From positions 78,250 to 142,249 of the forward strand of contig JAKLDJ010000003.1 in the NCBI GenBank assembly GCA_022703585.1: a stretch of DNA of 64,000 nucleotides. The letters run 5' to 3'. A program made the position numbers and the translations under genes. The DNA is from Candidatus Omnitrophota bacterium. GTDB taxonomy: Bacteria > Omnitrophota > Gorgyraeia > Zapsychrales > JAKLDJ01. The first letter of the stretch is position 1. Each line of letters begins with the position of its first letter. Below are positions 1-64,000 of this stretch, piece by piece. Below the pieces are notes generated by a model. The model was not told the DNA's origin. It searched no databases and saw only the letters and a list, made by a program, of their open reading frames with translations.

Positions 1-707
1 ATGATTGCGAAGACCATCGGGATTTGGCAGCGGAGGTCAATATTATTGGTACCAAAACGATCGTTGATTGCCTCAAAGACTGTAGAGCCAAATTGATTTA
101 TATTTCAACCGATTCCGTTTACGACGGTATCAAAGGTCATTTTTCAGAAAACGACTCTGTCGATCCCCCTAATTATTATGGAATTACTAAACATAAAGGC
201 GAACAGGAGGCCTTAAAACACGGCAATGCCTTGATTGCTCGCACAAATTTTATCGGCTGGAATGTCGGCGATAAACTTAACTTGGCCGAATGGGTGATGG
301 ATGCGCTTTTGGGCAAGAAACAAATAAATGGTTTTACCGATATCCAGTTTTCTCCTATCTACACATTTGAATTGGCAAAGCTGTTGGATCAAGCGATTGC
401 CAAGGATTTAAAAGGTGTCTACAATTTTGCCGGGTGCGGTTCGTTGACGAAATATGAATTTGCTTGTTTGCTGGCCAAGAAATTTAATCTCGACAGCTCC
501 CTTATAAAACCTATTTCTGTCGAGGAGCATGCATTTAAGGCGAGACGGGGAAAAAATTTGTCCCTGAATACAAATAAATTAGCACGTGATCTCGGCGTTT
601 TGATTCCCACCGTGGAAGAATCCATTGATTTATTTGTTAAAGATTACAATAACGGTATCTTGCAGGAACTTAAGAGCACAAATCGTTTAGCAAAAAGGCG
701 TCGTTAA
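1..707 (+). CDS. dTDP-4-dehydrorhamnose reductase-like sugar-nucleotide reductase (RmlD family), 5'-truncated at window edge
   Basis: Frame 3 is open from the window edge (upstream codons DCEDHRDL..., no stop). Motifs ISTDSVYDG, YGITKHKGE and FSPIYTFELAKLL match the RmlD substrate-binding domain. Stop TAA at 705-707. Confidence 0.6.
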   Translation, partial: DCEDHRDLAAEVNIIGTKTIVDCLKDCRAKLIYISTDSVYDGIKGHFSENDSVDPPNYYGITKHKGEQEALKHGNALIARTNFIGWNVGDKLNLAEWVMDALLGKKQINGFTDIQFSPIYTFELAKLLDQAIAKDLKGVYNFAGCGSLTKYEFACLLAKKFNLDSSLIKPISVEEHAFKARRGKNLSLNTNKLARDLGVLIPTVEESIDLFVKDYNNGILQELKSTNRLAKRRR

Positions 708-708
708 T

Positions 709-2568
709 ATGAATATCTTTGCGCAATCGGCAGCTGCGGCACAGGACAGCAATCGGCACCTTAAAGGAATTTTGTTAAAACATATTCCGCTGATCGTGTT
801 TATCGTATCGGCAGGTGTGGGTGCTTCGCTGCTGGAAGGTATAAGCCTGGCTTTAGTGATACCGATTTTAGGCGACGCCGCCGGCCAAGTTACTTCTAGA
901 ATTCCGGCACCCTTTAACCAGCTTTGCGGGCTTTTTTCCGGATTAAGCCTCGCCGACAGAGTGCGTATTGTTGCCTTGCTGATCGTTGTTGTAACTGCCG
1001 TAAAAGGCATTCTGATTTTCTTCAATAACGCGATGGCGAATAAACTGCAGATCGAGATTGTCAAACACTTCCGCATGCTGTGTTTTAACCAATTCACGAA
1101 AGTCAGCATGAGCTACATCAATGATCAAAAAAGCGCGCATTTGCAGACCATTGCGGTTCATTATACGCTGTCGTTGGGAAGGATGTTTAATGCCATCGGT
1201 ATCGTGGTGCCGAAGTTTTTTACCGTCGTTATACTTCTTGTCATGCTGATGCTGTTGTCATGGCAATTGACGCTGGCTTCTTTGGTTTTAATCGGGATCT
1301 CTTCTTTGGTTTTACGCAGGATTGTCCGGAAGGCCAGCGCGGCGAGCCGAAAACTTACCGACGCCGACAAGGGCATCAATAGCGTTGTCCTTGATTCGCT
1401 TTTGGGAATGAAGGTAGTGCGTTTGTTTAACCGCGAAAAACATATGCGGGATAAGTTTGAAGAAGAGGTAGACCGTGTTAATGCGCATCTTTACCATGTG
1501 GTCAAGACCCATGGTTCGGTTCAACCGGTTTTTGAAATTACCGGTGTCGTCAGCCTTGCTTTTATTCTTATTCTCGGCTCCTTCATGCTTTTAAACGGCG
1601 CAAGCGGCGGGCTGGAAATTATTCTGACGTTCATCATTATTTATTTTCGTATCTTGTCGCCCAGTTTGGCCCTTAATACCGCCCGTGTTCAGGTCGCGAC
1701 TGAATTGCCGTATTACCAGCAGATTTGCCATTTTCTCGAATCGTTCGACAAGCCTTATATAACCAATGGTTCCCAGGATTTTCATAGCCTGTCGCAGGGA
1801 ATAGAATTTTGCGGCATACGTTTTCGGTACAACGAACAGCAATCTTTTGTCTTAAACAGTGTTTCCTTTTATTTGCCTAAAGGAAAGAAAATCGGGATTG
1901 TCGGGGTTTCAGGCTCGGGAAAGACGACGATATGCGAGCTATTGCTTCGTTTTTATGACCCGCAGCAGGGTGATATTCTGGTCGATGGCGCGGATTTAAA
2001 GAAATTTGATTTTTATTCCTGGCGCAGGCATATCGGTGTTGTCAGCCAGGATGTTTTTCTTTTTAATGATACCATTGGGGCCAACATCGGTTTTGCCAAA
2101 CCCGACGCCACAAAAGAAGACATTAAAAAAGCGGCGCAACAGGCCTACGCGGATGAGTTTATCGAGAAATTGCCCCAAGGCTACGAGACAATAATCGGCG
2201 AGCGCGGCGTGCGCTTGTCGGGCGGGCAGAGGCAGCGGCTGGCTATTGCCCGTGCCGTTGTTGTTGATCCGGAAATATTTATTTTCGACGAAGCGACTTC
2301 CGCCCTGGATACGGAGTCGGAAAAATATGTGCAGAAGGCCATTGAAACAGTAGGAAAAGGTAAAACGGTCATTACGATCGCCCATCGCCTTTCAACCGTT
2401 TCGGATTCCGACAAGATTATCGTGATGGATCAGGGCAGAATCGCGGAAGAAGGAACCCACGATCAGCTTTTAGGAAAAAACGGATTGTATACCAAGCTTG
2501 TCCAGATGCAGAACCTTGAATGGGAGATTAAGCAGCAGGAGAAAATAATCGCTTCTACGGCTGAATAA
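709..2568 (+). CDS. ABC exporter, fused permease-ATPase (MsbA/PglK-like type I exporter)
   Basis: N-terminal half has about 6 hydrophobic helices. C-terminal NBD has Walker A GVSGSGKTT, ABC signature LSGGQRQR, Walker B IFIFDEATSALD and H-loop IAHRLST. ATG at 709 lies 1 nt after the upstream stop. Confidence 0.85.
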   Translation: MNIFAQSAAAAQDSNRHLKGILLKHIPLIVFIVSAGVGASLLEGISLALVIPILGDAAGQVTSRIPAPFNQLCGLFSGLSLADRVRIVALLIVVVTAVKGILIFFNNAMANKLQIEIVKHFRMLCFNQFTKVSMSYINDQKSAHLQTIAVHYTLSLGRMFNAIGIVVPKFFTVVILLVMLMLLSWQLTLASLVLIGISSLVLRRIVRKASAASRKLTDADKGINSVVLDSLLGMKVVRLFNREKHMRDKFEEEVDRVNAHLYHVVKTHGSVQPVFEITGVVSLAFILILGSFMLLNGASGGLEIILTFIIIYFRILSPSLALNTARVQVATELPYYQQICHFLESFDKPYITNGSQDFHSLSQGIEFCGIRFRYNEQQSFVLNSVSFYLPKGKKIGIVGVSGSGKTTICELLLRFYDPQQGDILVDGADLKKFDFYSWRRHIGVVSQDVFLFNDTIGANIGFAKPDATKEDIKKAAQQAYADEFIEKLPQGYETIIGERGVRLSGGQRQRLAIARAVVVDPEIFIFDEATSALDTESEKYVQKAIETVGKGKTVITIAHRLSTVSDSDKIIVMDQGRIAEEGTHDQLLGKNGLYTKLVQMQNLEWEIKQQEKIIASTAE

Positions 2569-2598
2569 ATTCTATTCATTTCAAAGGATGGTATTTTA

Positions 2599-3660
2599 AT
2601 GAAGATTCAGATTGGAAAAAAACGGATCGGCGAAGGCGAGCCGCTCTATTTTATTGCAGACATTGCGGCTAATCATGACGGTGATCTTTCCCGGGCGCTT
2701 AAGCTGATTGACTTGGCGAAGGAGGCGGGGGCGGACGCGGCAAAATTTCAGAATTTTCAAGCCTCTAAAATCGTCAGTCGTAAAGGTTTTGAGGGCCTGG
2801 GGGGACAATTAAGCCATCAGGCCTCCTGGAAGAAATCAGTTTTTGAGGTCTATCAGGATGCCAGCCTCGATTTTCACTGGACTGAAAAGCTCAAAAAGCA
2901 TTGCGACGATGTCGGCATTGAATACATGACTTCTCCGTATGATTTTGAGTCGGTTGACCATGTTGATCCGTATGCAAACGTTTATAAAATCGGTTCTGGG
3001 GATATTACCTGGCTCGAGATTATTGAATACATCGGGCGAAAAGGAAAGCCGGTTATCTTGGCGACGGGAGCGGCGTCTCTGGAAGAAGTGAAACGCGCCA
3101 TGAAGGTTTTGGCCGGGGTCAATGACAGAATCGTCTTGATGCAATGCAATACCAATTACACGGGGAGCCCGGAAAACTTTCGGTATATCAATTTGAATGT
3201 CTTAAAAACGTATGCTGCCCTTTTTCCCAATACTATTCTGGGGTTATCGGACCATGCGCCGGGGCCTTCGGCGGTGCTGGGCGCGGTGGCTTTGGGCGCG
3301 CGGGTCTTTGAAAAACATTTTACCGACGATCGCGGGCGCGAAGGCCCGGACCACAAATTCTCCGTGATTCCTTGCGAGTGGAAAGAAATGGTCGCGCGTG
3401 CCGACGAGGTCTACAGAGCGCTTGGGGACGGCGTTAAGAAGGTCGAGGATAACGAGCAGCAAACTTCGATTGTACAAAAAAGGGCATTGCGTTATACGCG
3501 TGACTTAAAGAAGGGTGCGACTTTGACGGCGGCTGACCTGTTTCCGCTTCGTCCGATTCCGCCGGGGGCATTGCCGCCATACGAGATTAAAAATATTCTG
3601 GGCAAGAAATTACGCAGAGATGTTCAGGAGCAGGAATGTGTTATGAAAGGGGACGTTTAA
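2599..3660 (+). CDS. NeuB-family nonulosonic acid synthase (N-acetylneuraminate / pseudaminate / legionaminate synthase-like)
   Basis: N-terminus GEGEPLYFIADIAANHDGDL...AKEAGADAAKFQ matches the NeuB TIM-barrel motif, and the C-terminal segment is SAF/antifreeze-like. RBS AAGGATGG precedes the ATG. Confidence 0.85.
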   Translation: MKIQIGKKRIGEGEPLYFIADIAANHDGDLSRALKLIDLAKEAGADAAKFQNFQASKIVSRKGFEGLGGQLSHQASWKKSVFEVYQDASLDFHWTEKLKKHCDDVGIEYMTSPYDFESVDHVDPYANVYKIGSGDITWLEIIEYIGRKGKPVILATGAASLEEVKRAMKVLAGVNDRIVLMQCNTNYTGSPENFRYINLNVLKTYAALFPNTILGLSDHAPGPSAVLGAVALGARVFEKHFTDDRGREGPDHKFSVIPCEWKEMVARADEVYRALGDGVKKVEDNEQQTSIVQKRALRYTRDLKKGATLTAADLFPLRPIPPGALPPYEIKNILGKKLRRDVQEQECVMKGDV

Positions 3661-3661
3661 T

Positions 3662-4267
3662 ATGCTTAAAGGTCAGCAGATAGCTCTTTTGGCCATCGAA
3701 AGAGAGGATTTAAAGGCGCTTCGGGGCTGGCGCAACAATACCAAATTTAGAAAACATTTCAGGGAGTATCGTGAGCTGAATTCGGAATTGCAGGAAAAAT
3801 GGTACCGTGAATCCGTTCAGAATAATCCGGCGACGATGATGTTCGGCATACACCGGCTTTCGGACAATGAATTATTGGGTTGTTGCGGTTTGACCTATAT
3901 CCATCCGGTCTATCGGCATGCCGATTTATCGTTATATATCGGGTGGAAGGATGCTTATATCGACGACGAGGGTTATGCCCGTGAGGCCTGTGAGCTTCTT
4001 TTTGACTACGGATTTAAAGATCTTGGCCTGAATAAAATCTGGACCGAGATCTACGTTTTCGACACTAAAAAGAAAGAGCTTTATGACAGCCTTGGATTCA
4101 GGGTGGACGGTATTTTACGGCAGAACTATTTTCACGAGGGGCGGTTTTGGGATTCCTATATTTTGTCCTTGCTGGTTAGTGACTGGAGGCAGAAGAATAG
4201 CAGTCTTTCGGGGAGAAAGAAATCTCTCGTCTCGAACAAAAGGAGAAAAAATGTCCGAAAAATATAA
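3662..4267 (+). CDS. GNAT-family N-acetyltransferase (RimL/PseH-like)
   Basis: About 200 aa. The C-terminal block EGYAREACELLFDYGF...NKIWTEIYVFDTKKKELYDSLGF resembles the Acetyltransf_3 core. ATG lies 1 nt after the neuB-like stop. Confidence 0.6.
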   Translation: MLKGQQIALLAIEREDLKALRGWRNNTKFRKHFREYRELNSELQEKWYRESVQNNPATMMFGIHRLSDNELLGCCGLTYIHPVYRHADLSLYIGWKDAYIDDEGYAREACELLFDYGFKDLGLNKIWTEIYVFDTKKKELYDSLGFRVDGILRQNYFHEGRFWDSYILSLLVSDWRQKNSSLSGRKKSLVSNKRRKNVRKI

Positions 4268-4955
4268 TGCCGTAGCAATTATTACTGCGCGGGGAGGCAG
4301 CAAAAGGATCCCGCGAAAGAATATCCGGATGTTCTGCGGCCATCCGATTATCTGGTATTCCATCCAGGCGGCTTTGGATTCGGGCTGTTTTGGCGAGATC
4401 ATGGTTTCTACCGACGACAACGAGATTGCCAATATCGCCAAAGAAATGGGTGCCAAGGTGCCGTTTATGCGCTCTAAGAAAAATTCAGACGACGATAGCA
4501 CGACGGTGGATGTCTTGGAGGAAGTGCTTACGGAATATAAAAAGAAGGGAAAGATCTTTGATTTCTTTTGCTGTCTCTATCCGACGGCACCGTTTGTATC
4601 GGGGGGCCGTTTAAGAGAAGGCTGTGAAGCCTTGGTGTCTTCCAAAGCGGACAGCGTGCTTCCTATTGTTCGTTTTAGCTATCCCGTATGGCGGGGATTA
4701 AAGGTTGAAGACGGCAGGATAAAAATGTGGTGGCCCGAAAATTATAATAAAAAGTCTCAAGACTTGCCGCCTGTTTTTCATGATGCCGGCCAGTTTTATG
4801 TGATGCGGACAGAAAGCTTGCTTAAGCAGAAACAGCTTTATGCCCAAAACTCGATAGGGCTCGAGATTCCGGAATCGCAGTGCCAGGATATCGACAGTGA
4901 TGAAGATTGGAAACTGGCTGAAATGAAGTATCAGTTGCTTAACAGAAAAAGTTAA
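4251..4955 (+). CDS. CMP-nonulosonic acid synthetase (acylneuraminate cytidylyltransferase family, NeuA/PseF-like)
   Basis: N-terminus AIITARGGSKRIPRKNI is the hallmark cytidylyltransferase motif. I chose the internal ATG at 4251, preceded by RBS AAAGGAGAAAAA, rather than the long upstream extension of ORF 4083. Confidence 0.8.
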   Translation: MSEKYNAVAIITARGGSKRIPRKNIRMFCGHPIIWYSIQAALDSGCFGEIMVSTDDNEIANIAKEMGAKVPFMRSKKNSDDDSTTVDVLEEVLTEYKKKGKIFDFFCCLYPTAPFVSGGRLREGCEALVSSKADSVLPIVRFSYPVWRGLKVEDGRIKMWWPENYNKKSQDLPPVFHDAGQFYVMRTESLLKQKQLYAQNSIGLEIPESQCQDIDSDEDWKLAEMKYQLLNRKS

Positions 4956-4988
4956 CCACAAACGTTCACGTATCTCATAAGGCGTTAT

Positions 4989-5987
4989 ATGGAATTTAAA
5001 GAGACTGATATCCGCCCCGATCGCTTGATGCAGGGTCAAATCAAACATACCAATGCTGACCGGCGAAGGCTTTTATCGCATAAAGGCAAATTTGTCTCCA
5101 TCCCCTGCCCAGCCTGTAATTCCAGGAAGGCTCGAATAGCTTTTAAAAAGGGCGGGCTAACCTATAAGGCCTGTTTGGACTGTGAGACTTTATATGTCAA
5201 TCCCAGGCCAACGGCAGCGATTTTAGAAAAGTGTTATGCTGAGTCCGAAGTTTATGCTTATTGGAATAAATATATTTTTCCGCAATCCGATGCTGCGCGG
5301 CGCAAGAATATTATTTGTCCCCGCGTAGACCGCCTTATTGAGATTTGTCGACGATACGCTATTAAGAATGCAACGTTGCTGGAAGTCGGATCAGCCTTCG
5401 GGACATTTTGTGAAGAGGCGAAGTCTCGCGGATTCTTCAGTCGCGTCATCGCTGTTGAGCCGACTCCTGACTTGGCCGAGACCTGCCGCCGTAAAGGGCT
5501 AGAGGTGATCGAGAAGCCTATCGAGCAGATCAAATTTCAACCCGGGACAATCAATGTTGTGGTCAGCTTTGAAGTCATCGAGCATTTGTTTTCACCTCGG
5601 GACTTTTTACGTAGCTGTGCGGCTGTTCTTTCTCCCGGCGGTTTACTGGTGTTGTCCTGTCCTAGTTGTAAAGGGTTCGACATTGTTACATTGCAGTCCC
5701 TTTCTGCTTCGATAGACCATGAACATTTGAATTATTTTAACCCTAATTCGCTTCCTCATCTAGTGGAACGATGCGGGTTTGAAACACTGGAAGTCCTGAC
5801 TCCCGGCGTGCTGGATGCGGAGATTGTCCGCAAAAAAATCCTGTCGGGTGAATTTGACGTGTCGGAAGATCCGTTTTTAAAACAAATTTTAATTGATGAC
5901 TGGGGACGGGTTTCTCAAAAATTCCAGAAGTTTTTGTCGGACAACTTGCTGTCGTCGCATATGTGGCTTGTTGCCCGCAAGAAATAA
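4989..5987 (+). CDS. class I SAM-dependent methyltransferase with N-terminal 4-Cys zinc ribbon (TcaB9/TylC3-like architecture)
   Basis: CPACNS...CLDCETLYVNP gives a CxxC...CxxC ribbon, followed by LLEVGSAFGTF as a motif-I-like glycine-rich loop. Confidence 0.7.
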   Translation: MEFKETDIRPDRLMQGQIKHTNADRRRLLSHKGKFVSIPCPACNSRKARIAFKKGGLTYKACLDCETLYVNPRPTAAILEKCYAESEVYAYWNKYIFPQSDAARRKNIICPRVDRLIEICRRYAIKNATLLEVGSAFGTFCEEAKSRGFFSRVIAVEPTPDLAETCRRKGLEVIEKPIEQIKFQPGTINVVVSFEVIEHLFSPRDFLRSCAAVLSPGGLLVLSCPSCKGFDIVTLQSLSASIDHEHLNYFNPNSLPHLVERCGFETLEVLTPGVLDAEIVRKKILSGEFDVSEDPFLKQILIDDWGRVSQKFQKFLSDNLLSSHMWLVARKK

Positions 5988-6064
5988 GAAAGAATATTGA
6001 TAATGGATAGAATCGGTTTGGGCGCTGTTGTTGGTGGTTCACAAAGAAGCAGGGGAGAAGCGGT

Positions 6065-7198
6065 TTGAACTATTGTACGCAATGCCTTCAGCCGGATACC
6101 CGGCCCAATATTAAGTTTAATGCGCAAGGGGTTTGCCCGGCGTGTGAATACTGGTCCACGCTCAACGTCATGGACTGGGATGAGAAACGAAAGATTTTGC
6201 TGGAGATTTGTGATTTTGGCATTGCTCATAAATCATGGGGCTATGACTGTATTATCGGAGTGAGCGGCGGTAAGGATAGCACCCGGCAAGCGTTGTTTGT
6301 CAGGAATGTGCTGAAGATGAACCCGCTTCTGGTGTGCTGCACCTATCCTCCCGATCAGGTTTCTGACCGGGGAGCGTACAATATCCAAAACTTGATTTCT
6401 CGCGGATTTAATACGGTTATCGTCGGTCCGGCTCCGCAGACCTGGAAAAAGAATATGCTTAACGGCTTTTATAAATACGGAAACTGGCAAAGGTCTACGG
6501 AGCTCGCGCTATTTACGAGTGTCCCTCGCTTGGCGATTGCCTACCAGATTCCCTTGATCTTCTGGGGGGAGAATCCTGCTCTAATCTTAGGAGAGCTTGG
6601 TGTGAGATCCAACGGATACGATGGCAATCAAATGAAGTGGGCCAACACACTGGCCGGCGGAGATCCGTCTTGGTTGTGTGTCGACGGGATAACGAAGAAA
6701 GATGTCCTATGTTACAGTTATCCGGCGGATGAGGAAATGACCCGTGCCGGTTTAAGGATCATCTATTTAAGTTACTTTTGGAAAGTATGGTCAAGGCTTG
6801 AGAACGGGATGCTTGCTGCCGTTCACGGCCTGGATGTCCGGGATGATCATTCAGAAACCATCGGCGATATACTCGGCGTCGAGGCATTGGACGAGGACTG
6901 GATTACTGTTAATCAAATGATCAAATTCCGAAAATTCGGATTTGCCAGGGTCACGGAACTTGTCTGTGAAGAGATACGTTTTGGCCGGATGAAACGGGAA
7001 GAAGGTATTCCGTTGATAGAAAAATATGACGGGAAATGTTCGGATAAGCTCGTCGGGAATTTCTGCGATTATCTGGGGATATCTATCGAAGAGTTCTGGA
7101 GAGTGGCGGATTCCTATACGAATAAAGAAATATTTGAAAAAGACAAAAAGGGTTCCTGGAAATTAAAGTACCCAGTCGGTGTCTGCCATGCACGGTAA
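6065..7198 (+). CDS. N-acetyl sugar amidotransferase (WbuX/PseA/WbpG family, PP-loop ATP pyrophosphatase)
   Basis: N-terminus YCTQCLQPDTRPNIKFNAQGVCPACEY is the family-typical Cys cluster. PP-loop SGGKDS is present. TTG start with RBS AGGGGAGAAG. Confidence 0.8.
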   Translation: MNYCTQCLQPDTRPNIKFNAQGVCPACEYWSTLNVMDWDEKRKILLEICDFGIAHKSWGYDCIIGVSGGKDSTRQALFVRNVLKMNPLLVCCTYPPDQVSDRGAYNIQNLISRGFNTVIVGPAPQTWKKNMLNGFYKYGNWQRSTELALFTSVPRLAIAYQIPLIFWGENPALILGELGVRSNGYDGNQMKWANTLAGGDPSWLCVDGITKKDVLCYSYPADEEMTRAGLRIIYLSYFWKVWSRLENGMLAAVHGLDVRDDHSETIGDILGVEALDEDWITVNQMIKFRKFGFARVTELVCEEIRFGRMKREEGIPLIEKYDGKCSDKLVGNFCDYLGISIEEFWRVADSYTNKEIFEKDKKGSWKLKYPVGVCHAR

Positions 7199-7811
7199 AG
7201 TCGCGATTATTGATTATGGGGTCGGCAATGTTCATTCGGTTGCCTGCGCCCTGTCATTTCTCGGATATAGAAATATGACGACGCGGGATCCCAAAATCAT
7301 CCGCCAGGCAGATGCCTTGATTTTGCCCGGGGTTGGCGCCTTCGGCCAGGCGATGGCCAATTTAAAGAAATTTGACCTGTTGGAACTTTTAAACGGAGAG
7401 GTCCTCCGTAAGGGAAAACCGATTCTGGGGATTTGTTTGGGTATGCAGATTCTAGGAAACAGCTCGGAGGAGTCGCCGGGACATAAGGGGCTTGGCTGGA
7501 TCGATTTTGATGTGGTCAGCATACCGCAATCGCCACAATTAAAAGTCCCGCATGTAGGATGGAATACGCTGCGGGTGGAGAATCAAAAAGATTTATTCAC
7601 AGGGCTAGAAGAAGAACCGCATTTCTATTTTGACCACAGTTATTACGCTGATTGTTCTAATGGTTATACGGTCGCCCGCTGTCATTATGGCGCGATGATG
7701 CCGGCAGTTGTCGTCAAGGGCAATATCACCGGGGTCCAGTTTCATCCCGAAAAAAGCCAGAGAAACGGCTTGAAATTATTCAGAAATTATTTTAATCATC
7801 TGGGGGTCTGA
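7179..7811 (+). CDS. HisH-like class-I glutamine amidotransferase (WbuY-type; glycan amidotransfer, not histidine biosynthesis)
   Basis: VAIIDYGVGNVHSV, the catalytic Cys in GICLGMQIL, and GVQFHPEKS are present. The gene is flanked by amidotransferases, with no other his genes nearby. Confidence 0.85.
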   Translation: MSAMHGKVAIIDYGVGNVHSVACALSFLGYRNMTTRDPKIIRQADALILPGVGAFGQAMANLKKFDLLELLNGEVLRKGKPILGICLGMQILGNSSEESPGHKGLGWIDFDVVSIPQSPQLKVPHVGWNTLRVENQKDLFTGLEEEPHFYFDHSYYADCSNGYTVARCHYGAMMPAVVVKGNITGVQFHPEKSQRNGLKLFRNYFNHLGV

Positions 7812-7812
7812 T

Positions 7813-8685
7813 TTGCTTAAAAAACGGCTTATAGCAACATTGATCGTGCGGGAGGGGATCGTTGTGCAAAGCATCAATTTCCGCAGGTATTTGCCCGTGG
7901 GCAAGCCCGCGATTGCCATCGAATTCTTAAATTCATGGGGTATTGACGAAATTGTCCTTATCGATATTACGGCATCCAAGGATCACTCCCGGAAGAAATA
8001 TGATTTTATCGAAGAGATTACCCGTAAGTGTTTCGTTCCCTTGACTGTAGGGGGCGGTATCAGTTCGGTCGACGACATCCGCGCGCTGCTGGGTTTTGGG
8101 GCAGACAAAATATCGGTCAATTCGTATTGTCTGGCTCATCCGGAATTTATTAGTGAAGCGGCGAAGATCTTTGGCAATCAATGTATTGTGGTAGCTATCG
8201 ATGCCGTTGGCTCTTCCCCGTCGGACTATCGTGTGTACAACGCGGCAAAAGGGGCGGTTATGGATGTCTCTCCGGTTGATTGGGCAAGAAAAGCGGAAGC
8301 GATGGGGGCGGGCGAAATCTATATAACATCGGTCGATCGCGACGGATCAAAAAAAGGTTTTGACCTCGGGCTTATTGATTTGGTCGCCCGCAGCGTGAAG
8401 ATCCCGGTTATTGCCAGCGGCGGGGCGGGAAAATCATCCGATGTTCTCGATGTTTTCTGCCGGACGAACGCCTCTGCGGTTTCAGCTGCCAATTTCTTTC
8501 ATTTCTCGGAGCACAGTGTCATTGTCACAAAGTCAATCTTGAGGAGCAAGGGAGTAGATATTCGTTTAAACACGCACGCCGATTACGAAAAAAGCCCCTT
8601 CGGGGATGATTTTCGTTTAAAGAAAAGGTCAGAGGCCTATCTCGGGGACCTGCTTTTTGAGAGGATCGAGAAAGAGATCATATGA
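7813..8685 (+). CDS. HisF-like cyclase subunit (WbuZ-type)
   Basis: IATLIVREGIVVQS...DEIVLIDITAS and two G-rich phosphate-binding loops are present. TTG start 2 nt after the hisH-like stop, preceded by GGGGG. Confidence 0.85.
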   Translation: MLKKRLIATLIVREGIVVQSINFRRYLPVGKPAIAIEFLNSWGIDEIVLIDITASKDHSRKKYDFIEEITRKCFVPLTVGGGISSVDDIRALLGFGADKISVNSYCLAHPEFISEAAKIFGNQCIVVAIDAVGSSPSDYRVYNAAKGAVMDVSPVDWARKAEAMGAGEIYITSVDRDGSKKGFDLGLIDLVARSVKIPVIASGGAGKSSDVLDVFCRTNASAVSAANFFHFSEHSVIVTKSILRSKGVDIRLNTHADYEKSPFGDDFRLKKRSEAYLGDLLFERIEKEII

Positions 8686-9938
8686 TTTACTGCAAGAGAT
8701 GTCTATATCCGGAAAATCACCCGCTCCATCTAATATTTGATAGCGAAGGGGTCTGTTCCGGGTGCCGCGTTCATGAGGAAAAAGATGTGCTGGATTGGCA
8801 TGAACGGGCGCAGAACCTGGGACGTATTTTTGATGATTACCGAAGCCGTTCGGGGAAGAATTATGACTGCATCATTCCGGTTAGCGGTGCCAGGGATTCC
8901 TATTTTATCGTTCATACGGTTAAAAACGTATTTAAAATGAATCCGTTACTGGTTTCCTATAATCAGCATTACAACACGGATATCGGCATACGGAATTTAG
9001 CGTACTTACGGATCAAGTTTAATTGTGATTATTACCAGTTGACCGTATCTCCGGAAATCGTCAAGAAGATCACGCGCGCGACCATGCGAAAACGGGGCAG
9101 TATCTACTGGCACTGCATTGCCGGCCAGACGGTTTACCCGGTGCAAATGGCGGTTCAATTTAAAATCCCCTTAATTGTCTGGGGGGCGCATCAGGGGGTC
9201 GACCAAGTCGGAATGTTCTCTCATTTGGATGAAGTTGAGATGACGAGGAAATACCGCAAAGAACATGACCTGATGGGGCTCGAGGCCGAGGACCTGGTTG
9301 ACGAATTCGATTTTATAGAAGAAAAAGATATGGCTCCGTTCGTTTACCCGGACGACAAGGAAATTGAGAAAGTCGGAGTGAGAGGGATCTACCTTAATAA
9401 TTACATACGGTGGGATTCAAAAAAACAGCATGAAGACATGATTCGGCTCTACGGATACGAAACCGCTTTGCAGACCAGGACATTTGATAATTATAACGAC
9501 ATCGACTCTTTTAATTATTCCGATGTCCACGACCATATCAAGTTTCTAAAATGGGGTTATGGCAAGGTCAATGACCATGTTGCCAGGGAGATTCGTCTTA
9601 AACGGATGACCGCGCAAGAAGGCGTAGAAAAGATCGATGCCTATTTATACCGGCCCCCTAAAAATCTTTCTAAATTCTTAGAATGGATCGGGATGACCGA
9701 AAGGGCATTTAATTTTGTGATCGACCAACACCGCAGTCCGAGCGCATGGAAGAGAAACGCGAGATGGGAATGGGAGTTAAAGTCGCGTATCACAAAAGAA
9801 CTAATCGATGATTCGTCTAGGACGGTCGCTCTAGACAAAAAAGAAACTTGCGACTTTGTTTTGACGTCTTCACGAAAACCGGGATATGTCGAGGATAAGT
9901 ATATCTTAATCGGGAAAGGTGCTGTAGGGAACGCTTAA
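8682..9938 (+). CDS. N-acetyl sugar amidotransferase, second paralog (WbuX/PseA family)
   Basis: N-terminus YCKRCLYPENHPLHLIFDSEGVCSGCRVHEE and PP-loop SGARDS are present. ATGA overlap with the hisF-like stop. Confidence 0.8.
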   Translation: MIYCKRCLYPENHPLHLIFDSEGVCSGCRVHEEKDVLDWHERAQNLGRIFDDYRSRSGKNYDCIIPVSGARDSYFIVHTVKNVFKMNPLLVSYNQHYNTDIGIRNLAYLRIKFNCDYYQLTVSPEIVKKITRATMRKRGSIYWHCIAGQTVYPVQMAVQFKIPLIVWGAHQGVDQVGMFSHLDEVEMTRKYRKEHDLMGLEAEDLVDEFDFIEEKDMAPFVYPDDKEIEKVGVRGIYLNNYIRWDSKKQHEDMIRLYGYETALQTRTFDNYNDIDSFNYSDVHDHIKFLKWGYGKVNDHVAREIRLKRMTAQEGVEKIDAYLYRPPKNLSKFLEWIGMTERAFNFVIDQHRSPSAWKRNARWEWELKSRITKELIDDSSRTVALDKKETCDFVLTSSRKPGYVEDKYILIGKGAVGNA

Positions 9939-9942
9939 TCTT

Positions 9943-12087
9943 ATGCTTGAAACGGCGAACATTTATGTGGAATATTTGACCGTCTGGAATTGGCTTAAAG
10001 TTATTCTTCCGGCGCTGCGTCTTTACGCCCGCGAACAATCCGGGCGCCAATGCCGTTGCTATATTTTTGACAGCACGCCTGTCGCATTGTGGCTGGCCAG
10101 GCATTGGGGTCGGATAGAGGGATTTTTGGTTGAAAAAATAGACTTTCAAATAGCGGATGTCAAGGATGAGCAGGGGTTATCGGGCTTGTCTTGGGTTTGT
10201 CACAAGAATCCCGTTGAAATCCAAAGGATGATCCTCAATAATCCTGATTTTATATCCTTTACCGGCGGTCTCGACCCCCATTCCTTTGCAAAGGCATATT
10301 TGGCAAAATTACCTGTTATTTATTACAGCCTTATCGGTCCTCAGAAATACAGCGAAACAGGACACGTGGCATTCATGATTCAGATCGTGCATTGGCATCA
10401 GCGTCGGCTGGGCCATCATTCTTTGCGTGTCGATCTCTATGTTATCCCAAGGCTCTGGATGAAAGAGCTTCAAGAATACGCCAAATCCTATGGCGGGCGC
10501 TTGTGCGCGCTGGGGCCAGTGAAACTTTGGCGCTGGAAATGGGCAGAGTATAAAAGCAGGCTGAGCAATGTAAACCTTAATTTGATTAAGGCGCTTGTGC
10601 GGCACAAAATCTTTGAGTTCAGCGTCAAGCAGGGGCGGGTCGAGAACAAGTTTTATTTTAAGACTGATATTGTTCGGATGTTAACCGAAAGTTACGGGCA
10701 ATTTAATCTGGACGATCCGCAGTGCCATAGCGATGTCTTTTATGCCGATGAAAAAGCCCTGCGCCTGAAAGATATACTCCTCTATTTTAACTCAGTTACT
10801 GATCCTATTGATGAGAAGAAGTACGCGCTCCTTCAAAAACACGACCTTGCCGCTGTGGCTTTGACACCGCAATCATGCCTTGTTGACCCGGCGCTGGTTC
10901 CGGTGTTCCGTGCCGACGCAAAAGTCTCCATCGATGTCCCAAGCTATCCGGCTAAGGCGAGTCGGGAGATCAAGTCGCTGGCGGTGTCATTGGCTCACTA
11001 TAATAAGTTACGCAGCTATTGGCGTCAGTTCCTGCAGCGCTACAACATCAAGCTTTACACAAGCTGGCTTAACTGCGAGGCGAACACGATGGCCATTGCG
11101 GATGCGCTTACCGATGTCGGCGGGATCTCTTCGATCTACCAGCGTTCCTACAAGCCGGGTGTTTCTCCTCAATTAGCCGTGGGAACGGATATCATTTTTG
11201 GATTTTCCAACAGGGATTGTGAACTTCAGGCAGGGAGCGGTTCGCAGTTTCGTTATTACGTAACTGTCGGATATCTGGGGGACAATCGTTTTGATGTTTT
11301 GCGCCCCAGGGCTTCGCAGATCCGCAATCAATTATTAACGCACGGTGCTAAACACATTATCGCTTATTTCGACGAGAATACGCTGGATGATGGAAGATGG
11401 TTCCACGGGCACAAGATGGCGCAGGATAATTACCGTTTTTTGTTGGAAAAATTATTATTTAATTCTGAGCTGGGCCTTGTTTTAAAACCTAAGGTCCCCG
11501 GTACGTTACGCCGCAGATTAGGCGATATCAACAGGCTTTTGGTCGAGGCTGAAAAGACTGGGAGATGTTTCATGTTCGGGGAAGGGAGCATTTTCGGCTC
11601 TTATCCGCCTGCCGCCGCGGCCTTAGCGGCTGACATTGCGATTCATGACCAGTTGGCGTGCGGCACGGCAGGATTGGAAGCGGCTCTTGCCGGCATTCCC
11701 ACTTTGTTAATTGACCTCGAAGGGTGGTCTTTTAGCCCGTTATATGGGTTGGGAGATCATGTTGTTTTCACGGATAGAGACAGCGCTTGGCGTGCCTGTG
11801 AAGCGTATTTTAAGGATCCCTTGGCTCATCCCAGAGCGGGCAACTGGTCATCAATGATTAACGAATTTGACCCTTTTCATGATGGACGGGCGGCGCAGAG
11901 GATGAGCCGTTATTTAAAAGATCTTTTAGAGGGTTTGCGTGCGGGAGAAAAACCAACGGAGGTAATGGAAAAAGTTGCTGAACGCTATGCCCGTCAATGG
12001 GGCAAAGACAAGGTTCAACGAGGACCAAGATACGATGTTCATCTTTCTGTCGGAGAAAGTCTCAATCGTAAGGAGGTACGTCTGTGA
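9943..12087 (+). CDS. hypothetical 714-aa protein, possible GT-B-like/capsule-biosynthesis-like glycosyltransferase
   Basis: Long ORF with no hallmark motif I can name. The C-terminal segment GTAGLEAALAGIPTLLID...VVFTD resembles a GT-B C-terminal Rossmann half. Confidence 0.5.
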   Translation: MLETANIYVEYLTVWNWLKVILPALRLYAREQSGRQCRCYIFDSTPVALWLARHWGRIEGFLVEKIDFQIADVKDEQGLSGLSWVCHKNPVEIQRMILNNPDFISFTGGLDPHSFAKAYLAKLPVIYYSLIGPQKYSETGHVAFMIQIVHWHQRRLGHHSLRVDLYVIPRLWMKELQEYAKSYGGRLCALGPVKLWRWKWAEYKSRLSNVNLNLIKALVRHKIFEFSVKQGRVENKFYFKTDIVRMLTESYGQFNLDDPQCHSDVFYADEKALRLKDILLYFNSVTDPIDEKKYALLQKHDLAAVALTPQSCLVDPALVPVFRADAKVSIDVPSYPAKASREIKSLAVSLAHYNKLRSYWRQFLQRYNIKLYTSWLNCEANTMAIADALTDVGGISSIYQRSYKPGVSPQLAVGTDIIFGFSNRDCELQAGSGSQFRYYVTVGYLGDNRFDVLRPRASQIRNQLLTHGAKHIIAYFDENTLDDGRWFHGHKMAQDNYRFLLEKLLFNSELGLVLKPKVPGTLRRRLGDINRLLVEAEKTGRCFMFGEGSIFGSYPPAAAALAADIAIHDQLACGTAGLEAALAGIPTLLIDLEGWSFSPLYGLGDHVVFTDRDSAWRACEAYFKDPLAHPRAGNWSSMINEFDPFHDGRAAQRMSRYLKDLLEGLRAGEKPTEVMEKVAERYARQWGKDKVQRGPRYDVHLSVGESLNRKEVRL

Positions 12088-13127
12088 CCGATGTTCCTTT
12101 TAAGAAGTATTCCAAATCGTCAGGTTTTTATACAAAAACGCATAAGGAATTTTTTACGGAAAATGAATCCCTTTTAGCCAAGATAGAAGAACACAATCGG
12201 ATTTACCGGGAGCAGCCGGTCCGGGAGTATTGTAAATTATGCCATGAAAAGCTGCCGACTCTTAAGGATCTCGTTTCGCATGATATTCCTTACTTTTTTT
12301 GTTCCAATTGCGGGCATTTCAACGGAGCCTACGAAGATACCAAGGAATTTGTAAAAAAGATTTATCTCGAAGACACCAATTATTCGGATCACTACGTGAA
12401 TGCTGAATTTGATTCGCGAACCAAGAATATTTATGTCCCTAAAGTAGATTTTCTCGCAGAGAATCTTCCTCCGGGTATCCGGCCAAGGGTTCTTGATATA
12501 GGTTGTGGCAGCGGCAATTTTGTATACGCCTGTTTACAAAGGGATATTGAAGCGGTGGGGATAGACTTTTCGGCCAAGGCCGTTGACTTTGGAAATCAAC
12601 AAATACGGCAACGATTAAATAAATCTCCGCTGACACTGGTTTCGGAAGAGACATTCTTTCAGTCTATTGTCGGGTCGGATGCCAGTGTCTTAAGCGCTAT
12701 CGGGGTCCTTGAGCATTTGCGCGAACCGGATAAGCTTTTTGATGCGTTTGAAAAGAGCCGGATGACCTATTTGTTTTATTCTGTGCCGATGTTCTCTGCT
12801 TCGGTGATTTTTGAGAATGCCTTTCCGGCAGTATTCCCCAGACAGCTCGGAGGGGACCACACGCATTTATTTACCGAATCTTCGGTCGAATGGATGCATA
12901 AAAACAAGAATTTGTGTTCGCTTGCGGAGTGGCGATTTGGGACGGGTGTTATGGATTTGTATAGAAGCCTTTTGATAACCCTCAAGAAGAACGGTGCATC
13001 GGACAAGCTTCTTAAAATCTTTGAAGAGGGGTTTGCCCAAAAGATTGATGCCTTACAGGCTGTTCTTGATAAGAATAACTTTTGCTCGGAAATCCATTGC
13101 CTGGTAAAGAAAGAAAGGATGTCATGA
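12084..13127 (+). CDS. class I SAM-dependent methyltransferase with N-terminal zinc ribbon
   Basis: CKLCHEK...CSNCGHF gives CxxC...CxxC, and motif I is VLDIGCGSGNF. GTG start overlaps the upstream stop; RBS AAGGAGG. Confidence 0.7.
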   Translation: MTDVPFKKYSKSSGFYTKTHKEFFTENESLLAKIEEHNRIYREQPVREYCKLCHEKLPTLKDLVSHDIPYFFCSNCGHFNGAYEDTKEFVKKIYLEDTNYSDHYVNAEFDSRTKNIYVPKVDFLAENLPPGIRPRVLDIGCGSGNFVYACLQRDIEAVGIDFSAKAVDFGNQQIRQRLNKSPLTLVSEETFFQSIVGSDASVLSAIGVLEHLREPDKLFDAFEKSRMTYLFYSVPMFSASVIFENAFPAVFPRQLGGDHTHLFTESSVEWMHKNKNLCSLAEWRFGTGVMDLYRSLLITLKKNGASDKLLKIFEEGFAQKIDALQAVLDKNNFCSEIHCLVKKERMS

Positions 13128-13414
13128 ATATCTTGAGCTATTTTCATATCGATATGTGGACGCTTTGGGGTCTCGTCTCCCAGGGCCTTTTTTTCTTAAG
13201 TTTTGTTGTCCAGTGGTACGAATCGGAAAAGAGAAAGACTTCTGTTATCCCGATGGAATTTTGGTATCTGCGCATCTTAGGGGCGTTGATGACCTTTATT
13301 TATGCCGTCGCGCGTCGGGATATCGTTTTTTTGGCATCGACGGTGCTGCAGATTATTATTTATTCACGCAATATCCATTTGATCAGTCTCAAGGCTCCCG
13401 CCGGAAAGGGGTAA
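13124..13414 (+). CDS. small 2-TM membrane protein, lipid-A-disaccharide-synthase N-terminal-like domain (GT2 accessory)
   Basis: About 96 aa with two hydrophobic helices, WYESEKRK between them and a YAV.RRD motif. ATGA overlap with the upstream gene. Lies directly upstream of a polyprenyl-P GT2. Confidence 0.55.
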   Translation: MNILSYFHIDMWTLWGLVSQGLFFLSFVVQWYESEKRKTSVIPMEFWYLRILGALMTFIYAVARRDIVFLASTVLQIIIYSRNIHLISLKAPAGKG

Positions 13415-13418
13415 GGCT

Positions 13419-14354
13419 ATGACCGTGCCGTTTAATCCAATCGAAATCTCGGTTGTCGTACCTGTTTATAACGAAGAAGGAAGCGTGGTGCATCTTTACA
13501 CGGAGATCGAGGCGGTTTTGCGGGCCATGGGCCTGACGTTTGAGATTATTTTTGTTGATGACGGCTCTACCGACGGCACGGCCGCGAAACTGAAAACCTT
13601 ACGGCTTTTAAGGGTAATTCGTTTGCGCAAGAATTACGGCCAATCCTGTGCCCTGGATGCCGGTGTCAAGGCAGCGCGCGGGAAATTTATCGTGACCCTA
13701 GACGGTGACGGCCAGAATGATCCTGCGGATATCCCTCTTTTATGGCGCACGATCCAGAATGGCTATAGCGTTGTCTGCGGGTGGCGTTTTAAACGGAAAG
13801 ATTCTTTCTTAAAACGCTTTATTTCCCTGGGGGCACGGTTTTTAAGACGCCGGTTAGTGGATGACGACATCCATGATGCGGGGTGTACACTACGCATATA
13901 CAGACGGGAATGCTTTGAGGATTTGGACCTTTATGGGGAGCTGCACAGAATGATCCCGGCCCTTTTAAAATGGAGAGGGTTTAAGATCACGGAGGTTAAG
14001 GTTAATCACCGGCCGCGAATAGCTGGATGCACAAAATACGGCTGGGACCGGGTGCTCAAGGGATTTTTAGACATGCTCTATGTCTGGTTTTGGCGTAAAT
14101 ATGCCTTTAGGCCTTTGCACTTGTTCGGGGCATTCGGAATTTTCTTCATGCTGTTCGGTAGCCTTCTGCTTTTGTTTTTAACAGGTCTTAAAATATTTTT
14201 AGGATATCAGCTTTCTAATAAAATATGGCCGTTGGTGGGATTCTTTTCTGTCTCGATCGGCGTCCAATTCTTGATGATGGGATTTTTGGCTGCGAACTTG
14301 GTGGATCAGAACCGAGCCCGTAAATATTCCGTGGAATCTATGTCGGGAGAATAA
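13419..14354 (+). CDS. GT2 polyprenyl-phosphate sugar synthase (DPM1/ArnC/GtrB-like) with C-terminal TM helices
   Basis: ISVVVPVYNEEGS...FVDDGSTDGT...LDGDGQNDP fits GT2 DXD architecture. The hydrophobic C-terminal 80 aa is typical of GtrB/ArnC. Confidence 0.8.
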   Translation: MTVPFNPIEISVVVPVYNEEGSVVHLYTEIEAVLRAMGLTFEIIFVDDGSTDGTAAKLKTLRLLRVIRLRKNYGQSCALDAGVKAARGKFIVTLDGDGQNDPADIPLLWRTIQNGYSVVCGWRFKRKDSFLKRFISLGARFLRRRLVDDDIHDAGCTLRIYRRECFEDLDLYGELHRMIPALLKWRGFKITEVKVNHRPRIAGCTKYGWDRVLKGFLDMLYVWFWRKYAFRPLHLFGAFGIFFMLFGSLLLLFLTGLKIFLGYQLSNKIWPLVGFFSVSIGVQFLMMGFLAANLVDQNRARKYSVESMSGE

Positions 14355-14382
14355 GTGAGTTCAAGGCAGTTCTCGTTATGAG

Positions 14383-14434
14383 GGCTGCCGGGGCTTGCAT
14401 TTCTTTTCCGCGGGAATAGCAGCAACGATTTTTT
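14383..14434 (+). terminator. candidate intrinsic terminator (imperfect GC hairpin followed by a T-run)
   Basis: GCTGCCGGGG...CCGCGGGAATAGCAGC can pair (GCTGC/GCAGC arms) and is followed by AACGATTTTTT. Lies in the 101-nt gap after the GT2 gene. Confidence 0.3.
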
Positions 14435-14455
14435 AAGGAAGGGGGTCATCGTTAT

Positions 14456-15205
14456 ATGGATTCATCGTCTGCTCATCTAGAGGAGCACTATACATCTCTC
14501 GGGAATTTAAAGTCTGATTTTAGAAATAAGAATCTTTACGAATTGATTAGTTCCTGCCTGGATAAAAAAACACTCCTGGATATCGGATGCGGGGCGGGCC
14601 ATTTCTTAAATATTGCCCACGAGAAAGGGTTCCAAGTTTCCGGAGTAGAGCCTGATCAAAAGCTCATAGATCTTTCTCGGAAATTATATCCCGGAAATCT
14701 TAATATTACGAATTGTCCCGCTGAGCAGATCGACACCATCCGGGGAAAATTTGACAACATTACGGTGATTGATGTGCTCGAGCACGTTGAAGATGATATG
14801 TCTGTTTTGAAAAAAATAAAAGGATTATTGGCAGAAGACGGCCGGTTAATTATTTTGGTTCCCTGTCATCCTCATCTTTACGGAAAGCGGGATAAGGCCA
14901 TGGGCCATTACCGCCGTTATTCAAAGAGCAATCTTGTTGATAAATTGGAAAAGAACGGATACCGGATCCTAAAACTGCGTTTTTGGAATATGCTCGGCTA
15001 TTTACCCTATTTAATTTCTGAAAAGGTATTGCAGCGCGAAATCAGTTCTTCCTTTCGCGAAAATAAGAGCGGCAGCCCGCTTCATAATGCGGTCAGCAAG
15101 GTATTGAATTTATGGTTTAAATATGCGGAAAATGCAGTCAACTTTGGTTTTGGTCTGAGCCTGATATGCGTGGTAGTCCCCAGAGAAACAAAGGAAGAAT
15201 ATTAA
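14456..15205 (+). CDS. class I SAM-dependent methyltransferase
   Basis: Motif I TLLDIGCGAGHFL, with acidic post-I and motif II/III spacing. RBS AAGGAAGGGGG. Confidence 0.75.
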   Translation: MDSSSAHLEEHYTSLGNLKSDFRNKNLYELISSCLDKKTLLDIGCGAGHFLNIAHEKGFQVSGVEPDQKLIDLSRKLYPGNLNITNCPAEQIDTIRGKFDNITVIDVLEHVEDDMSVLKKIKGLLAEDGRLIILVPCHPHLYGKRDKAMGHYRRYSKSNLVDKLEKNGYRILKLRFWNMLGYLPYLISEKVLQREISSSFRENKSGSPLHNAVSKVLNLWFKYAENAVNFGFGLSLICVVVPRETKEEY

Positions 15206-16540
15206 ATGCCCAAAATACTACTTATCAATCCTCCTTGCTCTGCTCTGTATTCAAAACTCAGAAGAATTTCTCCCATCTATCCCCCGCTGGGTTTGTTGTA
15301 TCTCGCGTCTTTCTTGGAGAAAAATAACGTTGACGTGGCTTTCTATGACGGCCTGGCAGAAGGCAGATCTGTATCTGATGTTGAAAAGATATTATCGGTA
15401 TCCGATGCCGAGATTGTCGGAATCACCTGCACCACGTCTACCTTAAATGAGGCTATTCAAATTGCAACCTACGCTAAACATTGGGGGAAAAGGACATTTC
15501 TCGGGGGCCCGCATGTCACCGCGCTGCCCAAATTGACTTTAGAAAAGCATCCTTGTTTTGATGTGGGTGTCATCGGAGAAGGAGAAATCACTCTCCGGGA
15601 ATTAATCGCAGGCAAGCCGTTAAATGAAATCGACGGTATTGTCTATCGCCACGACGGCGAAGTGGTCATGAATAAAGCAAGGGAGGCGATTGAGGACCTG
15701 TCCAGCTTACCGCATCCGGCCAGGCATCATTTGAAAAATCAGCTATACCAGCCCGGCATTAAGGAATACGCGCGTGCCAATAACTTCTTTACGCTGATTA
15801 CCGCGCGGGGGTGTCCCTTTCAATGTATCTTTTGTGCCTCAAAAGCGATTTGGGGCTGTCGTGTGCGAGAAAGGTCGCTTGAGGATATTTTCCTCGAGCT
15901 GGAAGAACTTAAGGGAATGGGCATGACCTATCTGAGAGTTCTTGATGACACATTCACGTTAAAAAAGAGCAGAGTGCGTGAATTCTGCAAATATATAAAG
16001 AATTATAATATCCACTGGAGTTGTAATGCGCGAGTGGACAGAATGGACTCTGAAATAATCCATATGCTAAAAGACAGCCATTGTGTTTTTGTCGAATACG
16101 GCATTGAAAGCGGCAATCAAAAGATATTGGATATCATGAAAAAAGGCATCACGCTCGAGCAAATCCGGCAAGCCGCGCGAGTGACTAAAGAGGCAGGAAT
16201 GCGATTCAACTGTTCCTTTATCGTCGGCAACATAGGAGAAACGTTAAAGACCGCCGAGGAAACGGTGCAGTTAGCCAAGGAATTGAATCCGGATTTTGCC
16301 CAGTTTAACATGCTGACGCCTTATCCCGGGACCGAAGTATATTCCATCTGTAAGGAAAAAGGATATTTGATCAAAGATTTTGAAGACTATCGAAACCCAA
16401 AATATCAGGATCCGGTGATTGCGCTTCCGGGCTTACCGGCCAAGGAGCTCAAGAAATTGCTTATGCATGCTTACCGCTATTTTTATTGGCGGCCGCAAGC
16501 TATTTTTAAATTGCTGTACCATACGATTTTCTTTAAGTAG
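15206..16540 (+). CDS. cobalamin-binding radical SAM enzyme (class B radical SAM, likely methyltransferase)
   Basis: The N-terminus is a B12-binding-like Rossmann domain (KILLINPP...LGLLYLASFL). Radical SAM cluster motif CPFQCIFC (CxxxCxxC). Confidence 0.85.
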   Translation: MPKILLINPPCSALYSKLRRISPIYPPLGLLYLASFLEKNNVDVAFYDGLAEGRSVSDVEKILSVSDAEIVGITCTTSTLNEAIQIATYAKHWGKRTFLGGPHVTALPKLTLEKHPCFDVGVIGEGEITLRELIAGKPLNEIDGIVYRHDGEVVMNKAREAIEDLSSLPHPARHHLKNQLYQPGIKEYARANNFFTLITARGCPFQCIFCASKAIWGCRVRERSLEDIFLELEELKGMGMTYLRVLDDTFTLKKSRVREFCKYIKNYNIHWSCNARVDRMDSEIIHMLKDSHCVFVEYGIESGNQKILDIMKKGITLEQIRQAARVTKEAGMRFNCSFIVGNIGETLKTAEETVQLAKELNPDFAQFNMLTPYPGTEVYSICKEKGYLIKDFEDYRNPKYQDPVIALPGLPAKELKKLLMHAYRYFYWRPQAIFKLLYHTIFFK

Positions 16541-16562
16541 AACGATTTTAGGGAAAGAGGAA

Positions 16563-18278
16563 ATGATGTCTAGAGAAGCGCAGGCGGTATTTACTGAAAA
16601 CAGAAAATATTTTGCAGGCATTATTTTGGTTTTGGCGATTTTTATTGCCGTGTGGGCCTGGGTAGTGGTGGCTACGGCACCATGGGGTGATGAGAACTTT
16701 CATCTGGCGGCAGCAGCAGGTCTTCATTATTCCGGGAAGGCCGATCTTTGGGATATTGATAAAAACAAAATTTCAGATCTCACCGATAATCAGGACTATA
16801 ATCGGGGTCAAATTATTACCCGCCCTACGGCATTTCTTATGAAGATTTCTCTTAATAACATGCTTTTATTTCATATCATTCCGCTTTTTTTCTCTCTTCT
16901 GACTCTTGGTTTCTGGGCATGGTATGCTGGTCGGCGCATGAAATTTGGGCTTGGTGCCGTGATGTTGTTATCAATATTTATTTTGGGGCAACCGATTTTT
17001 CTTGAAGAGGCGGCATATTTGAGGGCGTATTCGGCCCTGGGATTATTTATGAGTGTTGCGGTTATCGGATTATGGGAGGCACGTGAGGGTTTTATCCGGA
17101 AGCGATGGGCGGCTGTTATGTGGGGAGGGCTAGCGGTAATGATGGCTATCGTGGTCCCGCAATTAGACCATTGGCAGTCGCAGCATATTCTGGCGATTAT
17201 TTTTTCCGCTCTTTTATTGCACGATAAAGTCTGGCAACGGACTCAAAAGTTTCTTTCTAATCCCCGGAAGGTTGCCTTCGTGGCGGTGCCCCTGTTGTTA
17301 TTGGCGCCTTTCGCGGTGATTGTCATTGATCAAATGATGGTCGGGATAAAGATGGGCAGCCGTCCGATGCCTTTGTCATTTGTCACCTATTGGGATAACA
17401 TTGCCGGCCTTTTGCGTTTTATGTTGGCGTTAAATGTCTGCCTTATTGGTTTTAAATGGTTGGCTCAGGGGCTGGTTAAAAGATCTTTTTGGTCGTGGCT
17501 TTATGTTTCCGGTATCTTGTCCGGGATTTTCCTGGCTTTGTTTCTGCCTCTAAGCCACATCTTTTATTCCCGCTTCTTTTATATCCATGTCCTTTTGGGG
17601 AGTATCGGTTTTTTGGGGCTCTTTTTAGAAAAAAATCCACAACCCGGGCTCAGGAGAGCGATGATAGCCGGTTATCTGGTAATCGGTATCTGTTTTTCGG
17701 GAATCAATTTTTATTATGATCGCGACAATAGACAAGACGGCGTGGTATGGCTCAAGGAAAATTTGAAGAAAAACGACATTCTTTTCGCATTCTCTCCTCA
17801 ATATATGTTTAATAACGGCGAAGAACTTATAGGGCGTACTTATTTTATCGGTAGATCGGCGGACCTTGAGAAAGTTGAGGAAATTATCCGGATTGCCCAA
17901 AACCCGGGAACCGGCCGCATTTTCTTTTTTTGCGCCGATTTCTACCAATTCAAGAATCGGCTTTATCATTGGACGACGGGCGGGGACAGGATTTTTAAAT
18001 ACGGCGACGAGGTAAATTATATTTATTATGCTATCCCCTCAGAGAGCGTATTAAGAAACCCAAGGGGGTTTGACATCAGGATTTACGATGCTGCTGTTTT
18101 AGCGGAGGGCTTAAAGACGCTTCGGGAAGAGGGTTTTGCCGAGCGGATTCCTCCGGTCAGTATGCATAAGAAGTTAATCAAGGGAGCCTTTGGCGCGTTC
18201 AATTTGCCGACAAAAAGGGAAGATATTCTCGAGATCCCTTTGGTCAAATGGTTCTTTAGTTTTTTTTCCCGGCAATAA
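16563..18278 (+). CDS. GT-C fold membrane glycosyltransferase (ArnT/PMT-like), putative
   Basis: More than 10 predicted TM helices. The first loop contains the WGDENFH acidic motif typical of ArnT/PMT polyprenyl-P-sugar-dependent transferases. I chose the internal ATG at 16563, preceded by RBS GGGAAAGAGGAA. Confidence 0.55.
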   Translation: MMSREAQAVFTENRKYFAGIILVLAIFIAVWAWVVVATAPWGDENFHLAAAAGLHYSGKADLWDIDKNKISDLTDNQDYNRGQIITRPTAFLMKISLNNMLLFHIIPLFFSLLTLGFWAWYAGRRMKFGLGAVMLLSIFILGQPIFLEEAAYLRAYSALGLFMSVAVIGLWEAREGFIRKRWAAVMWGGLAVMMAIVVPQLDHWQSQHILAIIFSALLLHDKVWQRTQKFLSNPRKVAFVAVPLLLLAPFAVIVIDQMMVGIKMGSRPMPLSFVTYWDNIAGLLRFMLALNVCLIGFKWLAQGLVKRSFWSWLYVSGILSGIFLALFLPLSHIFYSRFFYIHVLLGSIGFLGLFLEKNPQPGLRRAMIAGYLVIGICFSGINFYYDRDNRQDGVVWLKENLKKNDILFAFSPQYMFNNGEELIGRTYFIGRSADLEKVEEIIRIAQNPGTGRIFFFCADFYQFKNRLYHWTTGGDRIFKYGDEVNYIYYAIPSESVLRNPRGFDIRIYDAAVLAEGLKTLREEGFAERIPPVSMHKKLIKGAFGAFNLPTKREDILEIPLVKWFFSFFSRQ

Positions 18279-18311
18279 GAATATTTATCAAAACATCAAA
18301 GGGAGCGATAG

Positions 18312-20117
18312 ATGCTGATTTTGGGAATTAGTTTTGGCCATGCCGCGGCGGCGGCCTTGTTAAGGGACGGACAAATTATTGCCGCCATGGAAGAAGAGAA
18401 GATCTCTCGCATTAAAGGGCACGTGACTTTTCCGCTATTGGCGATCGGATATATGTACAAAAAATTCAATATATCGGCAAAAGATATTGATATTTTAGCG
18501 ATCGGATGCGAAGACCTGGTGGAGTTTGCTTACGGGCACCGGGCACTTAATAAGTTTTTTGGGCATACCTCTTTCGTTGATAAAATTTCCGGGGCTATTC
18601 AAGACAAGATCAAGACGATTTTTCCTTCGTTTGCGAGTGCTCCCGGTTTACGAAAGAAATTTTATCGCTATTTGGAAGAAATAGGTTTTCCCGAAGAAAA
18701 AGTCCGCTTGGTTAATCATCATCTGGCGCATGCGGTCAGCGCTTACTACACTTCTCCTTGGGATGATGCGGCTGTTATTACCAATGACGGAAAAGGAGAC
18801 GGACTTTGCGGCGCCTTCTTTGAAGCCAGGGGCAATGAGATTTTTTGCCGGGACCGCATCAAGGACTTAAACTCGGTAGGTCAATTTTACCAGTCGGTTA
18901 CAAAATTCCTGGGTTTTAAAATTAACCGTCATGAGGGGAAAATCACAGGCCTGGCGGCTTATGGGAATTTTTCCAGAACATTTCCTCTGATGAATGAAAT
19001 ATATAAATTCGAAAATGGCAAACTCCGGAATCTGTTTCACGACAACAAAGATCTCCGGGAAAACCCCATCCGCTATTTTCATGACGTCGTCAAAAATAAA
19101 GATTTTATTGCTGATGATTATGTCAGAAGCCTGGATGGGGGTTTAAGGCATTTTGCTATTGGCTACCAATTGTATCTCAATTTTTTTCGAGAGAGGATGG
19201 CGGGTTTTTCTCCTGCGGATATGGCGGCCGGCATCCAGGAGATTGCCGAGCAGGCGATTGTTGCCTACGCCAAAGCGCAGTTTGCTATCTATCCGCACCA
19301 GCATGTTTGTTTAGCCGGCGGTGTCTTTGCTAATGTTAAAATCAATCAAAGAATCCGGGAAATCGCCGGAGTCAAAAATGTTTATATTCAGCCGGCTATG
19401 GAAGATTCCGGGACGGCCCTGGGGGCGGCGATCCATATCTGGATGAATCATAAGGGAAAGATGGCAAAACCGACTTTTAATGTTTACTTAGGGCCGGAAT
19501 ATACCGATGCGCAGATAGAAGAGACTCTTAGAAAATATAATTTGAATTACAAAAAGGTCAATGAACCCGAAGAGATTTTGGGGAGGCTTATTTTTGAGGG
19601 CAAGATCATAGGAAGGTTTAATGGGGCGCTGGAATGGGGGCCGCGAGCCTTGGGGAACCGTTCCATTTTAGCGCGGCCGATCGATAAAACAATCAACGAT
19701 ACTTTAAATGAGCGTTTAAAACGTACGGAATTTATGCCGTTTGCGCCTTCCATGCTTGATGAAGACGCAAAAGATTTTCTTATCGGCTATTCACCGGACC
19801 ATATTTCGGCAAAATATATGACCATCACCTACAATGTTAATCCCGCTCGGATTGAACAAATTCAGGCGGCGGTCCATGTGGACGGGACGGCGAGGCCGCA
19901 GGTTGTTTTTGAGAAAGACAACCCTTCTTTTCACAAGATCATTAAGGCGTACAAGAAACATTCCGGCTTCGGCGTTGTTATCAATACGAGTTTTAACATG
20001 CACGAAGAGCCGATTGTCAATACTCCCGAGGATGCTATTCGGGCTTTTCTGGTGGGGGCTGTGGATGTGTTGAGCCTGGGAAATTTCTTGGTCGAGGAAA
20101 GGCCGGCGCGCGGGTAG
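18312..20117 (+). CDS. carbamoyltransferase (NodU/CmcH/TobZ family)
   Basis: N-terminus ILGISFGHAAAAALLRDGQIIAA...EEKISRIKGH and the VNHHLAHA metal-binding HxH motif match the Carbam_trans N-terminal domain. The C-terminal YrdC-like half is present. Confidence 0.85.
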   Translation: MLILGISFGHAAAAALLRDGQIIAAMEEEKISRIKGHVTFPLLAIGYMYKKFNISAKDIDILAIGCEDLVEFAYGHRALNKFFGHTSFVDKISGAIQDKIKTIFPSFASAPGLRKKFYRYLEEIGFPEEKVRLVNHHLAHAVSAYYTSPWDDAAVITNDGKGDGLCGAFFEARGNEIFCRDRIKDLNSVGQFYQSVTKFLGFKINRHEGKITGLAAYGNFSRTFPLMNEIYKFENGKLRNLFHDNKDLRENPIRYFHDVVKNKDFIADDYVRSLDGGLRHFAIGYQLYLNFFRERMAGFSPADMAAGIQEIAEQAIVAYAKAQFAIYPHQHVCLAGGVFANVKINQRIREIAGVKNVYIQPAMEDSGTALGAAIHIWMNHKGKMAKPTFNVYLGPEYTDAQIEETLRKYNLNYKKVNEPEEILGRLIFEGKIIGRFNGALEWGPRALGNRSILARPIDKTINDTLNERLKRTEFMPFAPSMLDEDAKDFLIGYSPDHISAKYMTITYNVNPARIEQIQAAVHVDGTARPQVVFEKDNPSFHKIIKAYKKHSGFGVVINTSFNMHEEPIVNTPEDAIRAFLVGAVDVLSLGNFLVEERPARG

Positions 20118-20149
20118 TTTTATTTTAAAACATCATAGAAGGAATACAT

Positions 20150-21640
20150 ATGAAGAAATTCAGAGTTTTGTTTTTATATCCTAACGGAAAACTGATGAAT
20201 CCTCCTCCGATTGCGATCGGGATATTTACGGCATTATTAAGGGAGAATGGTTTTGAGGTGGATTTGTTTGACACCACGCTTTATTCCGAACCCGGCAGCG
20301 TAGGATCGGATGATGCCAAGAAGGAAAATCTGCAGGTCAGGCCTTTTGATTACGGTTCGCGGGGCGTTAAGTTAAAAGAACGGCCTATCGCGCCGGATCT
20401 GCTTAAAAAAATTGAGGAATTCCGTCCTGATCTAATAGCGATATCAATTCTAGAATGCACCTATTCGGCGGCGCGCGCCATGCTGCAGGCTATTGAGAAG
20501 ACAGACATTCCCGTTATCGCCGGAGGGGTTTTTCCGACCTTCGCGGCCGAGAAAATGCTTATGCATAAAAATGTCCGTATGGTGTGCCGGGGCGAAGGAG
20601 AAGGGGCGTTGGTGGAGGTATGCCAGCGGATGGCGGCAGGCAAAGATTGTGATGACGTCGAGAATCTTTGTGTCAAAAGAAACGGGCGGCTGGTCCAGAA
20701 CCGGATCAGAAAACCCGTTGATATTAACAGCCTTCCGGTGTCAGATTTTAGTCTTTTTGAAGAGGCAAGGTTTTTCCGCCCTATGGCGGGAAAGGTTTAC
20801 AAAACCATTCCCATTGAGACAAACCGGGGATGTCCCTACACATGTTCTTTTTGTAACTCACCGTCCACGTCCGAAATGTATAGGGAGAATGGCTGCAAAT
20901 TCTTTAGGACAAAGAGCATGACGGCGATTCAGCGAGAGCTACGGCATCTTAAAAAGCAATGGGATGCCGAATATGTGTATTTCAGCTCGGACAATTTTCT
21001 GGTGAACTCGGATGCCGAATTTAATCAGTTCCTTGAAATCTACAAGGAGATTAATCTTCCCTTTTGGGTACAATCCCGCCCGGAAACGATCACTGAATAT
21101 CGGGCGAAGAAACTGAAAGAGATCGGCTGTCACAGGATTTCTCTGGGATTAGAGCATGGCAATGACGAGTTCAGGAAGAAGGTCCTTAAGAAGAAATTCG
21201 ATAATGAGGTAATGATCAGGGCCTCAAAAATCCTTGCCGATGCCGGGATACCGCTTACGGTCAATAATATGATCGGGTTTCCCGATGAAACCAGAGAGCT
21301 TATTTTTGACACCATAGAACTTAACCGCCAGCTGGTTACCGACACGATGAATTGCGCGGTCTTTGCTCCGTTTCACGGGACACCGCTGCAGAAGTTGTGC
21401 GTCGAACGCGGATACGTATCGGAAGACACGATTTTCGGTTCCATTAATGTCGACATACCCCTTAACATGCCCCAGCTGACCCAAGAGGACATCCGGGGGA
21501 TACGCCGGACATTTTCGCTGTATGTGCGTTTGCCTAAGAGTAATTGGCCGCAGATTCGAAGAGCCGAGAAATTCGACGAGGAAGGAAACCGCATTTTCGC
21601 CGAACTGAGCAAAATGTACCAGGAAAAATATTTTAAGTAG
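20150..21640 (+). CDS. cobalamin-binding radical SAM enzyme (second paralog)
   Basis: N-terminal B12-binding-like domain (RVLFLYPNG...IAIGIFTALL) and radical SAM motif CPYTCSFC. Confidence 0.85.
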   Translation: MKKFRVLFLYPNGKLMNPPPIAIGIFTALLRENGFEVDLFDTTLYSEPGSVGSDDAKKENLQVRPFDYGSRGVKLKERPIAPDLLKKIEEFRPDLIAISILECTYSAARAMLQAIEKTDIPVIAGGVFPTFAAEKMLMHKNVRMVCRGEGEGALVEVCQRMAAGKDCDDVENLCVKRNGRLVQNRIRKPVDINSLPVSDFSLFEEARFFRPMAGKVYKTIPIETNRGCPYTCSFCNSPSTSEMYRENGCKFFRTKSMTAIQRELRHLKKQWDAEYVYFSSDNFLVNSDAEFNQFLEIYKEINLPFWVQSRPETITEYRAKKLKEIGCHRISLGLEHGNDEFRKKVLKKKFDNEVMIRASKILADAGIPLTVNNMIGFPDETRELIFDTIELNRQLVTDTMNCAVFAPFHGTPLQKLCVERGYVSEDTIFGSINVDIPLNMPQLTQEDIRGIRRTFSLYVRLPKSNWPQIRRAEKFDEEGNRIFAELSKMYQEKYFK

Positions 21641-21662
21641 AAAACCCGCGCAGGGGAGATCA

Positions 21663-23480
21663 ATGGTTTCCGGAATTTTTTATGTTGTGATCGTTCAAAA
21701 TAAAAGACGGTTGCGAGCGTATTTGAGAAAGCAGGCCAAAGCCGTAACCGAAAAACGCTCATGCTTGATTCTATGTGAGCCGTCCGTGGATGAGCTGGAT
21801 TTATTAAAGCAGGCGCAATGCGAAATCGTTTCCAAGCCGTCTTTGATGCGGTATCGGGACCAATTCCTTAGGGAGTATATTGATTTGATAGGCATGTTAA
21901 GCCGTGAACTAGATAGCTTGATGTGGTGGGCGACCGATGCCTCGTCAAAGAATCGGCACATGTCGACCCTGCCGGCTTTGCTGGAACAATTTTTATTGGC
22001 CATGGAGACCGCTAAGCGCAAAGACGGTGATTGTCTGGTCATTTATAATGTCCCGTGGCCGGTTATTTCATCTCTAGCGAAATCATTAAGCGCCTGCGAT
22101 ATTCGTACAGTAGTCTTGAGCGATATTTACCAGTGGCATGCGGAATTGTTTTTTGGCTTTGTCCGGCGTGTCGGATCGGTCTTATGGAATATTGTCCGGA
22201 CTTCGCTTAACAAATGTTACGCCCATTTTTATTTCCCAAGATTACCCAAGATCGATGAACAATGCTATGTAGCGAAAACGTTTATTTATGAACATTTATT
22301 TACAAAAGACGGTCGCTATCAGGATATTTTCTTCGGCTCCTTGCTGGATTTTTTGCAGAAAAAAAAGAAGCTCCTCGTGCTTGCCTATGTCTGGGATCAT
22401 CACCGCCGTGTTATGAAGAAGATGAAAGAATATCGGGATTTGACCATTATTCCGGTGGAATGCTTTCTGTCCTTTTGGAGTATTGTTAAAGATTCGCTTA
22501 AGGTGCTTTTTTATAAGGCACGTACTAAAAGCAAGATTTTGTTTTTCGGTTTTGACGTAAGCGATATGATCAACCAGGAATTTACCCGGACGTTTTCTAA
22601 GATTCAACCCATCCAGCTTCTTCATTATTCACTGACCCGGTGTTTTTTAAAGCATTATTCCGTCGAGACATTTCTGATGACGTATGAAAATAATCCCTGG
22701 GAGAAGATGTGCATCCTGGCGATGAGGCGGGATTCGCCCAAAACGCAGCTGTTGACCTATCAGCACGTGGTCGTTCCTCAGGCAACGGCAAATATGTTTA
22801 CCAGCCGCCTGGAAGAGGATGTGCTGCCTCAAGCGGACCGAATCTTAACCGCGGGCCGGATTCCCAAAGAGACGATCGAAAAGTACCGTACCTCGCAAAA
22901 GGTGAAAGTAGAGGCTGCCTGTGCGCTGCGGTTTGAATATCTGCGGAATATTCCGATAAGTCCGCGCCGCAAAGCCGGAAGGATCGTTGTCGGACTAGAA
23001 GGCGTTCCGGCGATTTGTCAATTGGTCAACTATCTCTTTGAGCAATTAGGAGATAACCGCCGTTTTGAGGTATTGATCCGCACTCATCCCACATTCCCCT
23101 GGGAATCTTTTTCTTCAAAAATAAAATACGATATTAAATCTTACCCGCATTTTAAGGTTTCGCACGGCACCTCGGCCAAGGCCGATATTGATTGGGCGGA
23201 TCTGATGATTTATTGGGGCAGCACGGTGGCTTTGGAGGCTTTAAGCGCGGGGAAACCGGTTATTCACTTTGATATGGCAACGGTGCTGGATTTTGATCCG
23301 TTGTCCGATTGTCCTTATTTGCGGCGCACTGTTTCTAGTCAGGATTCGCTGGTTGTCGCAATAGACGAAATTTATAGCTGGGATGATACCGCCTTTGCGT
23401 CTCAACAACGGCAGGCCCGTCAATACATTGAAGAATATTTTTACCCGGTGACGGAAGAAAATCTTACAAAGTTTATCTAA
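21663..23480 (+). CDS. hypothetical 605-aa protein, possible GT-B-like transferase
   Basis: I can name no family. The C-terminal GSTVALEALSAGKPVIHFD resembles the GT-B nucleotide-binding half. RBS GGGGAG. Confidence 0.5.
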   Translation: MVSGIFYVVIVQNKRRLRAYLRKQAKAVTEKRSCLILCEPSVDELDLLKQAQCEIVSKPSLMRYRDQFLREYIDLIGMLSRELDSLMWWATDASSKNRHMSTLPALLEQFLLAMETAKRKDGDCLVIYNVPWPVISSLAKSLSACDIRTVVLSDIYQWHAELFFGFVRRVGSVLWNIVRTSLNKCYAHFYFPRLPKIDEQCYVAKTFIYEHLFTKDGRYQDIFFGSLLDFLQKKKKLLVLAYVWDHHRRVMKKMKEYRDLTIIPVECFLSFWSIVKDSLKVLFYKARTKSKILFFGFDVSDMINQEFTRTFSKIQPIQLLHYSLTRCFLKHYSVETFLMTYENNPWEKMCILAMRRDSPKTQLLTYQHVVVPQATANMFTSRLEEDVLPQADRILTAGRIPKETIEKYRTSQKVKVEAACALRFEYLRNIPISPRRKAGRIVVGLEGVPAICQLVNYLFEQLGDNRRFEVLIRTHPTFPWESFSSKIKYDIKSYPHFKVSHGTSAKADIDWADLMIYWGSTVALEALSAGKPVIHFDMATVLDFDPLSDCPYLRRTVSSQDSLVVAIDEIYSWDDTAFASQQRQARQYIEEYFYPVTEENLTKFI

Positions 23481-23512
23481 CAGTTATGTAGCGAATAGAA
23501 GGGGGATGTTTC

Positions 23513-24448
23513 GTGATTCCTAAAAATAATGATATGCGCTTTGAGGTAACAACAAAATGCAATTACAATTGCATTATTTGTCCGCATCATAAGCTGAACC
23601 GCAATCTTGAAATTATGAGCTTTGCCTTGTTTAAGAAGATCTTTGACAAGATTAATGCTGAAACGGCACAATACAACACGATGACTTTCTCCGGAATGGG
23701 GGAAGCGCTGCTGGACCCGACATTGGACAAGAAACTCGAATACGCAAAAAAGCGCAAGAAGGATCTGGCGGTATTGCTTTTGACCAACGGCTCGCTTCTA
23801 ACGCTTAAAAAATTTAAGCGGTTGGAGAGCCTGGGGCTATCATCCGTGCGGATCAGTTTTTACGGAGACAACCCGGAAAGCTATACCAAGGTGCATGGTA
23901 TCACAAATAAGAATATGTTTTATAATGTGCGGGATAATTTGCTGGCCATATCGAAAGCCAAACGAAAAACAAAACTGATCCTTACTTTTAATTTGGTCAA
24001 GGGCGGCAATGAAGGCGCTGTGGAAAACTGGATAAAGCTTTGGGAGGATCGGGTGGACCTCACGGAAGTCTGGCGTCCGCACAACTGGGTTGACGCCAAG
24101 AAATACCGGAAAGTTCAGCGAAAGAAGCTGAAGACCTGCGGCCGGCCGTTTGAAGGGCCTCTGCAAATCCAGGCTGATGGAACGGTCAATATGTGCTGTT
24201 TTGATTTTGACGGGAAATTGACCTTAGGGGACCTCAAGACGCAGAGCCTTAAAGAAATATTTTCGTCACCGTTGTTCAAGAAAATCGTCGCCTGCCACTC
24301 CAGCGGTAATTTTAGCGGTAGCGGGCTGATTTGCACGCACTGCGACCAGCGCAACGCCGATAAAACCGGTGTCATGATTTACAATTCTCATTTTGACGTT
24401 AATGAGCGAGTCAAGATGCTTTCGACGACGTATAGAAAAGTTATTTAG
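23513..24448 (+). CDS. radical SAM protein with C-terminal SPASM/twitch-like Cys-rich domain
   Basis: CNYNCIICPH (CxxxCxxC) near the N-terminus. C-terminal cysteines NMCCFDFDG...CHSSG...CTHCDQ are present. GTG start with RBS AGAAGGGGGA. Confidence 0.8.
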   Translation: MIPKNNDMRFEVTTKCNYNCIICPHHKLNRNLEIMSFALFKKIFDKINAETAQYNTMTFSGMGEALLDPTLDKKLEYAKKRKKDLAVLLLTNGSLLTLKKFKRLESLGLSSVRISFYGDNPESYTKVHGITNKNMFYNVRDNLLAISKAKRKTKLILTFNLVKGGNEGAVENWIKLWEDRVDLTEVWRPHNWVDAKKYRKVQRKKLKTCGRPFEGPLQIQADGTVNMCCFDFDGKLTLGDLKTQSLKEIFSSPLFKKIVACHSSGNFSGSGLICTHCDQRNADKTGVMIYNSHFDVNERVKMLSTTYRKVI

Positions 24449-24458
24449 GAGAACTTGA

Positions 24459-25454
24459 ATGGTCAGCTCCGGAGCTGTCAGTCAGGATATCGTTTCGGCC
24501 CTCTACAAGAATTACTATGAAAGCAGCGGGGATAATCAGGCGTTTATTTCCTCACATTGGCAGTATTATTTGCCACAGGTCCAAGCCCTGGCAAAAGAAG
24601 GGAGAATCGTTCCTTTGCGCGGAGATTCTTTTGGAGATTTTCAGAATACGTCTTTGTCCCGCCGATTATTTTCGATGGCCACCATCGGGAGTTATTTATT
24701 AACTTTTAAGGATCGATGGACGATTCTCAAGTTAATAAAGGTGACGGGCAAGGTTTTTAAAAGGCTGGGATTCCATCTGACCTATGACGGTTTTCGGCAA
24801 ATCTGTTCGTTAGCGTTAATTGCGAAACATATTCCTAATACAAAGAAAAAGATTACGGTTCTTTGTATAGGGGATGGTTACGGACTTTTGTCCGATCTTA
24901 TTAAAGAAATTTATCCTCATGCGAAGATTTGCTTGCTTGACCTGGGGAAAATTCTCACTTTTCAGGCCCATTTTTGCCAGCAGGCTCACCCCGAGAGCAA
25001 GCATGTTCTGAAATCCCGATTTGCTCCGTTGGCGGATGAGAGGGATGCGGATTTTACTTATTGCCCGGCCGAAGATTTATCTTTATTAGACACCTATTCA
25101 TTTGATTTGGTTGTCAATATTGCTTCGATGCAGGAAATGAATGAAGACACGATCAGGGCCTATTTTAGTTTCCTGCGCGGTCATATGAAGAAAGATAATC
25201 TTTTTTATTGTTGCAACCGTATTGAGAAGCAAATGCCCGGCGGGGAGGCCTCGCGGATTCTTTCTTATCCCTGGGACGGGAGGGATGTTCATATCGTTGA
25301 CGAGATCTGTCCATGGTTTAGATATTTCTTCTCTAGCTGGACCTTGGCTCGTGGTCCTAAGGTCATGGGTTGGCGGATCCCTTTTATTAATTATTTCGAC
25401 GGAGATATCCATCATCGATTGACGCGCATGCATATCTCTGGCAAGGCTTGCTAG
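24459..25454 (+). CDS. hypothetical protein, possibly a Rossmann-fold methyltransferase-like protein
   Basis: VLCIGDGYGLL glycine-rich loop followed by an acidic residue (CLLDLG). No other motif I can name. RBS AGGAGAA. Confidence 0.4.
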   Translation: MVSSGAVSQDIVSALYKNYYESSGDNQAFISSHWQYYLPQVQALAKEGRIVPLRGDSFGDFQNTSLSRRLFSMATIGSYLLTFKDRWTILKLIKVTGKVFKRLGFHLTYDGFRQICSLALIAKHIPNTKKKITVLCIGDGYGLLSDLIKEIYPHAKICLLDLGKILTFQAHFCQQAHPESKHVLKSRFAPLADERDADFTYCPAEDLSLLDTYSFDLVVNIASMQEMNEDTIRAYFSFLRGHMKKDNLFYCCNRIEKQMPGGEASRILSYPWDGRDVHIVDEICPWFRYFFSSWTLARGPKVMGWRIPFINYFDGDIHHRLTRMHISGKAC

Positions 25455-25494
25455 GCGGGACAGGCGTTCAATATATTGCATTATATAAAAGCAT

Positions 25495-26631
25495 ATGACT
25501 TATAATAATTATTCTCCCAAAGTCACTGTTTTAATGACCGTGTATAATGCCGGGTTGTATCTGGCGCATTCTATTAAAAGCGTTTTAAGGCAGACGTACA
25601 AAGATTTTGAACTGCTCATTATTGATGATTGTAGCTCCGACGGCTCTTTTCAAGTCGCCAGTTCTTTTAATGACGACCGCATAAAGGTCCATCGTAATTC
25701 CAGCAATATGGGGCAAACGAAATCTTTGAATGTCGGCTTAAAGTTAGCAGCAGCTCCGTATGTTGCGCGTATTGATGCCGATGATATGGTTTTTAGCCGA
25801 TGGTTGCAGGAACAGGTTGCTTTTATCGAGGATCATCCCGAATTGAGCGTGGCGAGTACCCAGGCCGTTATTATTGACGAGAACCATAACCTGCAGAAAA
25901 CATTACGTTCTTCTGTTGCGCAGGAGGAAATTCTCTTAAAATCGCTTATCCGTTCCCCCATTAACCATGTGGGATCCATTATGCGACGGAATATCATTCT
26001 GGAAAACGGCGGATATGATGAAAATTTTAAGATTGCGGCAGATTATGACCTCTGGTCTCGCCTGATCGAACGCGGGTATAAAATTAGCAGCACAAAGGAA
26101 ACGTTGGTGGCAATCAGGGTGCATAGCCAATCGGTAAGCATCTTAGAAAGGGGAGGGCGTGACCGCAGTGAATTGCTGCAAATTATGCATAAAAATATAA
26201 AAACCCTGGCAAATGCACAGTTTGATGCGCATGATGCCCAGTTGTTGTGGATGCTTATTTACGATGTTGATTCTTTAGCAGATCATGATTTCCGAGAAGC
26301 GAAAGAAGTTATAGAAAATATTTATGGAAACTTAAAAACTTCTTTGCCTATATCGCTTTCGTATCGGACGAGGGCATTACAGCGACAGATGCAGGTCATT
26401 TATGCCAAACGCGTCTTTGCGCTGATAAAGAAAAATGATGTTTTGCGCGCGCGCTTACTGATGTATGATTATTTCGATACTTACGGATGGGCCAATATAT
26501 TTCTGTTATTTCTTATTTTGACTTTTACCGGGAAGTCGATGATTGCTTTATTGCCGCGGTTGTACGACGGCATTGTGAGATTAAACACACGTCTTAAGTT
26601 TGAGAAGAAACTTTTGACAATTTTTGCATGA
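25495..26631 (+). CDS. GT2 family glycosyltransferase
   Basis: VTVLMTVYNAGLYL...YKDFELLIIDDCSSDGS and DXD at RIDADDM are present. Confidence 0.8.
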   Translation: MTYNNYSPKVTVLMTVYNAGLYLAHSIKSVLRQTYKDFELLIIDDCSSDGSFQVASSFNDDRIKVHRNSSNMGQTKSLNVGLKLAAAPYVARIDADDMVFSRWLQEQVAFIEDHPELSVASTQAVIIDENHNLQKTLRSSVAQEEILLKSLIRSPINHVGSIMRRNIILENGGYDENFKIAADYDLWSRLIERGYKISSTKETLVAIRVHSQSVSILERGGRDRSELLQIMHKNIKTLANAQFDAHDAQLLWMLIYDVDSLADHDFREAKEVIENIYGNLKTSLPISLSYRTRALQRQMQVIYAKRVFALIKKNDVLRARLLMYDYFDTYGWANIFLLFLILTFTGKSMIALLPRLYDGIVRLNTRLKFEKKLLTIFA

Positions 26632-26638
26632 GGGCGAT

Positions 26639-28621
26639 ATGGAAACAAAGATGCTCAAAAATCCGATTGACGAGAAAACTTTTATCGACTACATCCTTTT
26701 GTGGCTTATAGGAGTTTTTTGTTTTCTTTATACTCTTTTAGGGTCAAGATTTGCCGAGATGAACGTGACCTTTTCTTTTCTGGGTTTTCCGATTTTTGTC
26801 GGCGAATTTTTGATGATATTCTGCTTGATCTTGCTATTGATCAAGCATAGAGGCCGTGTATCTTTAACAGAGAAATGGCACTATTTTCTGCTGGGTTATG
26901 CTCTTTGGGTGATCGTGCGAGGGCTATGGGGATATTTAACTTACGGGCCGCTTTCGTTCCGGAATTCCGCGCTCTTTTATTATCCCGTGTTCGCATTTAT
27001 TTGCTTCGATTGTTTCAACCGCACGTTCTTTGGCAGAAAGATAAACGTTCTTATTTTGTTCCTGCTCGGGATTTCCATGCTGTGGAATTTGCTTAATACT
27101 TATTGTCAGTGGGCCTATCTGTGTTTATTTGTTTTAATTTCGTTCCAGTTCAAGAAAAAATGGGTTTTGTACCTATCCTTTGTTTTTGTTATTGCATATC
27201 TTGCGCAGCATAAATTGCTCTTTGAGGGGAGCCGGTCGCATGTCGTCGGAAATATTGCGGCAATTATATTCTTTTCTTATTTCCTGATAAAGAAATTTAC
27301 AAGGTCAAAATGGCAAGGAATCCTCATCGCTGTTTGCATATTTCTTGCCGCTTTATTCGGACTCTTTATCGGGGCTGATAGAAACGCGCTCAAATCCATG
27401 GTGTCCTTCACTGATCTGATCCGAGATTACCAGTATAATGAGGGAGAAATCCGCAGGTTAGGGAAGGGTTTTGTGTTCAAAGATGTTCCGGCAAATCTTT
27501 ATAATCCCGACGATGCCAGCCCGGTGAACGATGTCCTGCCGTTTTTCCGTCAATTCCAAAAGACCCAGTATAATTATTACAGGGAGTTTGTTGCCCTGAA
27601 GATGTCAGAGGCGATTGACCGGTATGCCAAGCAAATAACGACGATCGTCAGCAAGGTTATCAGTGAGCAGGAGTTAACAGGTTCTCCGGAAAAGGTTGCT
27701 GCTATTAAAAAAATCTTTAAGACGATCTTGGAAAGAAGCCAGAGATCTGTCGACATCTACATCCACCGATTATCGGTCCGTGTCGTAGAGATCGGGGAGA
27801 ATGCGGACGGCGCAGTGGTTGATAATAGTATTATTCTCATTGAGGCGAAAACCCTAAGGGAATTTCGAGCCGTACTCGAGCCTCTGGTGAGGGAGTTAAA
27901 TGGTCTGACTTCCGGGGAGTTGCCAGATTTGACGGCATATAATGCTGTGTCGCCGAATCCTTCAGCTTCTAAAACCAAGACGGATGATGATAGCGCTAAT
28001 AAAATAATTAAATATATAGCCAAGGGCGGGGAATTTAAGGGTGACCTGATTGAAAAGGAGATTGGCGCTATCCTGAGCGAGAAAAATGAGATCCCGAAAG
28101 AGCAATTGATCGAGCAGATAAAGAGTAACAACAGCGGCGAGCGTCCGGTGGAGATTGCACGCACCAATATCGTTTTTCGCTTGCTCATATGGAGAGATAT
28201 GTTAGTTGAACTTCTGGAAGAAAAAGCTATTTTTGGGATAAATTTTGGAAAGCCGCAGCGGTCAAGGTCTCTTGAAATTCTTAATTGGTCCCAGTTGGAG
28301 TGGGGCCGGGACGGCTGGATCACGCCTCACAATTCTTTCTTTCATATTATTTACCGAGCGGGAGTTGTCGGGATTGTTATGATCCTGACGATCTTTTGGG
28401 CGGTAGGGCATTTGGCCAGGATTTTTATAAAGAAGAAATCCTGGCAAGGAGGGTTGCTAGTTGCCGTGCTTGTTTATTGGCTGGCGATCGCGAATTTTCT
28501 GGTTTTTCTGGAGCTTCCTTATAACGCTATTCCTTTCTGGTCCTTTTTTGGAGTGGCGTGGGCTTATGCCGAAAGCTTAAAACACGCCAATCAAGAGGTA
28601 AAATATGAAGCTCGCGCGTAA
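26639..28621 (+). CDS. O-antigen ligase/polymerase-family membrane protein (Wzy_C-like) with an unusually large inserted soluble domain
   Basis: About 9 N-terminal TM helices, then a hydrophilic segment of roughly 250 aa, then the TPHNSFFHIIYRAGVVG His-Asn motif characteristic of WaaL/Wzy_C, then 2-3 C-terminal TM helices. I chose the ATG at 26639, preceded by RBS GAGGG. Confidence 0.6.
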   Translation: METKMLKNPIDEKTFIDYILLWLIGVFCFLYTLLGSRFAEMNVTFSFLGFPIFVGEFLMIFCLILLLIKHRGRVSLTEKWHYFLLGYALWVIVRGLWGYLTYGPLSFRNSALFYYPVFAFICFDCFNRTFFGRKINVLILFLLGISMLWNLLNTYCQWAYLCLFVLISFQFKKKWVLYLSFVFVIAYLAQHKLLFEGSRSHVVGNIAAIIFFSYFLIKKFTRSKWQGILIAVCIFLAALFGLFIGADRNALKSMVSFTDLIRDYQYNEGEIRRLGKGFVFKDVPANLYNPDDASPVNDVLPFFRQFQKTQYNYYREFVALKMSEAIDRYAKQITTIVSKVISEQELTGSPEKVAAIKKIFKTILERSQRSVDIYIHRLSVRVVEIGENADGAVVDNSIILIEAKTLREFRAVLEPLVRELNGLTSGELPDLTAYNAVSPNPSASKTKTDDDSANKIIKYIAKGGEFKGDLIEKEIGAILSEKNEIPKEQLIEQIKSNNSGERPVEIARTNIVFRLLIWRDMLVELLEEKAIFGINFGKPQRSRSLEILNWSQLEWGRDGWITPHNSFFHIIYRAGVVGIVMILTIFWAVGHLARIFIKKKSWQGGLLVAVLVYWLAIANFLVFLELPYNAIPFWSFFGVAWAYAESLKHANQEVKYEARA

Positions 28622-29624
28622 AAAGATTTACCTGATTACCGGCGGGGCCGGTTTTATCGGCAGCAACTTTGTTCACTATCTGTATGAGAAAGAAGAAAAT
28701 ATTGAGGTCAGGGTCCTTGATAAATTAACCTATGCGGCCAATCTCCGCAATTTAAAAGAATTCGAATCGCGAAGAGGTTTTGAATTTATTAGAGGGGATA
28801 TTTGCGATGCAAAAGTCGTTAAAAAGGCCATGGCCGGCGCGCAGGTTGTGGTAAATTTTGCCGCCGAGACCGCCGTTGACCGCTCCATTGATGACCCCCA
28901 ATCCTTTTTGAAGACGGATATCTTCGGCGTTTATGTGCTTTTAAACGAGGCGAGAAAAAATAAAAATCTTAAAAAATTTATCCAAATTTCTACAGATGAA
29001 GTTTATGGCCAGATTTTAAAAGGAAGTTTCATGGAAACATCGCCGTTAAATCCCCGGAATCCCTATTCGGCTTCAAAGCTCGGGGGTGACCGTTTAGCCT
29101 ATAGTTTTTTTGCCACCTATCGCCTTCCCGTTACGATTACCCGGGCTTCCAATAACTACGGCCCGTGGGCTTATCTTGAGAAAGTTATCCCGCTTTTTAT
29201 AACCAATCTTATCGATGGCCGAAAGATTCCTGTTTACGGGGAAGGAAAACAAATCAGGGATTGGCTTTATGTGAAGGACCACTGTACGGCTATTTACCTG
29301 TTGACCTGCAAAGGGGCGGACGGCGAGGTTTACAACATCGGAGGCGGACAGGAATGTACGAATATCGCATTAGCCCGTCAGATTATCAAGCTCATGGGCA
29401 AAACGCAAAGAGACATTGAATTTGTTCAGGACCGTCCCGGCCATGATTTTCGTTATAGCTTAGATTGTTCCAAACTTAAAAAACTCGGATGGGAGCCGCA
29501 GTACAATCTTGCCAAGGGGCTTCAGGAGACCGTTGAATGGTATGGGGCGAATGAGAATTGGTGGAGGCCCGTCAAACAAAAAATGGATCAGAAATATTTA
29601 ACCGGTTATTGGGGGAGAAAATAA
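28605..29624 (+). CDS. rfbB: dTDP-glucose 4,6-dehydratase
   Basis: KIYLITGGAGFIGSNF, the catalytic YSASK, and overall RmlB-like length are present. RBS AAGAGG. Confidence 0.9.
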   Translation: MKLARKKIYLITGGAGFIGSNFVHYLYEKEENIEVRVLDKLTYAANLRNLKEFESRRGFEFIRGDICDAKVVKKAMAGAQVVVNFAAETAVDRSIDDPQSFLKTDIFGVYVLLNEARKNKNLKKFIQISTDEVYGQILKGSFMETSPLNPRNPYSASKLGGDRLAYSFFATYRLPVTITRASNNYGPWAYLEKVIPLFITNLIDGRKIPVYGEGKQIRDWLYVKDHCTAIYLLTCKGADGEVYNIGGGQECTNIALARQIIKLMGKTQRDIEFVQDRPGHDFRYSLDCSKLKKLGWEPQYNLAKGLQETVEWYGANENWWRPVKQKMDQKYLTGYWGRK

Positions 29625-30367
29625 TGAAAGGCGTTTTGCTCGCTGGCGGAACGGCAAAAAGACTGAGGCCGCTTACTAACGTCACCAATAAGCATCTTCT
29701 TCCTGTCTACAACAAGCCGATGATTTATTATCCGCTTGAAACTTTAATCAAGGCGGGAATCAAAGATATCCTTATTGTCACTGGTGGCGAGCATATCGAA
29801 GATTTCTTCAGGCTTTTAGGCTCCGGAAACGAATGGGGTGCCCGTTTTAAATATACCATTCAAGAAGGGAGTACTGGTACCGCCGCGGCGTTGTTATTAG
29901 CCGAAGATTTTGTCGGGGATGAGGAGTTTATGGTTGTCCTGGGGGATAACGTTGTCAGTGAGAACGTCGAGAAGTTCGTACGGGAATTTAAGATAAAAAA
30001 GGACGGGTCGAAAGCGAAAATCCTGATTGCCAAAGTCAAAGACCCTCAAAATTACGGCGTCGTCACTTTCCGGGGAAATAAAATAAAAGAGATTATTGAA
30101 AAGCCTAAAAAACCAAAATCATCCTATGTCAATACCGGTTTGTGGATGTTCCTTCCTGAAGTTTTTGATCTTCTTAAAACACTTAAAAAAAGCCCGCGGG
30201 GTGAATACGAGATAACCGATGCCTTGTCTTTTTACGCAAAAAGAGGGCAGCTTTCCTACGCTATTTTGCGCTCCGCATGGACCGATGCCGGTACCTTGGA
30301 ATCTCTTTATCGGGCGACGGTCCTCATGAAGAAGATTGACGACCAACGCAAAAAGAAGGGCAAGTAA
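29624..30367 (+). CDS. glucose-1-phosphate thymidylyltransferase-like sugar nucleotidyltransferase (short form)
   Basis: MKGVLLAGGTAKRLRPLT...KHLLPVYNKPMIYYPLETL matches the RmlA N-terminus, but the protein is about 247 aa with no long C-terminal oligomerisation region. TAATG overlap with rfbB. Confidence 0.75.
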   Translation: MKGVLLAGGTAKRLRPLTNVTNKHLLPVYNKPMIYYPLETLIKAGIKDILIVTGGEHIEDFFRLLGSGNEWGARFKYTIQEGSTGTAAALLLAEDFVGDEEFMVVLGDNVVSENVEKFVREFKIKKDGSKAKILIAKVKDPQNYGVVTFRGNKIKEIIEKPKKPKSSYVNTGLWMFLPEVFDLLKTLKKSPRGEYEITDALSFYAKRGQLSYAILRSAWTDAGTLESLYRATVLMKKIDDQRKKKGK

Positions 30368-30376
30368 ATTTGCCGT

Positions 30377-31249
30377 ATGAATATTCTTGTTACCGGGGCG
30401 AACGGATTTGTGGGCCAAGAGCTTATCCGTATCCTCGCAAAAACGCAACATAGAATATGCGGGCTCGATTTAGAGCCCGGCAAAGCAGTCTTGCCTAAGA
30501 TTTTTGAGAAGTTCTACGTCCAAGACATCACAAAAAAGTTTAACCTTAATCAATCCTTTGATGTTGTTTTTCATTTGGCTGCATGCAATCTGACGCATGT
30601 GGGCAAGGCCGACCGACAGAAATATTACGATGTCAACGCCGAGGGGACAAAAAATCTTATTGAGTCGTCAAAAATAAGAAAATTTGTTTTTTTATCTACA
30701 GCAAAAGTTTATCAATTGCTCCCGGGTGAAATCAACGAGGCGAGTCCGGTTTCGCCGTTAAGCGACTATGAGAAAAGCAAACTCGAGGCGGAAGATGTTT
30801 GCCGTCAATATTTTTCTGACGATGATTTAACGATATTTCGCTCGGTCAATATTGTCGGCGAGCGGCAGGCAGAAAAAGCGGTTATACCGGTGTTTTTTAA
30901 GAATGCGCTGGCGGGTAAACCCCTTGAGATCATCGGTTCGGGCCGGACAAAAGCGCAGCTTCTTTATATCGAAGATTTACTTGATGCCGTTACGCTCATT
31001 TTAAACCGGGAAAAAGGTTGTGGCATTGTCAATCTTGCCGGCGAAGAGAGTATTGAAATTCTAAAGCTTGCTGAAAAGGTCATCGATATTTGCCGGTCGG
31101 CATCCAAAATCATTTGCACGAATACGGATGCTGTTATCTTTCCAGAAATTTCCGCCGAGAAGATAAAAAGAATTTTAGGATGGCAGGCAAAAATTTCTGT
31201 TGATGAAATGCTGAAAAGATATTTTAATTTCTTGCGGAACAATGGATAA
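30377..31249 (+). CDS. NAD-dependent epimerase/dehydratase (SDR) family protein
   Basis: NILVTGANGFVGQEL Rossmann motif and YEKSK catalytic YxxxK are present. Confidence 0.75.
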   Translation: MNILVTGANGFVGQELIRILAKTQHRICGLDLEPGKAVLPKIFEKFYVQDITKKFNLNQSFDVVFHLAACNLTHVGKADRQKYYDVNAEGTKNLIESSKIRKFVFLSTAKVYQLLPGEINEASPVSPLSDYEKSKLEAEDVCRQYFSDDDLTIFRSVNIVGERQAEKAVIPVFFKNALAGKPLEIIGSGRTKAQLLYIEDLLDAVTLILNREKGCGIVNLAGEESIEILKLAEKVIDICRSASKIICTNTDAVIFPEISAEKIKRILGWQAKISVDEMLKRYFNFLRNNG

Positions 31250-32384
31250 AAAAGAAAAAATACTCATTTGCGGGATTCTTCCGCCGCCGTTTTTTGGGCA
31301 CAGCAAGATGTACGAAATGTTGCTGCAGTCGGATTTTGTAAAAGAGTTTGAGACCGTATTTTTAAACATGCGATTTTGGACGTACGGCAAGCATAAAAAA
31401 GTTACGGCCGAAAAATTATTTAAACTAGTTCTTTATTATATCCAATTTGTCATTTTGATTATCGCAAGGCGCCCGCGCTATATTCTTTACAATATTAGTT
31501 TTGACAAGATGCCATTCTTAAAAGATTTCTTATTTTGCGCTACCGGCATTATATTGAGGCGCCGTGTTGTGGTCCATGATTTTGGCCAGTATGTGCGTGA
31601 ATTGCATGATGCCTTACCGCGTTGGCAGCGCGGTATGCTGCGCTGGATGCTGCGCCATGCGGCTGGCAGCATTGTCATGGGCGAGAATGTCCGCCAGGCG
31701 TATAAGGGGCTCATGGATGATACAAAGATCTTTGTCGTTCCCGGCATTACGGAAGATACCCGCGGGTGGGACGTCCAGGCCAATCGGCCGGCAGTTGATT
31801 TGCTAAACGTGCTCTATTTTTCTTATATGAGCCGGAGCAAAGGGATTTTTGTTGCGTTTGACGCGGCGGCACGAATTCTTACTGCCCGCAGGAATGTCGT
31901 TGTAACTTTTGGCGGCCCTATCGAAAGCGATGAGGTTGCTTTTCGGTTGGAAGAATTGCAGAAAAAATATCCCGGCAGGGTGCGTTATTTGGGTTATGTA
32001 GAAGATGTCCGCGAGTGTACTGCAGTTTTCCGCGGCGCGGATGTGTTTATGTTTCCGACTCTAAGGGATGTGTTTGGGTTAGTTCTTTTGCATGCGATGG
32101 CAGAAGGTGTGCCGGCGGTGGCGTCTTTGGAAGGAACAATTCCTGAAGTCGTAGTCGACGGTCAGACTGGTTTTTTGTGCAAAAAGGGGGATGCGCAGGA
32201 TTTTGCGCAAAAGATTCTTTCGCTTCTTTCTGATGATACCTTGCGCGGAAAAATGTCTGTAGCCAGCCGTGCGCGTTTTGAGTCGGTGTATAGTCTGGAT
32301 CAATATGGCAAGCGGATGATTGAGGTGCTTACCCGCTTGTCGGGTTTTGGAAAAGTCTTAAAAGAATCACTCGCGAAAGCCTAG
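31242..32384 (+). CDS. GT4 family (GT-B) glycosyltransferase
   Basis: The C-terminal EGVPAVASLEGTIPEVVVDGQTGFL E-x7-E motif is typical of GT4. Confidence 0.8.
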   Translation: MDKKEKILICGILPPPFFGHSKMYEMLLQSDFVKEFETVFLNMRFWTYGKHKKVTAEKLFKLVLYYIQFVILIIARRPRYILYNISFDKMPFLKDFLFCATGIILRRRVVVHDFGQYVRELHDALPRWQRGMLRWMLRHAAGSIVMGENVRQAYKGLMDDTKIFVVPGITEDTRGWDVQANRPAVDLLNVLYFSYMSRSKGIFVAFDAAARILTARRNVVVTFGGPIESDEVAFRLEELQKKYPGRVRYLGYVEDVRECTAVFRGADVFMFPTLRDVFGLVLLHAMAEGVPAVASLEGTIPEVVVDGQTGFLCKKGDAQDFAQKILSLLSDDTLRGKMSVASRARFESVYSLDQYGKRMIEVLTRLSGFGKVLKESLAKA

Positions 32385-32392
32385 GAATACCT

Positions 32393-33802
32393 ATGATGAT
32401 GAGCAGGCCGCGTTTTTTTAATAATCTTATTATTTATTGCTTCGCTGCTTCTTTTGCCTATTGGGTGTATCTCTTTTTTGCTTCGCATATGGCGATTTCA
32501 TGCGATGCGATAGGCTATGAAAAACTGGGAAGGCTTTTATATCAAGAAGGGTGGGGCGCTTATTTTATTACCGGCCCCAATCGCGAACCCGTTTATCCGT
32601 GGCTGGTTTCGGTGGCGATGCGGATAGCTGACGGGACGGGTATCTCGTACATGTATGTTCAGAAATCTTTTCAAATTCTTATTCTGGCGATTAGCCAATT
32701 CCTGCTGTATCGCTTTCTGGTTTTGCTCAATATCCGTCGAGGAATCATCGTGGGTGCTATTTTATACTTCGGATTCTCTCCGTCTCTTGTTAACGCGGGT
32801 TTTAGTCTTTATTCGGAGATAGCGGCGTATCCGTTTATTTTGGGGATTATCGGCTCAACCTATTTTTTGTGGAAAAGAACACAGGAAAAGAAATTGTGGA
32901 GCGTTTTGGGATGGGCCATTTGTTTGGAATTTTGTTTTATCGGAGGAACTTTTGTCAAAGGTGTTCTGGAGATTGGATTCCCTTTATATTTTCTATTTTT
33001 AATCATTGTATTTATTCGTTGGCGAAAGAAAGAAAGGGCATCCTGGCAATACGCGCTACCGCTTGTTTTAACGGCAGTAATTTTCTATGGAATTTTAGGG
33101 GGATATAAGGGGCTTAATTATCGGCATAATCAATGTTTTACGCTAACCGACCGGGGAGCGTGGGCGCTATACGGCAATACGATTCGCCGGATGGAGCCTT
33201 TAACTTTCAAAAGTTTTCTGTCTAATTTGGCATCGGTTCCCGGAGAAGGGGCCTGCCGGGCATTTTTTTCCGAGGAAGAATGTTATTTCTGGTCTGCCCA
33301 GAAATCCGATGGCATCGGCATGCCGCGCCTTGGCGAACTTGTTGCCCAGGGGATTCCCGTTAACGAAATCAATCATGTTTTAGTCCGGGATTCGGCAAAG
33401 GCGGCTTTAAGAAATCCGTTTCAATATGCATTACTATCGGCCACTGAGGCGGTTAAGATGCTTTTTTGGGAGTCGACGCGGATCGGGTTTGTGGATTACC
33501 CTGCTTGGCTCGAACGTTTATTTACTCTTGGTATTGTTAAAAATGGGATTCGGTTTGTCATTTCAGGATTAACGATTTTAGCCTTTTTTTATCTTTGGGC
33601 GCGCAAAGAAGGCGGGATACTTTTGGCGATCAAGTGGTTTTTAACGATTTATATTATTCTACATTCTTTCTTTTTGATCGTTACCCGGTGGGCCTTACCG
33701 GTTGCGCCGCTCTACATCATTATCATCGCTTATTTTCTTGATCAAATATCCGGAAGGCTTTATGCCGTCAAGGAAAAGGGTGGAAAACAGGAGAATCTTT
33801 GA
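32393..33802 (+). CDS. hypothetical polytopic membrane protein (possible polymerase/GT-C-like)
   Basis: 469 aa with at least 10 hydrophobic helices. No motif I can name. RBS AGGAA. Confidence 0.5.
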   Translation: MMMSRPRFFNNLIIYCFAASFAYWVYLFFASHMAISCDAIGYEKLGRLLYQEGWGAYFITGPNREPVYPWLVSVAMRIADGTGISYMYVQKSFQILILAISQFLLYRFLVLLNIRRGIIVGAILYFGFSPSLVNAGFSLYSEIAAYPFILGIIGSTYFLWKRTQEKKLWSVLGWAICLEFCFIGGTFVKGVLEIGFPLYFLFLIIVFIRWRKKERASWQYALPLVLTAVIFYGILGGYKGLNYRHNQCFTLTDRGAWALYGNTIRRMEPLTFKSFLSNLASVPGEGACRAFFSEEECYFWSAQKSDGIGMPRLGELVAQGIPVNEINHVLVRDSAKAALRNPFQYALLSATEAVKMLFWESTRIGFVDYPAWLERLFTLGIVKNGIRFVISGLTILAFFYLWARKEGGILLAIKWFLTIYIILHSFFLIVTRWALPVAPLYIIIIAYFLDQISGRLYAVKEKGGKQENL

Positions 33803-34866
33803 TTAAGGAAGACAGAAACATAATAATCGATGTCTTAAAAGGCATTGCTATTATTTTAGTCGTTTGCGGCCATGTTATTCAACGCACCATGGTTTTAAAT
33901 GGTGCGGACTTTTTCTTAAATCCTGCCTTTAAAATTATCTACACGTTTCATATGCCGTTATTCTTCTTTCTTAGCGGATATTTGATGGCATGGACGCTGG
34001 GCAGAAGAAGTTTCTTGGATGCGTTCAAATCAAGATGCAAGACCTTGCTTATTCCCTTTGTTGTGTGGGGGATGCTGGGTGTTTTTACAATTTATTTTCT
34101 TAATCTGATCGACGGCAAGAAAGTATCGATCGTTCATCTCCCCCAGGGTCTTTTCAATGATTTATTATTGATTCCTGCGGTATGGTTTTTATTTGCGCTA
34201 TTTATATCGAGCTGTTTGTTGATCTATTCGGTTCGATTGGCGAAACGTCTTGGCGTTGCCGGATTCTTTTTGGTCTATTTTCTTGTTGTTTTGCTTCCGT
34301 TTAATGAATATGGTGCGCTCTATTATATTAAATGGTTCTACTTGTTTTATCTGGCCGGGTATTTTTTTAATAAAAGCCGTTTCACAATAACGAATAAAAT
34401 TACCGGCGCGACTATTTTGGCTGCTTCCCTGATTGCGTTTATCGCGCTTGTGCCGTATTGGAATAAGAATGACTATATCTACATCAACAAAATGGAATTA
34501 ATGTCTTCGGACTACCTTTATGAATTTATGAGAATAGCATACCGGTACGCCCTTGGATTTCTAGGCATCATTATTGTTTCCTATGCGGGAATCTATTTAG
34601 CGAAAACAAAACTACGATTTCCCTTGGCCTATCTCGGTATTTATTCGTTGGATATTTATTTGTTTCAAAGGTATATTGTCGAAGGGTTTTACCCCAGAAT
34701 AGCAAGCAATGCGGGCATTAACTTTGATTTTAATTCTCCGATTTTTCTTTGCGGCTTTGTGCCGTTGGTTGCGATATTCTTTATTGGGGTGTGCCTGTTG
34801 GTTTCAAGGTTACTGATCAGGCGAATCCCGTTATTGGGCAAGCTGCTTTTGGGTAATCGGACCTAA
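33799..34866 (+). CDS. acyltransferase family 3 (OafA/OatA-like membrane O-acyltransferase)
   Basis: N-terminus IIIDVLKGIAIILVVCGHV fits the acyltransferase-3 motif. About 10 TM helices. TTG start with RBS CAGGAGAA. Confidence 0.75.
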   Translation: MIKEDRNIIIDVLKGIAIILVVCGHVIQRTMVLNGADFFLNPAFKIIYTFHMPLFFFLSGYLMAWTLGRRSFLDAFKSRCKTLLIPFVVWGMLGVFTIYFLNLIDGKKVSIVHLPQGLFNDLLLIPAVWFLFALFISSCLLIYSVRLAKRLGVAGFFLVYFLVVLLPFNEYGALYYIKWFYLFYLAGYFFNKSRFTITNKITGATILAASLIAFIALVPYWNKNDYIYINKMELMSSDYLYEFMRIAYRYALGFLGIIIVSYAGIYLAKTKLRFPLAYLGIYSLDIYLFQRYIVEGFYPRIASNAGINFDFNSPIFLCGFVPLVAIFFIGVCLLVSRLLIRRIPLLGKLLLGNRT

Positions 34867-34882
34867 AACAAGGGGAAGAGAA

Positions 34883-36280
34883 ATGTTTGACTGGGAGAAA
34901 CATTATGATGATTTGGCCCCAAAGCGCGATGAATTTCGCCGGCGCTACTGGTATTACTATCATCAGCTGGAGTCATACTACCGTTTCTTTATTCCTGAGG
35001 GAAGAAGAGTCCTTGAGGTGGGTTGTTCAACCGGGGCGCTTTTAAGCGCGCTTAAGCCTTCTTACGGCGTTGGAGTTGATATCAGCGGTGGCTCTATCGA
35101 TATCGCCCGGCGCAATTTTCCCCAAGCTACCTTTCATCATGGCGGCATTGAGACCGTTCCTGATGGCGAGGTTTTTGATTATATTGTTCTTTCCGGGCTT
35201 TTGGGAGAGCTTGATGATGTTCAAAGTTTCTTGTGCAAGCTTCGCAGAGTCTGCACCCGGGACACGCGCATTGTCATTGAATACCACAGCTTGTTTTGGC
35301 AGTATATTCTTAGAACGGCCAAACGGCTTGCATTCAAGAAACCGGAGGGGATGCGAAACTGGCTTACGTATCAGGATATTGAAAACTTTTTGAGGCTTGC
35401 GGGTTTTGAGCCTGTGAAATCAGACCGGCACACTCTTTTGCCTCTATACATTCCTTTGATTAGCACCTTGATCAACCGTTTTATTGCGCGGCTGCCTTTT
35501 ATCAATGCGTTAACCTTTAACCATTTCATTGTTGCCCGTCCGGTTTTTGGCGCTCGTGAGGAGCTCTCGGTTACGATTCTTGTACCCTGCCGAAACGAGA
35601 AAGGCAACATCGAACAAGCGGTTACCCGGACTCCTGTCTTTGGGCAACATCAGGAATTTATCTTTGTTGAGGGCTGGTCCAAGGACGGGACTTATGAGGA
35701 AGTCGAGCGGATTATAAAAGCGTATCCGAAGAAAGATATAAAACTCTATAAGCAGCCCGGCAAGGGTAAGGGGGATGCCGTGCATTTTGGCTTTGAGAAA
35801 GCCGGCGGAGATGTCTTGATGATCTTGGACGCTGACCTTACAGTCTCGCCGGAAGATATGCCAAAATTTTATCAGGCCATTCAACAGGATAAGGGAGAGT
35901 TTATTAACGGCTGTCGCCTTGTGTATCCTATGGAAGACGATGCCATGCGTTTTCTAAATCATGTCGCGAATAAATTCTTTGGGATATTTTTTTCTTGGCT
36001 TTTAGGGCAACGGTATAAAGATACTTTGTGCGGTACGAAAGTGATCCTGCGGAATCATTATCGAGAATTGGTCGCCAACCGTTCTTATTTCGGTGATTTC
36101 GACCCCTTCGGAGATTTTGATCTTATTTTTGGCGCCAACAAGCTCGGCTTAAAAATGCTCGAAGTGCCCATCCGTTATAAGAGCCGTACCTACGGGGAAA
36201 CGCAAATCCAAAGATTCCGTCACGGGTTACTTTTATTGAAGATGTGCGGTTTCGCAATGAGGAAGGTAAAATTCATATGA
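34883..36280 (+). CDS. bifunctional class I SAM methyltransferase / GT2 glycosyltransferase fusion
   Basis: The N-terminal half has motif I VLEVGCSTGAL. The C-terminal half is GT2-like (ILVPCRNEKGNIE...ILDADL) and DPM1-like. Confidence 0.8.
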   Translation: MFDWEKHYDDLAPKRDEFRRRYWYYYHQLESYYRFFIPEGRRVLEVGCSTGALLSALKPSYGVGVDISGGSIDIARRNFPQATFHHGGIETVPDGEVFDYIVLSGLLGELDDVQSFLCKLRRVCTRDTRIVIEYHSLFWQYILRTAKRLAFKKPEGMRNWLTYQDIENFLRLAGFEPVKSDRHTLLPLYIPLISTLINRFIARLPFINALTFNHFIVARPVFGAREELSVTILVPCRNEKGNIEQAVTRTPVFGQHQEFIFVEGWSKDGTYEEVERIIKAYPKKDIKLYKQPGKGKGDAVHFGFEKAGGDVLMILDADLTVSPEDMPKFYQAIQQDKGEFINGCRLVYPMEDDAMRFLNHVANKFFGIFFSWLLGQRYKDTLCGTKVILRNHYRELVANRSYFGDFDPFGDFDLIFGANKLGLKMLEVPIRYKSRTYGETQIQRFRHGLLLLKMCGFAMRKVKFI

Positions 36281-37407
36281 CACCATCCCGGAAATTTGTG
36301 ATTTTTATTTTCGTCGTAGGTATTTTTGCCGCAGGGTTATGCCAGGGCTTTACCATTGCCTTAAAAAAGCCGCTTTGGAATGATGAAATTTTCAGCCAGG
36401 TGTCGAGCGTGGAAGGCAAAAGCTGGCCGGTGATTTGGACAGGCCGTATCGGCGAAGGTAATAATTCACCGCTTTTTTATTCTATCCAGAAGGCCATTTG
36501 TAAGGCCTTTAATTACCGGTCGGAGGATCTATGGCATAAGGACGATATTCGCGCCCGTTTTATCTTAAGAATCGCTCCGGTTTTTTGTATGTCTCTGGGA
36601 ATGGCATTGATCGCCTGGTTTCTTTGTGTTTATTATTCTTTGCTGGGCGGTTTGATCGGGTTTATTGTTTCGATTTCGTCTTACATGGTCTGGTATTATT
36701 GGGCGGAAGCCAGGCCGTATGCGCTGATATTCCTGGCTGCGACTGTCCAGGCGCTTGCTTTGTTTTATTATTGCCGTTTTGAGAAGAAGTTAAGTTTCTG
36801 GGGTATGATGGCAGCCAATTTGTTTGTCGCTTTTGCTTTTTCGCTGAGCGTTATTCAGATTGTAGCTTCGGGAGTCATGTTGTGGGTTAAGGGATATCGC
36901 CGGATATGGCCTTTGTTGTTGAGCGTCGGACTACCGCTGGGGGTAGCGTTTGGTTATCATATAGCGGCACCTCATTATTCGTTCTTCTTTGGGCCGTACG
37001 GGAAACCGTATCAGCTTATTTTTGCAAATATTCCGTCCGGACGATTAGCGGCGTTCTTTATTTTTCCGGCTTTGGTTTTAGGGTGGGACTGGTACATAAA
37101 AAAAGAGCGGAAGATTGCTCTTTGGCCTTTCTTCGCCTGGGCATGGTTGACATTTTTTGGGTATATTGCCTTTATCGGATATCTAAAATATTTAACATTA
37201 TTTCAGGAGTCACCGCAATTCGAGGTATCCAATCGTTACTTTATGGCCTTGACGCCGTTAGGCATCATCGCCGTTTCTGTTGGGATTCTTGAGCTGGTTA
37301 AGCGTCCGCGGGCACTATGGGCGAGGGCCATGGTGTGGGCTGTTGCCCTGGCGATCATTCTTCCTCGCCTAGCGAAGGCATTCCATTGGATGATGAACGG
37401 CCTGTAG
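36277..37407 (+). CDS. GT-C/PMT_2-like membrane glycosyltransferase, putative
   Basis: 376 aa with at least 9 TM helices. The first loop LWNDEIFS resembles the ArnT/PMT DE motif. ATGA overlap with the upstream gene; RBS AGGAAGG. Confidence 0.5.
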   Translation: MTPSRKFVIFIFVVGIFAAGLCQGFTIALKKPLWNDEIFSQVSSVEGKSWPVIWTGRIGEGNNSPLFYSIQKAICKAFNYRSEDLWHKDDIRARFILRIAPVFCMSLGMALIAWFLCVYYSLLGGLIGFIVSISSYMVWYYWAEARPYALIFLAATVQALALFYYCRFEKKLSFWGMMAANLFVAFAFSLSVIQIVASGVMLWVKGYRRIWPLLLSVGLPLGVAFGYHIAAPHYSFFFGPYGKPYQLIFANIPSGRLAAFFIFPALVLGWDWYIKKERKIALWPFFAWAWLTFFGYIAFIGYLKYLTLFQESPQFEVSNRYFMALTPLGIIAVSVGILELVKRPRALWARAMVWAVALAIILPRLAKAFHWMMNGL

Positions 37408-37490
37408 GGCATTTTTAAGGAGTTCACGTTGATGAATAAAGGCATAAAGAATAATTCCGGGCAAAATAAATTTCTTGGCTGGATTAACGG

Positions 37491-39170
37491 TTGGGATGCT
37501 TATTTTATTGCCGTTACCTTATTGTATCTGCTATGGAGGGCAAGAGTATTTTTCGAACGATGCGTTTACCCTTAAGCCATCTGCCGACGGTCCTTTTAAT
37601 TGTCGGGTATCCAATCTACTGGCTGGAGCTTTATGCCTTTCGGGCCGGCCGAGGGAATACCACTCCTTTAGCCTGGATCATCTTTTGTATTTTTGCGCTC
37701 ATTGTTCTTTATCGAAATTATACTCGCCTAGTAGCCGGTGCGCGTGATTTTTGTGTACGGTTTTCTCAAGAGCCCTTATCGCTCAGGCTGCTACTTGTTG
37801 TCGCGGGGATCGGGGCCGGGGTAATTTCTTTGTGCGCGTTTTACGCCGCATTGTTACCGCCGCATTTGGTGCAAGAATCCGATCTTTTGAATTATCATCT
37901 GACTCTGCCCCGGCAACATCTCATCATGCATTCTTTTAAGCATATTCCCTGGTCGACGGCAGATTTATATCTTCTGCCGATTGATTTTTCCCTGGCGCCG
38001 TACTGGTTGGCAACGAACTTACCGAATAAATTCCCTCAGTTCTTGTTCTTTGCCGGCATTATCCCGGTTTCTTTTAATCTGGTTAGGCGTTTCAGCGGGA
38101 ATAATTTCTTGAGCCTATGCCTGATAGTTCTGGCTGTTTTTGGGTCTCACAGCGTCGGCATACAAGCCGGAACGGCCATGCTGGATTTGGCTTTGTGTTA
38201 TCTGTTTCTGGCGGCATTGGATAGCTTTCTCGGTGGTGCGATTCTAATAAGTGCTCTGGAGTTTGTATTCTTATTCTGGTCAAAATCTTTTATCCCATTG
38301 CAACTGGGATTGACCTTTATGGCGCTGTTTTGCCTAATGTTCGTACTAAAAAAATGGTTTATGTATAAAGTGGACTGGAATCTTGGCAGGGAAATAGAGG
38401 CGGGTACGCTCAATAAAAAGAAGCTTCAACAATTCGCAGTGTTGTTTTTGATATGCAGTATCTTTATCGCCGGGCCGTTCATCGCAAAATCCATGTATTA
38501 TGCAGGGACTCCGCTTTTTCCTTTTAAGGTGGGGATTCTAAATCCGGGAAATGGCTTAGACAGAAATTCCCCTCAGTGGCAATCATTGTTGGAAAAGTCA
38601 AAACAATGCGTTACCACTCGCGACGATTATGGGGCCGGGCGGTCGTTGAAGGAATTTATCGGCCATTTTTGGCTTATCGCCGTTCCCGAAGAGGGCGTCA
38701 ATAACCGCTATGACTATCCGGTGGGGCTCATGTACTTGCTTTTTGTCGGGCCTTTTCTTTATGTGTTTATCAGTTCTCTGCGGAAGAAAAAAATCGGCCT
38801 GCTGCCTTTTTTTGTAGTTGTTTACTGGCTGGTATGGTGGGTGGGTTCACAGCAGACCAGGTTTTTGTTTATCCCTATTTTGCTGATGTTCATCTCAGTT
38901 ATCGCGACAAATAAATTTCAATCCCGCATTCTCATCATAGCGATGCTTATAGCTCTATTTTTGACGGGATTGTCGGTTTTTAGGGCGCATCGCGCTGATT
39001 TTGGCTGTGCGTCTTGGGAGGTTCTACGCCCGAAAGATAGAGAACTTATTGCGATGTCGAAAACAGTTAACCGGAATCAGCCGGTTAAATTAAATTATCC
39101 CGACGTTGCTTTTGCGGACTTTGAAGTAGACGTGCAGGATACGAATTCAGTCTTTGTTTTGCAACATTAA
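37491..39170 (+). CDS. hypothetical polytopic membrane protein (start uncertain)
   Basis: 559 aa with at least 12 hydrophobic helices. TTG at 37491, or ATG at 37533/37560; none has a convincing RBS. Confidence 0.5.
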   Translation: MGCLFYCRYLIVSAMEGKSIFRTMRLPLSHLPTVLLIVGYPIYWLELYAFRAGRGNTTPLAWIIFCIFALIVLYRNYTRLVAGARDFCVRFSQEPLSLRLLLVVAGIGAGVISLCAFYAALLPPHLVQESDLLNYHLTLPRQHLIMHSFKHIPWSTADLYLLPIDFSLAPYWLATNLPNKFPQFLFFAGIIPVSFNLVRRFSGNNFLSLCLIVLAVFGSHSVGIQAGTAMLDLALCYLFLAALDSFLGGAILISALEFVFLFWSKSFIPLQLGLTFMALFCLMFVLKKWFMYKVDWNLGREIEAGTLNKKKLQQFAVLFLICSIFIAGPFIAKSMYYAGTPLFPFKVGILNPGNGLDRNSPQWQSLLEKSKQCVTTRDDYGAGRSLKEFIGHFWLIAVPEEGVNNRYDYPVGLMYLLFVGPFLYVFISSLRKKKIGLLPFFVVVYWLVWWVGSQQTRFLFIPILLMFISVIATNKFQSRILIIAMLIALFLTGLSVFRAHRADFGCASWEVLRPKDRELIAMSKTVNRNQPVKLNYPDVAFADFEVDVQDTNSVFVLQH

Positions 39171-39183
39171 AGGAAATTAAACT

Positions 39184-40875
39184 ATGTTTACCGAAGTAAG
39201 ATGCCATTTGTGCGGCAGCGACTCATACGATGTGGTTTACAATAACCTCAGGGCGCAAGGGGATTTTGACCAAAAAGATTTTTATAAGATAACGGATCAT
39301 GCGGCGGAAGCTTCTCTTAGGATCGTATGCTGCCGCCGATGCGGGTTTACTTTTCTTAACCCCCTGCCGGATCAAACGACTATTGTGGATAATTATGTAT
39401 CAATGGTCGACGATAAATATCTGCAGGAAGAAAAAGGGCGCCGGGCGTCGGCCCGGTCCGTCTTAAACTATCTTAATAGTATTAAAAAAGATAAAGGGGT
39501 TCTTCTGGATATCGGCTGTGCCGCCGGATTTCTCTTGGATGAGGCGCGTAAAGACGGGTGGGAGGTTTATGGCGTGGAACTTTCTCGCTGGGCTGTCGGG
39601 TATGCCCGGAAGACACTGTGTCTTGGAAATATAGTCCAGGGTACGCTCAAGGATGCCAATTTCTCCCGGAATTTCTTTGATGCGGTGGTAATGACGGACG
39701 TGATTGAGCATCTTATCCAGCCAAAAACGATGCTTGAAGAAATACGCCCCTTACTAAAACCCAACGGCGTGATGTGTTGTGCGACACCCGATGTCGATAG
39801 TTTGGTCAGCCGTCTGTTGGGGGCAAAGTGGTGGGGGATCAAATGTTCCCATCTTCACTATTTTAACAAATTCACTCTCGATGAACTCTTTAGGGCAACT
39901 GGTTTTACGGTCGCCAAGATACGATCGCACGCCAGGACGTTTTCTCTGGGATATTGGGTAGAAAACTTTGCAAGCTACAAACCGTCATTGCGTTTTATTG
40001 ACAGTTTTCTTAAAAAATATCCGAAACTAGCGGCGTTCTCTGTTTCGCTTGATCTCGGCGACCAGATAGAGGTCTTCGCGCGCAAGAGCCGGCAGATAAA
40101 ATACCTTCACGAGCTGGAGGCGGGGCTTGAAGAAGAAAGGCCGAAAGGAAGAAAGAAAATCATTGCTATTTTTCCAGCGTACAATGCGGCTAAAACCCTG
40201 GAGAGGACATTTAAGGATATCCCTAAGGATTGTTTTGATGAGATAATCTTGATTGACGATGCCAGCAAAGATGATACGGTCGAGATTGCCCGCCGGTTGA
40301 ATCTTAAAGTTTTTGTTCACGAAGAAAGGAAAGGTTACGGTGCCACCCAGAAAACAGGCTACAACAAAGCCCTGGAAATGGGTGCTGATATTGTCGTTAT
40401 GGTCCACCCGAATTATCAGTATGACCCTAAGGTTATTCCGGCCTTGATCGAGCCGATCTTAAAAGGCAGGGCGGAAGCGGTATTCGGTTCCCGCATGATG
40501 AAAGGCGGCGCCCTGGAAGGCGGAATGCCGCTATGGAAATACAATGCCAGTATCCTATTAACCGCTTTGCAAAATATCGTTTTGGGAATTTATTTGACGG
40601 AGTATCACACCGGCTTTCGGGCCTATAGCCGCAAGTATTTAACCGGCGTAAATTTTGAGGCCAATTCCAACGGCCTTATTTTTGATACCGAGATCATTGT
40701 CCAGGGGGCTTTGAAGTTTATGAAATTTGAAGAGGTTCCTATCCGGACAAGATATTTTGATGAGGCTCCATCCATAGGGCTTTGGCCACTGATTGTCTAT
40801 GGCATCAATATCCTCAAGACCCTCTTAAAATTCATGCTGCACAAGCGAATCTGGGATTTTAAACAATTTGAATAA
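39184..40875 (+). CDS. bifunctional Zn-ribbon class I methyltransferase / GT2 (DPM1-like) fusion
   Basis: N-terminus CHLCGS...CRRCGF plus motif I LLDIGCAAGF. The C-terminal half KIIAIFPAYNAAKTLE...ILIDDASKDDT...HTGFRAYSR is GT2. It is a paralog of 53272..54042. Confidence 0.8.
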   Translation: MFTEVRCHLCGSDSYDVVYNNLRAQGDFDQKDFYKITDHAAEASLRIVCCRRCGFTFLNPLPDQTTIVDNYVSMVDDKYLQEEKGRRASARSVLNYLNSIKKDKGVLLDIGCAAGFLLDEARKDGWEVYGVELSRWAVGYARKTLCLGNIVQGTLKDANFSRNFFDAVVMTDVIEHLIQPKTMLEEIRPLLKPNGVMCCATPDVDSLVSRLLGAKWWGIKCSHLHYFNKFTLDELFRATGFTVAKIRSHARTFSLGYWVENFASYKPSLRFIDSFLKKYPKLAAFSVSLDLGDQIEVFARKSRQIKYLHELEAGLEEERPKGRKKIIAIFPAYNAAKTLERTFKDIPKDCFDEIILIDDASKDDTVEIARRLNLKVFVHEERKGYGATQKTGYNKALEMGADIVVMVHPNYQYDPKVIPALIEPILKGRAEAVFGSRMMKGGALEGGMPLWKYNASILLTALQNIVLGIYLTEYHTGFRAYSRKYLTGVNFEANSNGLIFDTEIIVQGALKFMKFEEVPIRTRYFDEAPSIGLWPLIVYGINILKTLLKFMLHKRIWDFKQFE

Positions 40876-40893
40876 CATGTCCGATAGAGGGGA

Positions 40894-41964
40894 TTATCGG
40901 GTAGGCGCCGACGAGGATTTTCTGTCGGCGTTGTAGGATCTCTTTAAGTCTTCAATGTGTTGTTCAACATTCTTCGCAGTAACGTAATATCCGAAATCGT
41001 CAGGTATCCGTATGTTTCTCAGCCCGAATATCCGTGCGATCACCATATCTGCGACCATTGAACGGAAATGGGATGTTTCGTAATAATAGTAATTATTGGT
41101 TGTTATGGAATTTAGCCCGCTGAAATCCCAGTAACCGGAAACCCGGCTCAATTCTCTTTTAAATTTATTTAGTTGGTCGATATCGTTGTCAAAATATGTT
41201 GTTTTGTGCAAGGGGTTAATAAAGAATTTAAAACCAATATTATATTTCTCGCAAATCTCCTTGATTTCAGCCATGATTTTTACGGTTTCCTTGATCCTGT
41301 CTCCGCCGTAGTGCGTGGTTTCCAGAAAAGTGCTGCTCTTTATGTGGCCCGGGATATCTTTCTCGATTCTTTTATCGACATGCGGGCGCAGAAATTCTCC
41401 GGTGTCATACAAATCATAGAGAGTAGATTCTCCGTCTTTATTCTTTTTAAGGACGGACTTTAAAATTTTAAAATCGGGTTGTGCAAAAACGTAGGATAGG
41501 TAGAAATTGAAATCTTCCAATAGGTTTCCGGGGGGAGGCCTTCGGTACAATGTTTTGCTGCCGTGTCCCTTGGGGTCTATTTTGAAGCTAAAATCATCCA
41601 AGGCAATTAAAACATTCTTTATAACAAATCCTTCTTTGATCATCCAGCGGATATCTTCCAGCTCTTCCGGAGGAATGCTCTCGCTGTAGTACATATTGTA
41701 ATAAACACCGCCGGGGATTTTCTTGACATCAATATTGCTGATGCGCGAAGACCCGAAAATATAAGAATCATACTTATTTTTGTTTTTCTTAAGATAGTTT
41801 CTTTTTAAGAAATGGATGTTAGGTTCGATATTATTATAGCGGGGGTCTTTCCCTAAGACACAATATGGATCTAACGTATAATTGTAAATCGCGAGGGATC
41901 CCAGCGGGAATACGGCAATAAGGAAGATCTTTAGAAATAGTTTTTTAAGGGAATGATTAAGCAT
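40894..41964 (-). CDS. DltD/AlgJ-like periplasmic O-acyltransferase partner protein, putative
   Basis: N-terminal signal-anchor (LKIFLIAVFPLGSLAIY), FGSSR block I-like motif, and a position immediately downstream of an MBOAT gene with abutting stop/start. Confidence 0.45.
   Translation of the reverse strand: MLNHSLKKLFLKIFLIAVFPLGSLAIYNYTLDPYCVLGKDPRYNNIEPNIHFLKRNYLKKNKNKYDSYIFGSSRISNIDVKKIPGGVYYNMYYSESIPPEELEDIRWMIKEGFVIKNVLIALDDFSFKIDPKGHGSKTLYRRPPPGNLLEDFNFYLSYVFAQPDFKILKSVLKKNKDGESTLYDLYDTGEFLRPHVDKRIEKDIPGHIKSSTFLETTHYGGDRIKETVKIMAEIKEICEKYNIGFKFFINPLHKTTYFDNDIDQLNKFKRELSRVSGYWDFSGLNSITTNNYYYYETSHFRSMVADMVIARIFGLRNIRIPDDFGYYVTAKNVEQHIEDLKRSYNADRKSSSAPTR
40906..40930. terminator. perfect 7-bp inverted repeat between convergent operons, possible bidirectional terminator
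   Basis: CGCCGAC-gaggattttct-GTCGGCG, with TTGTAGG after it on the + strand. It overlaps the last codons of the minus-strand gene. Confidence 0.25.
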
Positions 41965-43458
41965 TTAAAATTGAAAATAAATGAATTGTTTCTCGCCGAA
42001 TTGTCCGAGCAAAATAATCGCGTAAATTAAACAATAATAAACCGCCCATCGTGCCCAAACCGGTTTCTTGCAAAGCATGTGCCGGATGTTGTTATGCCTT
42101 TGTAGTAAATGAATGAACTCCATGAAGCAGATCAGGGAGACCGCGATGAAAAAGTCGGGTTTATCCTGCCCGATGTAAAGCGCGCCCAAAATGCTTTTAC
42201 CTTGGTTGAGCGACGAGAGATTGGTAACGGCGTTGAGGATAAAACTTCCTACGCCGCTAAAAAGATGCGTCAGGATATATAAGGCGTCGTGGATGTTTCT
42301 TGCCCTAAAGAATATCCATCCGACGCATACAAGCGAGAATGTGATGGCGACACGGATATATTTATGAATGACAGGATACTTCTCCAAGCCGATTTTGTGA
42401 ACAATATTCTTTCTCAAATCATAAGTCCAGATGGAAAAAATCATATAGAATCCGTTGAGGGCTCCCCAGGCAATATAGGTCCAGTTAGCCCCGTGCCACA
42501 ATCCGCTGATGAGGAAGGTCACGAATAAATTATAATACCAGCGCGGTTTAGAGACGCGGTTGCCTCCCAAAGAAATATAGACATAATCCCTGAACCATGT
42601 CGAAAGCGAGATGTGCCATCTTTTCCAGAACTCGGATATTGATTTAGCGAAGTAGGGCCGGTTGAAGTTATCCATCAATTTAAAGCCCATTACCTGTGCC
42701 GACCCGATAGCGATATCGGAGTAGCCGGAAAAATCACAGTAAATCTGGAAGGCAAAGAAGACCGTTGCGACAATGAGCGATACGCCCGAATAGTCGTGCG
42801 GATTATTGTACACGGGATCCACAAAAGCCACCAGCCGGTCGGCAATAACGATCTTCTTAAACATCCCCCAAGCCATTAATTTCAGCCCGTCGGTAACTCT
42901 TTGGTAATCAAATGAGTGTTTTTCGTAGAATTGGTGGAGCAGGTGCTGGGGCCTTTCGATGGGGCCGGCGACCAGCTGAGGGTAAAACATGACATAAAGA
43001 GCATAAATCCCGAAATTCTTTTCGACCTTTTGGTTCCCTCGATAGACTTCGATGACGTAGCTTAAACTTTGGAATGTATGGAACGACAACCCTATAGGAA
43101 GGAGCAATGTTAGCGCGCTGACAGGATAATTCCAGTGAAGGAATTGAGCCGCATGTCCAAGATTCGCGTTAAAAAAATTAAAATATTTAAATATAAATAA
43201 AACCAGGCATGTTGACAAGATGCTTATCATGAGAAAAAACTTCTTTCTCTTGCCTTGTGATTTTGCTATCCAAATACCGGCAGAATAATCAATGATAATG
43301 AGCGCTGCTAATACGAGGATATAAATCGGGATAAAGGCCATATAAAAAATACAGCTGGCGGCAAGCAGCATAAACCAGCGGAATTTATGGGGAAGCAGGA
43401 AATACAGGATCGTAACGACGGGAAAAAAAATGAAGAATTGGAGAGAATTAAATACCAT
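41965..43458 (-). CDS. MBOAT family membrane O-acyltransferase (AlgI/DltB-like)
   Basis: N-terminus FNSLQFFIFFPVVTILYF is typical of AlgI. The conserved His region is WHISLSTWFRDYVY. About 10 TM helices. Confidence 0.85.
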   Translation of the reverse strand: MVFNSLQFFIFFPVVTILYFLLPHKFRWFMLLAASCIFYMAFIPIYILVLAALIIIDYSAGIWIAKSQGKRKKFFLMISILSTCLVLFIFKYFNFFNANLGHAAQFLHWNYPVSALTLLLPIGLSFHTFQSLSYVIEVYRGNQKVEKNFGIYALYVMFYPQLVAGPIERPQHLLHQFYEKHSFDYQRVTDGLKLMAWGMFKKIVIADRLVAFVDPVYNNPHDYSGVSLIVATVFFAFQIYCDFSGYSDIAIGSAQVMGFKLMDNFNRPYFAKSISEFWKRWHISLSTWFRDYVYISLGGNRVSKPRWYYNLFVTFLISGLWHGANWTYIAWGALNGFYMIFSIWTYDLRKNIVHKIGLEKYPVIHKYIRVAITFSLVCVGWIFFRARNIHDALYILTHLFSGVGSFILNAVTNLSSLNQGKSILGALYIGQDKPDFFIAVSLICFMEFIHLLQRHNNIRHMLCKKPVWARWAVYYCLIYAIILLGQFGEKQFIYFQF

Positions 43459-43511
43459 TATTATTTTAGCCGATTGAGTTTTGCCTGCATATGAGATACA
43501 GCGCTGAAATG

Positions 43512-45590
43512 TTATTTAATAACTTCTGAGGAGCCTCCGTAGGGAGGTGGATTAAAAGGAGCATACGGAGGGTGGGACTTGATTTTTGATAAGGCTCGAT
43601 CAAGCCTACCCTGTGCGTCTTGTAAGTCTTTTTTGGCTGCTATTTTTTCTAAACACGTTTCGGATAGCATCAGGATATCTTTTTGTTCTTCAGAAATAGG
43701 GTGGGCGCATTGATTCAGGACATTGTAGACAGCGCCTCCGGCTAAAGGATAATCTCGTTCGGTGGCATAACGGTTGAAAATATACCGAAAGTTTTTGTCT
43801 AACAGAGCCCGGGCGAATAGGCCTTCATTAAAATAGGTAACGCTGGGAAAAGCCGCTGAACCTGAAAAACCGATATGCTGGCCTTTTACGGGGTAAAAAG
43901 TATAAGGCCAGTTGAAAGGCAGAAAGAGCGCCAGTTGTTTCGGGTCAAGGTTTGCTTTTTTATAAGCAGCGTAACTTTCCGGAACTTTTGGATAGCGTTC
44001 GGCAATGATTTGCGATTCGGATTTCTGAAAAGTTAAGAATTTGACCACGTCTTCTGCATAAGGACGGGAGCTGCCCATGACATCAAACGAATAGCGGATG
44101 CAGTAAATACAAATAAGAAGGATAAGGCTTATGCTGAGCGGTTTTTCCCACTTCTTAAGGATCTTTGATCTTTCCAGAAAAAGATGAAAAATGAAGGCCA
44201 AGAAAAATGCGCAGGCGAGAGAGTAGACACCGATTCCAAAACGGTAATAACGCATTTCAAAAACCATGTACATTGCCTGCAAGATAATTACGATAATCGA
44301 CATTATAAAGAAGGATAATCCGTAAAAGAAAAACCGATGCTTTTTTCCCAGAAAAAGCATGGCCAGAAGGCTTGTTCCTAAAGCCAGGGGAAGCAATATT
44401 TTTGAGGGCAATATCCCCGGCCAGACCATAAACGCCGTTACATTCTTAAGCGCATCAGACAGATTTAGGTGGTAATGGTATTGTGTTCCGATTGTCATGA
44501 CGGCGTTGTCGTAGAACGGTGAGCGCAAAGGTCCGAGGGAAGCCGGGAAAAGGGGGGTTCCGGTCGTTATCCAGCTATATATATAGGAAATTGAGGCAAA
44601 GAAAACTGCTGCGGCCAACGACAGGATGGTGGCGGGTTGTTTCTTAAATGATAGCTTCCGGGCAGCATAGAGTTCTTTGTTGGCGAAAAATGATAGAGCC
44701 GTGATTATCAGAAAACATCCAAGATATGCCACACCCAGGTATTTGCAGGCCATTGCATTGAAGACAGAAATAGCGGCAAGGAAGAAATATTCTTTTTTTC
44801 TTGCCGTCAAAAAAACAAAAAACCCGAAGAGAGAAAGAAAAATTGAAAAGGCCAGTATTATATTGATGTGGACAGAGACATTTGCGCCTGATGCGACAAT
44901 GTGTTCTTCTGAAACTACGAACGCTGCGGCCGCCAGAGAAAAAACACCGGCACCCAAAGACCTCGCTGCACCGTAGACACAAAATAGCAGCATGACTTTG
45001 CTGAGGCCCTGAATGATCTGGGGGAAGACCGTCGAATGAGGATGCCATGCAAACCCCAGGGCATAGAGGAGATTTTCTCCCGGAGGAACCAGGAAGCGTA
45101 CGTCGGCAAAACGAGAAAAGAATTTTCCGCCATGATCAAGAAACTGTTGAATCATCGGAAAGTAAAAAGACAAGGCATCGCAGTCAAAGGTAGGATACAG
45201 GTTCCAGAAAAAAAGAAAACCAGCCATAGCCCCTAAAACGATAAATTCCCATCGGGGAGTTGATATTTTCTTCGCGAATTCTTTGGAGAAGTTCTTGCGA
45301 AAGAAAATCCAGTAATAACCTAATAAGGTTAGCGTGCTGCCGGTGATTGTGACCCCTAAAGGGTTAAACAAATGAATTACGGAGAGAGTCGATAGAATCC
45401 CTTCATAACAAAAATAGCCTAGGAACCAAGAGATGCCAAAGGCCAGGAAGGAATTCTCCGAGAAATTATTATCGGAATCTTGGCCGGATATTGAATTTGA
45501 TTCTTGCCGAAGGATTGTCCATAGGAAGTGACCAATGCCGAAGACTCCAATAGCGGTTAAAAAGGCATACAGCATATCAGCGACGAACAT
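43512..45590 (-). CDS. hypothetical 692-aa polytopic membrane protein
   Basis: About 14 TM helices plus a hydrophilic C-terminal domain of roughly 200 aa. RBS GGAGAAAAG upstream on the minus strand. Confidence 0.55.
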   Translation of the reverse strand: MFVADMLYAFLTAIGVFGIGHFLWTILRQESNSISGQDSDNNFSENSFLAFGISWFLGYFCYEGILSTLSVIHLFNPLGVTITGSTLTLLGYYWIFFRKNFSKEFAKKISTPRWEFIVLGAMAGFLFFWNLYPTFDCDALSFYFPMIQQFLDHGGKFFSRFADVRFLVPPGENLLYALGFAWHPHSTVFPQIIQGLSKVMLLFCVYGAARSLGAGVFSLAAAAFVVSEEHIVASGANVSVHINIILAFSIFLSLFGFFVFLTARKKEYFFLAAISVFNAMACKYLGVAYLGCFLIITALSFFANKELYAARKLSFKKQPATILSLAAAVFFASISYIYSWITTGTPLFPASLGPLRSPFYDNAVMTIGTQYHYHLNLSDALKNVTAFMVWPGILPSKILLPLALGTSLLAMLFLGKKHRFFFYGLSFFIMSIIVIILQAMYMVFEMRYYRFGIGVYSLACAFFLAFIFHLFLERSKILKKWEKPLSISLILLICIYCIRYSFDVMGSSRPYAEDVVKFLTFQKSESQIIAERYPKVPESYAAYKKANLDPKQLALFLPFNWPYTFYPVKGQHIGFSGSAAFPSVTYFNEGLFARALLDKNFRYIFNRYATERDYPLAGGAVYNVLNQCAHPISEEQKDILMLSETCLEKIAAKKDLQDAQGRLDRALSKIKSHPPYAPFNPPPYGGSSEVIK

Positions 45591-45877
45591 AACTTTTCTC
45601 CGATTTTTTCATATTCTATACCCGATGCTCTTTAGATAAAAGTTATTTTTAAGATTTATCGGCTAGTTTTTCTTCTTTCTGGAGAACAAAAAATAAAAAG
45701 AATAGTATTCCTAAGTTAAAATAGAGTATAATTTTAAAATAGATTCTTAAAAATGTCGAGATTTTAACAGAGTTGATGACCAGCCAGGATGCTTAAACAG
45801 CCGCAGAGTCGTTTGGCAAAACAACTTCGGGACGTTTATTATCTTAGGGCAATCTTGTTGTTTGCAGTGAAATATAT

Positions 45878-46672
45878 TTGAACCAAGCGGAGAGAGGAAA
45901 TTTGAGTAATTCATCGAGAAAATTTGAAATACTAAATGTCAGAATCGATGCAACTGATATTCTTTCTGTTTGTGCCTCCCTTGAGCATTGGATTCGAACT
46001 TCTGCCAAGGTTTATGTATGTATTGCTCCTGTGTCGACTCTCGTTGAATGCCAAGGAAACAAAAAATACCTTGATATCGTTAACAATGCAGCTGCCGTTA
46101 CCCCCGACGGAATGCCGTTAGTCTGGGTGGGAAAATGGAAGGGGTTTAAGAATATCCGCAGGACTTACGGCCCGGATCTTATGATTGCGGTTTGCGCCGA
46201 GGGACAGGATAAGGGATATAAACACTATTTTTACGGCGCTACGCCGGAGACATGCCGTTTGCTTGAGGTCAATCTTAAAAAAAGATTTCCCCGAATGAGC
46301 ATTGCAGGAAAGTTTTCCCCTCCATTTCGAGACCTATCGGAGGAAGAAGATAACCAGATCGTAGAATCAATCAATCGGGCCAACCCGGATATTTTATGGG
46401 TCGGCTTGGGCTCGCCAAAGCAGGATTACTGGATGTATTATCATCGTGATCGATTAAACGTGCCGGTTATGGTTGGGGTGGGGGCGGCCTTTGATTTTCT
46501 GGCCGGGACAAAACCGCAGGCGCCCCGTTGGATGCAGCGCTCCGGACTGGAGTGGCTATTCCGGTTTTGCTGTGAGCCCAAAAGATTGTGGCGCCGGTAT
46601 TTAATCGGGAATTCAAAATTCATTTTTTATCTGTTAAAAGACTGTTTTCGAAAGAATAAAGAAAGACAATAG
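45878..46672 (+). CDS. WecB/TagA/CpsF family (GT26) glycosyltransferase
   Basis: ILNVRIDATD, TPDGMPLVWVGKWKG and GLGSPKQDYW match GT26 conserved blocks. An alternative TTG start at 45902 sits 4 nt after GGAGAGAGGAAA. Confidence 0.75.
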   Translation: MNQAERGNLSNSSRKFEILNVRIDATDILSVCASLEHWIRTSAKVYVCIAPVSTLVECQGNKKYLDIVNNAAAVTPDGMPLVWVGKWKGFKNIRRTYGPDLMIAVCAEGQDKGYKHYFYGATPETCRLLEVNLKKRFPRMSIAGKFSPPFRDLSEEEDNQIVESINRANPDILWVGLGSPKQDYWMYYHRDRLNVPVMVGVGAAFDFLAGTKPQAPRWMQRSGLEWLFRFCCEPKRLWRRYLIGNSKFIFYLLKDCFRKNKERQ

Positions 46673-47009
46673 GCCAAACATTATCTCGTTTTATCCGAAA
46701 ACAGGACAGGAGCTAGGCTTGGCCGTTGCCCCGTTGCATGTGTTTCTCGCTATTATCGCCCCGGTTTTAAAGGCCTGTTACAACGATTTTCGACGCAATC
46801 CGCTTGATTTTTAAGGAGCGTCTCGAAGTCGGACCGGATACTCGGAAGTTTCATTCCCACCACAAGCTATCGGCTAGAATTATATAAGGGCTTAAGTCTT
46901 TGCTGATTCAGGGGTTAAGCTAAAAATACATCCCAAAGAATAGCTTGGGGATATCTTTAATCTTTGAGGCTTGTCTTTTTCTCTCTGATAGCCCCGGCAA
47001 GGTTAGGGC

Positions 47010-47037
47010 TTGACAATAATGTATTCTTTGGTAGGAT
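47010..47037 (+). promoter_or_regulatory. candidate sigma70-like promoter (TTGACA, 16 nt, TAGGAT) upstream of the WbaP-like gene
   Basis: Consensus -35 TTGACA at 47010-47015 and a weak -10 TAGGAT at 47032-47037. Lies in a 435-nt noncoding gap. Confidence 0.2.
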
Positions 47038-47108
47038 TTTAATGTTTAAAGAAGCAAGGTCTTGGCTCTAATTTAGTGTGGATGCGGTAGGCTTTTCTCT
47101 CTATCTAA

Positions 47109-48545
47109 GTGATCCCTTTTATGAGACCAAAAAATAAAAACTCCATTATCCGCTTTCTTTACATCGTATTAGATATATATATCACCTACGTCGCTATCTT
47201 CATTGCCTGTTTATTCAGGCAGGAAATACTGACGTTTCCGGTTTCTTTCCACTACCTGCTTGTGGATCAAGACAACCCTTTTCGCATTCTTTTCTTATCC
47301 TGGATTTTCCTGACCGTATTCTTTAATAATCTTCACGGCCTCTACCAGACCAGAAGAGAACTATTTGAAGGAGTGGAAATATGGCTGATCATAAAGTCGA
47401 TTTGCCTATCATCCTTAGGGATGATCACGCTGCAGTACATTCTTAAGATCCCCGGTTTTCCCAGAAGTATTTTTATTATCAGTATTATCTTGATGATTCT
47501 TTCGCTTTCTCTCTGGCGGGCGATTAAACGGGTATTTGTCGAATATCTCGTTTCACACGGCTACAACAATTTTAATGCCCTTATCATCGGTGCCGGAAGG
47601 ATCGGCACGGCCCTGTTTAAGGAGATTGAAAAAAGGCCGGGCTTAGGGATTCGGGTTGTGGGTTTTTTGGATGACCTCAAGGTCGAAGCGGGGGATAGCA
47701 AGCATGCGAAAGTTTTGGGTAAGATTTCTGATTTTGCCGAGATTGCCCGAAAGGAATTTGTTAATAAGATTTTTATTACTGTCCATCATGACAGCAATGC
47801 TTTTTTGAACTTGCTGGAACAAGCCCGGGAAATGAATATTGCGGTCAGGGTGGTTCCCCAGGGGTTTGATTTAACGTCGGGAGAATTTTTTAAATACAAC
47901 ATTGGCCTGATTCCGATTCTTGAATACGCGGATGTTCAGAACTTGCGCAAGCAGGCGGGGAAAAGGATCTTCGATCTTATTATTAGCTTGGCTGCTTTTA
48001 TTGTGCTCTTACCGGTATTTTTTGTTATCGGCGTTATCATTAAGTTTGACAGCGCCGGCCCGGTTTTTTATATGTCCAAAAGGTACGGAAAAGGCGGAAA
48101 GATATTTAATATGTACAAATTCCGCAGTATGACGCGCAATGCGGACAAATCGCTGGATCAGATACGCCACCAAAATGAAGTCGACGGGCCTATTTTTAAA
48201 ATCAAGAAGGATCCGCGGGTGACCAAGTTCGGCGCTATCTTGAGGAAATATAGCTTAGATGAGCTTCCGCAGATTATTAATGTTTTACAAGGGGAAATGA
48301 GTTTAGTCGGCCCTCGGCCTTTGCCCATTGATCAAATCGAAAAAGAGGACTTAAAACAGCTTAAACGCCTTGAAGTGCGCCCGGGGATGACGGGCCTTTG
48401 GCAAATCAGAGGCAGAAGCGATGTCGCATTCTCGCGGCTGGTCAAGTGGGATATCTGGTATATCAATAATTGGTCATTCTGGCTGGACCTGAATATTCTT
48501 TTCCAAACCATTCCTGTTGTTCTAAAGGGTAAAGGCGCTTATTAA
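47109..48545 (+). CDS. polyprenyl-phosphate hexose-1-phosphate transferase (WbaP/CpsE-like initiating sugar transferase)
   Basis: 4 N-terminal TM helices and a central Rossmann-like region. The C-terminus RIFDLIISLAAFIVLLPVF...KFRSM...DELPQIINVLQGEMSLVGPRP is the bacterial sugar transferase domain. Confidence 0.85.
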   Translation: MIPFMRPKNKNSIIRFLYIVLDIYITYVAIFIACLFRQEILTFPVSFHYLLVDQDNPFRILFLSWIFLTVFFNNLHGLYQTRRELFEGVEIWLIIKSICLSSLGMITLQYILKIPGFPRSIFIISIILMILSLSLWRAIKRVFVEYLVSHGYNNFNALIIGAGRIGTALFKEIEKRPGLGIRVVGFLDDLKVEAGDSKHAKVLGKISDFAEIARKEFVNKIFITVHHDSNAFLNLLEQAREMNIAVRVVPQGFDLTSGEFFKYNIGLIPILEYADVQNLRKQAGKRIFDLIISLAAFIVLLPVFFVIGVIIKFDSAGPVFYMSKRYGKGGKIFNMYKFRSMTRNADKSLDQIRHQNEVDGPIFKIKKDPRVTKFGAILRKYSLDELPQIINVLQGEMSLVGPRPLPIDQIEKEDLKQLKRLEVRPGMTGLWQIRGRSDVAFSRLVKWDIWYINNWSFWLDLNILFQTIPVVLKGKGAY

Positions 48546-48555
48546 TAAAGATTTC

Positions 48556-49866
48556 ATGATGAATCTCCAACGCTTTCAGCAGAACCTCGACAGCCTTGCC
48601 AGATTCTTTTTGTATCTGCTTATTTTTTGGATTCCTTTCAGTAACGCCGTCATTGAAAGCTGTGTCATCACGGTCTTTTTTTTGTGGCTGGTAAAGAAAT
48701 CTCTTTCAGCGTCTCCCGGGGCACTTAAAAATTTAACCGCGAAAAAAAAGATCCAGGAATTCCTCAGGGGTTTTAAAGTTAAGGGCAGCTTCTTAAATAT
48801 CCCGATCGCGGTTTTTCTTTACATGGGTCTCCTTTCCGCGCTTTGGAGCCGCGCACCGTTTCAGTCCTTGCACGGCTTAATTTCTAAAACACTGGAATGG
48901 TTTGTTATCTATTTTCTGGTTCTGGAATTTTTTACTGAAAAGAAATACATCATCGTTGCCTTGGCTGTCTTTTTATTCTCGGCGGTTTCGGTCTGCGCCG
49001 ATAGCCTTATCCAATTTTACATCACCGGAAAGGATGTCTTTTTTGGATATGCCTCTACCGAGAGAGCAACGGCCTGTTTTTATACGGGCAACGGTTTAGG
49101 CGGATATCTTTTGTTTGCCCTGTCATTGAGCGCCGGTTTTTTTATCGCGGAGACAAAGAATAAACCAAAAACGATTATTTTCGGGTTGATATTTCTTCTG
49201 GCATTTTGGGTTTTAGTGATAACTTTCTCAAGGGGGGCATGGGTGGCTATGGCCTTTGGAGCAGTTGCCTTCTTATTCTTTAAGAAAAGAATTCTTTCGT
49301 ATTTATTAATGTTGTGCCTTGTTGTCCTTGCCGTCGATTTCTTTTTCATTTTGCCTTCAGATATAAAGCAAAAGATTCGGATTGATCCGCAGGAAATGCT
49401 GGGAACTGCCGGATGGAGGAGGGATGTTTGGCAGGACAGCCTTAAGATGGTCAGGGATAAACCGTGGCTGGGCCATGGGCCAAATACGTTTATGAAGATT
49501 TTCCAGCAAGATCAATATCGCCGAAGGCCCGAGAATCGTTCGTATGATCCTACCTATGCCCACAATTGTTATGTGCAGATGGCCGCCGAGGTAGGATTGC
49601 TGGGGCTTGGGTGTTTTTTGTGGATCCTAGGCAGGTTCTTTAGAAATATCGGACGCATGATTCTGGATAAGAGGATTCAGGATCGCTCAGGCTTAAAAAT
49701 GATATTGCTGGGATTATTGATAGGATCTTTTAGTTTCTGCGTGCATAGTTTTCTTGACACTCATTTTTATTCTTTAAAACTATCCTCACTTTTCTGGTTT
49801 ATAATGGGGCTGAGTGTTTGCTTGCATAAAATATTGAGCCAACCGGAAATCTGTGATATAACATAG
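48556..49866 (+). CDS. O-antigen ligase/polymerase family membrane protein (Wzy_C)
   Basis: At least 10 TM helices and the motif [18 protein letters not shown] (H-N-x-Y...E-x-G). Confidence 0.7.
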
Positions 49867-49895
49867 CTTCTATTTATATTATTAAAGGGGGCTGT

Positions 49896-51868
<1,973 letters not shown>

Positions 51869-51880
51869 AACAGAAGGGTT

Positions 51881-53269
51881 GTGATGAATAAAGAAAAGCT
51901 GGTCTTGTGGTGTGATAAGGCGATGGTGTTCGCATTCTGTGCCCTGATCTATTTTACGCCTATCTCGATCGCCCTGGTTGAGATTTTTGCAGTTATCGTC
52001 CTTGTTTTCTTTTTTATTAAACGCGGAATCATTTTTTACGCCGATTTAAAGAATTTATTAGGCGAACGCCGGGGACCTGTCTTTGTCAAGGCGGTCAGAT
52101 TGTTTCTGAAATCTTTTGCGCCGGTTAAGAATTATCTGAACCGGCCGATCGGGATCTTTATCCTGATCGGATTTTTTTCGATCTTTATAAGCAAATACCC
52201 GATTCTTAGCATCAAAGGATTTTTCTTCAAATTATTGGAATGGACGTTCTTGTACTTTACTTTTATCGAGTGTTTTTCTGATAAAAAACGCTTGAAGATT
52301 TTTGTTACTGTTTTTATGGCGTCGGCGGTTTTGGTGTGTTTAAGCGGTTTCATCCAGCAATTTACCAAAGTCGACTTTATACGCGGTTATCAGTTTTCCC
52401 AGGGCAGGATTACGTCTTCTTTTAATCACGCGAATAATTTAGCCGCCTATCTTTTAATCGTTTCGCTCATATTCTTTGCCTTTGCATCTTTTAATAATTT
52501 GCGAAGTAGTGCTGGAAAGAATATGCCTATTCTGCGGCGCCCTATACTTTTACGACTCCTTTACGCAGGCCTTTTTGCGCTGTCGATGATATGTTTAGGG
52601 CTCACGTATTCCCGAGGGGCTTGGGTGGCATTCATTGCGGCATTGCTTTTTCTCGGGCTGTCCAAAAGAAAAGTCTTCCCCGTTTGCGTGCTGGTTATTG
52701 CCGTTTTTCTTGCCGTATTCCTTCCCTTGCTGAGCATGAAGAGAAATGTTTCGTTTTCATCGGATAACACTACTTTGCAGTTGGAACAAAAAACAGTGCA
52801 AAAGACCGAAAATCAGCCGGTGGGAAAACCTGCCCCTAAACAGCAAAATTTTAACGCTTCGGGAAGGATAGTTTTCTGGAATGATGCCGTTAAGATCATT
52901 CGAGAATTTCCGCTGGGTATAGGCCTGAACACGTATTCCAAGGTTTCTTATAAATATGACCAGGTATGGGGAGGCTATCCTCATAATTGTTACTTGCAGC
53001 TTGCGGCAGAGATGGGTATCTTAGGCTTGCTAGTTTTTCTTTGGCTCATGATTGTTCTTTTTAAGAATTCCATCCGTCATCTGCAAACAATGAATGATGA
53101 GTTTTTGACTGCGCTTCTAGCGGGTTCTCTGGCGGGTTTGCTGGGGTTTATGCTTCATAGCGGTGTGGATACCAATTTTTATTCCGTTCAGTTAGGCAAT
53201 TTAATGTGGGTTGTCATGGGGGTTATTGTCGCAGTCCAGCAAATCGATCTTGCGGGGCGGAAGGGCTGA
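51881..53269 (+). CDS. O-antigen ligase/polymerase family membrane protein (second paralog)
   Basis: GGYPHNCYLQLAAEMGILGL motif. The protein aligns block-by-block with 48556..49866. Confidence 0.7.
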   Translation: MMNKEKLVLWCDKAMVFAFCALIYFTPISIALVEIFAVIVLVFFFIKRGIIFYADLKNLLGERRGPVFVKAVRLFLKSFAPVKNYLNRPIGIFILIGFFSIFISKYPILSIKGFFFKLLEWTFLYFTFIECFSDKKRLKIFVTVFMASAVLVCLSGFIQQFTKVDFIRGYQFSQGRITSSFNHANNLAAYLLIVSLIFFAFASFNNLRSSAGKNMPILRRPILLRLLYAGLFALSMICLGLTYSRGAWVAFIAALLFLGLSKRKVFPVCVLVIAVFLAVFLPLLSMKRNVSFSSDNTTLQLEQKTVQKTENQPVGKPAPKQQNFNASGRIVFWNDAVKIIREFPLGIGLNTYSKVSYKYDQVWGGYPHNCYLQLAAEMGILGLLVFLWLMIVLFKNSIRHLQTMNDEFLTALLAGSLAGLLGFMLHSGVDTNFYSVQLGNLMWVVMGVIVAVQQIDLAGRKG

Positions 53270-53271
53270 TT

Positions 53272-54042
53272 ATGCTCCAAGGTAAGAAAATCATCGTTGT
53301 CCTCCCTGCCTATAATGCCGAGAAGACCTTTCAGCGGACCTATGATGAAATTCCCAAAGACATCGTCGATGAAATTATCCTAGTCGACGACCATTCACGC
53401 GATCATACGGCTGAGGTTGCGCGCAAGGCCGGTGTCTCGGTTATCACGCACGAAAGAAATCTAGGTTACGGCGGTAACCAAAAGACGTGCTACAAAGAAG
53501 CCCTAAAAAGAGGAGCCGATATTATTATTATGCTTCATCCCGATTATCAGTATCCGCCCAAGCTGGTCGCGCCCATGGCAGCGTTGATTGCTTCGGGGAT
53601 GTTTGACGTGGTCTTAGGCTCGAGAATACTGGGGGGCTATGCGCTTAAAGGAGGCATGCCTTTCTACAAATATATTTCCAATCGCCTTCTGACGGCGTTT
53701 GAGAATTTAATGACAGGACAAAAATTATCCGAATACCACACCGGATACCGGGCATTCTCAAGAGAAGTTTTAATCAATTTACCTATCTTAGAGAACTCCG
53801 ATGATTTTATTTTTGATAATCAAATACTGACTCAGGTATTCTGTTTCGGCTACCGGATAGGCGAAATAACTTCGCCGTGTTCGTATAATCAGGATTGTTC
53901 ATCGATAAGCTTTCGAAGAAGCGTCCAATATGGTTTTGGAGTTTTGAACAGCAGCATGCGCTATTGGCTTCAAAAAAGAGGCTTGAGGCATTACCGGCTG
54001 TTTGACAAGCAAAACGGTGCTAAGCTGGTCGTGAGCCTCTGA
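53272..54042 (+). CDS. GT2 polyprenyl-phosphate sugar synthase (DPM1-like, soluble)
   Basis: KIIVVLPAYNAEKTF...ILVDDHSRDHT...HTGYRAFSR. It is a strong paralog of the C-terminal half of 39184..40875. I chose the ATG at 53272, which follows the upstream TGA by 2 nt. Confidence 0.8.
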   Translation: MLQGKKIIVVLPAYNAEKTFQRTYDEIPKDIVDEIILVDDHSRDHTAEVARKAGVSVITHERNLGYGGNQKTCYKEALKRGADIIIMLHPDYQYPPKLVAPMAALIASGMFDVVLGSRILGGYALKGGMPFYKYISNRLLTAFENLMTGQKLSEYHTGYRAFSREVLINLPILENSDDFIFDNQILTQVFCFGYRIGEITSPCSYNQDCSSISFRRSVQYGFGVLNSSMRYWLQKRGLRHYRLFDKQNGAKLVVSL

Positions 54043-54070
54043 TGTGCCGGATTTTCGACAGGAGTGAGCC

Positions 54071-54098
54071 TTGCGTTTTATTGACAAAACTAATAAGT
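54071..54098 (+). promoter_or_regulatory. near-consensus sigma70 promoter upstream of pgk
   Basis: TTGACA (54071-54076), then 16 nt, then TATAAT (54093-54098). It lies 70 nt upstream of the pgk ATG in the 125-nt gap that ends the glycan locus. Confidence 0.45.
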
Positions 54099-54167
54099 CG
54101 GCTATAATAATGAATCGCTTTTAGCGACAGAGGGTGTAGGGTATTAAAATCACGGGGAGATTTAAAA

Positions 54168-55352
54168 ATGAATAAAATGATGCTTAAAGACGCGAATTTT
54201 AGCGGAAAAAAAGTTATTGTCAGAGCTGATTTTAATGTTCCCCTGGATAAGAGCCTGAAAATCACCGATGACCGGCGTATCAGGGAGTCCTTGCCGACCA
54301 TTAATTATCTGCTTAAAAACGGCGCTGCCAAGATTATCCTGATGAGTCACTTAGGCCGTCCCGATGCCCAAGTTGTTGAAAATCTTAGGCTTCGGCCCGT
54401 GGCCAAAAGACTGGAAGAGCTTCTTTCTCAGAAAGTCTTGGCGCTTGATGACTGCATTGGTGATGCCGTAAAACAAAAAATCGCCGGATCTCCGGAAAAG
54501 ATTATTTTACTTGAGAATTTAAGATTTCATAAAGAAGAAGAGAAGAATGACCCAAAATTTGCCCAAGAACTTAGCTCCCTTGCGGATATTTATGTTAATG
54601 ATGCCTTCGGAACCGCTCACCGGGCCCATGCTTCAACCGCGGGTATTGCCAAATATCTTCCGGCGGTCGCAGGCTTCCTACTGGAAAAGGAAATCAATTA
54701 TTTAGGGAAGGCCGTTTCCAATCCGCAAAAACCGTTTGTGGTTATTCTAGGCGGGGCCAAGGTTTCGGATAAAATTCTTCTCATTGAGAATATGCTACCC
54801 AAAACCGATTGCATTATTATCGGCGGCGGCATGGCGTATACCTTCTTGAAGGCCCAGGGCATAGCCATTGGTAATTCGAAATTAGAAGCCGACAAATTGG
54901 ATGTTGCCAAGAGCCTTTTGGAAAAGGCCAAGGCTAAAAATGTCAAGATCGCTCTTCCCGTCGATCATGTTATTACCAAGAGTATTGATTCGACTGATGA
55001 TGTTAAGACGGTTACTGATATACCTGATGGTTATATAGCGGTTGATGTCGGTCCGGTGACATGTAAGAATTTTAAAGGCATTCTTTCTACTGCCAAGACA
55101 ATTGTCTGGAACGGACCCTTAGGGATATTTGAAAAAGATGCCTTTGCTCAAGGGACCAAAGATGTTGCCCAGTATATAGGGAATCTAAAAGGTGTCATCT
55201 CGATTATCGGCGGCGGGGATACGGCGGCCGCGATGGCAAAATTTAAGATTGAAGATAAAATGACTCATATCTCGACCGGCGGCGGGGCGTCGCTTGAATA
55301 TCTCGAGGGCAAGGAATTACCCGGCATTGCCGTTCTTCAGGATAAGAAATAG
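54168..55352 (+). CDS. pgk: phosphoglycerate kinase
   Basis: IVRADFNVP, MSHLGRP, the FGTAHRAH hinge and GGGASLE are present. RBS GGGGAG. Confidence 0.95.
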   Translation: MNKMMLKDANFSGKKVIVRADFNVPLDKSLKITDDRRIRESLPTINYLLKNGAAKIILMSHLGRPDAQVVENLRLRPVAKRLEELLSQKVLALDDCIGDAVKQKIAGSPEKIILLENLRFHKEEEKNDPKFAQELSSLADIYVNDAFGTAHRAHASTAGIAKYLPAVAGFLLEKEINYLGKAVSNPQKPFVVILGGAKVSDKILLIENMLPKTDCIIIGGGMAYTFLKAQGIAIGNSKLEADKLDVAKSLLEKAKAKNVKIALPVDHVITKSIDSTDDVKTVTDIPDGYIAVDVGPVTCKNFKGILSTAKTIVWNGPLGIFEKDAFAQGTKDVAQYIGNLKGVISIIGGGDTAAAMAKFKIEDKMTHISTGGGASLEYLEGKELPGIAVLQDKK

Positions 55353-55388
55353 CTTGTTTATTGTTTGGTTATCTTTTTGGAGAAAATA

Positions 55389-56156
55389 ATGAGAAAAATA
55401 ATTATTGCAGGAAATTGGAAATTAAATAAAACCTCGCTGGAGGCCATTGATTTTGTCACCATGCTTAAAAGACAGCTGGATGATGTGACGGCGGTGGACA
55501 TTGTTGTTTGCCCCGTTTTTACTGCCTTAGCCGACTGTTCAGAAGTTTTGGAAAGCTCCAATATCGGCCTGGGAGCGCAGGATGTCTATTGGGAGGATTC
55601 GGGTGCTTTTACGGGCGAGGTTTCCGCGCCCATGCTCAAGGATATCGGCGTGCAATATGTTATTATCGGCCACTCCGAGCGGAGGCAGTTTTTCGGAGAA
55701 ACGAATACAAGCGTTCAAAAAAAGGTTAAAGCGGCCCTTAAGCACGGATTGATTCCCATTGTTTGTGTCGGGGAAACTCTTCAGGAGAGGGAAGCAAATC
55801 GTACCTTTGATGTTATTAAGAAACAGTGCGAAGAATCATTGGCCGGGTTTTCGGCTGAAGAAATACAAAAAATGATTTTGGCCTACGAGCCGGTGTGGGC
55901 CATAGGTACCGGTAAAACCGCGACCTCGCAACAGGCCCAGGAGGTGCACCAATTTATCCGGCAGCTTTTAGTTAAGATGCACGGCAAGGATACGGCTTCA
56001 ACAGTTCGCATCCAGTACGGCGGAAGCGTAAAGCCCGAAAACATCAAAGAATTAACCTCGCAGGAAGATATTGACGGCGCGTTAGTGGGAGGGGCCAGCC
56101 TTAAAGAAGATTCTTTTGTAAAAATTGTCAAGAATTGCTGTGATGTTCAAAAATAG
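55389..56156 (+). CDS. tpiA: triosephosphate isomerase
   Basis: IIAGNWKLN, GAQDVYWE, IIGHSERR, VCVGE and AYEPVWAIGTG are present. I chose the ATG at 55389, preceded by RBS GGAGAAA. Confidence 0.95.
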   Translation: MRKIIIAGNWKLNKTSLEAIDFVTMLKRQLDDVTAVDIVVCPVFTALADCSEVLESSNIGLGAQDVYWEDSGAFTGEVSAPMLKDIGVQYVIIGHSERRQFFGETNTSVQKKVKAALKHGLIPIVCVGETLQEREANRTFDVIKKQCEESLAGFSAEEIQKMILAYEPVWAIGTGKTATSQQAQEVHQFIRQLLVKMHGKDTASTVRIQYGGSVKPENIKELTSQEDIDGALVGGASLKEDSFVKIVKNCCDVQK

Positions 56157-56172
56157 GAGAAAGGATATTTAG

Positions 56173-56604
56173 ATGTTTGGATTTATCGTTTTTATTCATG
56201 TTCTTTTGTGCATCCTTATTACAATAGTTATTTTAATGCAGGCCGGAAAAGGCGGTGGTCTGGCGGAAAGTTTTTCCTCGGCCGAATCAATGTTTGGCGC
56301 CAAGACCAATACCATCCTTGTCAAGACGACGGCTGTGTTTGTTTCGATTTTTCTGGTGACCTGTTTAAGTTTAGCGGTTATTTCTTCCAAGGCCAACCGG
56401 TCGCTTATTGATAAAGAAGCGATTGAAAAAGCGGTAGCCGCGGCAGCTTCGGGCCAGCCGGTTGATCAAAAGGCGGCTGGCGCGGCATCGGCTCAACCCG
56501 GAACGATTTCTGGTGCACAAGCGATACAAGAAAATGCGCAGAAGGAGAATTTGCCAAATCAGCAATCCTCCCAACCCAACGAGCCAAAAAATCCTCAAAA
56601 ATAA
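56173..56604 (+). CDS. secG: preprotein translocase subunit SecG with a low-complexity C-terminal extension
   Basis: HVLLCILITIVILMQAGKGGGL and a second TM helix. Position after pgk-tpiA is the conserved arrangement. The C-terminal 60 aa are Ala/Gln/Pro-rich. Confidence 0.8.
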   Translation: MFGFIVFIHVLLCILITIVILMQAGKGGGLAESFSSAESMFGAKTNTILVKTTAVFVSIFLVTCLSLAVISSKANRSLIDKEAIEKAVAAAASGQPVDQKAAGAASAQPGTISGAQAIQENAQKENLPNQQSSQPNEPKNPQK

Positions 56605-58342
56605 TAAGCCAGGCCGTTCTCGCTTTCTCTTCCCCTGGATTTTGCTCCTGTCCTTCCTGTTTTTTTCTGTGAACTCTGTTTTAGCTCAATTGGCAATTTC
56701 CTCCGAAAAATACGGCGGTCAAATTGTCCTGGCCACGACTTCGGATCCCCGCTCCTTTAATCCTATTGTTGCCCAGGAGACATCAACGACGGGCGTTACC
56801 AGCCTTATCTTTGAAGGGTTGACCAGAACCAACGGCATTACCCTGGAAGTCGAGCCTAACCTTGCCGAAAGCTGGCAGGTAAGCGAGGATGGGTTATCCT
56901 GGGTGTTTCATTTGCGTCCCGGCGTACTCTGGTCTGACGGAAAACCCTTTGGCGCTGACGATGTCGTATTTACGTTCAATGATTTAATTTACAATGAAAA
57001 AATTCCCACTTCCGCGCGCGATGCCTTTACCGTTGAGGGAAAAATATTCAAGGTCGAAAAGATTGACGACTTGACCGTCCGGTTTACGCTGCCGTTGAAA
57101 TTTGCCCCTTTCTTAAGGGCGATGTCCCAGGAAATTCTTCCTAAACACAAATTACACAGTGCCGTTGCCCAGGAGAAATTTAATTTTACCTGGGGCATCG
57201 ACAGCGACCCTAAAGAAATCGTCGGGACCGGCGCCTATATGCTGACAGGGTATTTGCCCGGTCAACGGGTTGTCCTTGAAAGGAACCCGCGCTACTGGAA
57301 GAAATCAAAGACAGGAGAGCAACTTCCTTTTATTTCGGAAATAATCTATATTATCGTTCAAAGCCAGGATACGCTGTTTTTAAAATTCATAGACGGTGAG
57401 TTGGACTATTGTCCGATACGGGGCATGGATTATCCGCTCCTAAAACCCAAAGAAGGCAAAGGGAATTTTAGGATCTACAATACGGGGGCGGATTTTGGAA
57501 GTAATTTTATTGTCTTTAATCAAAATAGAGGCCTCCATCCGCGTACCCGCGAGCCTTTTGTCGAGCCCAAGAAACTGGCGTGGTTTACCAATCTTGAATT
57601 TAGAAAAGCGGTCGCCCATGCGATTGATAAAAAGCGCATTATTGATATCCTGATGAACGGTCTGGGATATCCGCAGGACTCTTCCTTAAGTCCCAGTAGC
57701 GGATTTTTTTATGATGCGAATGTTGTCCGGTACGATTATGATCTCGTCAAGGCCGAGACGATATTGTCCAATGCCGGTTTTGTTGACCGTAATGCCGATG
57801 GCATTCTTGAGGATGCGCACGGCAATAGGCTTGAATTTAATTTATACACTAATTCCGGTTCCAATGAGCGCTTACAGATTGCTTATATTATCCGGCATGA
57901 TTTGGAACGCCTGGGAATCAAGGTGAATTTTGTGGCTCTTGAATTTAATAATCTTGTGGCTAAATTGACATCGGATTACGCCTGGGATGCGATTATTATC
58001 GGTTTGACCGGCGGCATCGAGCCGCACTTTGGGAAGAATGTCTGGGCCTCTAACGGCCAACTGCATATGTGGTACCCCGGCCAGGAAAAGCCCCAAACAT
58101 TATGGGAAAAAAGGATTGATGAGATTTTTGATGCGGGTGTCCAGGAATTAGATGCACAAAAAAGAAAGGCCCTTTACGATGAGTGGCAGATGATTGTTTC
58201 CAAGGAGTTGCCGGTTATCTATACGGTGCTGGGGGCGAATATGTTCGCGGTCCGCAATAAATTCGGGAACCTGCATCCGAGCAGTTACGGCGGTGCGTTT
58301 CATAACTTGGAAGAAATCTATATTAGAAAAGAGTATCGTTAG
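56534..58342 (+). CDS. ABC transporter substrate-binding protein, family 5 (OppA/DppA-like)
   Basis: Signal-peptide-like KPGRSRFLFPWILLLSFLFFSVNSVLA followed by a family-5 SBP-like body. Start uncertain. The only in-frame ATG before the signal peptide is 56534, which overlaps secG by 71 nt. TTG at 56642 is the alternative. Confidence 0.7.
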   Translation: MRRRRICQISNPPNPTSQKILKNNKPGRSRFLFPWILLLSFLFFSVNSVLAQLAISSEKYGGQIVLATTSDPRSFNPIVAQETSTTGVTSLIFEGLTRTNGITLEVEPNLAESWQVSEDGLSWVFHLRPGVLWSDGKPFGADDVVFTFNDLIYNEKIPTSARDAFTVEGKIFKVEKIDDLTVRFTLPLKFAPFLRAMSQEILPKHKLHSAVAQEKFNFTWGIDSDPKEIVGTGAYMLTGYLPGQRVVLERNPRYWKKSKTGEQLPFISEIIYIIVQSQDTLFLKFIDGELDYCPIRGMDYPLLKPKEGKGNFRIYNTGADFGSNFIVFNQNRGLHPRTREPFVEPKKLAWFTNLEFRKAVAHAIDKKRIIDILMNGLGYPQDSSLSPSSGFFYDANVVRYDYDLVKAETILSNAGFVDRNADGILEDAHGNRLEFNLYTNSGSNERLQIAYIIRHDLERLGIKVNFVALEFNNLVAKLTSDYAWDAIIIGLTGGIEPHFGKNVWASNGQLHMWYPGQEKPQTLWEKRIDEIFDAGVQELDAQKRKALYDEWQMIVSKELPVIYTVLGANMFAVRNKFGNLHPSSYGGAFHNLEEIYIRKEYR

Positions 58343-58344
58343 GC

Positions 58345-59310
58345 ATGTTTAAATTTATCATTAAAAGAATCCTGGTTGCCATTCCGCTCTTGCTGGGTAT
58401 TTCTCTGCTGACCTTTATTCTGATTCAGGCGACGCCGGGAAACTACTTTGATACTTTAAAATTAAATCCTCAAGTCTCTCCGGAAACCATTGCCCGGTAC
58501 CAAAATCTGTATCATTTAGATAAACCTTTGATGCAGCAATATTTCTATTGGCTGGGGAACTTATTACGGCTGGATTTGGGTTATTCATTTTTTTATAATT
58601 GCCCGGTTTCAAAAGTCATTGCCGGGCGATTGTTTAACACCTTTATCTTGTCGCTGGCAGTTCTTATTCTCACCTGGTCTGTCGCTATTCCTTTGGGGAT
58701 TTGGGCGGCTGTCCGCCGGAATCATTTCGTAGACAGGATTTTATCTTTTTGTTCTTTTGCGGGGCTCTCGATTCCCAGTTTCTTTTTGGCGATGATACTG
58801 CTTTTTGCGGCGAGCCATTTTCAGATTTTGCCCTTAGGAGGAATGCGTAGCGCTAATTTTGACGATCTTAATACTGCCGAAAAGATAATCGATATCTTAA
58901 GACATCTGGCCATTCCCGCTATTGTTATTTCTTTAGGCTCCATCGCCGGGCTACAGCGTCTAATGCGCGGCAACATGTTGGAGGTTTTGCGCCAGCAGTA
59001 TATTTTGGCTGCGCGAGCGAAGGGATTACCCGAACACCGCGTGATTTACCGGCATGCGTTACGCAATGCCGTGAATCCGCTGGTAACTATTTTTGGCTAT
59101 CATTTCTCGGAATTATTAAGCGGTGCGGCCTTGATTGAGATTATCTGCAACTGGCCGGGCTTGGGATCGGTGATGCTCACGGCGGTGCGGGCGAAGGATG
59201 TTTACCTGGTAATGGCGAGCATGCTGATGGGAGGGGTGCTTTTACTTTTAGGAAATCTCTTGGCCGATATTTTACTGGCCTGGGTGGATCCGAGGATCCG
59301 TTATGAATAA
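58345..59310 (+). CDS. ABC transporter permease (OppB/DppB-like)
   Basis: 6 TM helices and an EAA-like loop LAARAKGLPEHRVIYRHALRNA. Confidence 0.85.
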   Translation: MFKFIIKRILVAIPLLLGISLLTFILIQATPGNYFDTLKLNPQVSPETIARYQNLYHLDKPLMQQYFYWLGNLLRLDLGYSFFYNCPVSKVIAGRLFNTFILSLAVLILTWSVAIPLGIWAAVRRNHFVDRILSFCSFAGLSIPSFFLAMILLFAASHFQILPLGGMRSANFDDLNTAEKIIDILRHLAIPAIVISLGSIAGLQRLMRGNMLEVLRQQYILAARAKGLPEHRVIYRHALRNAVNPLVTIFGYHFSELLSGAALIEIICNWPGLGSVMLTAVRAKDVYLVMASMLMGGVLLLLGNLLADILLAWVDPRIRYE

Positions 59311-60403
59311 AGAGGGAAAATCAGCCAGTCAATTCAGTATCGCGTTTAAAGGTTTTAAAAGAAACCGGGCAGCTTTGTTTTGCGGCTGGATATTGGCCTT
59401 GCTTTATCTCGCGGCCATTTTTGCCGATTTTTTAAGTCCGTATTCGTACAGAAACGAAGACAGGGGGTATTCGTATTGTCCACCGATGTCTATCCGGATT
59501 TGGGATAGCCAAAAAGGACTAACGCGCCCCTTTGTCACGGGGATTTCCTTGAGGTTCGATCAGTTCCACAAACGAATCTATGAGCCTGATTTTAGTAAAG
59601 AATATCCGGTAAAATTCTTAACAGCCGGCGATGAATATCTATTGTTGGGGGTGTTTCCCTGTCGTTACCACTTATTTGGGGTTGATGCCCCGGGGAGGAT
59701 CCATGTCTGGGGGGCGGATTCAAGGGGGAGGGATCTTTTTTCGCGAATTCTGTACGGTTCGCGGGTCTCGTTATCTATCGGCTTGATCGGGGTGACGATT
59801 TCATTTGTCATTGGTTTGCTGGTAGGCGGAATTGCCGGCTATTATGGCGGCAGGTTGGATAACATCGTGATGCGTATCTGTGAAATGTTCATGATGGTGC
59901 CGGGATTTTATCTTATGCTGGCATTAAGGGCGGCATTTCCGCCTAATTTAAATTCGTTGCAAATATATCTTCTGATTGTTGTTATTTTTTCTTTTATCGG
60001 CTGGGCGAGTTTGGCCAGGGTCATCCGCGGGATGAGCATGTCGTTACGGGAAAGGGAGTTTGTGCTGGCCGCCAGGGCTATCGGCCTATCAGATTTCTCG
60101 ATTATCATAAAACACATTTTACCGCATACATTATCGTATTCGATCGTGGCGGTGATGTTGTCTATTCCCGGCTATATTCTAGGCGAATCGGCGTTAAGCC
60201 TTTTAGGTTTAGGGATCCAGGACCCGTATGCCAGCTGGGGAAATTTGCTTTCGGAAGCCATGGGGATTGTTTCGATCCAATTTGCCCCCTGGATTATTTT
60301 ACCGGGTTTCTTTATTTTTGTGACGGTTATGTGTTTTAATATTGTCGGAGACGGCCTACGCGATTGCCTGGATCCGCTTTTAAGATTTGAGGGAAAAATC
60401 TAA
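59303..60403 (+). CDS. ABC transporter permease (OppC/DppC-like)
   Basis: N-terminal extension followed by 6 TM helices. EAA loop AARAIGLSDFSIIIKHILPH. Confidence 0.85.
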   Translation: MNKEGKSASQFSIAFKGFKRNRAALFCGWILALLYLAAIFADFLSPYSYRNEDRGYSYCPPMSIRIWDSQKGLTRPFVTGISLRFDQFHKRIYEPDFSKEYPVKFLTAGDEYLLLGVFPCRYHLFGVDAPGRIHVWGADSRGRDLFSRILYGSRVSLSIGLIGVTISFVIGLLVGGIAGYYGGRLDNIVMRICEMFMMVPGFYLMLALRAAFPPNLNSLQIYLLIVVIFSFIGWASLARVIRGMSMSLREREFVLAARAIGLSDFSIIIKHILPHTLSYSIVAVMLSIPGYILGESALSLLGLGIQDPYASWGNLLSEAMGIVSIQFAPWIILPGFFIFVTVMCFNIVGDGLRDCLDPLLRFEGKI

Positions 60404-60404
60404 C

Positions 60405-61190
60405 ATGTCCGAATCTCTTTTAAGAATTAATAATTTAACAATTAGCATTCAAGGAGAATCAGGATATAGCGAAATCGTCAAAGACTTAGCCCTGGAGATA
60501 GGGCCTTCGCAGAATGCCGCTCTGGTGGGCAGCTCGGGAAGCGGCAAGACAACCATTGGGTTAGCGATCTTAGGGCTTTTGCCGGAGGCGATGTATATTT
60601 CTAACGGCCAGATTATCTTTAAGGGAGAAAATTTGCTTAATCTGTCCGCGGCCAAAATGCGAAAAGCGCGCGGTAAAGAAATCAGCATGATCTTTCAGGA
60701 GCCCTTAAGCGCGTTTAATCCTGTTTTTACGGTGGGATTTCAAATCGAAGAAATGATACGATTTCACTTAAGACTAAAAAGGCGCCAGAGAAAAGAAAGG
60801 GTTCGCGCGCTTTTAGACGCGGTCGGCATCCCGGATCCAAAACGGGTGGCCGCAAGTTATCCGCATCAGCTAAGCGGCGGGATACGTCAGCGGGCGATGA
60901 TTGCCCAGGCGATTGCGGCCGAACCGAGCCTCTTGATTGCGGACGAACCGACCAGCAACCTTGACGTTACTCTCCAGGCGCATGTTATTGAACTGTTTAG
61001 AAAGTTAAAAGACACGTTAAAAATCTCAACACTTTTGATTACGCATGATTTGGGCGTGGTCCGTCAGCTGGCGGATAAGGTGGCTGTGCTTTATGACGGC
61101 CGTGTTGTCGAAACCGGGGAAACGCAAGAGGTCCTTTCGCGGCCTAAGCACCCCTTTACCTGTGAACTGGTTAAAACGGTATCGGTTTAA
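60405..61190 (+). CDS. ABC transporter ATP-binding protein (OppD/DppD-like)
   Basis: Walker A GSSGSGKTT, signature LSGGIRQR and Walker B LIADEPTSNLD are present. The ATG is 1 nt after the upstream TAA; RBS GAGGG. Confidence 0.9.
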   Translation: MSESLLRINNLTISIQGESGYSEIVKDLALEIGPSQNAALVGSSGSGKTTIGLAILGLLPEAMYISNGQIIFKGENLLNLSAAKMRKARGKEISMIFQEPLSAFNPVFTVGFQIEEMIRFHLRLKRRQRKERVRALLDAVGIPDPKRVAASYPHQLSGGIRQRAMIAQAIAAEPSLLIADEPTSNLDVTLQAHVIELFRKLKDTLKISTLLITHDLGVVRQLADKVAVLYDGRVVETGETQEVLSRPKHPFTCELVKTVSV

Positions 61191-62050
61191 TGCTTTTAGA
61201 ACTAAAAAACATAAAGAAGTATTTTCCCGCCAAGACAAGCTTGTTCGGGAGGAAAAAAGGTTTTGTCCGTGCCGTTGACGGAGTCAGCCTAACCATTCAG
61301 GAGGGAGAAAATTTAAGCCTGGTGGGTGAATCGGGCTCCGGAAAAACGACCTTGGGCAGGATTATTTTGAAATTAATGCCCTGCGATGAAGGCGGCATTA
61401 TTTTTGACGGAAAGGATATCACTCGTTTGTCCACGGGAAAGATGCGCCCATTTAGAAAAGACTTGCAGATGGTTTTTCAGGACCCCTACAACAGCCTGGA
61501 TCCGCGGTTTACGGTGCGCAATATTATCCGCGAGGCCATGGTTTTTGAGCGCGGGAAGCGTAGAAATCAAAGGGAAGAGAAGATCCGCGCGCTGCTTTCT
61601 GCCGTTAATTTGCCCCTTGATACTCTTAACCGTTTTCCTCATGAATTTAGCGGCGGAGAAAGGCAGAGAATCGCCATTGCGCGCGCCTTAAGCATGAATC
61701 CCAAATTGCTTATTTTAGATGAGGCTGTATCGTCTTTAGATGTCTTGGTGCAGGATCAGATTATCAACCTGCTGATGGACATACAAACGAAATTTAACTT
61801 GACTTACCTTTTTATTTCCCATAATTTACGTATAGTGAGGAAAATCAGCAGGAAAGTGGGCGTGATGCTCAAAGGCAAGATTGTAGAAATGGCCCCGGCG
61901 GAAGAAATATTTAACAATCCGCTTCACCCGTACACCAAACAACTTCTGTCGGCGGCTTTGGAGTATAAGGTGATCCCCTATCAAGGGGATCCGGATAAAA
62001 CAGATGGCTCATTGCGGGATATCGGCAATGGCCATTTTGTTGCCGGTTAA
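61190..62050 (+). CDS. ABC transporter ATP-binding protein (OppF/DppF-like)
   Basis: GESGSGKTT, FSGGERQRIAIARAL and LILDEAVSSLD are present. TAATG overlap with the upstream gene. Confidence 0.9.
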   Translation: MLLELKNIKKYFPAKTSLFGRKKGFVRAVDGVSLTIQEGENLSLVGESGSGKTTLGRIILKLMPCDEGGIIFDGKDITRLSTGKMRPFRKDLQMVFQDPYNSLDPRFTVRNIIREAMVFERGKRRNQREEKIRALLSAVNLPLDTLNRFPHEFSGGERQRIAIARALSMNPKLLILDEAVSSLDVLVQDQIINLLMDIQTKFNLTYLFISHNLRIVRKISRKVGVMLKGKIVEMAPAEEIFNNPLHPYTKQLLSAALEYKVIPYQGDPDKTDGSLRDIGNGHFVAG

Positions 62051-62089
62051 TTCGAAGTCAGCCAGAAATTATCTTTTTAAAGGAGCCCT

Positions 62090-64000
62090 ATGAGCGATTT
62101 ATTTTGGAAGAAAGTCAGCTATGTCTTTGGATTGTTGGCGCTGGCAGTCCTTTTTGGCCTTCTGGTATTCTCGGCCAATATTGAGATTAAGGACCTGGAT
62201 TTATGGCTCCATTTGAAGATGGGCGAATTTATATCCCAAAATCACTATGTCCCCGAGTCCGATGTTCTTTCCTGTTCAATCGCCGGGAAACCCTGGATTA
62301 ATCATGAATGGTTATTTCAGGTCATCGTCTATCAAATTTATCATGCCTTCGGGCCGGACGGCCTTATCAACATGCAAGTCGGCGTGGTGGTGGCAACGTT
62401 CTTGTTGCTGTTGTTTTTAGGCTACAACCGCGATCGGCAGTTTGGCGTTATCTTTTTGCTTTTGTTGATTCTGATGGTTTACCGGACCAGATTTACCATT
62501 CGCCCGGATATCTTTAGTTTGCTTTTCTTTGCTCTGTATATCCATGTCCTTGCATTGCATCTCGACAAGAAATGGTCGGTATTTGCTCTATTTTTTATCC
62601 AGGTCCTATGGACAAATTTTCATGGTTTTTTCTTCTTTGGCCCTTTCCTGGTTTTGGTAGGAATCGGTTCCGAATTCTTAAAACGCCGGGTTAGGCTTCC
62701 TTGGCAATGGAATACGGCCGGGAGGCTAAGCGACGGAGAATATGTCCGCCTCAAATGGATTTTCTTGATTGTTGTTCTCGCCTCTTTAATAAACCCCGCT
62801 ACTTTCAAAGGGGCCTGGTATCCGATCAATGTCCTGATTCATATCCCCGGGGAATCGCGTATCTTCTTTAACAATATTCAAGAATTAAGACAGCCGCTTC
62901 AGTGGAGCAATGTATTCTCTGCGGAACCGTTTCCGCATTACAAACTCTTAATCCTGCTTTCGGCGTTTAGTTTTATGCTGAATTTTAGAAAGATTGACAT
63001 TGGAGACTTATTGATATGGGCCATCTTTTTATTCGTCTCTCTGGTGGCTGTTCGCAATCTGGTCTTTTTCTCATTTGTGGCTTATCTGGTGTGCCTGACA
63101 AATCTGATGAGCCGTTCGCTCAACAGCATTCTTCCGTTGCGTTTTAACAACCAGAAATTTCTCTACATTTCGGTTGCTTCTTTGAAATTGATCCTTGCCT
63201 TCTGGATGATACAGTACGGAACAATGATTTCGAGGGGGGCGTATTTTGATTTTGACAAATATGAGTTAAAGAGCGAATTTGGCGGAATTAGCCAGCGCAA
63301 TTTTCCTAATAAGGCTGTTGATTTTCTGGTGGATAATCACGTGAAGGGCAATTTCTTTAATGATTTTAACTCCGGAGCGTATTTGATCGGGCGGTGTTTT
63401 CCCGATATAAAAGTATTTATCGACGGGCGTACCGAAGTCTATGGCCCGGAATTTTTCAAGAGTTACCAAAAGATATGGGGGCAGGGCGATACCGCCAGCC
63501 TAAAAAAGGCGATTGAAGACCATCACATCACGGGGGCGTTGCTTAATTCGGTTCACGAGCCTTTACTGGCTAAGCTTCTCAATAATTTCTACAAAGATAA
63601 AGACTGGATACTGGTCTATCTTAATTACGACGGGGTTATTTTCTTGAAGAACGTTCCTGCCAATAAAACTTTGATTGATAAATTCCGTATTGATTTAACA
63701 AAATGGAAGGTTAAAGAAATCGATTTGCAAAGGCTGGCTTCACGATCCGTGGCGCCTTACCAGTACGTCAATCGGGCTCATACGCTCGATGCCCTTGGTT
63801 TTCAAGAGGCAGCTTTAAGGGAAGCCAAACATGCTCTTAAGATTGCCCCCGACTACATGGATGCCTATAAAATTTCCGGCAAGATTTACGGGCAACAAAA
63901 GGAATTTCGAAAGGCGTTTGAGAATTTTCGTATCGCTTCTATGCTTGCGCCCGGAGATACAGAAACGAGGGCCAATTTAGGGTTGGCGTATGAGAAGTTG
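62090..64000 (+). CDS. polytopic membrane protein with C-terminal TPR repeats (GT-C-like?), 3'-truncated at window edge
   Basis: My manual translation of the frame from the ATG at 62090 (RBS AAAGGAG 5 nt upstream) runs open to the window end. It is absent from the ORF track only because it lacks a stop. N-terminal half has about 10 TM helices. The C-terminus has TPR-like repeats (AHTLDALGFQEAALREAKHALKIAP...). Confidence 0.6.
   Translation, partial: MSDLFWKKVSYVFGLLALAVLFGLLVFSANIEIKDLDLWLHLKMGEFISQNHYVPESDVLSCSIAGKPWINHEWLFQVIVYQIYHAFGPDGLINMQVGVVVATFLLLLFLGYNRDRQFGVIFLLLLILMVYRTRFTIRPDIFSLLFFALYIHVLALHLDKKWSVFALFFIQVLWTNFHGFFFFGPFLVLVGIGSEFLKRRVRLPWQWNTAGRLSDGEYVRLKWIFLIVVLASLINPATFKGAWYPINVLIHIPGESRIFFNNIQELRQPLQWSNVFSAEPFPHYKLLILLSAFSFMLNFRKIDIGDLLIWAIFLFVSLVAVRNLVFFSFVAYLVCLTNLMSRSLNSILPLRFNNQKFLYISVASLKLILAFWMIQYGTMISRGAYFDFDKYELKSEFGGISQRNFPNKAVDFLVDNHVKGNFFNDFNSGAYLIGRCFPDIKVFIDGRTEVYGPEFFKSYQKIWGQGDTASLKKAIEDHHITGALLNSVHEPLLAKLLNNFYKDKDWILVYLNYDGVIFLKNVPANKTLIDKFRIDLTKWKVKEIDLQRLASRSVAPYQYVNRAHTLDALGFQEAALREAKHALKIAPDYMDAYKISGKIYGQQKEFRKAFENFRIASMLAPGDTETRANLGLAYEKL

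Follow-up and report, generated by a model that had tools for sequence, protein, structure and literature searches.

In one group of the closest described systems, a methyltransferase acts on an amidine group of legionaminic acid. The Campylobacter jejuni gene ptmG, which encodes a WbuX-type amidotransferase, adjoins the methyltransferase gene ptmH, and the products are Leg5Am7Ac and then Leg5AmNMe7Ac (bioRxiv 10.64898/2026.04.20.719630; PMC6003734). Cj1325 is listed as an acetimidino-N-methyltransferase (PMC3025981), and N-methylation of the 5-acetimidoyl group of legionaminic acid was reported for ORF 8 of Legionella pneumophila (PMC3766260). A different point of reference is the TcaB9/KijD1/MtmC/TylC3 class of sugar C-methyltransferases.

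Here we compare with these systems three methyltransferases encoded in the window, the whole stretch of 64,000 nucleotides that was analysed, from a Candidatus Omnitrophota bacterium. On balance, we are inclined to think that each of these ribbon-methyltransferases is tied to its own glycan module. The three open reading frames named in the preliminary description are all present, and we refer to them as M1, M2 and M3, the last being the N-terminal half of the frame at 39184-40875.

4989-5987, forward strand: M1, a 332-residue ribbon-methyltransferase (open reading frame, Pfam Methyltransf_23 match of 72.8 bits, AlphaFold model, family alignment)
5106-5183, forward strand: Cys4 ribbon of M1, with C40, C43, C62 and C65 (family alignment, model)
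5376-5402, forward strand: SAM-binding motif I of M1, LLEVGSAFG, residues 130-138, with G134 and G138 invariant
5721-5726, forward strand: E245-H246 of M1, aligned to the catalytic E224-H225 of TcaB9 (PDB sequence match, family alignment)
12084-13127, forward strand: M2, a 347-residue ribbon-methyltransferase (open reading frame, Pfam, homology to M1)
12231-12311, forward strand: ribbon of M2, with C50, C53, C73 and C76 (motif positions)
12489-12515, forward strand: motif I of M2, VLDIGCGSG (motif positions)
39184-40098, forward strand: M3, ribbon and class I methyltransferase, lid and closing strand (Pfam, alignment, model)
39202-39342, forward strand: ribbon of M3, with C7, C10, C50 and C53 (motif positions)
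39502-39528, forward strand: motif I of M3, LLDIGCAAG (motif positions)
40099-40875, forward strand: C-terminal half of the M3 protein, a linker and a GT2 domain (Pfam Glycos_transf_2, 73 bits, residues 329-486)

The proposed succession of a Cys4 ribbon and a class I SAM-methyltransferase is borne out in all three proteins by cysteine conservation, Pfam matches and hhalign comparisons. The spacer of 15-25 residues first given between the CxxC pairs holds for M1 (C40xxC43, 18 residues, C62xxC65) and M2 (C50xxC53, 19 residues, C73xxC76), but not for M3, where C7xxC10 and C50xxC53 are 39 residues apart. Similarly, the ribbon was said to begin each gene, but in M1 and M2 it is preceded by a conserved leader of 35-50 residues. 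The motif I sequences were found as reported, starting at residue 130 in M1, 136 in M2 and 107 in M3. All four ribbon cysteines are invariant in the M1 family (44/44 homologues) and in the M2 family (38/38), and in a set of 42 M3 homologues three of the cysteines (C10, C50 and C53) never vary, with conservation of 90% or more at C7. The pattern CxxC-(10-45)-CxxC occurs in just five of 50 open reading frames in the window, namely those of M1, M2, M3 and both WbuX amidotransferases.

The three proteins exceed the Pfam gathering thresholds of Methyltransf_23, Methyltransf_11 and Methyltransf_12, with Methyltransf_23 scores of 72.8 (M1), 39.9 (M2) and 90.6 bits (M3) against a cut-off of 27. Family profiles compared with hhalign match over 273 columns for M1 and M3 (probability 99.8%, E 9e-30) and over 290 columns for M1 and M2 (97.8%, E 7e-13), with both CxxC knuckles in register in the comparisons of the three families. 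Judged from these sequence profiles, homology among the families runs from the first CxxC through to the last beta-strand. Because the cysteines are conserved, the ribbon is rare in the window and the families are homologous, the ribbon pattern is not due to chance. M1, M2 and M3 are paralogous two-module enzymes that belong to three separate, well-conserved families. The window encodes two more class I methyltransferases, at 14456-15205 and 34883-36280, which are without a ribbon.

M1 comprises a conserved N-terminal helix, the Cys4 ribbon, a long helical linker, the class I SAM-methyltransferase, a helical lid and a closing strand. Its AlphaFold model has a pLDDT of 94.5 and places the beta-strands of the ribbon at residues 48-54, 57-62 and 68-70. 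H246 is invariant within the family, and the alignment also shows conservation of E245 and H199.

The domain order had been taken as the mark of nucleotide-sugar C-methyltransferases such as TcaB9 and TylC3, a view that is not supported, since the family's Pfam matches and its C-terminal domain are both absent here. The models Methyltransf_13 (PF08421) and Methyltransf_14 (PF08484) were matched neither by the whole M1, M2 and M3 proteins at E<=0.1 nor, at E<=10, by their N- and C-terminal pieces taken separately, nor by the other open reading frames of the window that were scanned against Pfam; the scan of isolated termini at E<=10 returned unrelated zinc-ribbon families only (E about 0.01-1). 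In M1 and M2, only 60-80 residues follow the methyltransferase core and form a helical lid and a closing strand according to model and alignment, and M3 runs into the GT2 domain. At 332 and 347 residues, compared with 416 for TcaB9, M1 and M2 have no space for a C-terminal domain of about 150 residues. The remaining matches are generic or resemble UbiG, BioC and UbiE, and those to the NCBIfam models of these three enzymes lie far under the cut-offs (for TIGR01983, UbiG, 33.7 bits for M1, 21.4 for M2 and 46.9 for M3; cut-off 102.95). It is this combination, ubiquinone-type or generic matches and no C-methyltransferase C-terminal domain, that the preliminary description had named as speaking against its proposal. 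We take the C-terminal domain (PF08484) to be the part that holds the dTDP-sugar in crystal structures of the TcaB9 family. Given its absence, M1, M2 and M3 are very probably not TcaB9-family dTDP-sugar C-methyltransferases.

What stands of the proposed TcaB9-like architecture is the resemblance of the ribbon and methyltransferase module to the first two domains of that class; the third domain is lacking. When the N-terminal half of the M3 protein was modelled with AlphaFold (pLDDT 90.1) and compared with PDB structures by Foldseek, MtmC, KijD1 and TcaB9 made up 18 of the 19 best matches, with TM-scores of 0.58-0.63 and an rmsd of 5-6 A over about 315-337 columns; generic methyltransferases reached TM-scores of 0.42-0.50, in alignments of about 220-250 columns. 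The same class was among the best structural matches of M1. A profile built from the N-terminal 100 residues of the M3 family had its best PDB sequence match, a weak one (E 0.063), in residues 11-92 of the N-terminal domain of MtmC, where both CxxC pairs are in register and the spacer is likewise about 39 residues. The best hit of a single-sequence PDB search with M1 was TcaB9 (E 1.5e-6), over the methyltransferase core only (TcaB9 residues 112-253), with E245/H246 aligned to E224/H225 and H199 to H181. With the M1-family profile, generic 3cc8 ranks above TcaB9, and the match is again confined to the core. According to hhalign, M2 and M3 keep the histidine or histidines and not the glutamate of the Glu-His dyad.

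M1 is surrounded by genes for nonulosonic acid and for an acetamidino-forming amidotransferase, in the order PseF-M1-WbuX-HisH-WbuZ-WbuX.

2599-4955, forward strand: nonulosonic-acid genes 5' of M1 (Pfam and NCBIfam)
2599-3660, forward strand: NeuB/PseI-like synthase (Pfam NeuB, 238.5 bits)
3662-4267, forward strand: PseH-like GNAT, within the nonulosonic-acid module upstream of M1
4251-4955, forward strand: PseF cytidylyltransferase (TIGR03584, 294.4 bits, above the cut-off of 205.7)
6065-9938, forward strand: acetamidino-forming module adjoining M1 (NCBIfam matches)
6065-7198, forward strand: WbuX, first copy (TIGR03573; the two copies score 258.9 and 326.7 bits, cut-off 203.2)
7179-7811, forward strand: HisH (TIGR01855, 230.5 bits)
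7813-8685, forward strand: WbuZ (TIGR03572, 264 bits, under the cut-off of 299.7)
8682-9938, forward strand: WbuX, second copy (TIGR03573, above the cut-off of 203.2)

The M1 family has 3440 relatives and no NCBIfam model that names it. The best 120 of the 3440, which are 56-70% identical to M1, come from Omnitrophota, Chloroflexi and Deltaproteobacteria, and homologues with about 50-66% identity occur in Cyanobacteria, Leptospira, Bacteroidia, Myxococcota, Patescibacteria and archaea. We scanned 85 loci, two of them duplicates. A same-strand WbuX gene directly adjoins the M1 homologue in 60 of the 83 non-redundant loci, and WbuX lies somewhere in the flank in 75, the commonest order being HisH-WbuZ-WbuX-M1. 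Among the eight loci without WbuX, five have less than 600 bp of upstream sequence, and the other three (L009, L031 and L037) lack it despite enough room. NeuB is found within 8 kb of the M1 homologue at 50/85 loci. The first WbuX of the window (6065-7198) was considered as the customary partner of M1 and rejected, because the adjoining copy elsewhere resembles the second paralogue (8682-9938) at 52 of the 60 loci. An O-antigen link was sought in complete genomes of E. coli with an M1 homologue from Enterobacteriaceae as the query, and no match was found; tblastn of M1 against plasmids returned distant generic methyltransferases only.

M2 also lies inside the nonulosonic-acid module, and its start overlaps by 4 nt the stop of the preceding open reading frame (714 residues). 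Neighbourhoods were counted at 49 M2 loci, each flanked by 5 kb or more. NeuB is present at 25 of these and a PseF-like gene at 19, and a block PseF-M2-RmlD-like-NeuB-GT2 recurs. The Fluviispira multicolorata locus has the order CTP_transf_3-RmlD-like-NeuB-GNAT-M2, and the M2 homologue P0141 carries a pseudaminic acid cytidylyltransferase domain of the PseF type as a fusion.

The GT2 domain fused to M3 is of the polyprenyl-phosphate glycosyl-synthase type (similar to AglJ, PpgS and dolichyl-phosphate hexose transferases), with NCBIfam matches to TIGR04182, NF058614 and NF041391 below the cut-offs. The ribbon-methyltransferase-GT2 fusion is kept in 120 M3 homologues with 53-70% identity, and its named carriers are nearly all Omnitrophota. 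Directly upstream of M3 the window has the following gene.

37491-39170, forward strand: 559-residue protein directly 5' of M3, hydrophobic and multi-pass as read by eye

This protein has no Pfam or NCBIfam match. At both other loci examined (L088 and L089), the M3 homologue is directly 3' of a DUF2079 membrane protein of 630-640 residues, amid unrelated housekeeping genes. The 559-residue protein of the window holds the position taken by these DUF2079 proteins; a BLAST comparison between them showed no similarity.

The dTDP-sugar genes, which were proposed to feed one of the three methyltransferases with dTDP-4-keto-6-deoxyglucose, are found elsewhere in the window.

28605-30367, forward strand: RmlB and a short RmlA-like nucleotidyltransferase (NCBIfam)

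RmlB (28605-29624) is genuine (TIGR01181, 431.9 bits; cut-off 365.1). The short RmlA (29558-30367) is RmlA-like, but its matches to TIGR01207 and TIGR01208 (about 225-230 bits) are below the cut-offs. The distance from these genes is 16-23 kb for M1 and M2 and 9 kb for M3, and no ribbon-methyltransferase adjoins them. The suggested supply of dTDP-4-keto-6-deoxyglucose is at odds with this distance and with the conserved neighbours of the three enzymes, which are WbuX/HisH/WbuZ, PseF/NeuB, and GT2 with a membrane protein. Counts of rml genes cover the M2 loci only: RmlA was found at 1/49, and "RmlB" matches at 14/49 with a tblastn threshold that may admit any sugar 4,6-dehydratase.

From the conserved neighbourhoods, we infer substrates and target atoms for M1, M2 and M3. 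The HisH/WbuZ/WbuX amidotransferase would turn the N-acetyl group of a sugar into an acetamidino group, with M1 as its accessory partner. For the sugar we propose a nonulosonic acid of the pseudaminic type, which the neighbouring NeuB, GNAT and PseF genes would produce; it is probably Pse-type rather than Leg-type because PseF scores above its cut-off. The likeliest role of M1 would then be SAM-dependent methylation of the amidine nitrogen, with the invariant His246 (together with Glu245) as the base, and the product would be an N-methylacetimidoyl sugar. Methylation of the amidine nitrogen by M1 is a tentative assignment, to which we give somewhat less than even credence. M2 may be a second tailoring methyltransferase that acts on the same nonulosonic acid or on its CMP-activated form. 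M3 may methylate a sugar together with the fused GT2, which belongs to a type that attaches sugars to polyprenyl phosphate, and the membrane protein upstream would probably transfer that sugar outside the cytoplasm. A role for M1 in activating the acetamide as a methyl imidate for attack by ammonia was also considered, and was rejected because WbuX matches the N-acetyl sugar amidotransferase family, which is ATP-dependent. To our knowledge, most WbuXYZ systems (e.g., those of E. coli O145 and P. aeruginosa O5) function without such a methyltransferase.

The preliminary description had added, appropriately in our judgement, that N- or O-methyltransferases were equally possible. M1 could be an O-methyltransferase whose target is a hydroxyl group, either in the nonulosonic acid or in a sugar next to it in the glycan, with WbuXYZ merely tailoring the same sugar, and the weak NCBIfam likeness to the O-methyltransferases UbiG and BioC, as well as a histidine base that fits deprotonation of O-H, agree with this. 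In Methanococcus maripaludis, moreover, the methyltransferase beside aglXYZ O-methylates another sugar. The true amidine methylase might instead be the TIGR03587 enzyme ("pseudaminic acid biosynthesis-associated methylase"), which lies beside HisH-WbuZ-WbuX at about 20 of the 83 M1 loci (about 24%). Since it co-occurs with M1, the two are not redundant and have distinct roles, and amidine N-methylation could belong to the TIGR03587 enzyme, with M1 having another target. M1 itself does not match the TIGR03587 model, and the window does not encode a TIGR03587 methylase. Against O-methylation, the link of M1 to WbuX (adjoining at 60/83 loci) exceeds that to NeuB (within 8 kb at 50/85). WbuX-family enzymes act on chemically different N-acetyl sugars, and the common feature to which the linkage could be ascribed would be the amidine. 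We therefore regard O-methylation by M1 as rather unlikely, and continue to prefer the amidine nitrogen as its target. Quinone or other small-molecule methylation, unrelated to glycans, is suggested by automated names ([quoted passage not shown], "Ubiquinone biosynthesis O-methyltransferase") and by the weak UbiG matches, but these matches reach only 21-47 bits against a cut-off of 103, the gene surroundings are consistently glycan-related and M3 is fused to a glycosyltransferase. Given the UbiG scores and the gene context, this reading is effectively refuted.

Carbon methylation can be envisaged in two forms. In one, at least one of the three is a TcaB9/TylC3-type C-3 methyltransferase that converts dTDP-4-keto-6-deoxyglucose to a branched-chain deoxyhexose. 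The structural matches of M3 and M1, the rank of TcaB9 in the single-sequence search with M1, with its aligned Glu-His dyad, and the genuine RmlB all speak for it. However, PF08421 and PF08484 are unmatched even in isolated pieces, M1 and M2 are too short for the C-terminal domain, the conserved neighbours are nonulosonic-acid and amidotransferase genes (M1, M2) or GT2 and a membrane protein (M3) rather than rml genes, and RmlA accompanies M2 at a single locus; we consider this form highly improbable. In the other, M1 or M2 would use a TcaB9-like Glu-His base to C-methylate a 4-keto-6-deoxy-HexNAc of the pseudaminic or legionaminic acid pathway, giving a branched-chain nonulosonic acid. Both pathways pass via 4-keto intermediates, E245-H246 and H199 are conserved in M1, and there is structural kinship to sugar 3-C-methyltransferases. 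This form is nevertheless very unlikely: the nucleotide-sugar-binding C-terminal domain is absent, M2 and M3 retain the histidine alone of the dyad, and M1 follows WbuX, a late-acting enzyme of the nonulosonic-acid pathway, rather than the dehydratase and aminotransferase at its beginning. We also know of no description of C-methyl branched-chain nonulosonic acids. If it were correct, thousands of genomes with M1 or M2 homologues would make such sugars.

From the perspective of annotation, sugar C-methyltransferases should be recognised not by a Cys4 ribbon ahead of a class I methyltransferase but by the C-terminal domain (PF08484), which M1, M2 and M3 lack. M1 represents a large family without a curated name that has an acetamidino-forming amidotransferase in the flank at 75/83 loci, and it is possible, if short of probable, that the WbuX/HisH/WbuZ system has in it a fourth component of wide distribution. 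In that case N-methylacetimidoyl sugars would be common in over ten phyla, archaea and bacteria of candidate phyla among them, and if the M1 family N-methylates the amidine, this modification would be far commoner than the few characterised cases in Legionella and Campylobacter. Amidine N-methylation alters antibody epitopes in Legionella, and modifications of legionaminic acid are thought to help Campylobacter colonise chickens.

Like the TcaB9 class, the three enzymes have four conserved cysteines near the N-terminus, in a putative zinc ribbon, ahead of a class I SAM-methyltransferase, and their fold corresponds to the first two domains of TcaB9, KijD1 and MtmC. They differ in that M1 and M2 are about 70-85 residues shorter, with a ribbon spacer of 18-19 residues and a conserved leader helix ahead of the ribbon, and M3 is fused to GT2 instead. 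Their context is nonulosonic acid, amidotransferase or GT2 genes, whereas the TcaB9 class belongs to dTDP-deoxysugar antibiotic pathways. With generic Methyltransf_23/Methyltransf_11 enzymes (PDB 3cc8, 1vlm and 2p7h, and UbiG), which are the best PDB sequence matches of the family profiles, they have in common the core fold, motif I, the "EHL" sequence and the histidine after beta-5; the ribbon, the long helical linker and the conserved lid at the C-terminus are missing from the solved generic structures. The TIGR03587 enzyme, like M1, is a small SAM-methyltransferase beside HisH-WbuZ-WbuX and nonulosonic-acid genes, but has about 200 residues and no ribbon. PtmH (Cj1325/6) and ORF 8 (lpg0769) resemble M1 in gene context, as methyltransferases beside a WbuX/PtmG-type amidotransferase and nonulosonic-acid genes; no named homologue of PtmH (UniProt Q0P8T2, C. 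coli VC167) or lpg0769 is among the M1 matches listed. Both act on legionaminic acid, whereas the sugar of M1 is probably Pse-type, and the M1 family is far wider spread than Campylobacter and Legionella, from which they come. The reaction that we propose for M1 is the one assigned to PtmH and to L. pneumophila ORF 8.

Three genes in the window, present where the preliminary description placed them, encode an N-terminal zinc ribbon of four cysteines (CxxC...CxxC) ahead of a class I SAM-methyltransferase, and are called M1, M2 and M3 here.

Ribbon-methyltransferase genes
4989-5987: M1, 332 aa; C40xxC43, 18 residues, C62xxC65; motif I LLEVGSAFG at residue 130
12084-13127: M2, 347 aa; C50xxC53, 19 residues, C73xxC76; motif I VLDIGCGSG at residue 136
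39184-40875: M3, 563 aa; C7xxC10, 39 residues, C50xxC53; motif I LLDIGCAAG at residue 107; GT2 at residues 329-486

The spacer of 15-25 residues described between the CxxC pairs fits M1 and M2 but not M3, and the ribbon does not open M1 and M2, where a conserved leader comes first. Given that homologues keep the ribbon cysteines with few or no exceptions (44 homologues for M1, 38 for M2, 42 for M3), and that only five of the 50 window ORFs have a double CxxC (these three and two WbuX amidotransferases), the pattern is not due to chance. Profile-profile comparisons of M1 with M3 (probability 99.8%, E 9e-30) and with M2 (97.8%, E 7e-13) show homology of the three families that begins at the first CxxC and ends with the final beta-strand, which bears out the suggestion of one common architecture.

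This architecture had been likened to that of the nucleotide-sugar C-methyltransferases TcaB9 and TylC3, and it is indeed similar to the first two domains of TcaB9. For the N-terminal half of M3 (model pLDDT 90.1), MtmC, KijD1 and TcaB9 make up 18 of the 19 best Foldseek matches, with TM-scores of 0.58-0.63 (rmsd 5-6 Å, ~315-337 columns), whereas generic methyltransferases score lower (0.42-0.50 over ~220-250 columns). The best PDB match to the first 100 residues of the M3-family profile is the MtmC N-terminus, with both CxxC pairs in register but a weak E-value (0.063). The M1 model (pLDDT 94.5) aligns to the same three enzymes over ~330 columns with a TM-score of 0.48, no better than to generic methyltransferases. 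TcaB9 is the best PDB match of M1 in a single-sequence search (E 1.5e-6), over M1 131-272 and TcaB9 112-253 only, with H199 aligned to H181 and E245/H246 to E224/H225; in a search with the family profile, 3cc8 and 1vlm, both generic methyltransferases, rank above it.

The C-terminal part of the comparison does not hold. TcaB9 has 416 residues, including a C-terminal domain of ~150 for which M1, M2 and M3 lack space, and the 60 residues past the M1 core are modelled as three helices and the strand that closes the Rossmann sheet. PF08421 and PF08484, the Pfam families defining sugar C-methyltransferases, have no match in the three proteins, either whole (E<=0.1) or as isolated termini (E<=10). 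NCBIfam matches are of UbiG/BioC/UbiE type only, all sub-threshold; such matches without a C-methyltransferase C-terminal domain are what the preliminary description itself named as refuting its assignment. Public annotations for such proteins read UbiG-like plus 'ribosomal protein S27E'. The gene context also differs from the proposed supply of dTDP-4-keto-6-deoxyglucose. The RmlB assignment is sound (432 bits against a cut-off of 365), but the accompanying short RmlA-like gene scores below its cut-off; the two occupy 28.6-30.4 kb, alongside an epimerase/reductase, a GT4 and an acyltransferase, and no ribbon-methyltransferase in the window adjoins them. Because the defining C-terminal domain is missing and the context differs, membership among the sugar C-methyltransferases fails, and M1, M2 and M3 appear to be ordinary glycan-tailoring methyltransferases of uncharacterised families. 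In our reading, ribbon plus methyltransferase is a widespread two-module unit, to which the TcaB9 class has added a sugar-nucleotide-binding domain.

Only one lead deserves pursuit: the M1 family pairs almost obligatorily with WbuX/HisH/WbuZ, the amidotransferase that makes acetamidino groups. The gene order at M1 is NeuB/PseI-like synthase, PseH-like GNAT, PseF (294 bits, cut-off 206), M1, WbuX (259 bits, cut-off 203), HisH, WbuZ-like and a second WbuX (327 bits). With 3440 relatives, the best 120 of them 56-70% identical, the M1 family is both large and strongly conserved, and homologues of ~50-66% identity occur in species-representative genomes of Cyanobacteria, Leptospira, Bacteroidia, Myxococcota, Acidobacteria, Planctomycetota, Patescibacteria, Methanoregulaceae and Woesearchaeota. 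Among 83 non-redundant M1 loci (85 scanned, two being duplicates), a WbuX homologue is the immediate same-strand neighbour of M1 in 60 (55 upstream, 5 downstream), usually as HisH-WbuZ-WbuX-M1, and is found farther away within the flank in another 15. It is absent from eight, five with <600 bp of upstream sequence; none was detectable in loci L009, L031 and L037. Since NeuB lies within 8 kb in 50 of the 85 scanned loci, M1 is tied more tightly to the amidotransferase than to the nonulosonic-acid synthase.

The window has two WbuX paralogues (6065-7198 and 8682-9938) and a single HisH/WbuZ pair. In 52 of the 60 loci the M1-adjacent WbuX resembles the second paralogue, and the window therefore holds a canonical HisH-WbuZ-WbuX unit with an extra WbuX between unit and M1; this might serve two amidinations of one sugar. 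The 'pseudaminic acid biosynthesis-associated methylase' TIGR03587 stands just upstream of HisH in ~20 of the 83 loci (L037 3915-5012, 154.8 bits against a cut-off of 112; L002 4710-5339; ~18 others), in the order methylase-HisH-WbuZ-WbuX-M1. As both methyltransferases flank the same cassette, they are not redundant. The window has no TIGR03587-type methylase.

M2 (529 relatives, ~50-59% identity) is another putative nonulosonic-acid tailoring enzyme, given its recurring neighbours and a natural fusion. Across 49 metagenomic or genomic loci with flanks of at least 5 kb, NeuB occurs in 25, a PseF-like cytidylyltransferase in 19 and an RmlD-like reductase in 16, with PseF-M2-RmlD-like-NeuB-GT2 as a recurring block and CTP_transf_3-RmlD-like-NeuB-GNAT-M2 in Fluviispira multicolorata. 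The M2 homologue P0141 (JGI 3300072015, 11.5-kb contig) fuses a pseudaminic acid cytidylyltransferase domain to the methyltransferase, and its neighbours are an ABC transporter similar to the one at window 709-2568 and two NeuB genes.

The M3 fusion to GT2 is kept in at least 120 homologues (53-70% identity), the named ones nearly all from Omnitrophota, and its GT2 half resembles polyprenyl-phosphate glycosyl synthases (AglJ, PpgS, dolichyl-phosphate hexose transferase), all sub-cut-off. In two other Omnitrophota genomes the fusion lies directly 3' of a DUF2079 membrane protein of 630-640 aa (L088 4064-7686; L089 4118-7689), among unrelated housekeeping genes; the position of this two-gene unit outside any glycan cluster suggests housekeeping envelope modification. 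The window gene before M3 encodes a hydrophobic protein of 559 aa without family match or BLAST similarity to those DUF2079 neighbours. Together, the two may form a two-step decoration system of GtrB/ArnC style that carries its own methyltransferase.

A single large surface-glycan cluster, nearly all on the + strand, runs from window position 1 to ~54 kb. It has six SAM methyltransferases, three with the ribbon and three without.

Other genes of the cluster
24-707, cut by window start: RmlD-like reductase, upstream of NeuB
709-2568: ABC exporter, upstream of NeuB
9943-12087, 16419-18278, 21663-23480: three 600-714-aa proteins, matching known families weakly or not at all
14456-15205: ribbon-free class I methyltransferase, 249 aa
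15206-16540, 20150-21640: two B12-binding radical SAM proteins, HpnJ/BchE/PhpK-like, below cut-offs
23513-24448, 18312-20117: radical SAM/SPASM protein and carbamoyltransferase
24459-25454: ribbon-free NanM-type putative sugar O-methyltransferase (TIGR04371, 77 bits, cut-off 44)
34883-36280: ribbon-free second methyltransferase-GT2 fusion
41965-43458, - strand: MBOAT acyltransferase between two unannotated proteins

For any carbon methylation in the cluster, the B12-binding radical SAM proteins are more plausible candidates than the ribbon-methyltransferases. The RmlD-like-NeuB pairing, which also recurs beside M2 homologues, hints at an unusual reduced nonulosonic acid pathway. Of the three 600-714-aa proteins, 21663-23480 alone has weak matches to 'surface carbohydrate biosynthesis protein' and BFO_1060 glycosyltransferase models; since proteins of BFO_1060 type are also encoded after the M1 homologues of L009 and L031, all three may be nonulosonic-acid transferases. 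The MBOAT gene belongs to the cluster's only minus-strand block (40894-45590), which is similar to polysaccharide O-acylation systems. Three Wzy_C/O-antigen-ligase-like genes lie at 26624, 48556 and 51881. GC skew is positive throughout the 64 kb (0.09-0.14) and, with the predominance of + strand genes, may reflect leading-strand placement.

Given the linkage of M1 to WbuX and the precedents below, we propose that M1 is an amidine N-methyltransferase acting on a Pse-type nonulosonic acid: WbuX/HisH/WbuZ would form the amidine, and M1 would methylate its nitrogen. In C. jejuni, the adjoining ptmG (amidotransferase) and ptmH (methyltransferase) act in sequence, the first step yielding Leg5Am7Ac and the second Leg5AmNMe7Ac (bioRxiv 10.64898/2026.04.20.719630), and in C. 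coli VC167 Leg5AmNMe7Ac requires ptmH (PMC6003734). Cj1325 is listed as an acetimidino-N-methyltransferase (PMC3025981), and N-methylation of the 5-acetimidoyl group of legionaminic acid was reported for L. pneumophila ORF 8 (PMC3766260).

Follow-up and report, generated by a model that had tools for sequence, protein, structure and literature searches.

Two remotely related proteins with GT-B-like folds as candidate CMP-nonulosonate transferases in a surface-glycan locus of Candidatus Omnitrophota

Known transferases of sialic-acid-like sugars

Few kinds of transferase are known for pseudaminic (Pse) and legionaminic (Leg) acids, e.g., Maf, FlmG, KpsS/KpsC-like proteins, and the enzymes of Tannerella, and knowledge of Pse/Leg transferases has been termed "scarce" (PMC5420450). 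The proteins Tanf_01245, TFUB4_00887, and BFO_1060 of Tannerella forsythia (NCBIfam model NF046086) are genetically validated transferases of Pse or Leg derivatives and carry an HP motif of the (K/R)xHP form (PMC5420450). Sialyltransferases and retaining Kdo transferases bind CMP through (K/R)xHP, and the Pse transferase of A. baumannii is a homologue of KpsC (PMC12887879). In bacterial sialyltransferases, an additional D/E-D/E-G motif, described by Freiberger, lies upstream of HP. The SpsB protein of B. subtilis likewise has a TagB domain as well as DEG and HP motifs, which together with the adjacency of its gene suggested a Leg transferase, yet it proved dispensable for Leg transfer (PMC7439481).

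Organization of the locus

The window, i.e., the whole stretch of 64,000 nucleotides analyzed here, derives from a Candidatus Omnitrophota metagenome-assembled genome (MAG) and includes a surface-glycan locus of ~54 kb holding two genes of interest. ORF1 (9943..12087, + strand) encodes 714 amino acids (aa) and ORF2 (21663..23480, + strand) 605 aa. Inspection of the gene models showed both to be real open reading frames with ATG starts; gene calls on 17 independent contigs yield exactly the ORF1 product, e.g., DAOOUB010000002.1 of GCA_035390605.1, and a protein from a Ca. Omnitrophota MAG (P0016) is 100% identical to ORF2. Both products are soluble and basic, ORF1 having a pI of 9.0 and no transmembrane segment, and both genes are translationally coupled within the operon. 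The ATG of ORF1 lies 4 nt past the stop codon of a WbuX gene, while its stop codon overlaps the GTG of the following gene, which encodes a SAM methyltransferase.

Upstream of ORF1, all genes described here are on the + strand. The operon is headed by a fused ABC exporter with a transmembrane and a nucleotide-binding domain (709..2568), which is likely the flippase or exporter of a lipid-linked glycan, and homologues of which adjoin ORF1 or ORF2 relatives in loci L023, L034, L045, and L084. A nonulosonate core block follows (2599..4955), consisting of a NeuB/PseI-like synthase (2599-3660) and a PseH-like GNAT protein (3662-4267), both matching their models below cut-off, and the cytidylyltransferase PseF (4251-4955; 293 bits, cut-off 206). 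PseF is the sole CMP-sugar synthetase in the window and would be the source of the presumed CMP-sugar donor. An acetamidino-forming module (6065..9938) of a WbuX amidotransferase (6065-7198), HisH-like (7188-7811) and HisF-like (7813-8685) proteins, and a second WbuX (8682-9938) abuts ORF1 on its upstream side, an arrangement kept in other genomes. The locus also encodes a machinery working on undecaprenyl phosphate (Und-P), made up of Bac_transf, WecG, and Wzy_C proteins together with the ABC exporter.

Family assignment

A preliminary description, made by eye, placed neither protein in any family, and database searches agree. Pfam returned no match for ORF1 or ORF2 and only noise for 69 members of the ORF1 family, and neither ORF1 nor any of 16 relatives matched an NCBIfam model at E<=1. 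Glycos_transf_2, Glycos_transf_1, a Maf-type domain, and TIGR03590 (PseG) were likewise without a match at E<=1 in ORF1, ORF2, and the 69 ORF1 relatives. Searching the PDB sequences with ORF1 full-family profiles (built from 16 and 136 sequences) and a C-domain profile gave chance matches only (pyridoxal kinase, a dehydrogenase; E >1). ORF1 thus shows no significant similarity to any characterized protein, Pfam or NCBIfam model, or PDB sequence, although its family is large, comprising 1871 representatives (at 50% identity) with at least 10 phylum-level labels, all from MAGs. It is a candidate for a new glycosyltransferase (GT) family.

The matches of ORF2 to NCBIfam are all sub-threshold and make it distant kin of three families. 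It scores 30.1 bits against TIGR04326 (curated cut-off 250) and 38 bits against TIGR04396 (curated cut-off 125), both below membership, as well as 18.4 bits (E 9e-4) against NF046086, the BFO_1060 family glycosyltransferases, of which it is not a member because the cut-off is 200 bits. These similarities extend across the ORF2 family, as TIGR04326 is matched by 48/48 sampled members (best 2e-22), TIGR04396 by 44/48, and NF046086 by 29/48 (best 2e-8), always below threshold, while the ORF1 family matches none of the three. Against PDB sequences, the ORF2 profile found only a short OGT-like match in the C-domain (5djs, a GT41 enzyme; E 0.12-0.27), and a homology search with the C-domain profile retrieved mostly fragments. 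Searches of the literature for TIGR04326, LIC13510, and TIGR04396 found nothing relevant.

Predicted fold and relationship of the two proteins

The preliminary description also likened the C-terminal parts of both proteins to the nucleotide-sugar-binding half of a GT-B fold, and structure prediction supports a GT-B-type fold for both rather than that of a hydrolase or scaffold. The AlphaFold2 model of ORF2 has a pLDDT of 93.4 and 218 Foldseek matches in the PDB at E<=1e-3, the best 50 of which are essentially all GT-B proteins (best E 1.5e-8), including BshA, NeuC, MurG, WaaA, the TagF-like Cps3D, and OGT-type proteins, albeit at low query-normalized TM-scores of 0.31-0.39. The model of ORF1 (pLDDT 67.7) rests on an alignment of only 16 sequences. 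Its top matches are again almost all GT-B proteins, led by HepE (E 6.7e-6) and including WecB and Cps3D, with low query-normalized TM-scores of 0.24-0.29. Residues 398-448, a segment holding several of the most conserved residues, are modeled poorly (pLDDT <50). Judged from the models, the two Rossmann-like α/β domains and C-terminal nucleotide-sugar site of the GT-B superfamily are predicted clearly for ORF2 and moderately well for ORF1, owing to the low TM-scores and the poorly modeled segment of the latter. Solved sialyltransferases were absent from the 50 best Foldseek matches, and no match to them was found at the sequence level. The GT-B fold also occurs in proteins that are not transferases, e.g., NeuC, WecB, and PseG.

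When compared directly, ORF1 and ORF2 gave no BLASTP match. An hhalign comparison of shallow profiles was suggestive only and was replaced by one of deeper profiles, which aligned the two proteins over 428 colinear columns (E 0.004), while 14 control comparisons reached scores of 13-26 and at most 174 columns. Within this alignment, the two families share 25 conserved positions where 11.9 would be expected, and 15 of these 25 hold the identical residue. Secondary structures predicted independently agree at 67% of the aligned positions, with 47 of 59 strand residues coinciding (29-45% and 2-21 of 59 in shifted controls). Taken together, the comparisons of profiles, conserved residues, and secondary structure indicate that the two proteins are remote paralogues rather than independent novelties.

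Conserved residues of the C-terminal domain

The preliminary description reported no DXD, EX7E, SDR, or P-loop motif, and scanning both sequences gave the same result: P-loop, SDR, and Rossmann glycine motifs are absent, and no DXD or EX7E is conserved in either protein. Its broader statement that neither carries a recognizable motif is correct for these standard motifs but overlooked R473-T-H475-P476 of ORF2 (23079..23090, + strand). This (K/R)xHP motif of CMP-sugar transferases sits after strand 469-473 of the model, and its R, H, and P do not vary among 48-65 relatives. In ORF1, the corresponding place, which follows strand 510-515, the second of the C-terminal Rossmann domain, is taken by K515-P516-K517 (11485..11493, + strand), which is 100% conserved in 136-155 sequences and contains no His. 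In the alignment, K515 of ORF1 corresponds to R473 of ORF2 and P516 to P476.

The acidic pair D477-E478 of ORF1 (11371..11376, + strand; 99% and 95% conserved) closes the first strand of the C-terminal domain, ~38 residues ahead of K515, and is a candidate catalytic or D/E-D/E-G-like site. Looking for D/E-D/E-G at the level of sequence, we found only L-E446-G447 in ORF2 (E 91%, G 100% conserved), and in ORF1 D477-E478-N and D482-D483-G484, the latter not conserved as a triplet. The QxxxD motif of the retaining β-Kdo transferases (GT99, GT107, and GT140) occurs nowhere in ORF2, and in ORF1 such strings are found only outside the C-domain core with an unconserved Q; the string QCHSD was therefore rejected as a nucleophile motif, being also in the wrong domain.

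The Gly/Ala-rich segments that were said to end each protein exist, though in the C-terminal quarter rather than at the very end. In ORF1, GTAGLEAALAGIPTLLID (aa 574-591; 11662..11715, + strand) is the nucleotide-binding helix region of the GT-B C-domain and gives a weak LpxB-like match. Its conserved T575, E579, and G584 align with T521, E525, and G530 of ORF2, where the segment GSTVALEALSAGKPVIHFD (aa 519-537; 23217..23273, + strand) resembles the same region of the GT41 enzyme noted above.

Proposed function

We regard it as about evenly balanced whether ORF1 and ORF2 are CMP-(non)ulosonate transferases of the GT-B fold, remotely paralogous and acting on an Und-P-linked glycan. The preliminary description called them sialyltransferase-like. 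The GT-B folds, the linkage to NeuB/NeuA-type genes described below, the (K/R)xHP motif of ORF2, and the weak family-wide similarity of ORF2 to the Tannerella Pse/Leg family speak for this view; the missing motif His of ORF1 and its lack of detectable similarity to characterized enzymes speak against it. By analogy, the precedent of SpsB would also count against transfer, the grounds being similar there. For glycosyl transfer, its donor and acceptor, the roles of single residues, and the export route, we infer the following.

Both proteins would be cytoplasmic and membrane-peripheral, with an extra N-terminal α/β domain followed by two Rossmann-like domains, and could form one superfamily with TIGR04326, TIGR04396, and the BFO_1060-type enzymes of Tannerella. 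The C-terminal Rossmann domain would bind a CMP-activated nonulosonic or ulosonic acid by its CMP moiety, the putative contacts being R473/H475/P476, the GST helix, and E525 for ORF2, and K515/K517, R541, the GTAG helix, and E579 for ORF1. The sugar acid would then be passed to a growing Und-P-linked glycan, which may leave via the fused ABC transporter and be ligated or polymerized by the Wzy_C-type proteins of the locus. As the window encodes no CMP-sugar synthetase other than PseF, both enzymes may act on pseudaminic-acid-type donors, possibly tailored differently (amidino, methyl, or carbamoyl groups).

Genomic context and alternative readings

The linkage to NeuB/NeuA-type genes, whose co-occurrence the preliminary description had suggested checking, is tight for the ORF1 family: NeuB or CTP_transf_3, a CMP-sugar synthetase, is encoded within 10 kb of the ORF1 homologue in 36/44 species-level loci. 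NeuB, WbuX, and HisH/F are almost always upstream, WbuX being found there 18 times and downstream once, and a gene of the ORF2 family is present in 28-31 of the 44 loci, always downstream of ORF1 and in the same orientation, in 7 loci immediately next to it. Searching from the ORF2 side, an ORF1 homologue was found upstream in 2/3 sampled loci. In further genomes, genes of the ORF2 type lead a sugar-acid block of the HpcH-aldolase type with its own CMP synthetase; this block is missing from the present locus, which makes the donor of ORF2 in this genome uncertain. An association of ORF2 presence with the HpcH block was marginal only (20/28 versus 6/16; Fisher p 0.054), and nothing relevant was found in the literature on an HpcH-type ulosonate pathway.

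This recurrent order, together with the loss from ORF1 of both conserved His residues of the ORF2 family (H368 is R401 in ORF1, and HP is replaced by K-P-K), could also be explained if ORF1 were a divergent or inactive partner, i.e., a pseudo-glycosyltransferase, an acceptor-binding subunit, or a scaffold, in a heteromeric transferase or polymerase whose CMP-sugar is bound by ORF2 alone. Yet 13-16 of the 44 ORF1 loci have no ORF2 within 10 kb, as in L006, where ORF1 lies between WbuX and a CMP synthetase, and the two genes are 9.5 kb apart in the window. Moreover, ORF1 retains charged residues at pocket-like positions of the C-domain (invariant K515, K517, R541, D564, D647, and R653, besides the near-invariant D477/E478), a pattern typical of an active enzyme. 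We consider an inactive partner unlikely.

The neighborhood of WbuX and HisH/F, which are encoded upstream of ORF1 in 14-18 of the 44 loci, with WbuX directly adjacent in some including this window, and the translational coupling of ORF1 to the second WbuX and the SAM methyltransferase raise the question of whether ORF1 binds and modifies a CMP-nonulosonate or an intermediate together with this module instead of transferring it to a glycan. Such a tailoring role appears quite improbable, as 28/44 ORF1 loci contain no WbuX within 10 kb, and homology to ORF2 and the BFO_1060 type favors glycosyl transfer; to our knowledge, the GT-B fold is not associated with tailoring chemistry of this kind.

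It seems just as improbable that one or both proteins are TagB/TagF-like and move an alditol-phosphate or sugar-phosphate unit from a CDP-activated donor instead of a sugar acid from a CMP donor. Foldseek lists the TagF-like capsule polymerase 8qoy for both proteins, one weak homologue of the ORF2 C-domain is labeled TagB/SpsB family by JGI, the Tannerella enzymes have a TagB-type domain, and an RfbF/G/H CDP-glucose pathway is encoded just outside the window on its upstream side. However, the window contains no genes for CDP-glycerol or CDP-ribitol synthesis, the conserved neighbors are NeuB and the CMP-ulosonate synthetase CTP_transf_3 rather than TagD/TarI-type proteins, and Pfam Glyphos_transf is silent for both families even at E<=1.

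Finally, a PseG/NeuC/LegG-like hydrolase or 2-epimerase supplying a missing step is very unlikely: although the window and the 10 kb upstream of it encode PseB, the NeuB-like synthase, and PseF but neither PseG nor Epimerase_2, and Foldseek ranks epimerases of the WecB and NeuC types among its top matches, Epimerase_2 is present in 16/19 NeuB-carrying ORF1 loci, which rejects ORF1 as its substitute (PseG or LegG), and co-occurs with an ORF2 homologue in L084, while no NCBIfam PseG/NeuC model matched at E<=1, each protein is ~2x the size of PseG or NeuC, and the ORF2 motif is of the CMP rather than the UDP type.

Returning to transfer from CMP-sugars, ORF1 and ORF2 are good but unproven candidates for attaching sialic-acid-like sugars to cell-surface glycans, because they are GT-B-shaped and recur as an ordered pair beside genes for such sugars in many uncultured bacteria. 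A wider proposal, possible though doubtful, is that the pair forms a conserved module of paralogous three-domain GT-B transferases where a NeuB-type Pse/Leg pathway (upstream) meets an HpcH-pyruvate-aldolase-type pathway (downstream), and that in many uncultured phyla both enzymes jointly make a glycan with two types of ulosonic acid. ORF1 would then found a new CAZy family, whose binding and activation of CMP-sugars would rely on a His-less K-P-K variant of (K/R)xHP. The fixed place of the ORF1 family in nonulosonate loci makes it a concrete candidate for the display of sialic-acid-like sugars by uncultured bacteria and a possible source of new biocatalysts for nonulosonate glycoconjugates, and K-P-K is a natural variant in which the contribution of the motif His to CMP-sugar transferases can be studied. 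Should the transferase reading fail, the assignment to GT-B enzymes would stand for ORF2, and probably for ORF1, but the question of the missing transferase in these loci would remain.

Comparison with known systems

Like the flagellin nonulosonate transferases Maf and FlmG, which use CMP-nonulosonates, ORF1 and ORF2 are encoded beside Pse/Leg genes. Unlike them, they contain no detectable Maf-type domain, as neither protein nor family matches Pfam, and the locus is of the Und-P or O-antigen type, with no flagellin or flagellar genes among the ~40 window ORFs scanned, which are those up to ~58.3 kb other than three minus-strand ORFs at 40894-45590.

The sialyl- and polysialyltransferases of CAZy families GT38, GT52, and GT80 share with both proteins a GT-B architecture of two Rossmann domains and no metal-binding DXD. 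They hold the CMP-sugar via (K/R)xHP in the C-terminal domain with an acidic residue upstream, to which RTHP and E446-G447 of ORF2 and D477-E478 of ORF1 may be compared, whereas ORF1 has Lys for the motif His, and both proteins have an extra N-terminal domain of ~190 aa.

Retaining β-Kdo/Pse transferases of the KpsC/KpsS/WbbB type combine a modified GT-B fold and an HP motif for CMP binding with CMP-ulosonic acid substrates, and KpsS and KpsC act as a pair, which is reminiscent of ORF1 and ORF2. However, their defining QxxxD nucleophile motif is absent from both C-domains, Pfam Capsule_synth matches neither protein nor family, and export here would involve the fused ABC exporter and Wzy_C proteins, not KpsMT.

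The uncharacterized NCBIfam subfamilies TIGR04326 (LIC13510-type) and TIGR04396, named "surface carbohydrate biosynthesis proteins", belong to the same kind of surface-glycan loci, and TIGR04326 proteins (~600 aa) are similar in length to ORF2, but its scores stay far below their cut-offs and the ORF1 family matches neither. Compared with the Tannerella NF046086 enzymes, ORF1 differs in matching no part of the model and in its motif without His, and ORF2 in its length (605 versus ~445 aa) and extra N-terminal domain. Otherwise, the likeness to these enzymes includes a gene beside a CMP-nonulosonate pathway, a soluble GT-B or TagB-like protein with an HP motif, and a C-domain, aa 458-593 of ORF2, that aligns to the NF046086 model.

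Family searches and conserved residues

ORF1 (9943..12087, plus strand, 714 aa) and ORF2 (21663..23480, plus strand, 605 aa), which lie exactly where the preliminary description placed them, are best explained as peripheral-membrane GT-B transferases of a CMP-activated sugar acid, a reading that we consider about evenly balanced overall. It is more secure for ORF2, where it is probable, than for ORF1, where it falls a little short of even; all functional statements on either protein are what we infer. The earlier view that neither could be placed in a family by eye was upheld: Pfam gave no match for either protein and NCBIfam none for ORF1, while ORF2 gave only sub-threshold NCBIfam matches to the surface carbohydrate biosynthesis families TIGR04396 (1e-9) and TIGR04326 (1.6e-7) and to NF046086 (9e-4), a model of pseudaminic/legionaminic acid (Pse/Leg) transferases. 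As also noted then, both lack a P-loop, an SDR motif and a conserved DXD or EX7E, and the Gly/Ala-rich strings that had been likened to a nucleotide-sugar-binding half correspond to aa 574-591 in ORF1 and aa 519-537 in ORF2. Both proteins are soluble with a pI of 9.0. Translational coupling links ORF1 to both neighbours, its ATG lying 4 nt beyond the preceding stop and its own stop overlapping the GTG that starts the next gene. The identical 714-aa call is found on 17 public contigs, GCA_035390605.1 among them, and ORF2 shares 100% identity with a protein from a Candidatus Omnitrophota MAG.

The ORF1 family is large and has no Pfam or NCBIfam model. A word-index search returned only 15 relatives, whereas an exhaustive profile search gave 1871 representatives at E≤1e-3, of which 812 reached E≤1e-30; nearly all are 650-730 aa long. 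Scanning one genome per GTDB species gave 78 loci, every one from a MAG, labelled Omnitrophota, 'Planctomycetales', Acidobacteriota/Terriglobia, Nitrospirota, Delta- and Betaproteobacteria, Chloroflexota, Elusimicrobia, SAR324, Latescibacteria and others. Invariant or nearly so are G443, D447, D477, E478, K515-P516-K517, R541, D564, E579, G584, D591, D647 and R653. In the ORF2 family, D221-x-F-F-G, E342..P-W-E347, Y-Q-H368, N377, R423, E446-G447, R473-x-H475-P476, S500, Y517, T521, E525 and D545-P-L are strictly conserved.

Relationship between ORF1 and ORF2

ORF1 and ORF2 are remote paralogues, with concordant evidence from profiles, conserved positions and secondary structure. Deep-profile hhalign aligned ORF1 136-624 with ORF2 104-572 (E 0.004, score 34.9, 428 colinear columns), as compared with scores of 13-26 and at most 174 columns in 14 reversed or unrelated control comparisons. 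Positions conserved in both families were aligned in 25 cases against 11.9 expected, although the p-value of 1.6e-5 is optimistic because the aligner itself favours such coincidences. The residue is the same at 15 of the 25 (F266/F223, F267/F224, Y399/Y366, Q400/Q367, D416/D392, R449/R423, F450/F424, R461/R435, P516/P476, D564/D513, T575/T521, E579/E525, G584/G530 and two more). Secondary structures, predicted independently and compared over this alignment, itself made without structural information, agreed at 67% of aligned positions, with 47/59 ORF1 strand residues on ORF2 strands; shifted controls gave 29-45% and 2-21/59. The informative differences are two His positions: ORF2 H368 aligns with ORF1 R401, and R473-x-H475-P476 with K515-P516-K517. 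ORF1 might accordingly be a His-less, non-catalytic partner of ORF2, which we find unlikely, as it keeps its invariant charged residues and occurs without ORF2 in 13-16 of 44 loci.

Predicted structures and known relatives

Structure prediction agreed with the GT-B fold first proposed for the two proteins, confidently for ORF2 and with low TM-scores for ORF1. The AF2 model of ORF2, built with 48 relatives, reached pLDDT 93.4 and pTM 0.91, and its 50 best PDB matches were essentially all GT-B enzymes, including BshA (1.5e-8), NeuC, CalG2, MurG, WaaA, OGT/SPY and the TagF-like Cps3D. The ORF1 model, from 16 sequences only, was mediocre (pLDDT 67.7, below 50 at residues 398-448); its best matches were also GT-B, namely HepE (6.7e-6), WecB and Cps3D. 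Both models carry an additional N-terminal alpha/beta domain of ~190 residues.

The (K/R)xHP motif, to which R473-x-H475-P476 of ORF2 conforms and in which the basic residue contacts cytosine, is the CMP-binding motif common to sialyltransferases (GT29/38/42/52/80) and retaining Kdo transferases (GT99/107) (PMC12887879). Among validated enzymes, the Pse/Leg-derivative transferases of Tannerella forsythia are the only relatives reachable by sequence. These, including BFO_1060, the namesake of NF046086, combine a TagB-like domain with HP and D/E-D/E-G motifs; their deletion leaves the O-glycan without its terminal nonulosonate (PMC5420450). Members of the ORF2 family matched TIGR04326 (48/48), TIGR04396 (44/48) and NF046086 (29/48, best 2e-8), all below curated cut-offs, so that ORF2 is related to these families without belonging to them; ORF1 is connected to them through ORF2 only. 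SpsB of B. subtilis is an important caution: despite a TagB domain, DEG and HP motifs and a gene adjoining the Leg genes, it is dispensable for Leg transfer (PMC7439481). The Cps3D and TagB hints would also fit TagF-like phosphotransferases using CDP donors, but neither CDP-alditol genes in the window nor a Glyphos_transf match were found, making this improbable.

Genomic association

Association was counted in 44 species-level ORF1 loci with at least 6 kb on either side. A NeuB (nonulosonate synthase) or CTP_transf_3 (CMP-sugar synthetase family) homologue lies within 10 kb of ORF1 in 36/44, which bears out the suggested co-occurrence with NeuB/NeuA, and at least one of NeuB, CTP_transf_3, WbuX or ORF2 is present in 42/44. 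A random 22-kb bacterial stretch would hold a NeuB/CTP_transf_3-type gene ~1-2% of the time, by our own estimate rather than by computation. According to the model chosen, 28-31 loci hold an ORF2-family gene, always downstream on the same strand and adjoining in 7; searching from ORF2 relatives, an ORF1 homologue was upstream in 2 of 3 sampled loci. No description of this conserved, ordered pair was found in the literature searched.

Neighbouring genes keep strongly to one side of ORF1, with NeuB (19 upstream, 3 downstream), WbuX (18, 1) and HisH/HisF (14, 0) mainly before it and HpcH (2, 15), SIS (1, 13) and HAD (0, 11) after it, the typical order being [NeuB] HisF HisH WbuX - ORF1 - ORF2 - GFO MT SIS TAL HpcH HAD SDR SDR CTP 2HADH. 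ORF1 is found both in Leg-type clusters (e.g., loci L001/L006, with LegB/C-like genes, PtmE, NeuB, Epimerase_2 and a CMP synthetase) and in the Pse-type cluster of the window, and is therefore tied to nonulosonates generally, not to one stereoisomer. In many MAGs, ORF2 homologues are followed by GFO_IDH_MocA, Methyltransf_23, SIS, TAL_FSA, HpcH_HpaI aldolase, HAD, two SDR, CTP_transf_3 and 2-Hacid_dh genes (L084:11865-19985, L085:15270-21767, L086:13250-21570; also L015, L019, L024, L026, L035). This conserved HpcH block, for which no paper was found, has the appearance of a PEP-independent pathway, based on a pyruvate aldolase, that would yield a second CMP-activated ulosonic acid.

The surface-glycan locus

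The locus runs on one strand to about 54 kb. It opens with a fused ABC exporter (709-2568), a NeuB/PseI-like synthase (2599-3660), a PseH-like GNAT (3662-4267) and PseF (4251-4955); PseF passes its equivalog cut-off, whereas the NeuB-like and PseH-like proteins fall below theirs. Directly upstream of the window (L089:8015-9999), the gene after a PseB equivalog encodes an RmlD-like reductase in place of the PseC aminotransferase, and the nonulosonate pathway (24-4955 plus this upstream segment) is non-canonical. Further upstream, a divergent minus-strand CDP-glucose pathway (L089:2928-6905; RfbF, CDP-glucose 4,6-dehydratase, RfbH, another reductase/epimerase) implies that the glycan also draws on a CDP-3,6-dideoxyhexose.

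Two WbuX amidotransferases of the N-acetyl-sugar type (6065-7198, 8682-9938) surround HisH/HisF-like genes (module 6065-9938), an arrangement suggesting that the sugar receives one or two acetamidino groups; in L029 and L076 the same module is flanked by two ORF1-family copies. That ORF1 is a tailoring enzyme acting with WbuX is about as improbable as the TagF-like reading. PseC/LegC, PseG and Epimerase_2 genes were found neither in the window nor in the 10 kb upstream, but that ORF1 or ORF2 is a PseG/NeuC-like hydrolase for the missing step is the least probable alternative, since Epimerase_2 stands alongside ORF1 in 16/19 NeuB-containing loci.

Between ORF1 and ORF2 (12084-21640) lie methyltransferases, a GT2, two B12-binding radical-SAM enzymes (15206-16540, 20150-21640), a family-less protein and a carbamoyltransferase (18312-20117). 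With the SPASM radical-SAM enzyme after ORF2 (23513-24448), the B12-binding enzymes and the carbamoyltransferase imply unusually heavy glycan tailoring; B12-radical-SAM genes occur near ORF1 homologues in 15/44 loci. The family-less protein (16419-18278, up to 619 aa) has ~9 predicted TM segments and matches nothing in Pfam or NCBIfam. Its ORF shares about 120 nt with the radical-SAM ORF before it, so the true start probably lies later; in L009, L043 and L048 a homologue stands directly upstream of the ORF1 homologue. At 13124-14354, a GT2 is immediately preceded by a small membrane protein with a LAB_N domain (called at 96 aa), a pairing characteristic of polyprenyl-phosphate sugar synthases that have a GtrA-like partner.

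The SPASM gene opens a segment (23513-32384) with a NanM-like O-methyltransferase, a GT2, a Wzy_C-like protein, RmlB/RmlA-type genes and a GT4, and a later one (45878-54042) holds WecG, an initiating Bac_transf, two further Wzy_C, GDP_Man_Dehyd (GDP-mannose dehydratase), an NAD-dependent epimerase/dehydratase and a GT2. The three Wzy_C-type proteins (26624-28621, a weak match only; 48556-49866; 51881-53269) are ligase, polymerase or O-oligosaccharyltransferase-like and, together with three family-less polytopic membrane proteins (32393-33802, 36244-37407, 37491-39170), are unusually many for a single locus. Two fused methyltransferase-GT2 proteins are also present (34883-36280, 465 aa; 39184-40875, 563 aa), the latter similar to AglJ/PpgS-type polyprenyl-phosphate glycosyltransferases.

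Proposed role and comparison with known systems

As transferases, ORF1 and ORF2 would move a sugar acid from its CMP-activated form onto the Und-P-linked glycan that the locus assembles. ORF1 may use the NeuB-type nonulosonate, often amidino-modified, and ORF2, in most genomes, the product of the HpcH block; this block is absent from the window, and therefore ORF2 here would need a Pse-type donor or one encoded elsewhere. Nonulosonate transferases are a recognised gap, for which the two proteins are now concrete, testable candidates. ORF2 adds a new, divergent member to a superfamily that already has models but is uncharacterised, and ORF1 represents a model-less family with a variant K-P-K motif. 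Compared with known systems, we infer a new form within a known enzyme type, the GT-B CMP-sugar transferase, rather than a system of a new kind.

Follow-up and report, generated by a model that had tools for sequence, protein, structure and literature searches.

Moenomycin is tailored on a lipid-linked saccharide, with MoeM5 as its carbamoyltransferase and a lipid-linked sugar as the target of MoeK5. In the biosynthesis of moenomycin A, the latter enzyme adds a methyl group to a carbon centre, and in an SSN it shares one cluster with Fom3 and with HpnJ, whose substrate is the glucosamine of bacteriohopanetetrol glucosamine (PMC9204698). A precedent for tailoring on the carrier is provided by ArnD, which deformylates Und-P-Ara4FN ahead of flipping and ArnT transfer (PMC4402001).

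Here, we analyze eight co-directional genes (14456-25454, + strand) in a stretch of 64,000 nucleotides from the metagenome-assembled genome (MAG) of an uncultured Candidatus Omnitrophota bacterium, called the window below. Radical SAM, methyltransferase and carbamoyltransferase genes are combined here with a module for sugar transfer via a lipid carrier. This arrangement suggests a route for decorating surface sugars, not described so far, with putative chemistry. We assign a probability of about 60% to the reading that the region is a glycan branching and tailoring segment of a chromosomal surface-polysaccharide locus, consisting of Part A (13124-18278) and Part B (18312-25454).

Gene content and setting

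All eight ORFs are present at the coordinates given here, and the genes indeed follow each other with short or no gaps, as the preliminary description held. The gaps are 0, 22, 33, 32, 22, 32 and 10 bp, using the gene-caller start at 16563 for the membrane protein (GT-C gene). The functional unit, however, starts at 13124, upstream of the previously stated 14456. The enclosing surface-glycan locus is co-directional over ~54 kb, with a uniform GC content across the region (0.44-0.475), and no mobile-element, scaffold, regulator or resistance genes were found among the window ORFs in Pfam scans.

The genes had been described as lying between WbaP/Wzy-type assembly genes. The glycan locus is confirmed, but WbaP is located 21 kb downstream of the island, and the immediately upstream genes, which include PseI/NeuB, GNAT and PseF (293 bits vs a cut-off of 205.7), have pseudaminic acid as their product. 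Also upstream are two WbuX genes, HisH/HisF-like genes and an ABC exporter of the HepA/MsbA/PglK type. The downstream genes encode GT2s, RmlA/B-like proteins, GT4, an acyltransferase, WecG, WbaP, Wzy_C proteins and GMD/GFS.

Part A, like Part B, is encoded on the + strand. It begins with a small LAB_N membrane protein of 96 aa (13124..13414; PF07578, 3.6e-23), which is among the gene calls of the source contig and was seen, among the compared loci, only in the window and in locus L091 from another metagenome. It is followed by GT2_a (13419..14354, 311 aa), a polyprenyl-phosphate glycosyltransferase with two TM helices at the C-terminus. In phmmer searches against the PDB, GT2_a resembles ArnC (1e-35, residues 9-292), GtrB (4e-28) and DPMS (2e-19) over its full length, while the NCBIfam ArnC model gives 148 bits, under its cut-off. 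The third gene encodes a class I SAM-dependent methyltransferase (14456..15205, 249 aa; Methyltransf_23 1e-18, Methyltransf_11 7e-15) with no NCBIfam equivalog match. The first B12-binding-domain radical SAM enzyme, rSAM1 (15206..16540, 444 aa; B12-binding 3e-21, Radical_SAM 1e-24), starts at the base right after the methyltransferase stop codon and is separated from the GT-C start by 22 bp. The GT-C fold membrane glycosyltransferase GTC571 (16563..18278, 571 aa) has an ArnT-like fold, with ~9-10 TM helices and a soluble C-terminal domain of ~185 aa, and belongs to a very rare orphan family that has no Pfam model.

Part B starts with an O-carbamoyltransferase of the TobZ/NodU/NovN/GdmN type (18312..20117, 601 aa; Carbam_trans_N 2e-44, Carbam_trans_C 4e-59), whose PDB matches are 7xb6 (1e-71), NovN (3e-64) and TobZ (1e-62 over residues 131-595). 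Next come the second B12-binding-domain enzyme, rSAM2 (20150..21640, 496 aa; B12-binding 1e-14, Radical_SAM 2e-24), and a 605-aa protein, unk605 (21663..23480). A small radical SAM enzyme that ends in a SPASM/twitch domain (23513..24448, 311 aa, GTG start; Radical_SAM 2e-14, SPASM 6e-11) has six C-terminal cysteines (209, 228, 229, 261, 274, 277), and its CX3CX2C motif begins at residue 16, where an N-terminal peptide-recognition domain would not fit. Its PDB matches are Tes (1.7e-8), BtrN (8e-8, collinear over residues 9-117) and DesII (3e-5). The last gene encodes a 331-aa protein (24459..25454).

The enzyme inventory of the preliminary description is thus borne out by the Pfam domains (radical SAM, carbamoyltransferase, class I methyltransferase), as are all motifs quoted there: C203PFQCIFC in rSAM1, H136HLAHA in the carbamoyltransferase, C228PYTCSFC in rSAM2 and C16NYNCIIC in the SPASM protein. 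The two proteins listed there as unclassifiable can, on the other hand, be assigned. The unk605 family is a GT-B glycosyltransferase family whose members are always adjoined by CMP-sugar-acid genes, and the enzyme probably uses a CMP-activated sugar acid. The 331-aa protein falls into the NanM family and would be a sugar O-methyltransferase (TIGR04371, 77.4 bits vs a cut-off of 44, residues 29-253).

The radical SAM enzymes and their genomic neighbors

Profile HMMs place B12-binding and Radical_SAM domains in rSAM1 and rSAM2, and SPASM in the third enzyme, as anticipated, but the subfamily matches are below the NCBIfam cut-offs. HpnJ is the best match for both rSAM1 (243 bits) and rSAM2 (103 bits) against a cut-off of 577.6, BchE gives 191 bits vs 481, and neither enzyme reaches any NCBIfam model at cut-off. 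They do not classify, then, as the sugar-unrelated BchE/HpnP-type enzymes considered in the preliminary description, and for HpnJ the substrate is in fact a sugar. The closest solved relative in the PDB is AprD4 (3.7e-31 for rSAM1, 5e-14 for rSAM2), with an NCBIfam score of 129 bits vs a cut-off of 500, which means a shared superfamily only. Since AprD4 works cobalamin-free, the use of B12 by rSAM1 and rSAM2 is itself only presumed. The C-methylation predicted earlier is not established: HpnJ contracts a ring, BchE is a cyclase and AprD4 a diol dehydratase, so that none of the nearest characterised relatives is a methylase. rSAM1 has only about 15 relatives at 44% identity or more, and those at 32-40% identity come mostly from archaea or candidate phyla.

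The earlier sugar-tailoring reading is strengthened by the glycan locus itself and by the neighbors of rSAM1 relatives. Polysaccharide genes are present in 6/6 loci with close rSAM1 orthologues (44-60% identity). In three of these (L002, L003, L005; also in the duplicate contig L006) a GT2_a homologue is found 172-2284 bp from the orthologue, and in seven distant rSAM1-family loci of other phyla one is found within 400 bp on the same strand. At least 10 independent loci have an ArnC-type GT2 gene adjoining one of the rSAM1 family. In L005, GT2, B12, rSAM and GT1 domains are even fused into a single stop-free protein of 1267 aa. A class I methyltransferase near an rSAM1 orthologue also occurs in L003/L004, L094 and L095, and a Sumerlaeota locus has a B12-rSAM gene that overlaps a GT2 gene, along with a carbamoyltransferase of full length.

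Such enzyme sets had been called atypical of O-antigen or capsule loci, which does not hold in these lineages. Glycan-gene homologues occur in 38/80 loci of the wider rSAM1 family, and Omnitrophota loci have 3-5 B12-rSAM genes beside WbaP, Wzy, RmlA or RmlB. One of the Omnitrophota loci encodes, besides an rSAM2 homologue with 41% identity, four further B12-rSAMs, together with a GT2 and an RmlB-like protein. Glycan loci of Omnitrophota, as well as those of other uncultured anaerobes, often contain B12-rSAM genes. That glycan genes accompany only about half of the wider family, with many of its loci archaeal, counts against our reading of the region.

In L091, the orthologues of LAB_N, GT2 (57% identity) and GT-C (35%) are contiguous, with LAB_N immediately before GT2, and the methyltransferase and rSAM1 can therefore be regarded as an insertion into a conserved three-gene module. 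It should be noted that this argument is based on one metagenomic contig of 5.7 kb, and an rSAM gene might lie beyond its ends. The locus comparison supports the glycan context, but not a single cassette: the island genes were not found traveling together in other genomes, where those of Part B are scattered singly.

Proposed pathway and alternatives

In the mechanism that we propose, with the same confidence of roughly 60% for Parts A and B as a whole, Part A would be an Arn/Gtr-type carrier pathway. The ArnC-like GT2 would move a sugar from a nucleotide sugar to undecaprenyl phosphate at the cytoplasmic face, and the methyltransferase and rSAM1 would alter this sugar on, or just before reaching, the lipid carrier. 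For rSAM1 we envisage a radical reaction at a C-H bond, with C-methylation, deoxygenation and rearrangement as the candidates. From its position alone, the LAB_N protein is proposed as the flippase-position partner of the module, and the GT-C enzyme would complete the pathway on the periplasmic side by passing the modified sugar to the growing glycan, with O-antigen, core/lipid A, capsule or a protein as candidate acceptors. What we infer are the substrates, the kind of radical chemistry, modification on the carrier and the role of LAB_N as flippase; the domain and fold identities, gene order, synteny and fusion are observed.

Part B would work in the cytoplasm. The TobZ/NodU-type enzyme would O-carbamoylate a sugar hydroxyl via carbamoyl-AMP, rSAM2 and the BtrN-sized SPASM/twitch enzyme would perform additional radical steps, the NanM-like enzyme would O-methylate, and the GT-B enzyme would attach the CMP-activated nonulosonic acid from the upstream Pse genes. 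The order of action and the targets are guesses here, since the Part B genes do not recur together elsewhere.

One alternative, unlikely but worth careful consideration, is that the radical SAM enzymes and the methyltransferase tailor soluble nucleotide sugars or an Und-PP-linked repeat unit instead of an Und-P-monosaccharide, the gene position then reflecting operon packing. Surface-glycan loci are mosaic and their gene order frequently differs from reaction order, and the Part B genes are scattered individually in other genomes. Close rSAM1 orthologues also adjoin DegT aminotransferases, epimerases and Wzx, components of nucleotide-sugar or repeat-unit pathways, and the GT1/GT4 domain of the fusion protein is typical for cytoplasmic Und-PP-glycan assembly. 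However, packing does not readily account for ArnC-type GT2s next to genes of the rSAM1 family in at least 10 independent loci, nor for the tight fit of rSAM1 between the methyltransferase stop (0 bp) and the GT-C start (22 bp), and we favor tailoring in the carrier pathway.

It is improbable that the B12-rSAMs, perhaps with the SPASM enzyme, act on lipids (the polyprenyl carrier or membrane-spanning lipids) like the archaeal Hgm, GrsA/B and Tes. Pfam scans of the window ORFs found no lipid-synthesis genes, glycan genes accompany all six close orthologues, and a B12-rSAM fused to GT2 and GT1 domains exists. The chiefly archaeal and candidate-phylum relatives at 32-40% identity would fit a lipid substrate, as would the 31% identity of Hgm, a B12-rSAM GDGT methylase, to MoeK5, the Hbs homologues in Omnitrophota, the top PDB match of the SPASM protein to the tetraether synthase Tes and a 105-bit match to the lipid B12-rSAM model TIGR04072, but every lipid-family match is far under cut-off.

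A self-contained secondary-metabolite cassette, aminoglycoside-like or a moenomycin-like phosphoglycolipid, lodged in the glycan locus is very improbable, even though the top PDB relatives of four enzymes come from antibiotic pathways (AprD4, TobZ/NovN/GdmN, BtrN, DesII) and moenomycin pairs the B12-rSAM methylase MoeK5 with a NodU-type carbamoyltransferase. The Pfam scan of the window ORFs found no DHQ_synthase/2-DOI synthase, prenyltransferase, PKS or NRPS, and the island joins the glycan genes on both sides without a break and in the same direction, and does not move as a block in other genomes. The mobile natural-product cassette that the preliminary description had considered is likewise at odds with the uniform GC and with the lack of scaffold, regulator, resistance and mobile-element genes noted above. 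Finally, maturation of a ribosomal peptide (RiPP), a role of many B12-rSAM C-methyltransferases and SPASM maturases, is hardly credible here. Weak NCBIfam matches (ApyD, rSAM_ocin_1, AlbA, PqqE) and the ABC exporter of the locus would fit it, but these matches are all far under cut-offs, the neighbors are carbohydrate enzymes throughout, no precursor gene fits in gaps of 0-33 bp, and the SPASM enzyme is without a peptide-recognition domain.

Comparison with known systems

TIGR04295 ('B12_rSAM_oligo') models B12-binding-domain radical SAM proteins that we take to be tied to oligosaccharide gene cassettes, but with 98 bits for rSAM1 and 54 bits for rSAM2 vs a cut-off of 400, neither is a member. 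HpnJ, a hopanoid biosynthesis B12-rSAM, is the top-scoring characterised family for both enzymes, and its substrate is a lipid-attached glucosamine. However, their scores are far under 577.6, hopanoid genes are absent here, and HpnJ catalyzes ring contraction, not methylation.

The aminoglycoside enzymes (GenK/GenD1, AprD4, TobZ, BtrN) are represented by AprD4 as the closest solved relative of both B12-domain enzymes, by the alignment of TobZ to carbamoyltransferase residues 131-595, and by BtrN, whose match is collinear and covers the N-terminal half of the SPASM protein. The matches indicate common superfamily membership only. The setting here is nevertheless a Wzy/WbaP-type polymer locus with no aminocyclitol scaffold genes, and AprD4 is a diol dehydratase, not a methylase. 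Moenomycin biosynthesis likewise employs a B12-rSAM, a NodU/TobZ-type carbamoyltransferase and glycosyltransferases on a lipid-phosphate-linked saccharide, and MoeK5 clusters with HpnJ, the best family match of rSAM1, through which the relation to MoeK5 is drawn. It differs in that it is an antibiotic cluster of actinomycetes and includes genes for a prenyl-phosphoglycerate scaffold, none of which are present here.

The Arn (ArnC–ArnD–ArnE/F–ArnT) and Gtr (GtrA–GtrB–GtrC) pathways share with Part A an ArnC/GtrB-type GT2 that loads undecaprenyl phosphate, a small membrane protein at the flippase position and an ArnT-like GT-C for periplasmic transfer, and in Arn the carrier-bound sugar is tailored by ArnD. 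Here, a class I methyltransferase and a B12-domain rSAM are inserted where Arn has a deformylase, LAB_N takes the place of GtrA or ArnE/F as the small membrane protein, and the GT-C belongs to an orphan family without a Pfam model. 'Aminoglycoside-like' was thus a loose analogy, and the Arn/Gtr carrier pathway together with moenomycin tailoring provides the best analogues of the region.

The island and its glycan locus

The ORF listing confirms the eight plus-strand genes of the island at 14456-25454, and the gaps between them amount to 0-33 bp when the gene caller's start at 16563 is taken for the membrane protein. Their Pfam content comprises a class I methyltransferase (MT, 14456-15205), two proteins with B12-binding and Radical_SAM domains (rSAM1, 15206-16540, and rSAM2, 20150-21640), a two-domain carbamoyltransferase (18312-20117) and a protein with Radical_SAM and SPASM domains (23513-24448). 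Chance is not an issue for these matches, since their E-values range from 1e-11 to 1e-59. The motifs quoted in the preliminary description are likewise all present, namely C203PFQCIFC, C228PYTCSFC, C16NYNCIIC and H136HLAHA. The Candidatus Omnitrophota MAG GCA_035390605.1 encodes a protein with 100% identity to rSAM1, on a contig of 548 kb.

The first ca 54 kb of the window constitute a mostly co-directional glycan locus. On the 5' side of the island, it encodes a HepA/MsbA/PglK-type ABC exporter, PseI/NeuB, a GNAT protein, PseF, two WbuX amidotransferases with HisH/HisF-like partners, and methyltransferases. The 3' side contains GT2s, a Wzy-like protein, RmlA/B-like genes, a GT4, an acyltransferase and two MT-GT2 fusion proteins, followed by WecG, WbaP, two Wzy_C proteins and GMD/GFS, and then by the housekeeping genes pgk, tpi and opp. 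The GC content is uniform across the window, and Pfam scans of its ORFs revealed no integrase, transposase or natural-product scaffold gene. A promoter and terminator scan inside the island gave nothing useful.

The region 2599-9938 encodes a pseudaminic-acid pathway (NeuB/PseI, GNAT and PseF, the last above its equivalog cut-off). As listed, the GNAT and PseF ORFs (3662-4955) overlap by 185 bp; the PseF domain begins at residue 64, and the true PseF start is probably near 4270, the overlap being a product of the ORF listing. Two paralogous WbuX-type N-acetyl-sugar amidotransferases (6065-7198 and 8682-9938) stand on either side of the HisH/HisF-like genes, a pairing that suggests that two positions, or two sugars, receive an acetamidino-type modification. 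A soluble 714-aa protein (9943-12087), encoded between WbuX and a methyltransferase, has no Pfam or NCBIfam match, and only a chance-level similarity to LpxB was obtained for it (E 0.29).

Both fusion proteins downstream (34883-36280 and 39184-40875) combine a GT2 domain with a class I methyltransferase domain; the polytopic membrane proteins encoded between them, of 387 and 559 aa, have no family assignment. The only reverse-strand block of the glycan locus (40894-45590) encodes an MBOAT acyltransferase together with proteins of 356 aa (one TM helix) and 692 aa (ca 10 TM helices, no family match), and may be a glycan O-acylation unit. Three Wzy_C-domain proteins are present in this one locus (26624-28621, 48556-49866 and 51881-53269), the first being a weak match of 24 bits, below the cut-off. 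A Polysacc_synt-type Wzx was not detected in the window's glycan locus, and the PglK/MsbA/HepA-type ABC exporter (709-2568) may act as the flippase.

Enzymes of the island

Both rSAM1 and rSAM2 have the class B architecture, with an N-terminal B12-binding domain (PF02310, 75.9 and 54.9 bits, respectively; cut-off 32.1) followed by a radical SAM core (PF04055, 87.7 and 87.1 bits) that carries the CX3CX2C motif as CPFQCIFC in rSAM1 and CPYTCSFC in rSAM2. Both proteins stay below every NCBIfam cut-off. Their best matches are to HpnJ (cut-off 577.6), with 243 bits for rSAM1 and 103 for rSAM2, and to BchE (cut-off 481), with 191 and 87 bits, so that equivalence to these enzymes, which would have spoken against the preliminary description, is not found. 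For both proteins the closest solved structure is that of AprD4, and the closest characterised relatives, HpnJ, BchE and AprD4, are non-methylases. HpnJ, which contracts the glucosamine ring of a hopanoid, has been grouped in a sequence-similarity network with Fom3 and with the moenomycin C-methylase MoeK5 (PMC9204698). Judged by sequence similarity, the nearest characterised relatives of rSAM1 and rSAM2 are thus sugar-modifying, and several of them are not methylases. C-methylation becomes one possible outcome instead of a prediction. We know of no sequence motif that tells methylcobalamin methylases from non-methylating B12-domain radical SAM enzymes.

The carbamoyltransferase is of the TobZ/NodU type, as previously assigned, with a Kae1-like N-terminal domain that contains the HxxxH metal motif and a YrdC-like C-terminal domain (Carbam_trans_N 153 bits, Carbam_trans_C 199 bits, HHLAHA at residue 136). 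It aligns to the carbamoyltransferase 7xb6 (1e-71), to NovN and to TobZ (the last over residues 131-595), yet it falls below the NodU equivalog cut-off (129 bits vs 1000). The SPASM assignment also holds, with PF13186 matching residues 217-278 at 43 bits (cut-off 21.5) and six C-terminal Cys residues following the radical SAM core.

The two proteins that had been regarded as unclassifiable can both be placed. The 331-aa protein (24459-25454) scores 77.4 bits against TIGR04371, the family of NanM-type sugar O-methyltransferases (cut-off 44). The 605-aa protein (21663-23480) has a GT-B fold. A CMP-ulosonic or nonulosonic acid is its candidate donor, judged from gene context: in 4/4 loci of its family, HpcH aldolase and CTP_transf_3 genes are nearby, mostly together with SIS and SDR genes. 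TIGR04396 and BFO_1060_trans match it weakly, at scores under the cut-off. The 571-aa membrane protein (GTC571, 16563-18278) has an N-terminal polytopic GT-C fold whose first extracytoplasmic loop carries an acidic motif, and a soluble C-terminal domain; this agrees with the earlier call of a GT-C transferase, the fold itself being settled only by structure prediction. A word-indexed homologue search with this GT-C returned only the protein itself, its family profile found nothing among PDB sequences, and a metagenome scan with a narrower alignment yielded two loci only.

Predicted carrier module and gene context of rSAM1

Just 5' of the island are a 96-aa LAB_N membrane protein (13124-13414) and a GT2 enzyme, GT2_a (13419-14354). 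The latter matches ArnC, GtrB and DPMS, the first two along nearly the full length, and is therefore predicted to be a polyprenyl-phosphate glycosyltransferase. The expected Arn/Gtr arrangement of an ArnC/GtrB-family GT2 next to a GT-C is present, and it recurs in the metagenomic contig L091, where LAB_N, a GT2 with 57% identity and a homologue of GTC571 with 35% identity are immediate neighbours. A GtrA or ArnE/F flippase was not found; the small membrane protein, LAB_N (PF07578), belongs to another family. The adjacency in L091 indicates that LAB_N, GT2 and GT-C belong to one conserved module of the Arn/Gtr carrier type, and that MT and rSAM1, whose start is the base directly after the MT stop codon, are in the window an insertion between GT2 and GT-C. 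No LAB_N gene turned up in the rSAM1-family loci searched. In L091 the GT2 orthologue (1229-1972) has 247 aa, is without the C-terminal TM hairpin of GT2_a and overlaps the GT-C ORF (1884-3581) by ca 90 bp, which may reflect a frameshift or an assembly error in a low-coverage contig.

Only ca 15 proteins are 44-60% identical to rSAM1, and all six loci examined with these orthologues contain glycan genes. These are GT2, DegT, GT28 and further radical SAM genes in L002; three PMT-type GT-Cs, a second B12-rSAM, MTs and a GT2_a homologue in L003/L004; a GT4, a GT2_a homologue and a fusion protein in L005/L006; an epimerase in L093; three tandem B12-rSAMs, two MTs and a GT4 in L094; and Wzx, an MT, an acetyltransferase and DegT in L095. 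The fusion in L005 (1897-5700) is a single stop-free ORF of 1267 aa with the domain order GT2, B12-binding, Radical_SAM, GT1, and it adjoins both a 59-60% rSAM1 orthologue and the GT2_a homologue.

A profile search with the close orthologues lists 80 loci of a wider family with 32-40% identity; the genome-contig loci listed hold relatives in this range and no close orthologue. In 38/80 of the loci listed, one or more of the window's glycan genes have a homologue, and 26/80 carry two to eight B12-rSAM genes. At least seven, from different phyla, have a GT2_a homologue on the same strand within 400 bp. By a rough estimate, well under 1% of randomly chosen genes would be expected to have an ArnC-type GT2 within 2.5 kb. 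In other Omnitrophota loci, 3-5 B12-rSAMs stand beside WbaP, Wzy or RmlA/B, and a Sumerlaeota locus (L052) combines a GT2 with an overlapping B12-rSAM and with a carbamoyltransferase of full length.

Clusters of 5-8 B12-domain radical SAM paralogues within ca 16-21 kb were seen in an unclassified bacterial MAG (L044), two Bathyarchaeota MAGs (L060 and L068) and an Omnitrophota MAG (L055). Besides two B12-rSAMs and a homologue of the 605-aa GT-B protein, a NeuB-type nonulosonic-acid locus on an Omnitrophota contig (L089) encodes PIG-L, ATP-grasp, AsnB-like and PFTS_polysacc proteins, and is a second example of radical SAM enzymes beside sugar-acid pathways.

Proposed pathway and relation to known systems

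We propose, as more probable than not, a pathway in two parts. In the first part, GT2_a would load Und-P, MT and rSAM1 would alter the sugar while it is on the carrier or close to it, LAB_N would take the flippase position, and the GT-C would transfer the sugar in the periplasm. ArnD provides a precedent for on-carrier tailoring (PMC4402001). The second part would comprise O-carbamoylation in the cytoplasm, additional radical reactions catalysed by rSAM2 and by the SPASM/twitch enzyme, which has the size of BtrN, O-methylation, and addition of a CMP-activated nonulosonic acid by the GT-B enzyme. We infer all substrates and all timing in both parts.

A serious, though less probable, alternative is action on nucleotide sugars or on an Und-PP-linked repeat unit. 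That the B12-rSAMs modify lipids, as Hgm, Grs and Tes might suggest, is improbable in view of the gene contexts of the close orthologues and the fusion protein. A self-contained antibiotic cassette is very improbable, as the Pfam scans revealed no scaffold genes. In other genomes, the island's carbamoyltransferase, rSAM2, GT-B enzyme, SPASM protein and NanM-type MT were not found to have their homologues in one place. This is in keeping with the mosaic composition of surface-glycan loci and speaks against a mobile natural-product cluster, an outcome that the preliminary description had named as contrary to its reading. An aminoglycoside cluster is not indicated either; the aminocyclitol scaffold enzyme (2-deoxy-scyllo-inosose synthase, DHQ_synthase family) has no match among the window ORFs scanned against Pfam. 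RiPP maturation, for which precursor genes are lacking, is hardly credible, and it was rejected together with the mobile-cassette and aminoglycoside readings.

All enzyme families involved are already known; what is new is the arrangement, with radical SAM and MT genes placed inside an Arn/Gtr-type module whose GT-C belongs to an orphan family. Searches of the open-access literature for cobalamin or radical SAM enzymes in combination with O-antigen, capsule, polysaccharide, glycosyltransferase or undecaprenyl phosphate yielded no paper on such an arrangement, a negative that is weak evidence of novelty because only that literature is covered. An Omnitrophota genome paper reports variable polysaccharide cassettes, and radical SAM and GT1 domains together in giant proteins, which were not analysed there.

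The GT2, methyltransferase, rSAM and GT-C genes form a compact testable unit. If the on-carrier model is correct, it would provide a function for the orphan GT-C family and for LAB_N proteins. To the wider reading that B12-domain enzymes of the rSAM1 clade act on polyprenyl-phosphate-carried sugars, in an Arn/Gtr-type module whose GT-C belongs to a family not recognised before, we assign a probability of about 0.3. If true, such sugars would be a new substrate class for these enzymes. It would also represent a general, overlooked route to C-modified surface sugars in Omnitrophota and other uncultured anaerobes, and such sugars could be C-methylated, deoxygenated or rearranged and uncatalogued by standard glycan chemistry.

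To our knowledge, most members of the large class B radical SAM family are without known function, and the characterised sugar-modifying members come from antibiotic or hopanoid pathways. The window suggests that many uncharacterised ones work in cell-surface glycan assembly, with support that includes the GT2–rSAM–GT1 fusion and the loci with up to eight paralogues. Should on-carrier tailoring hold, radical C-H chemistry would join the means by which O-antigens and capsules are known to be diversified.
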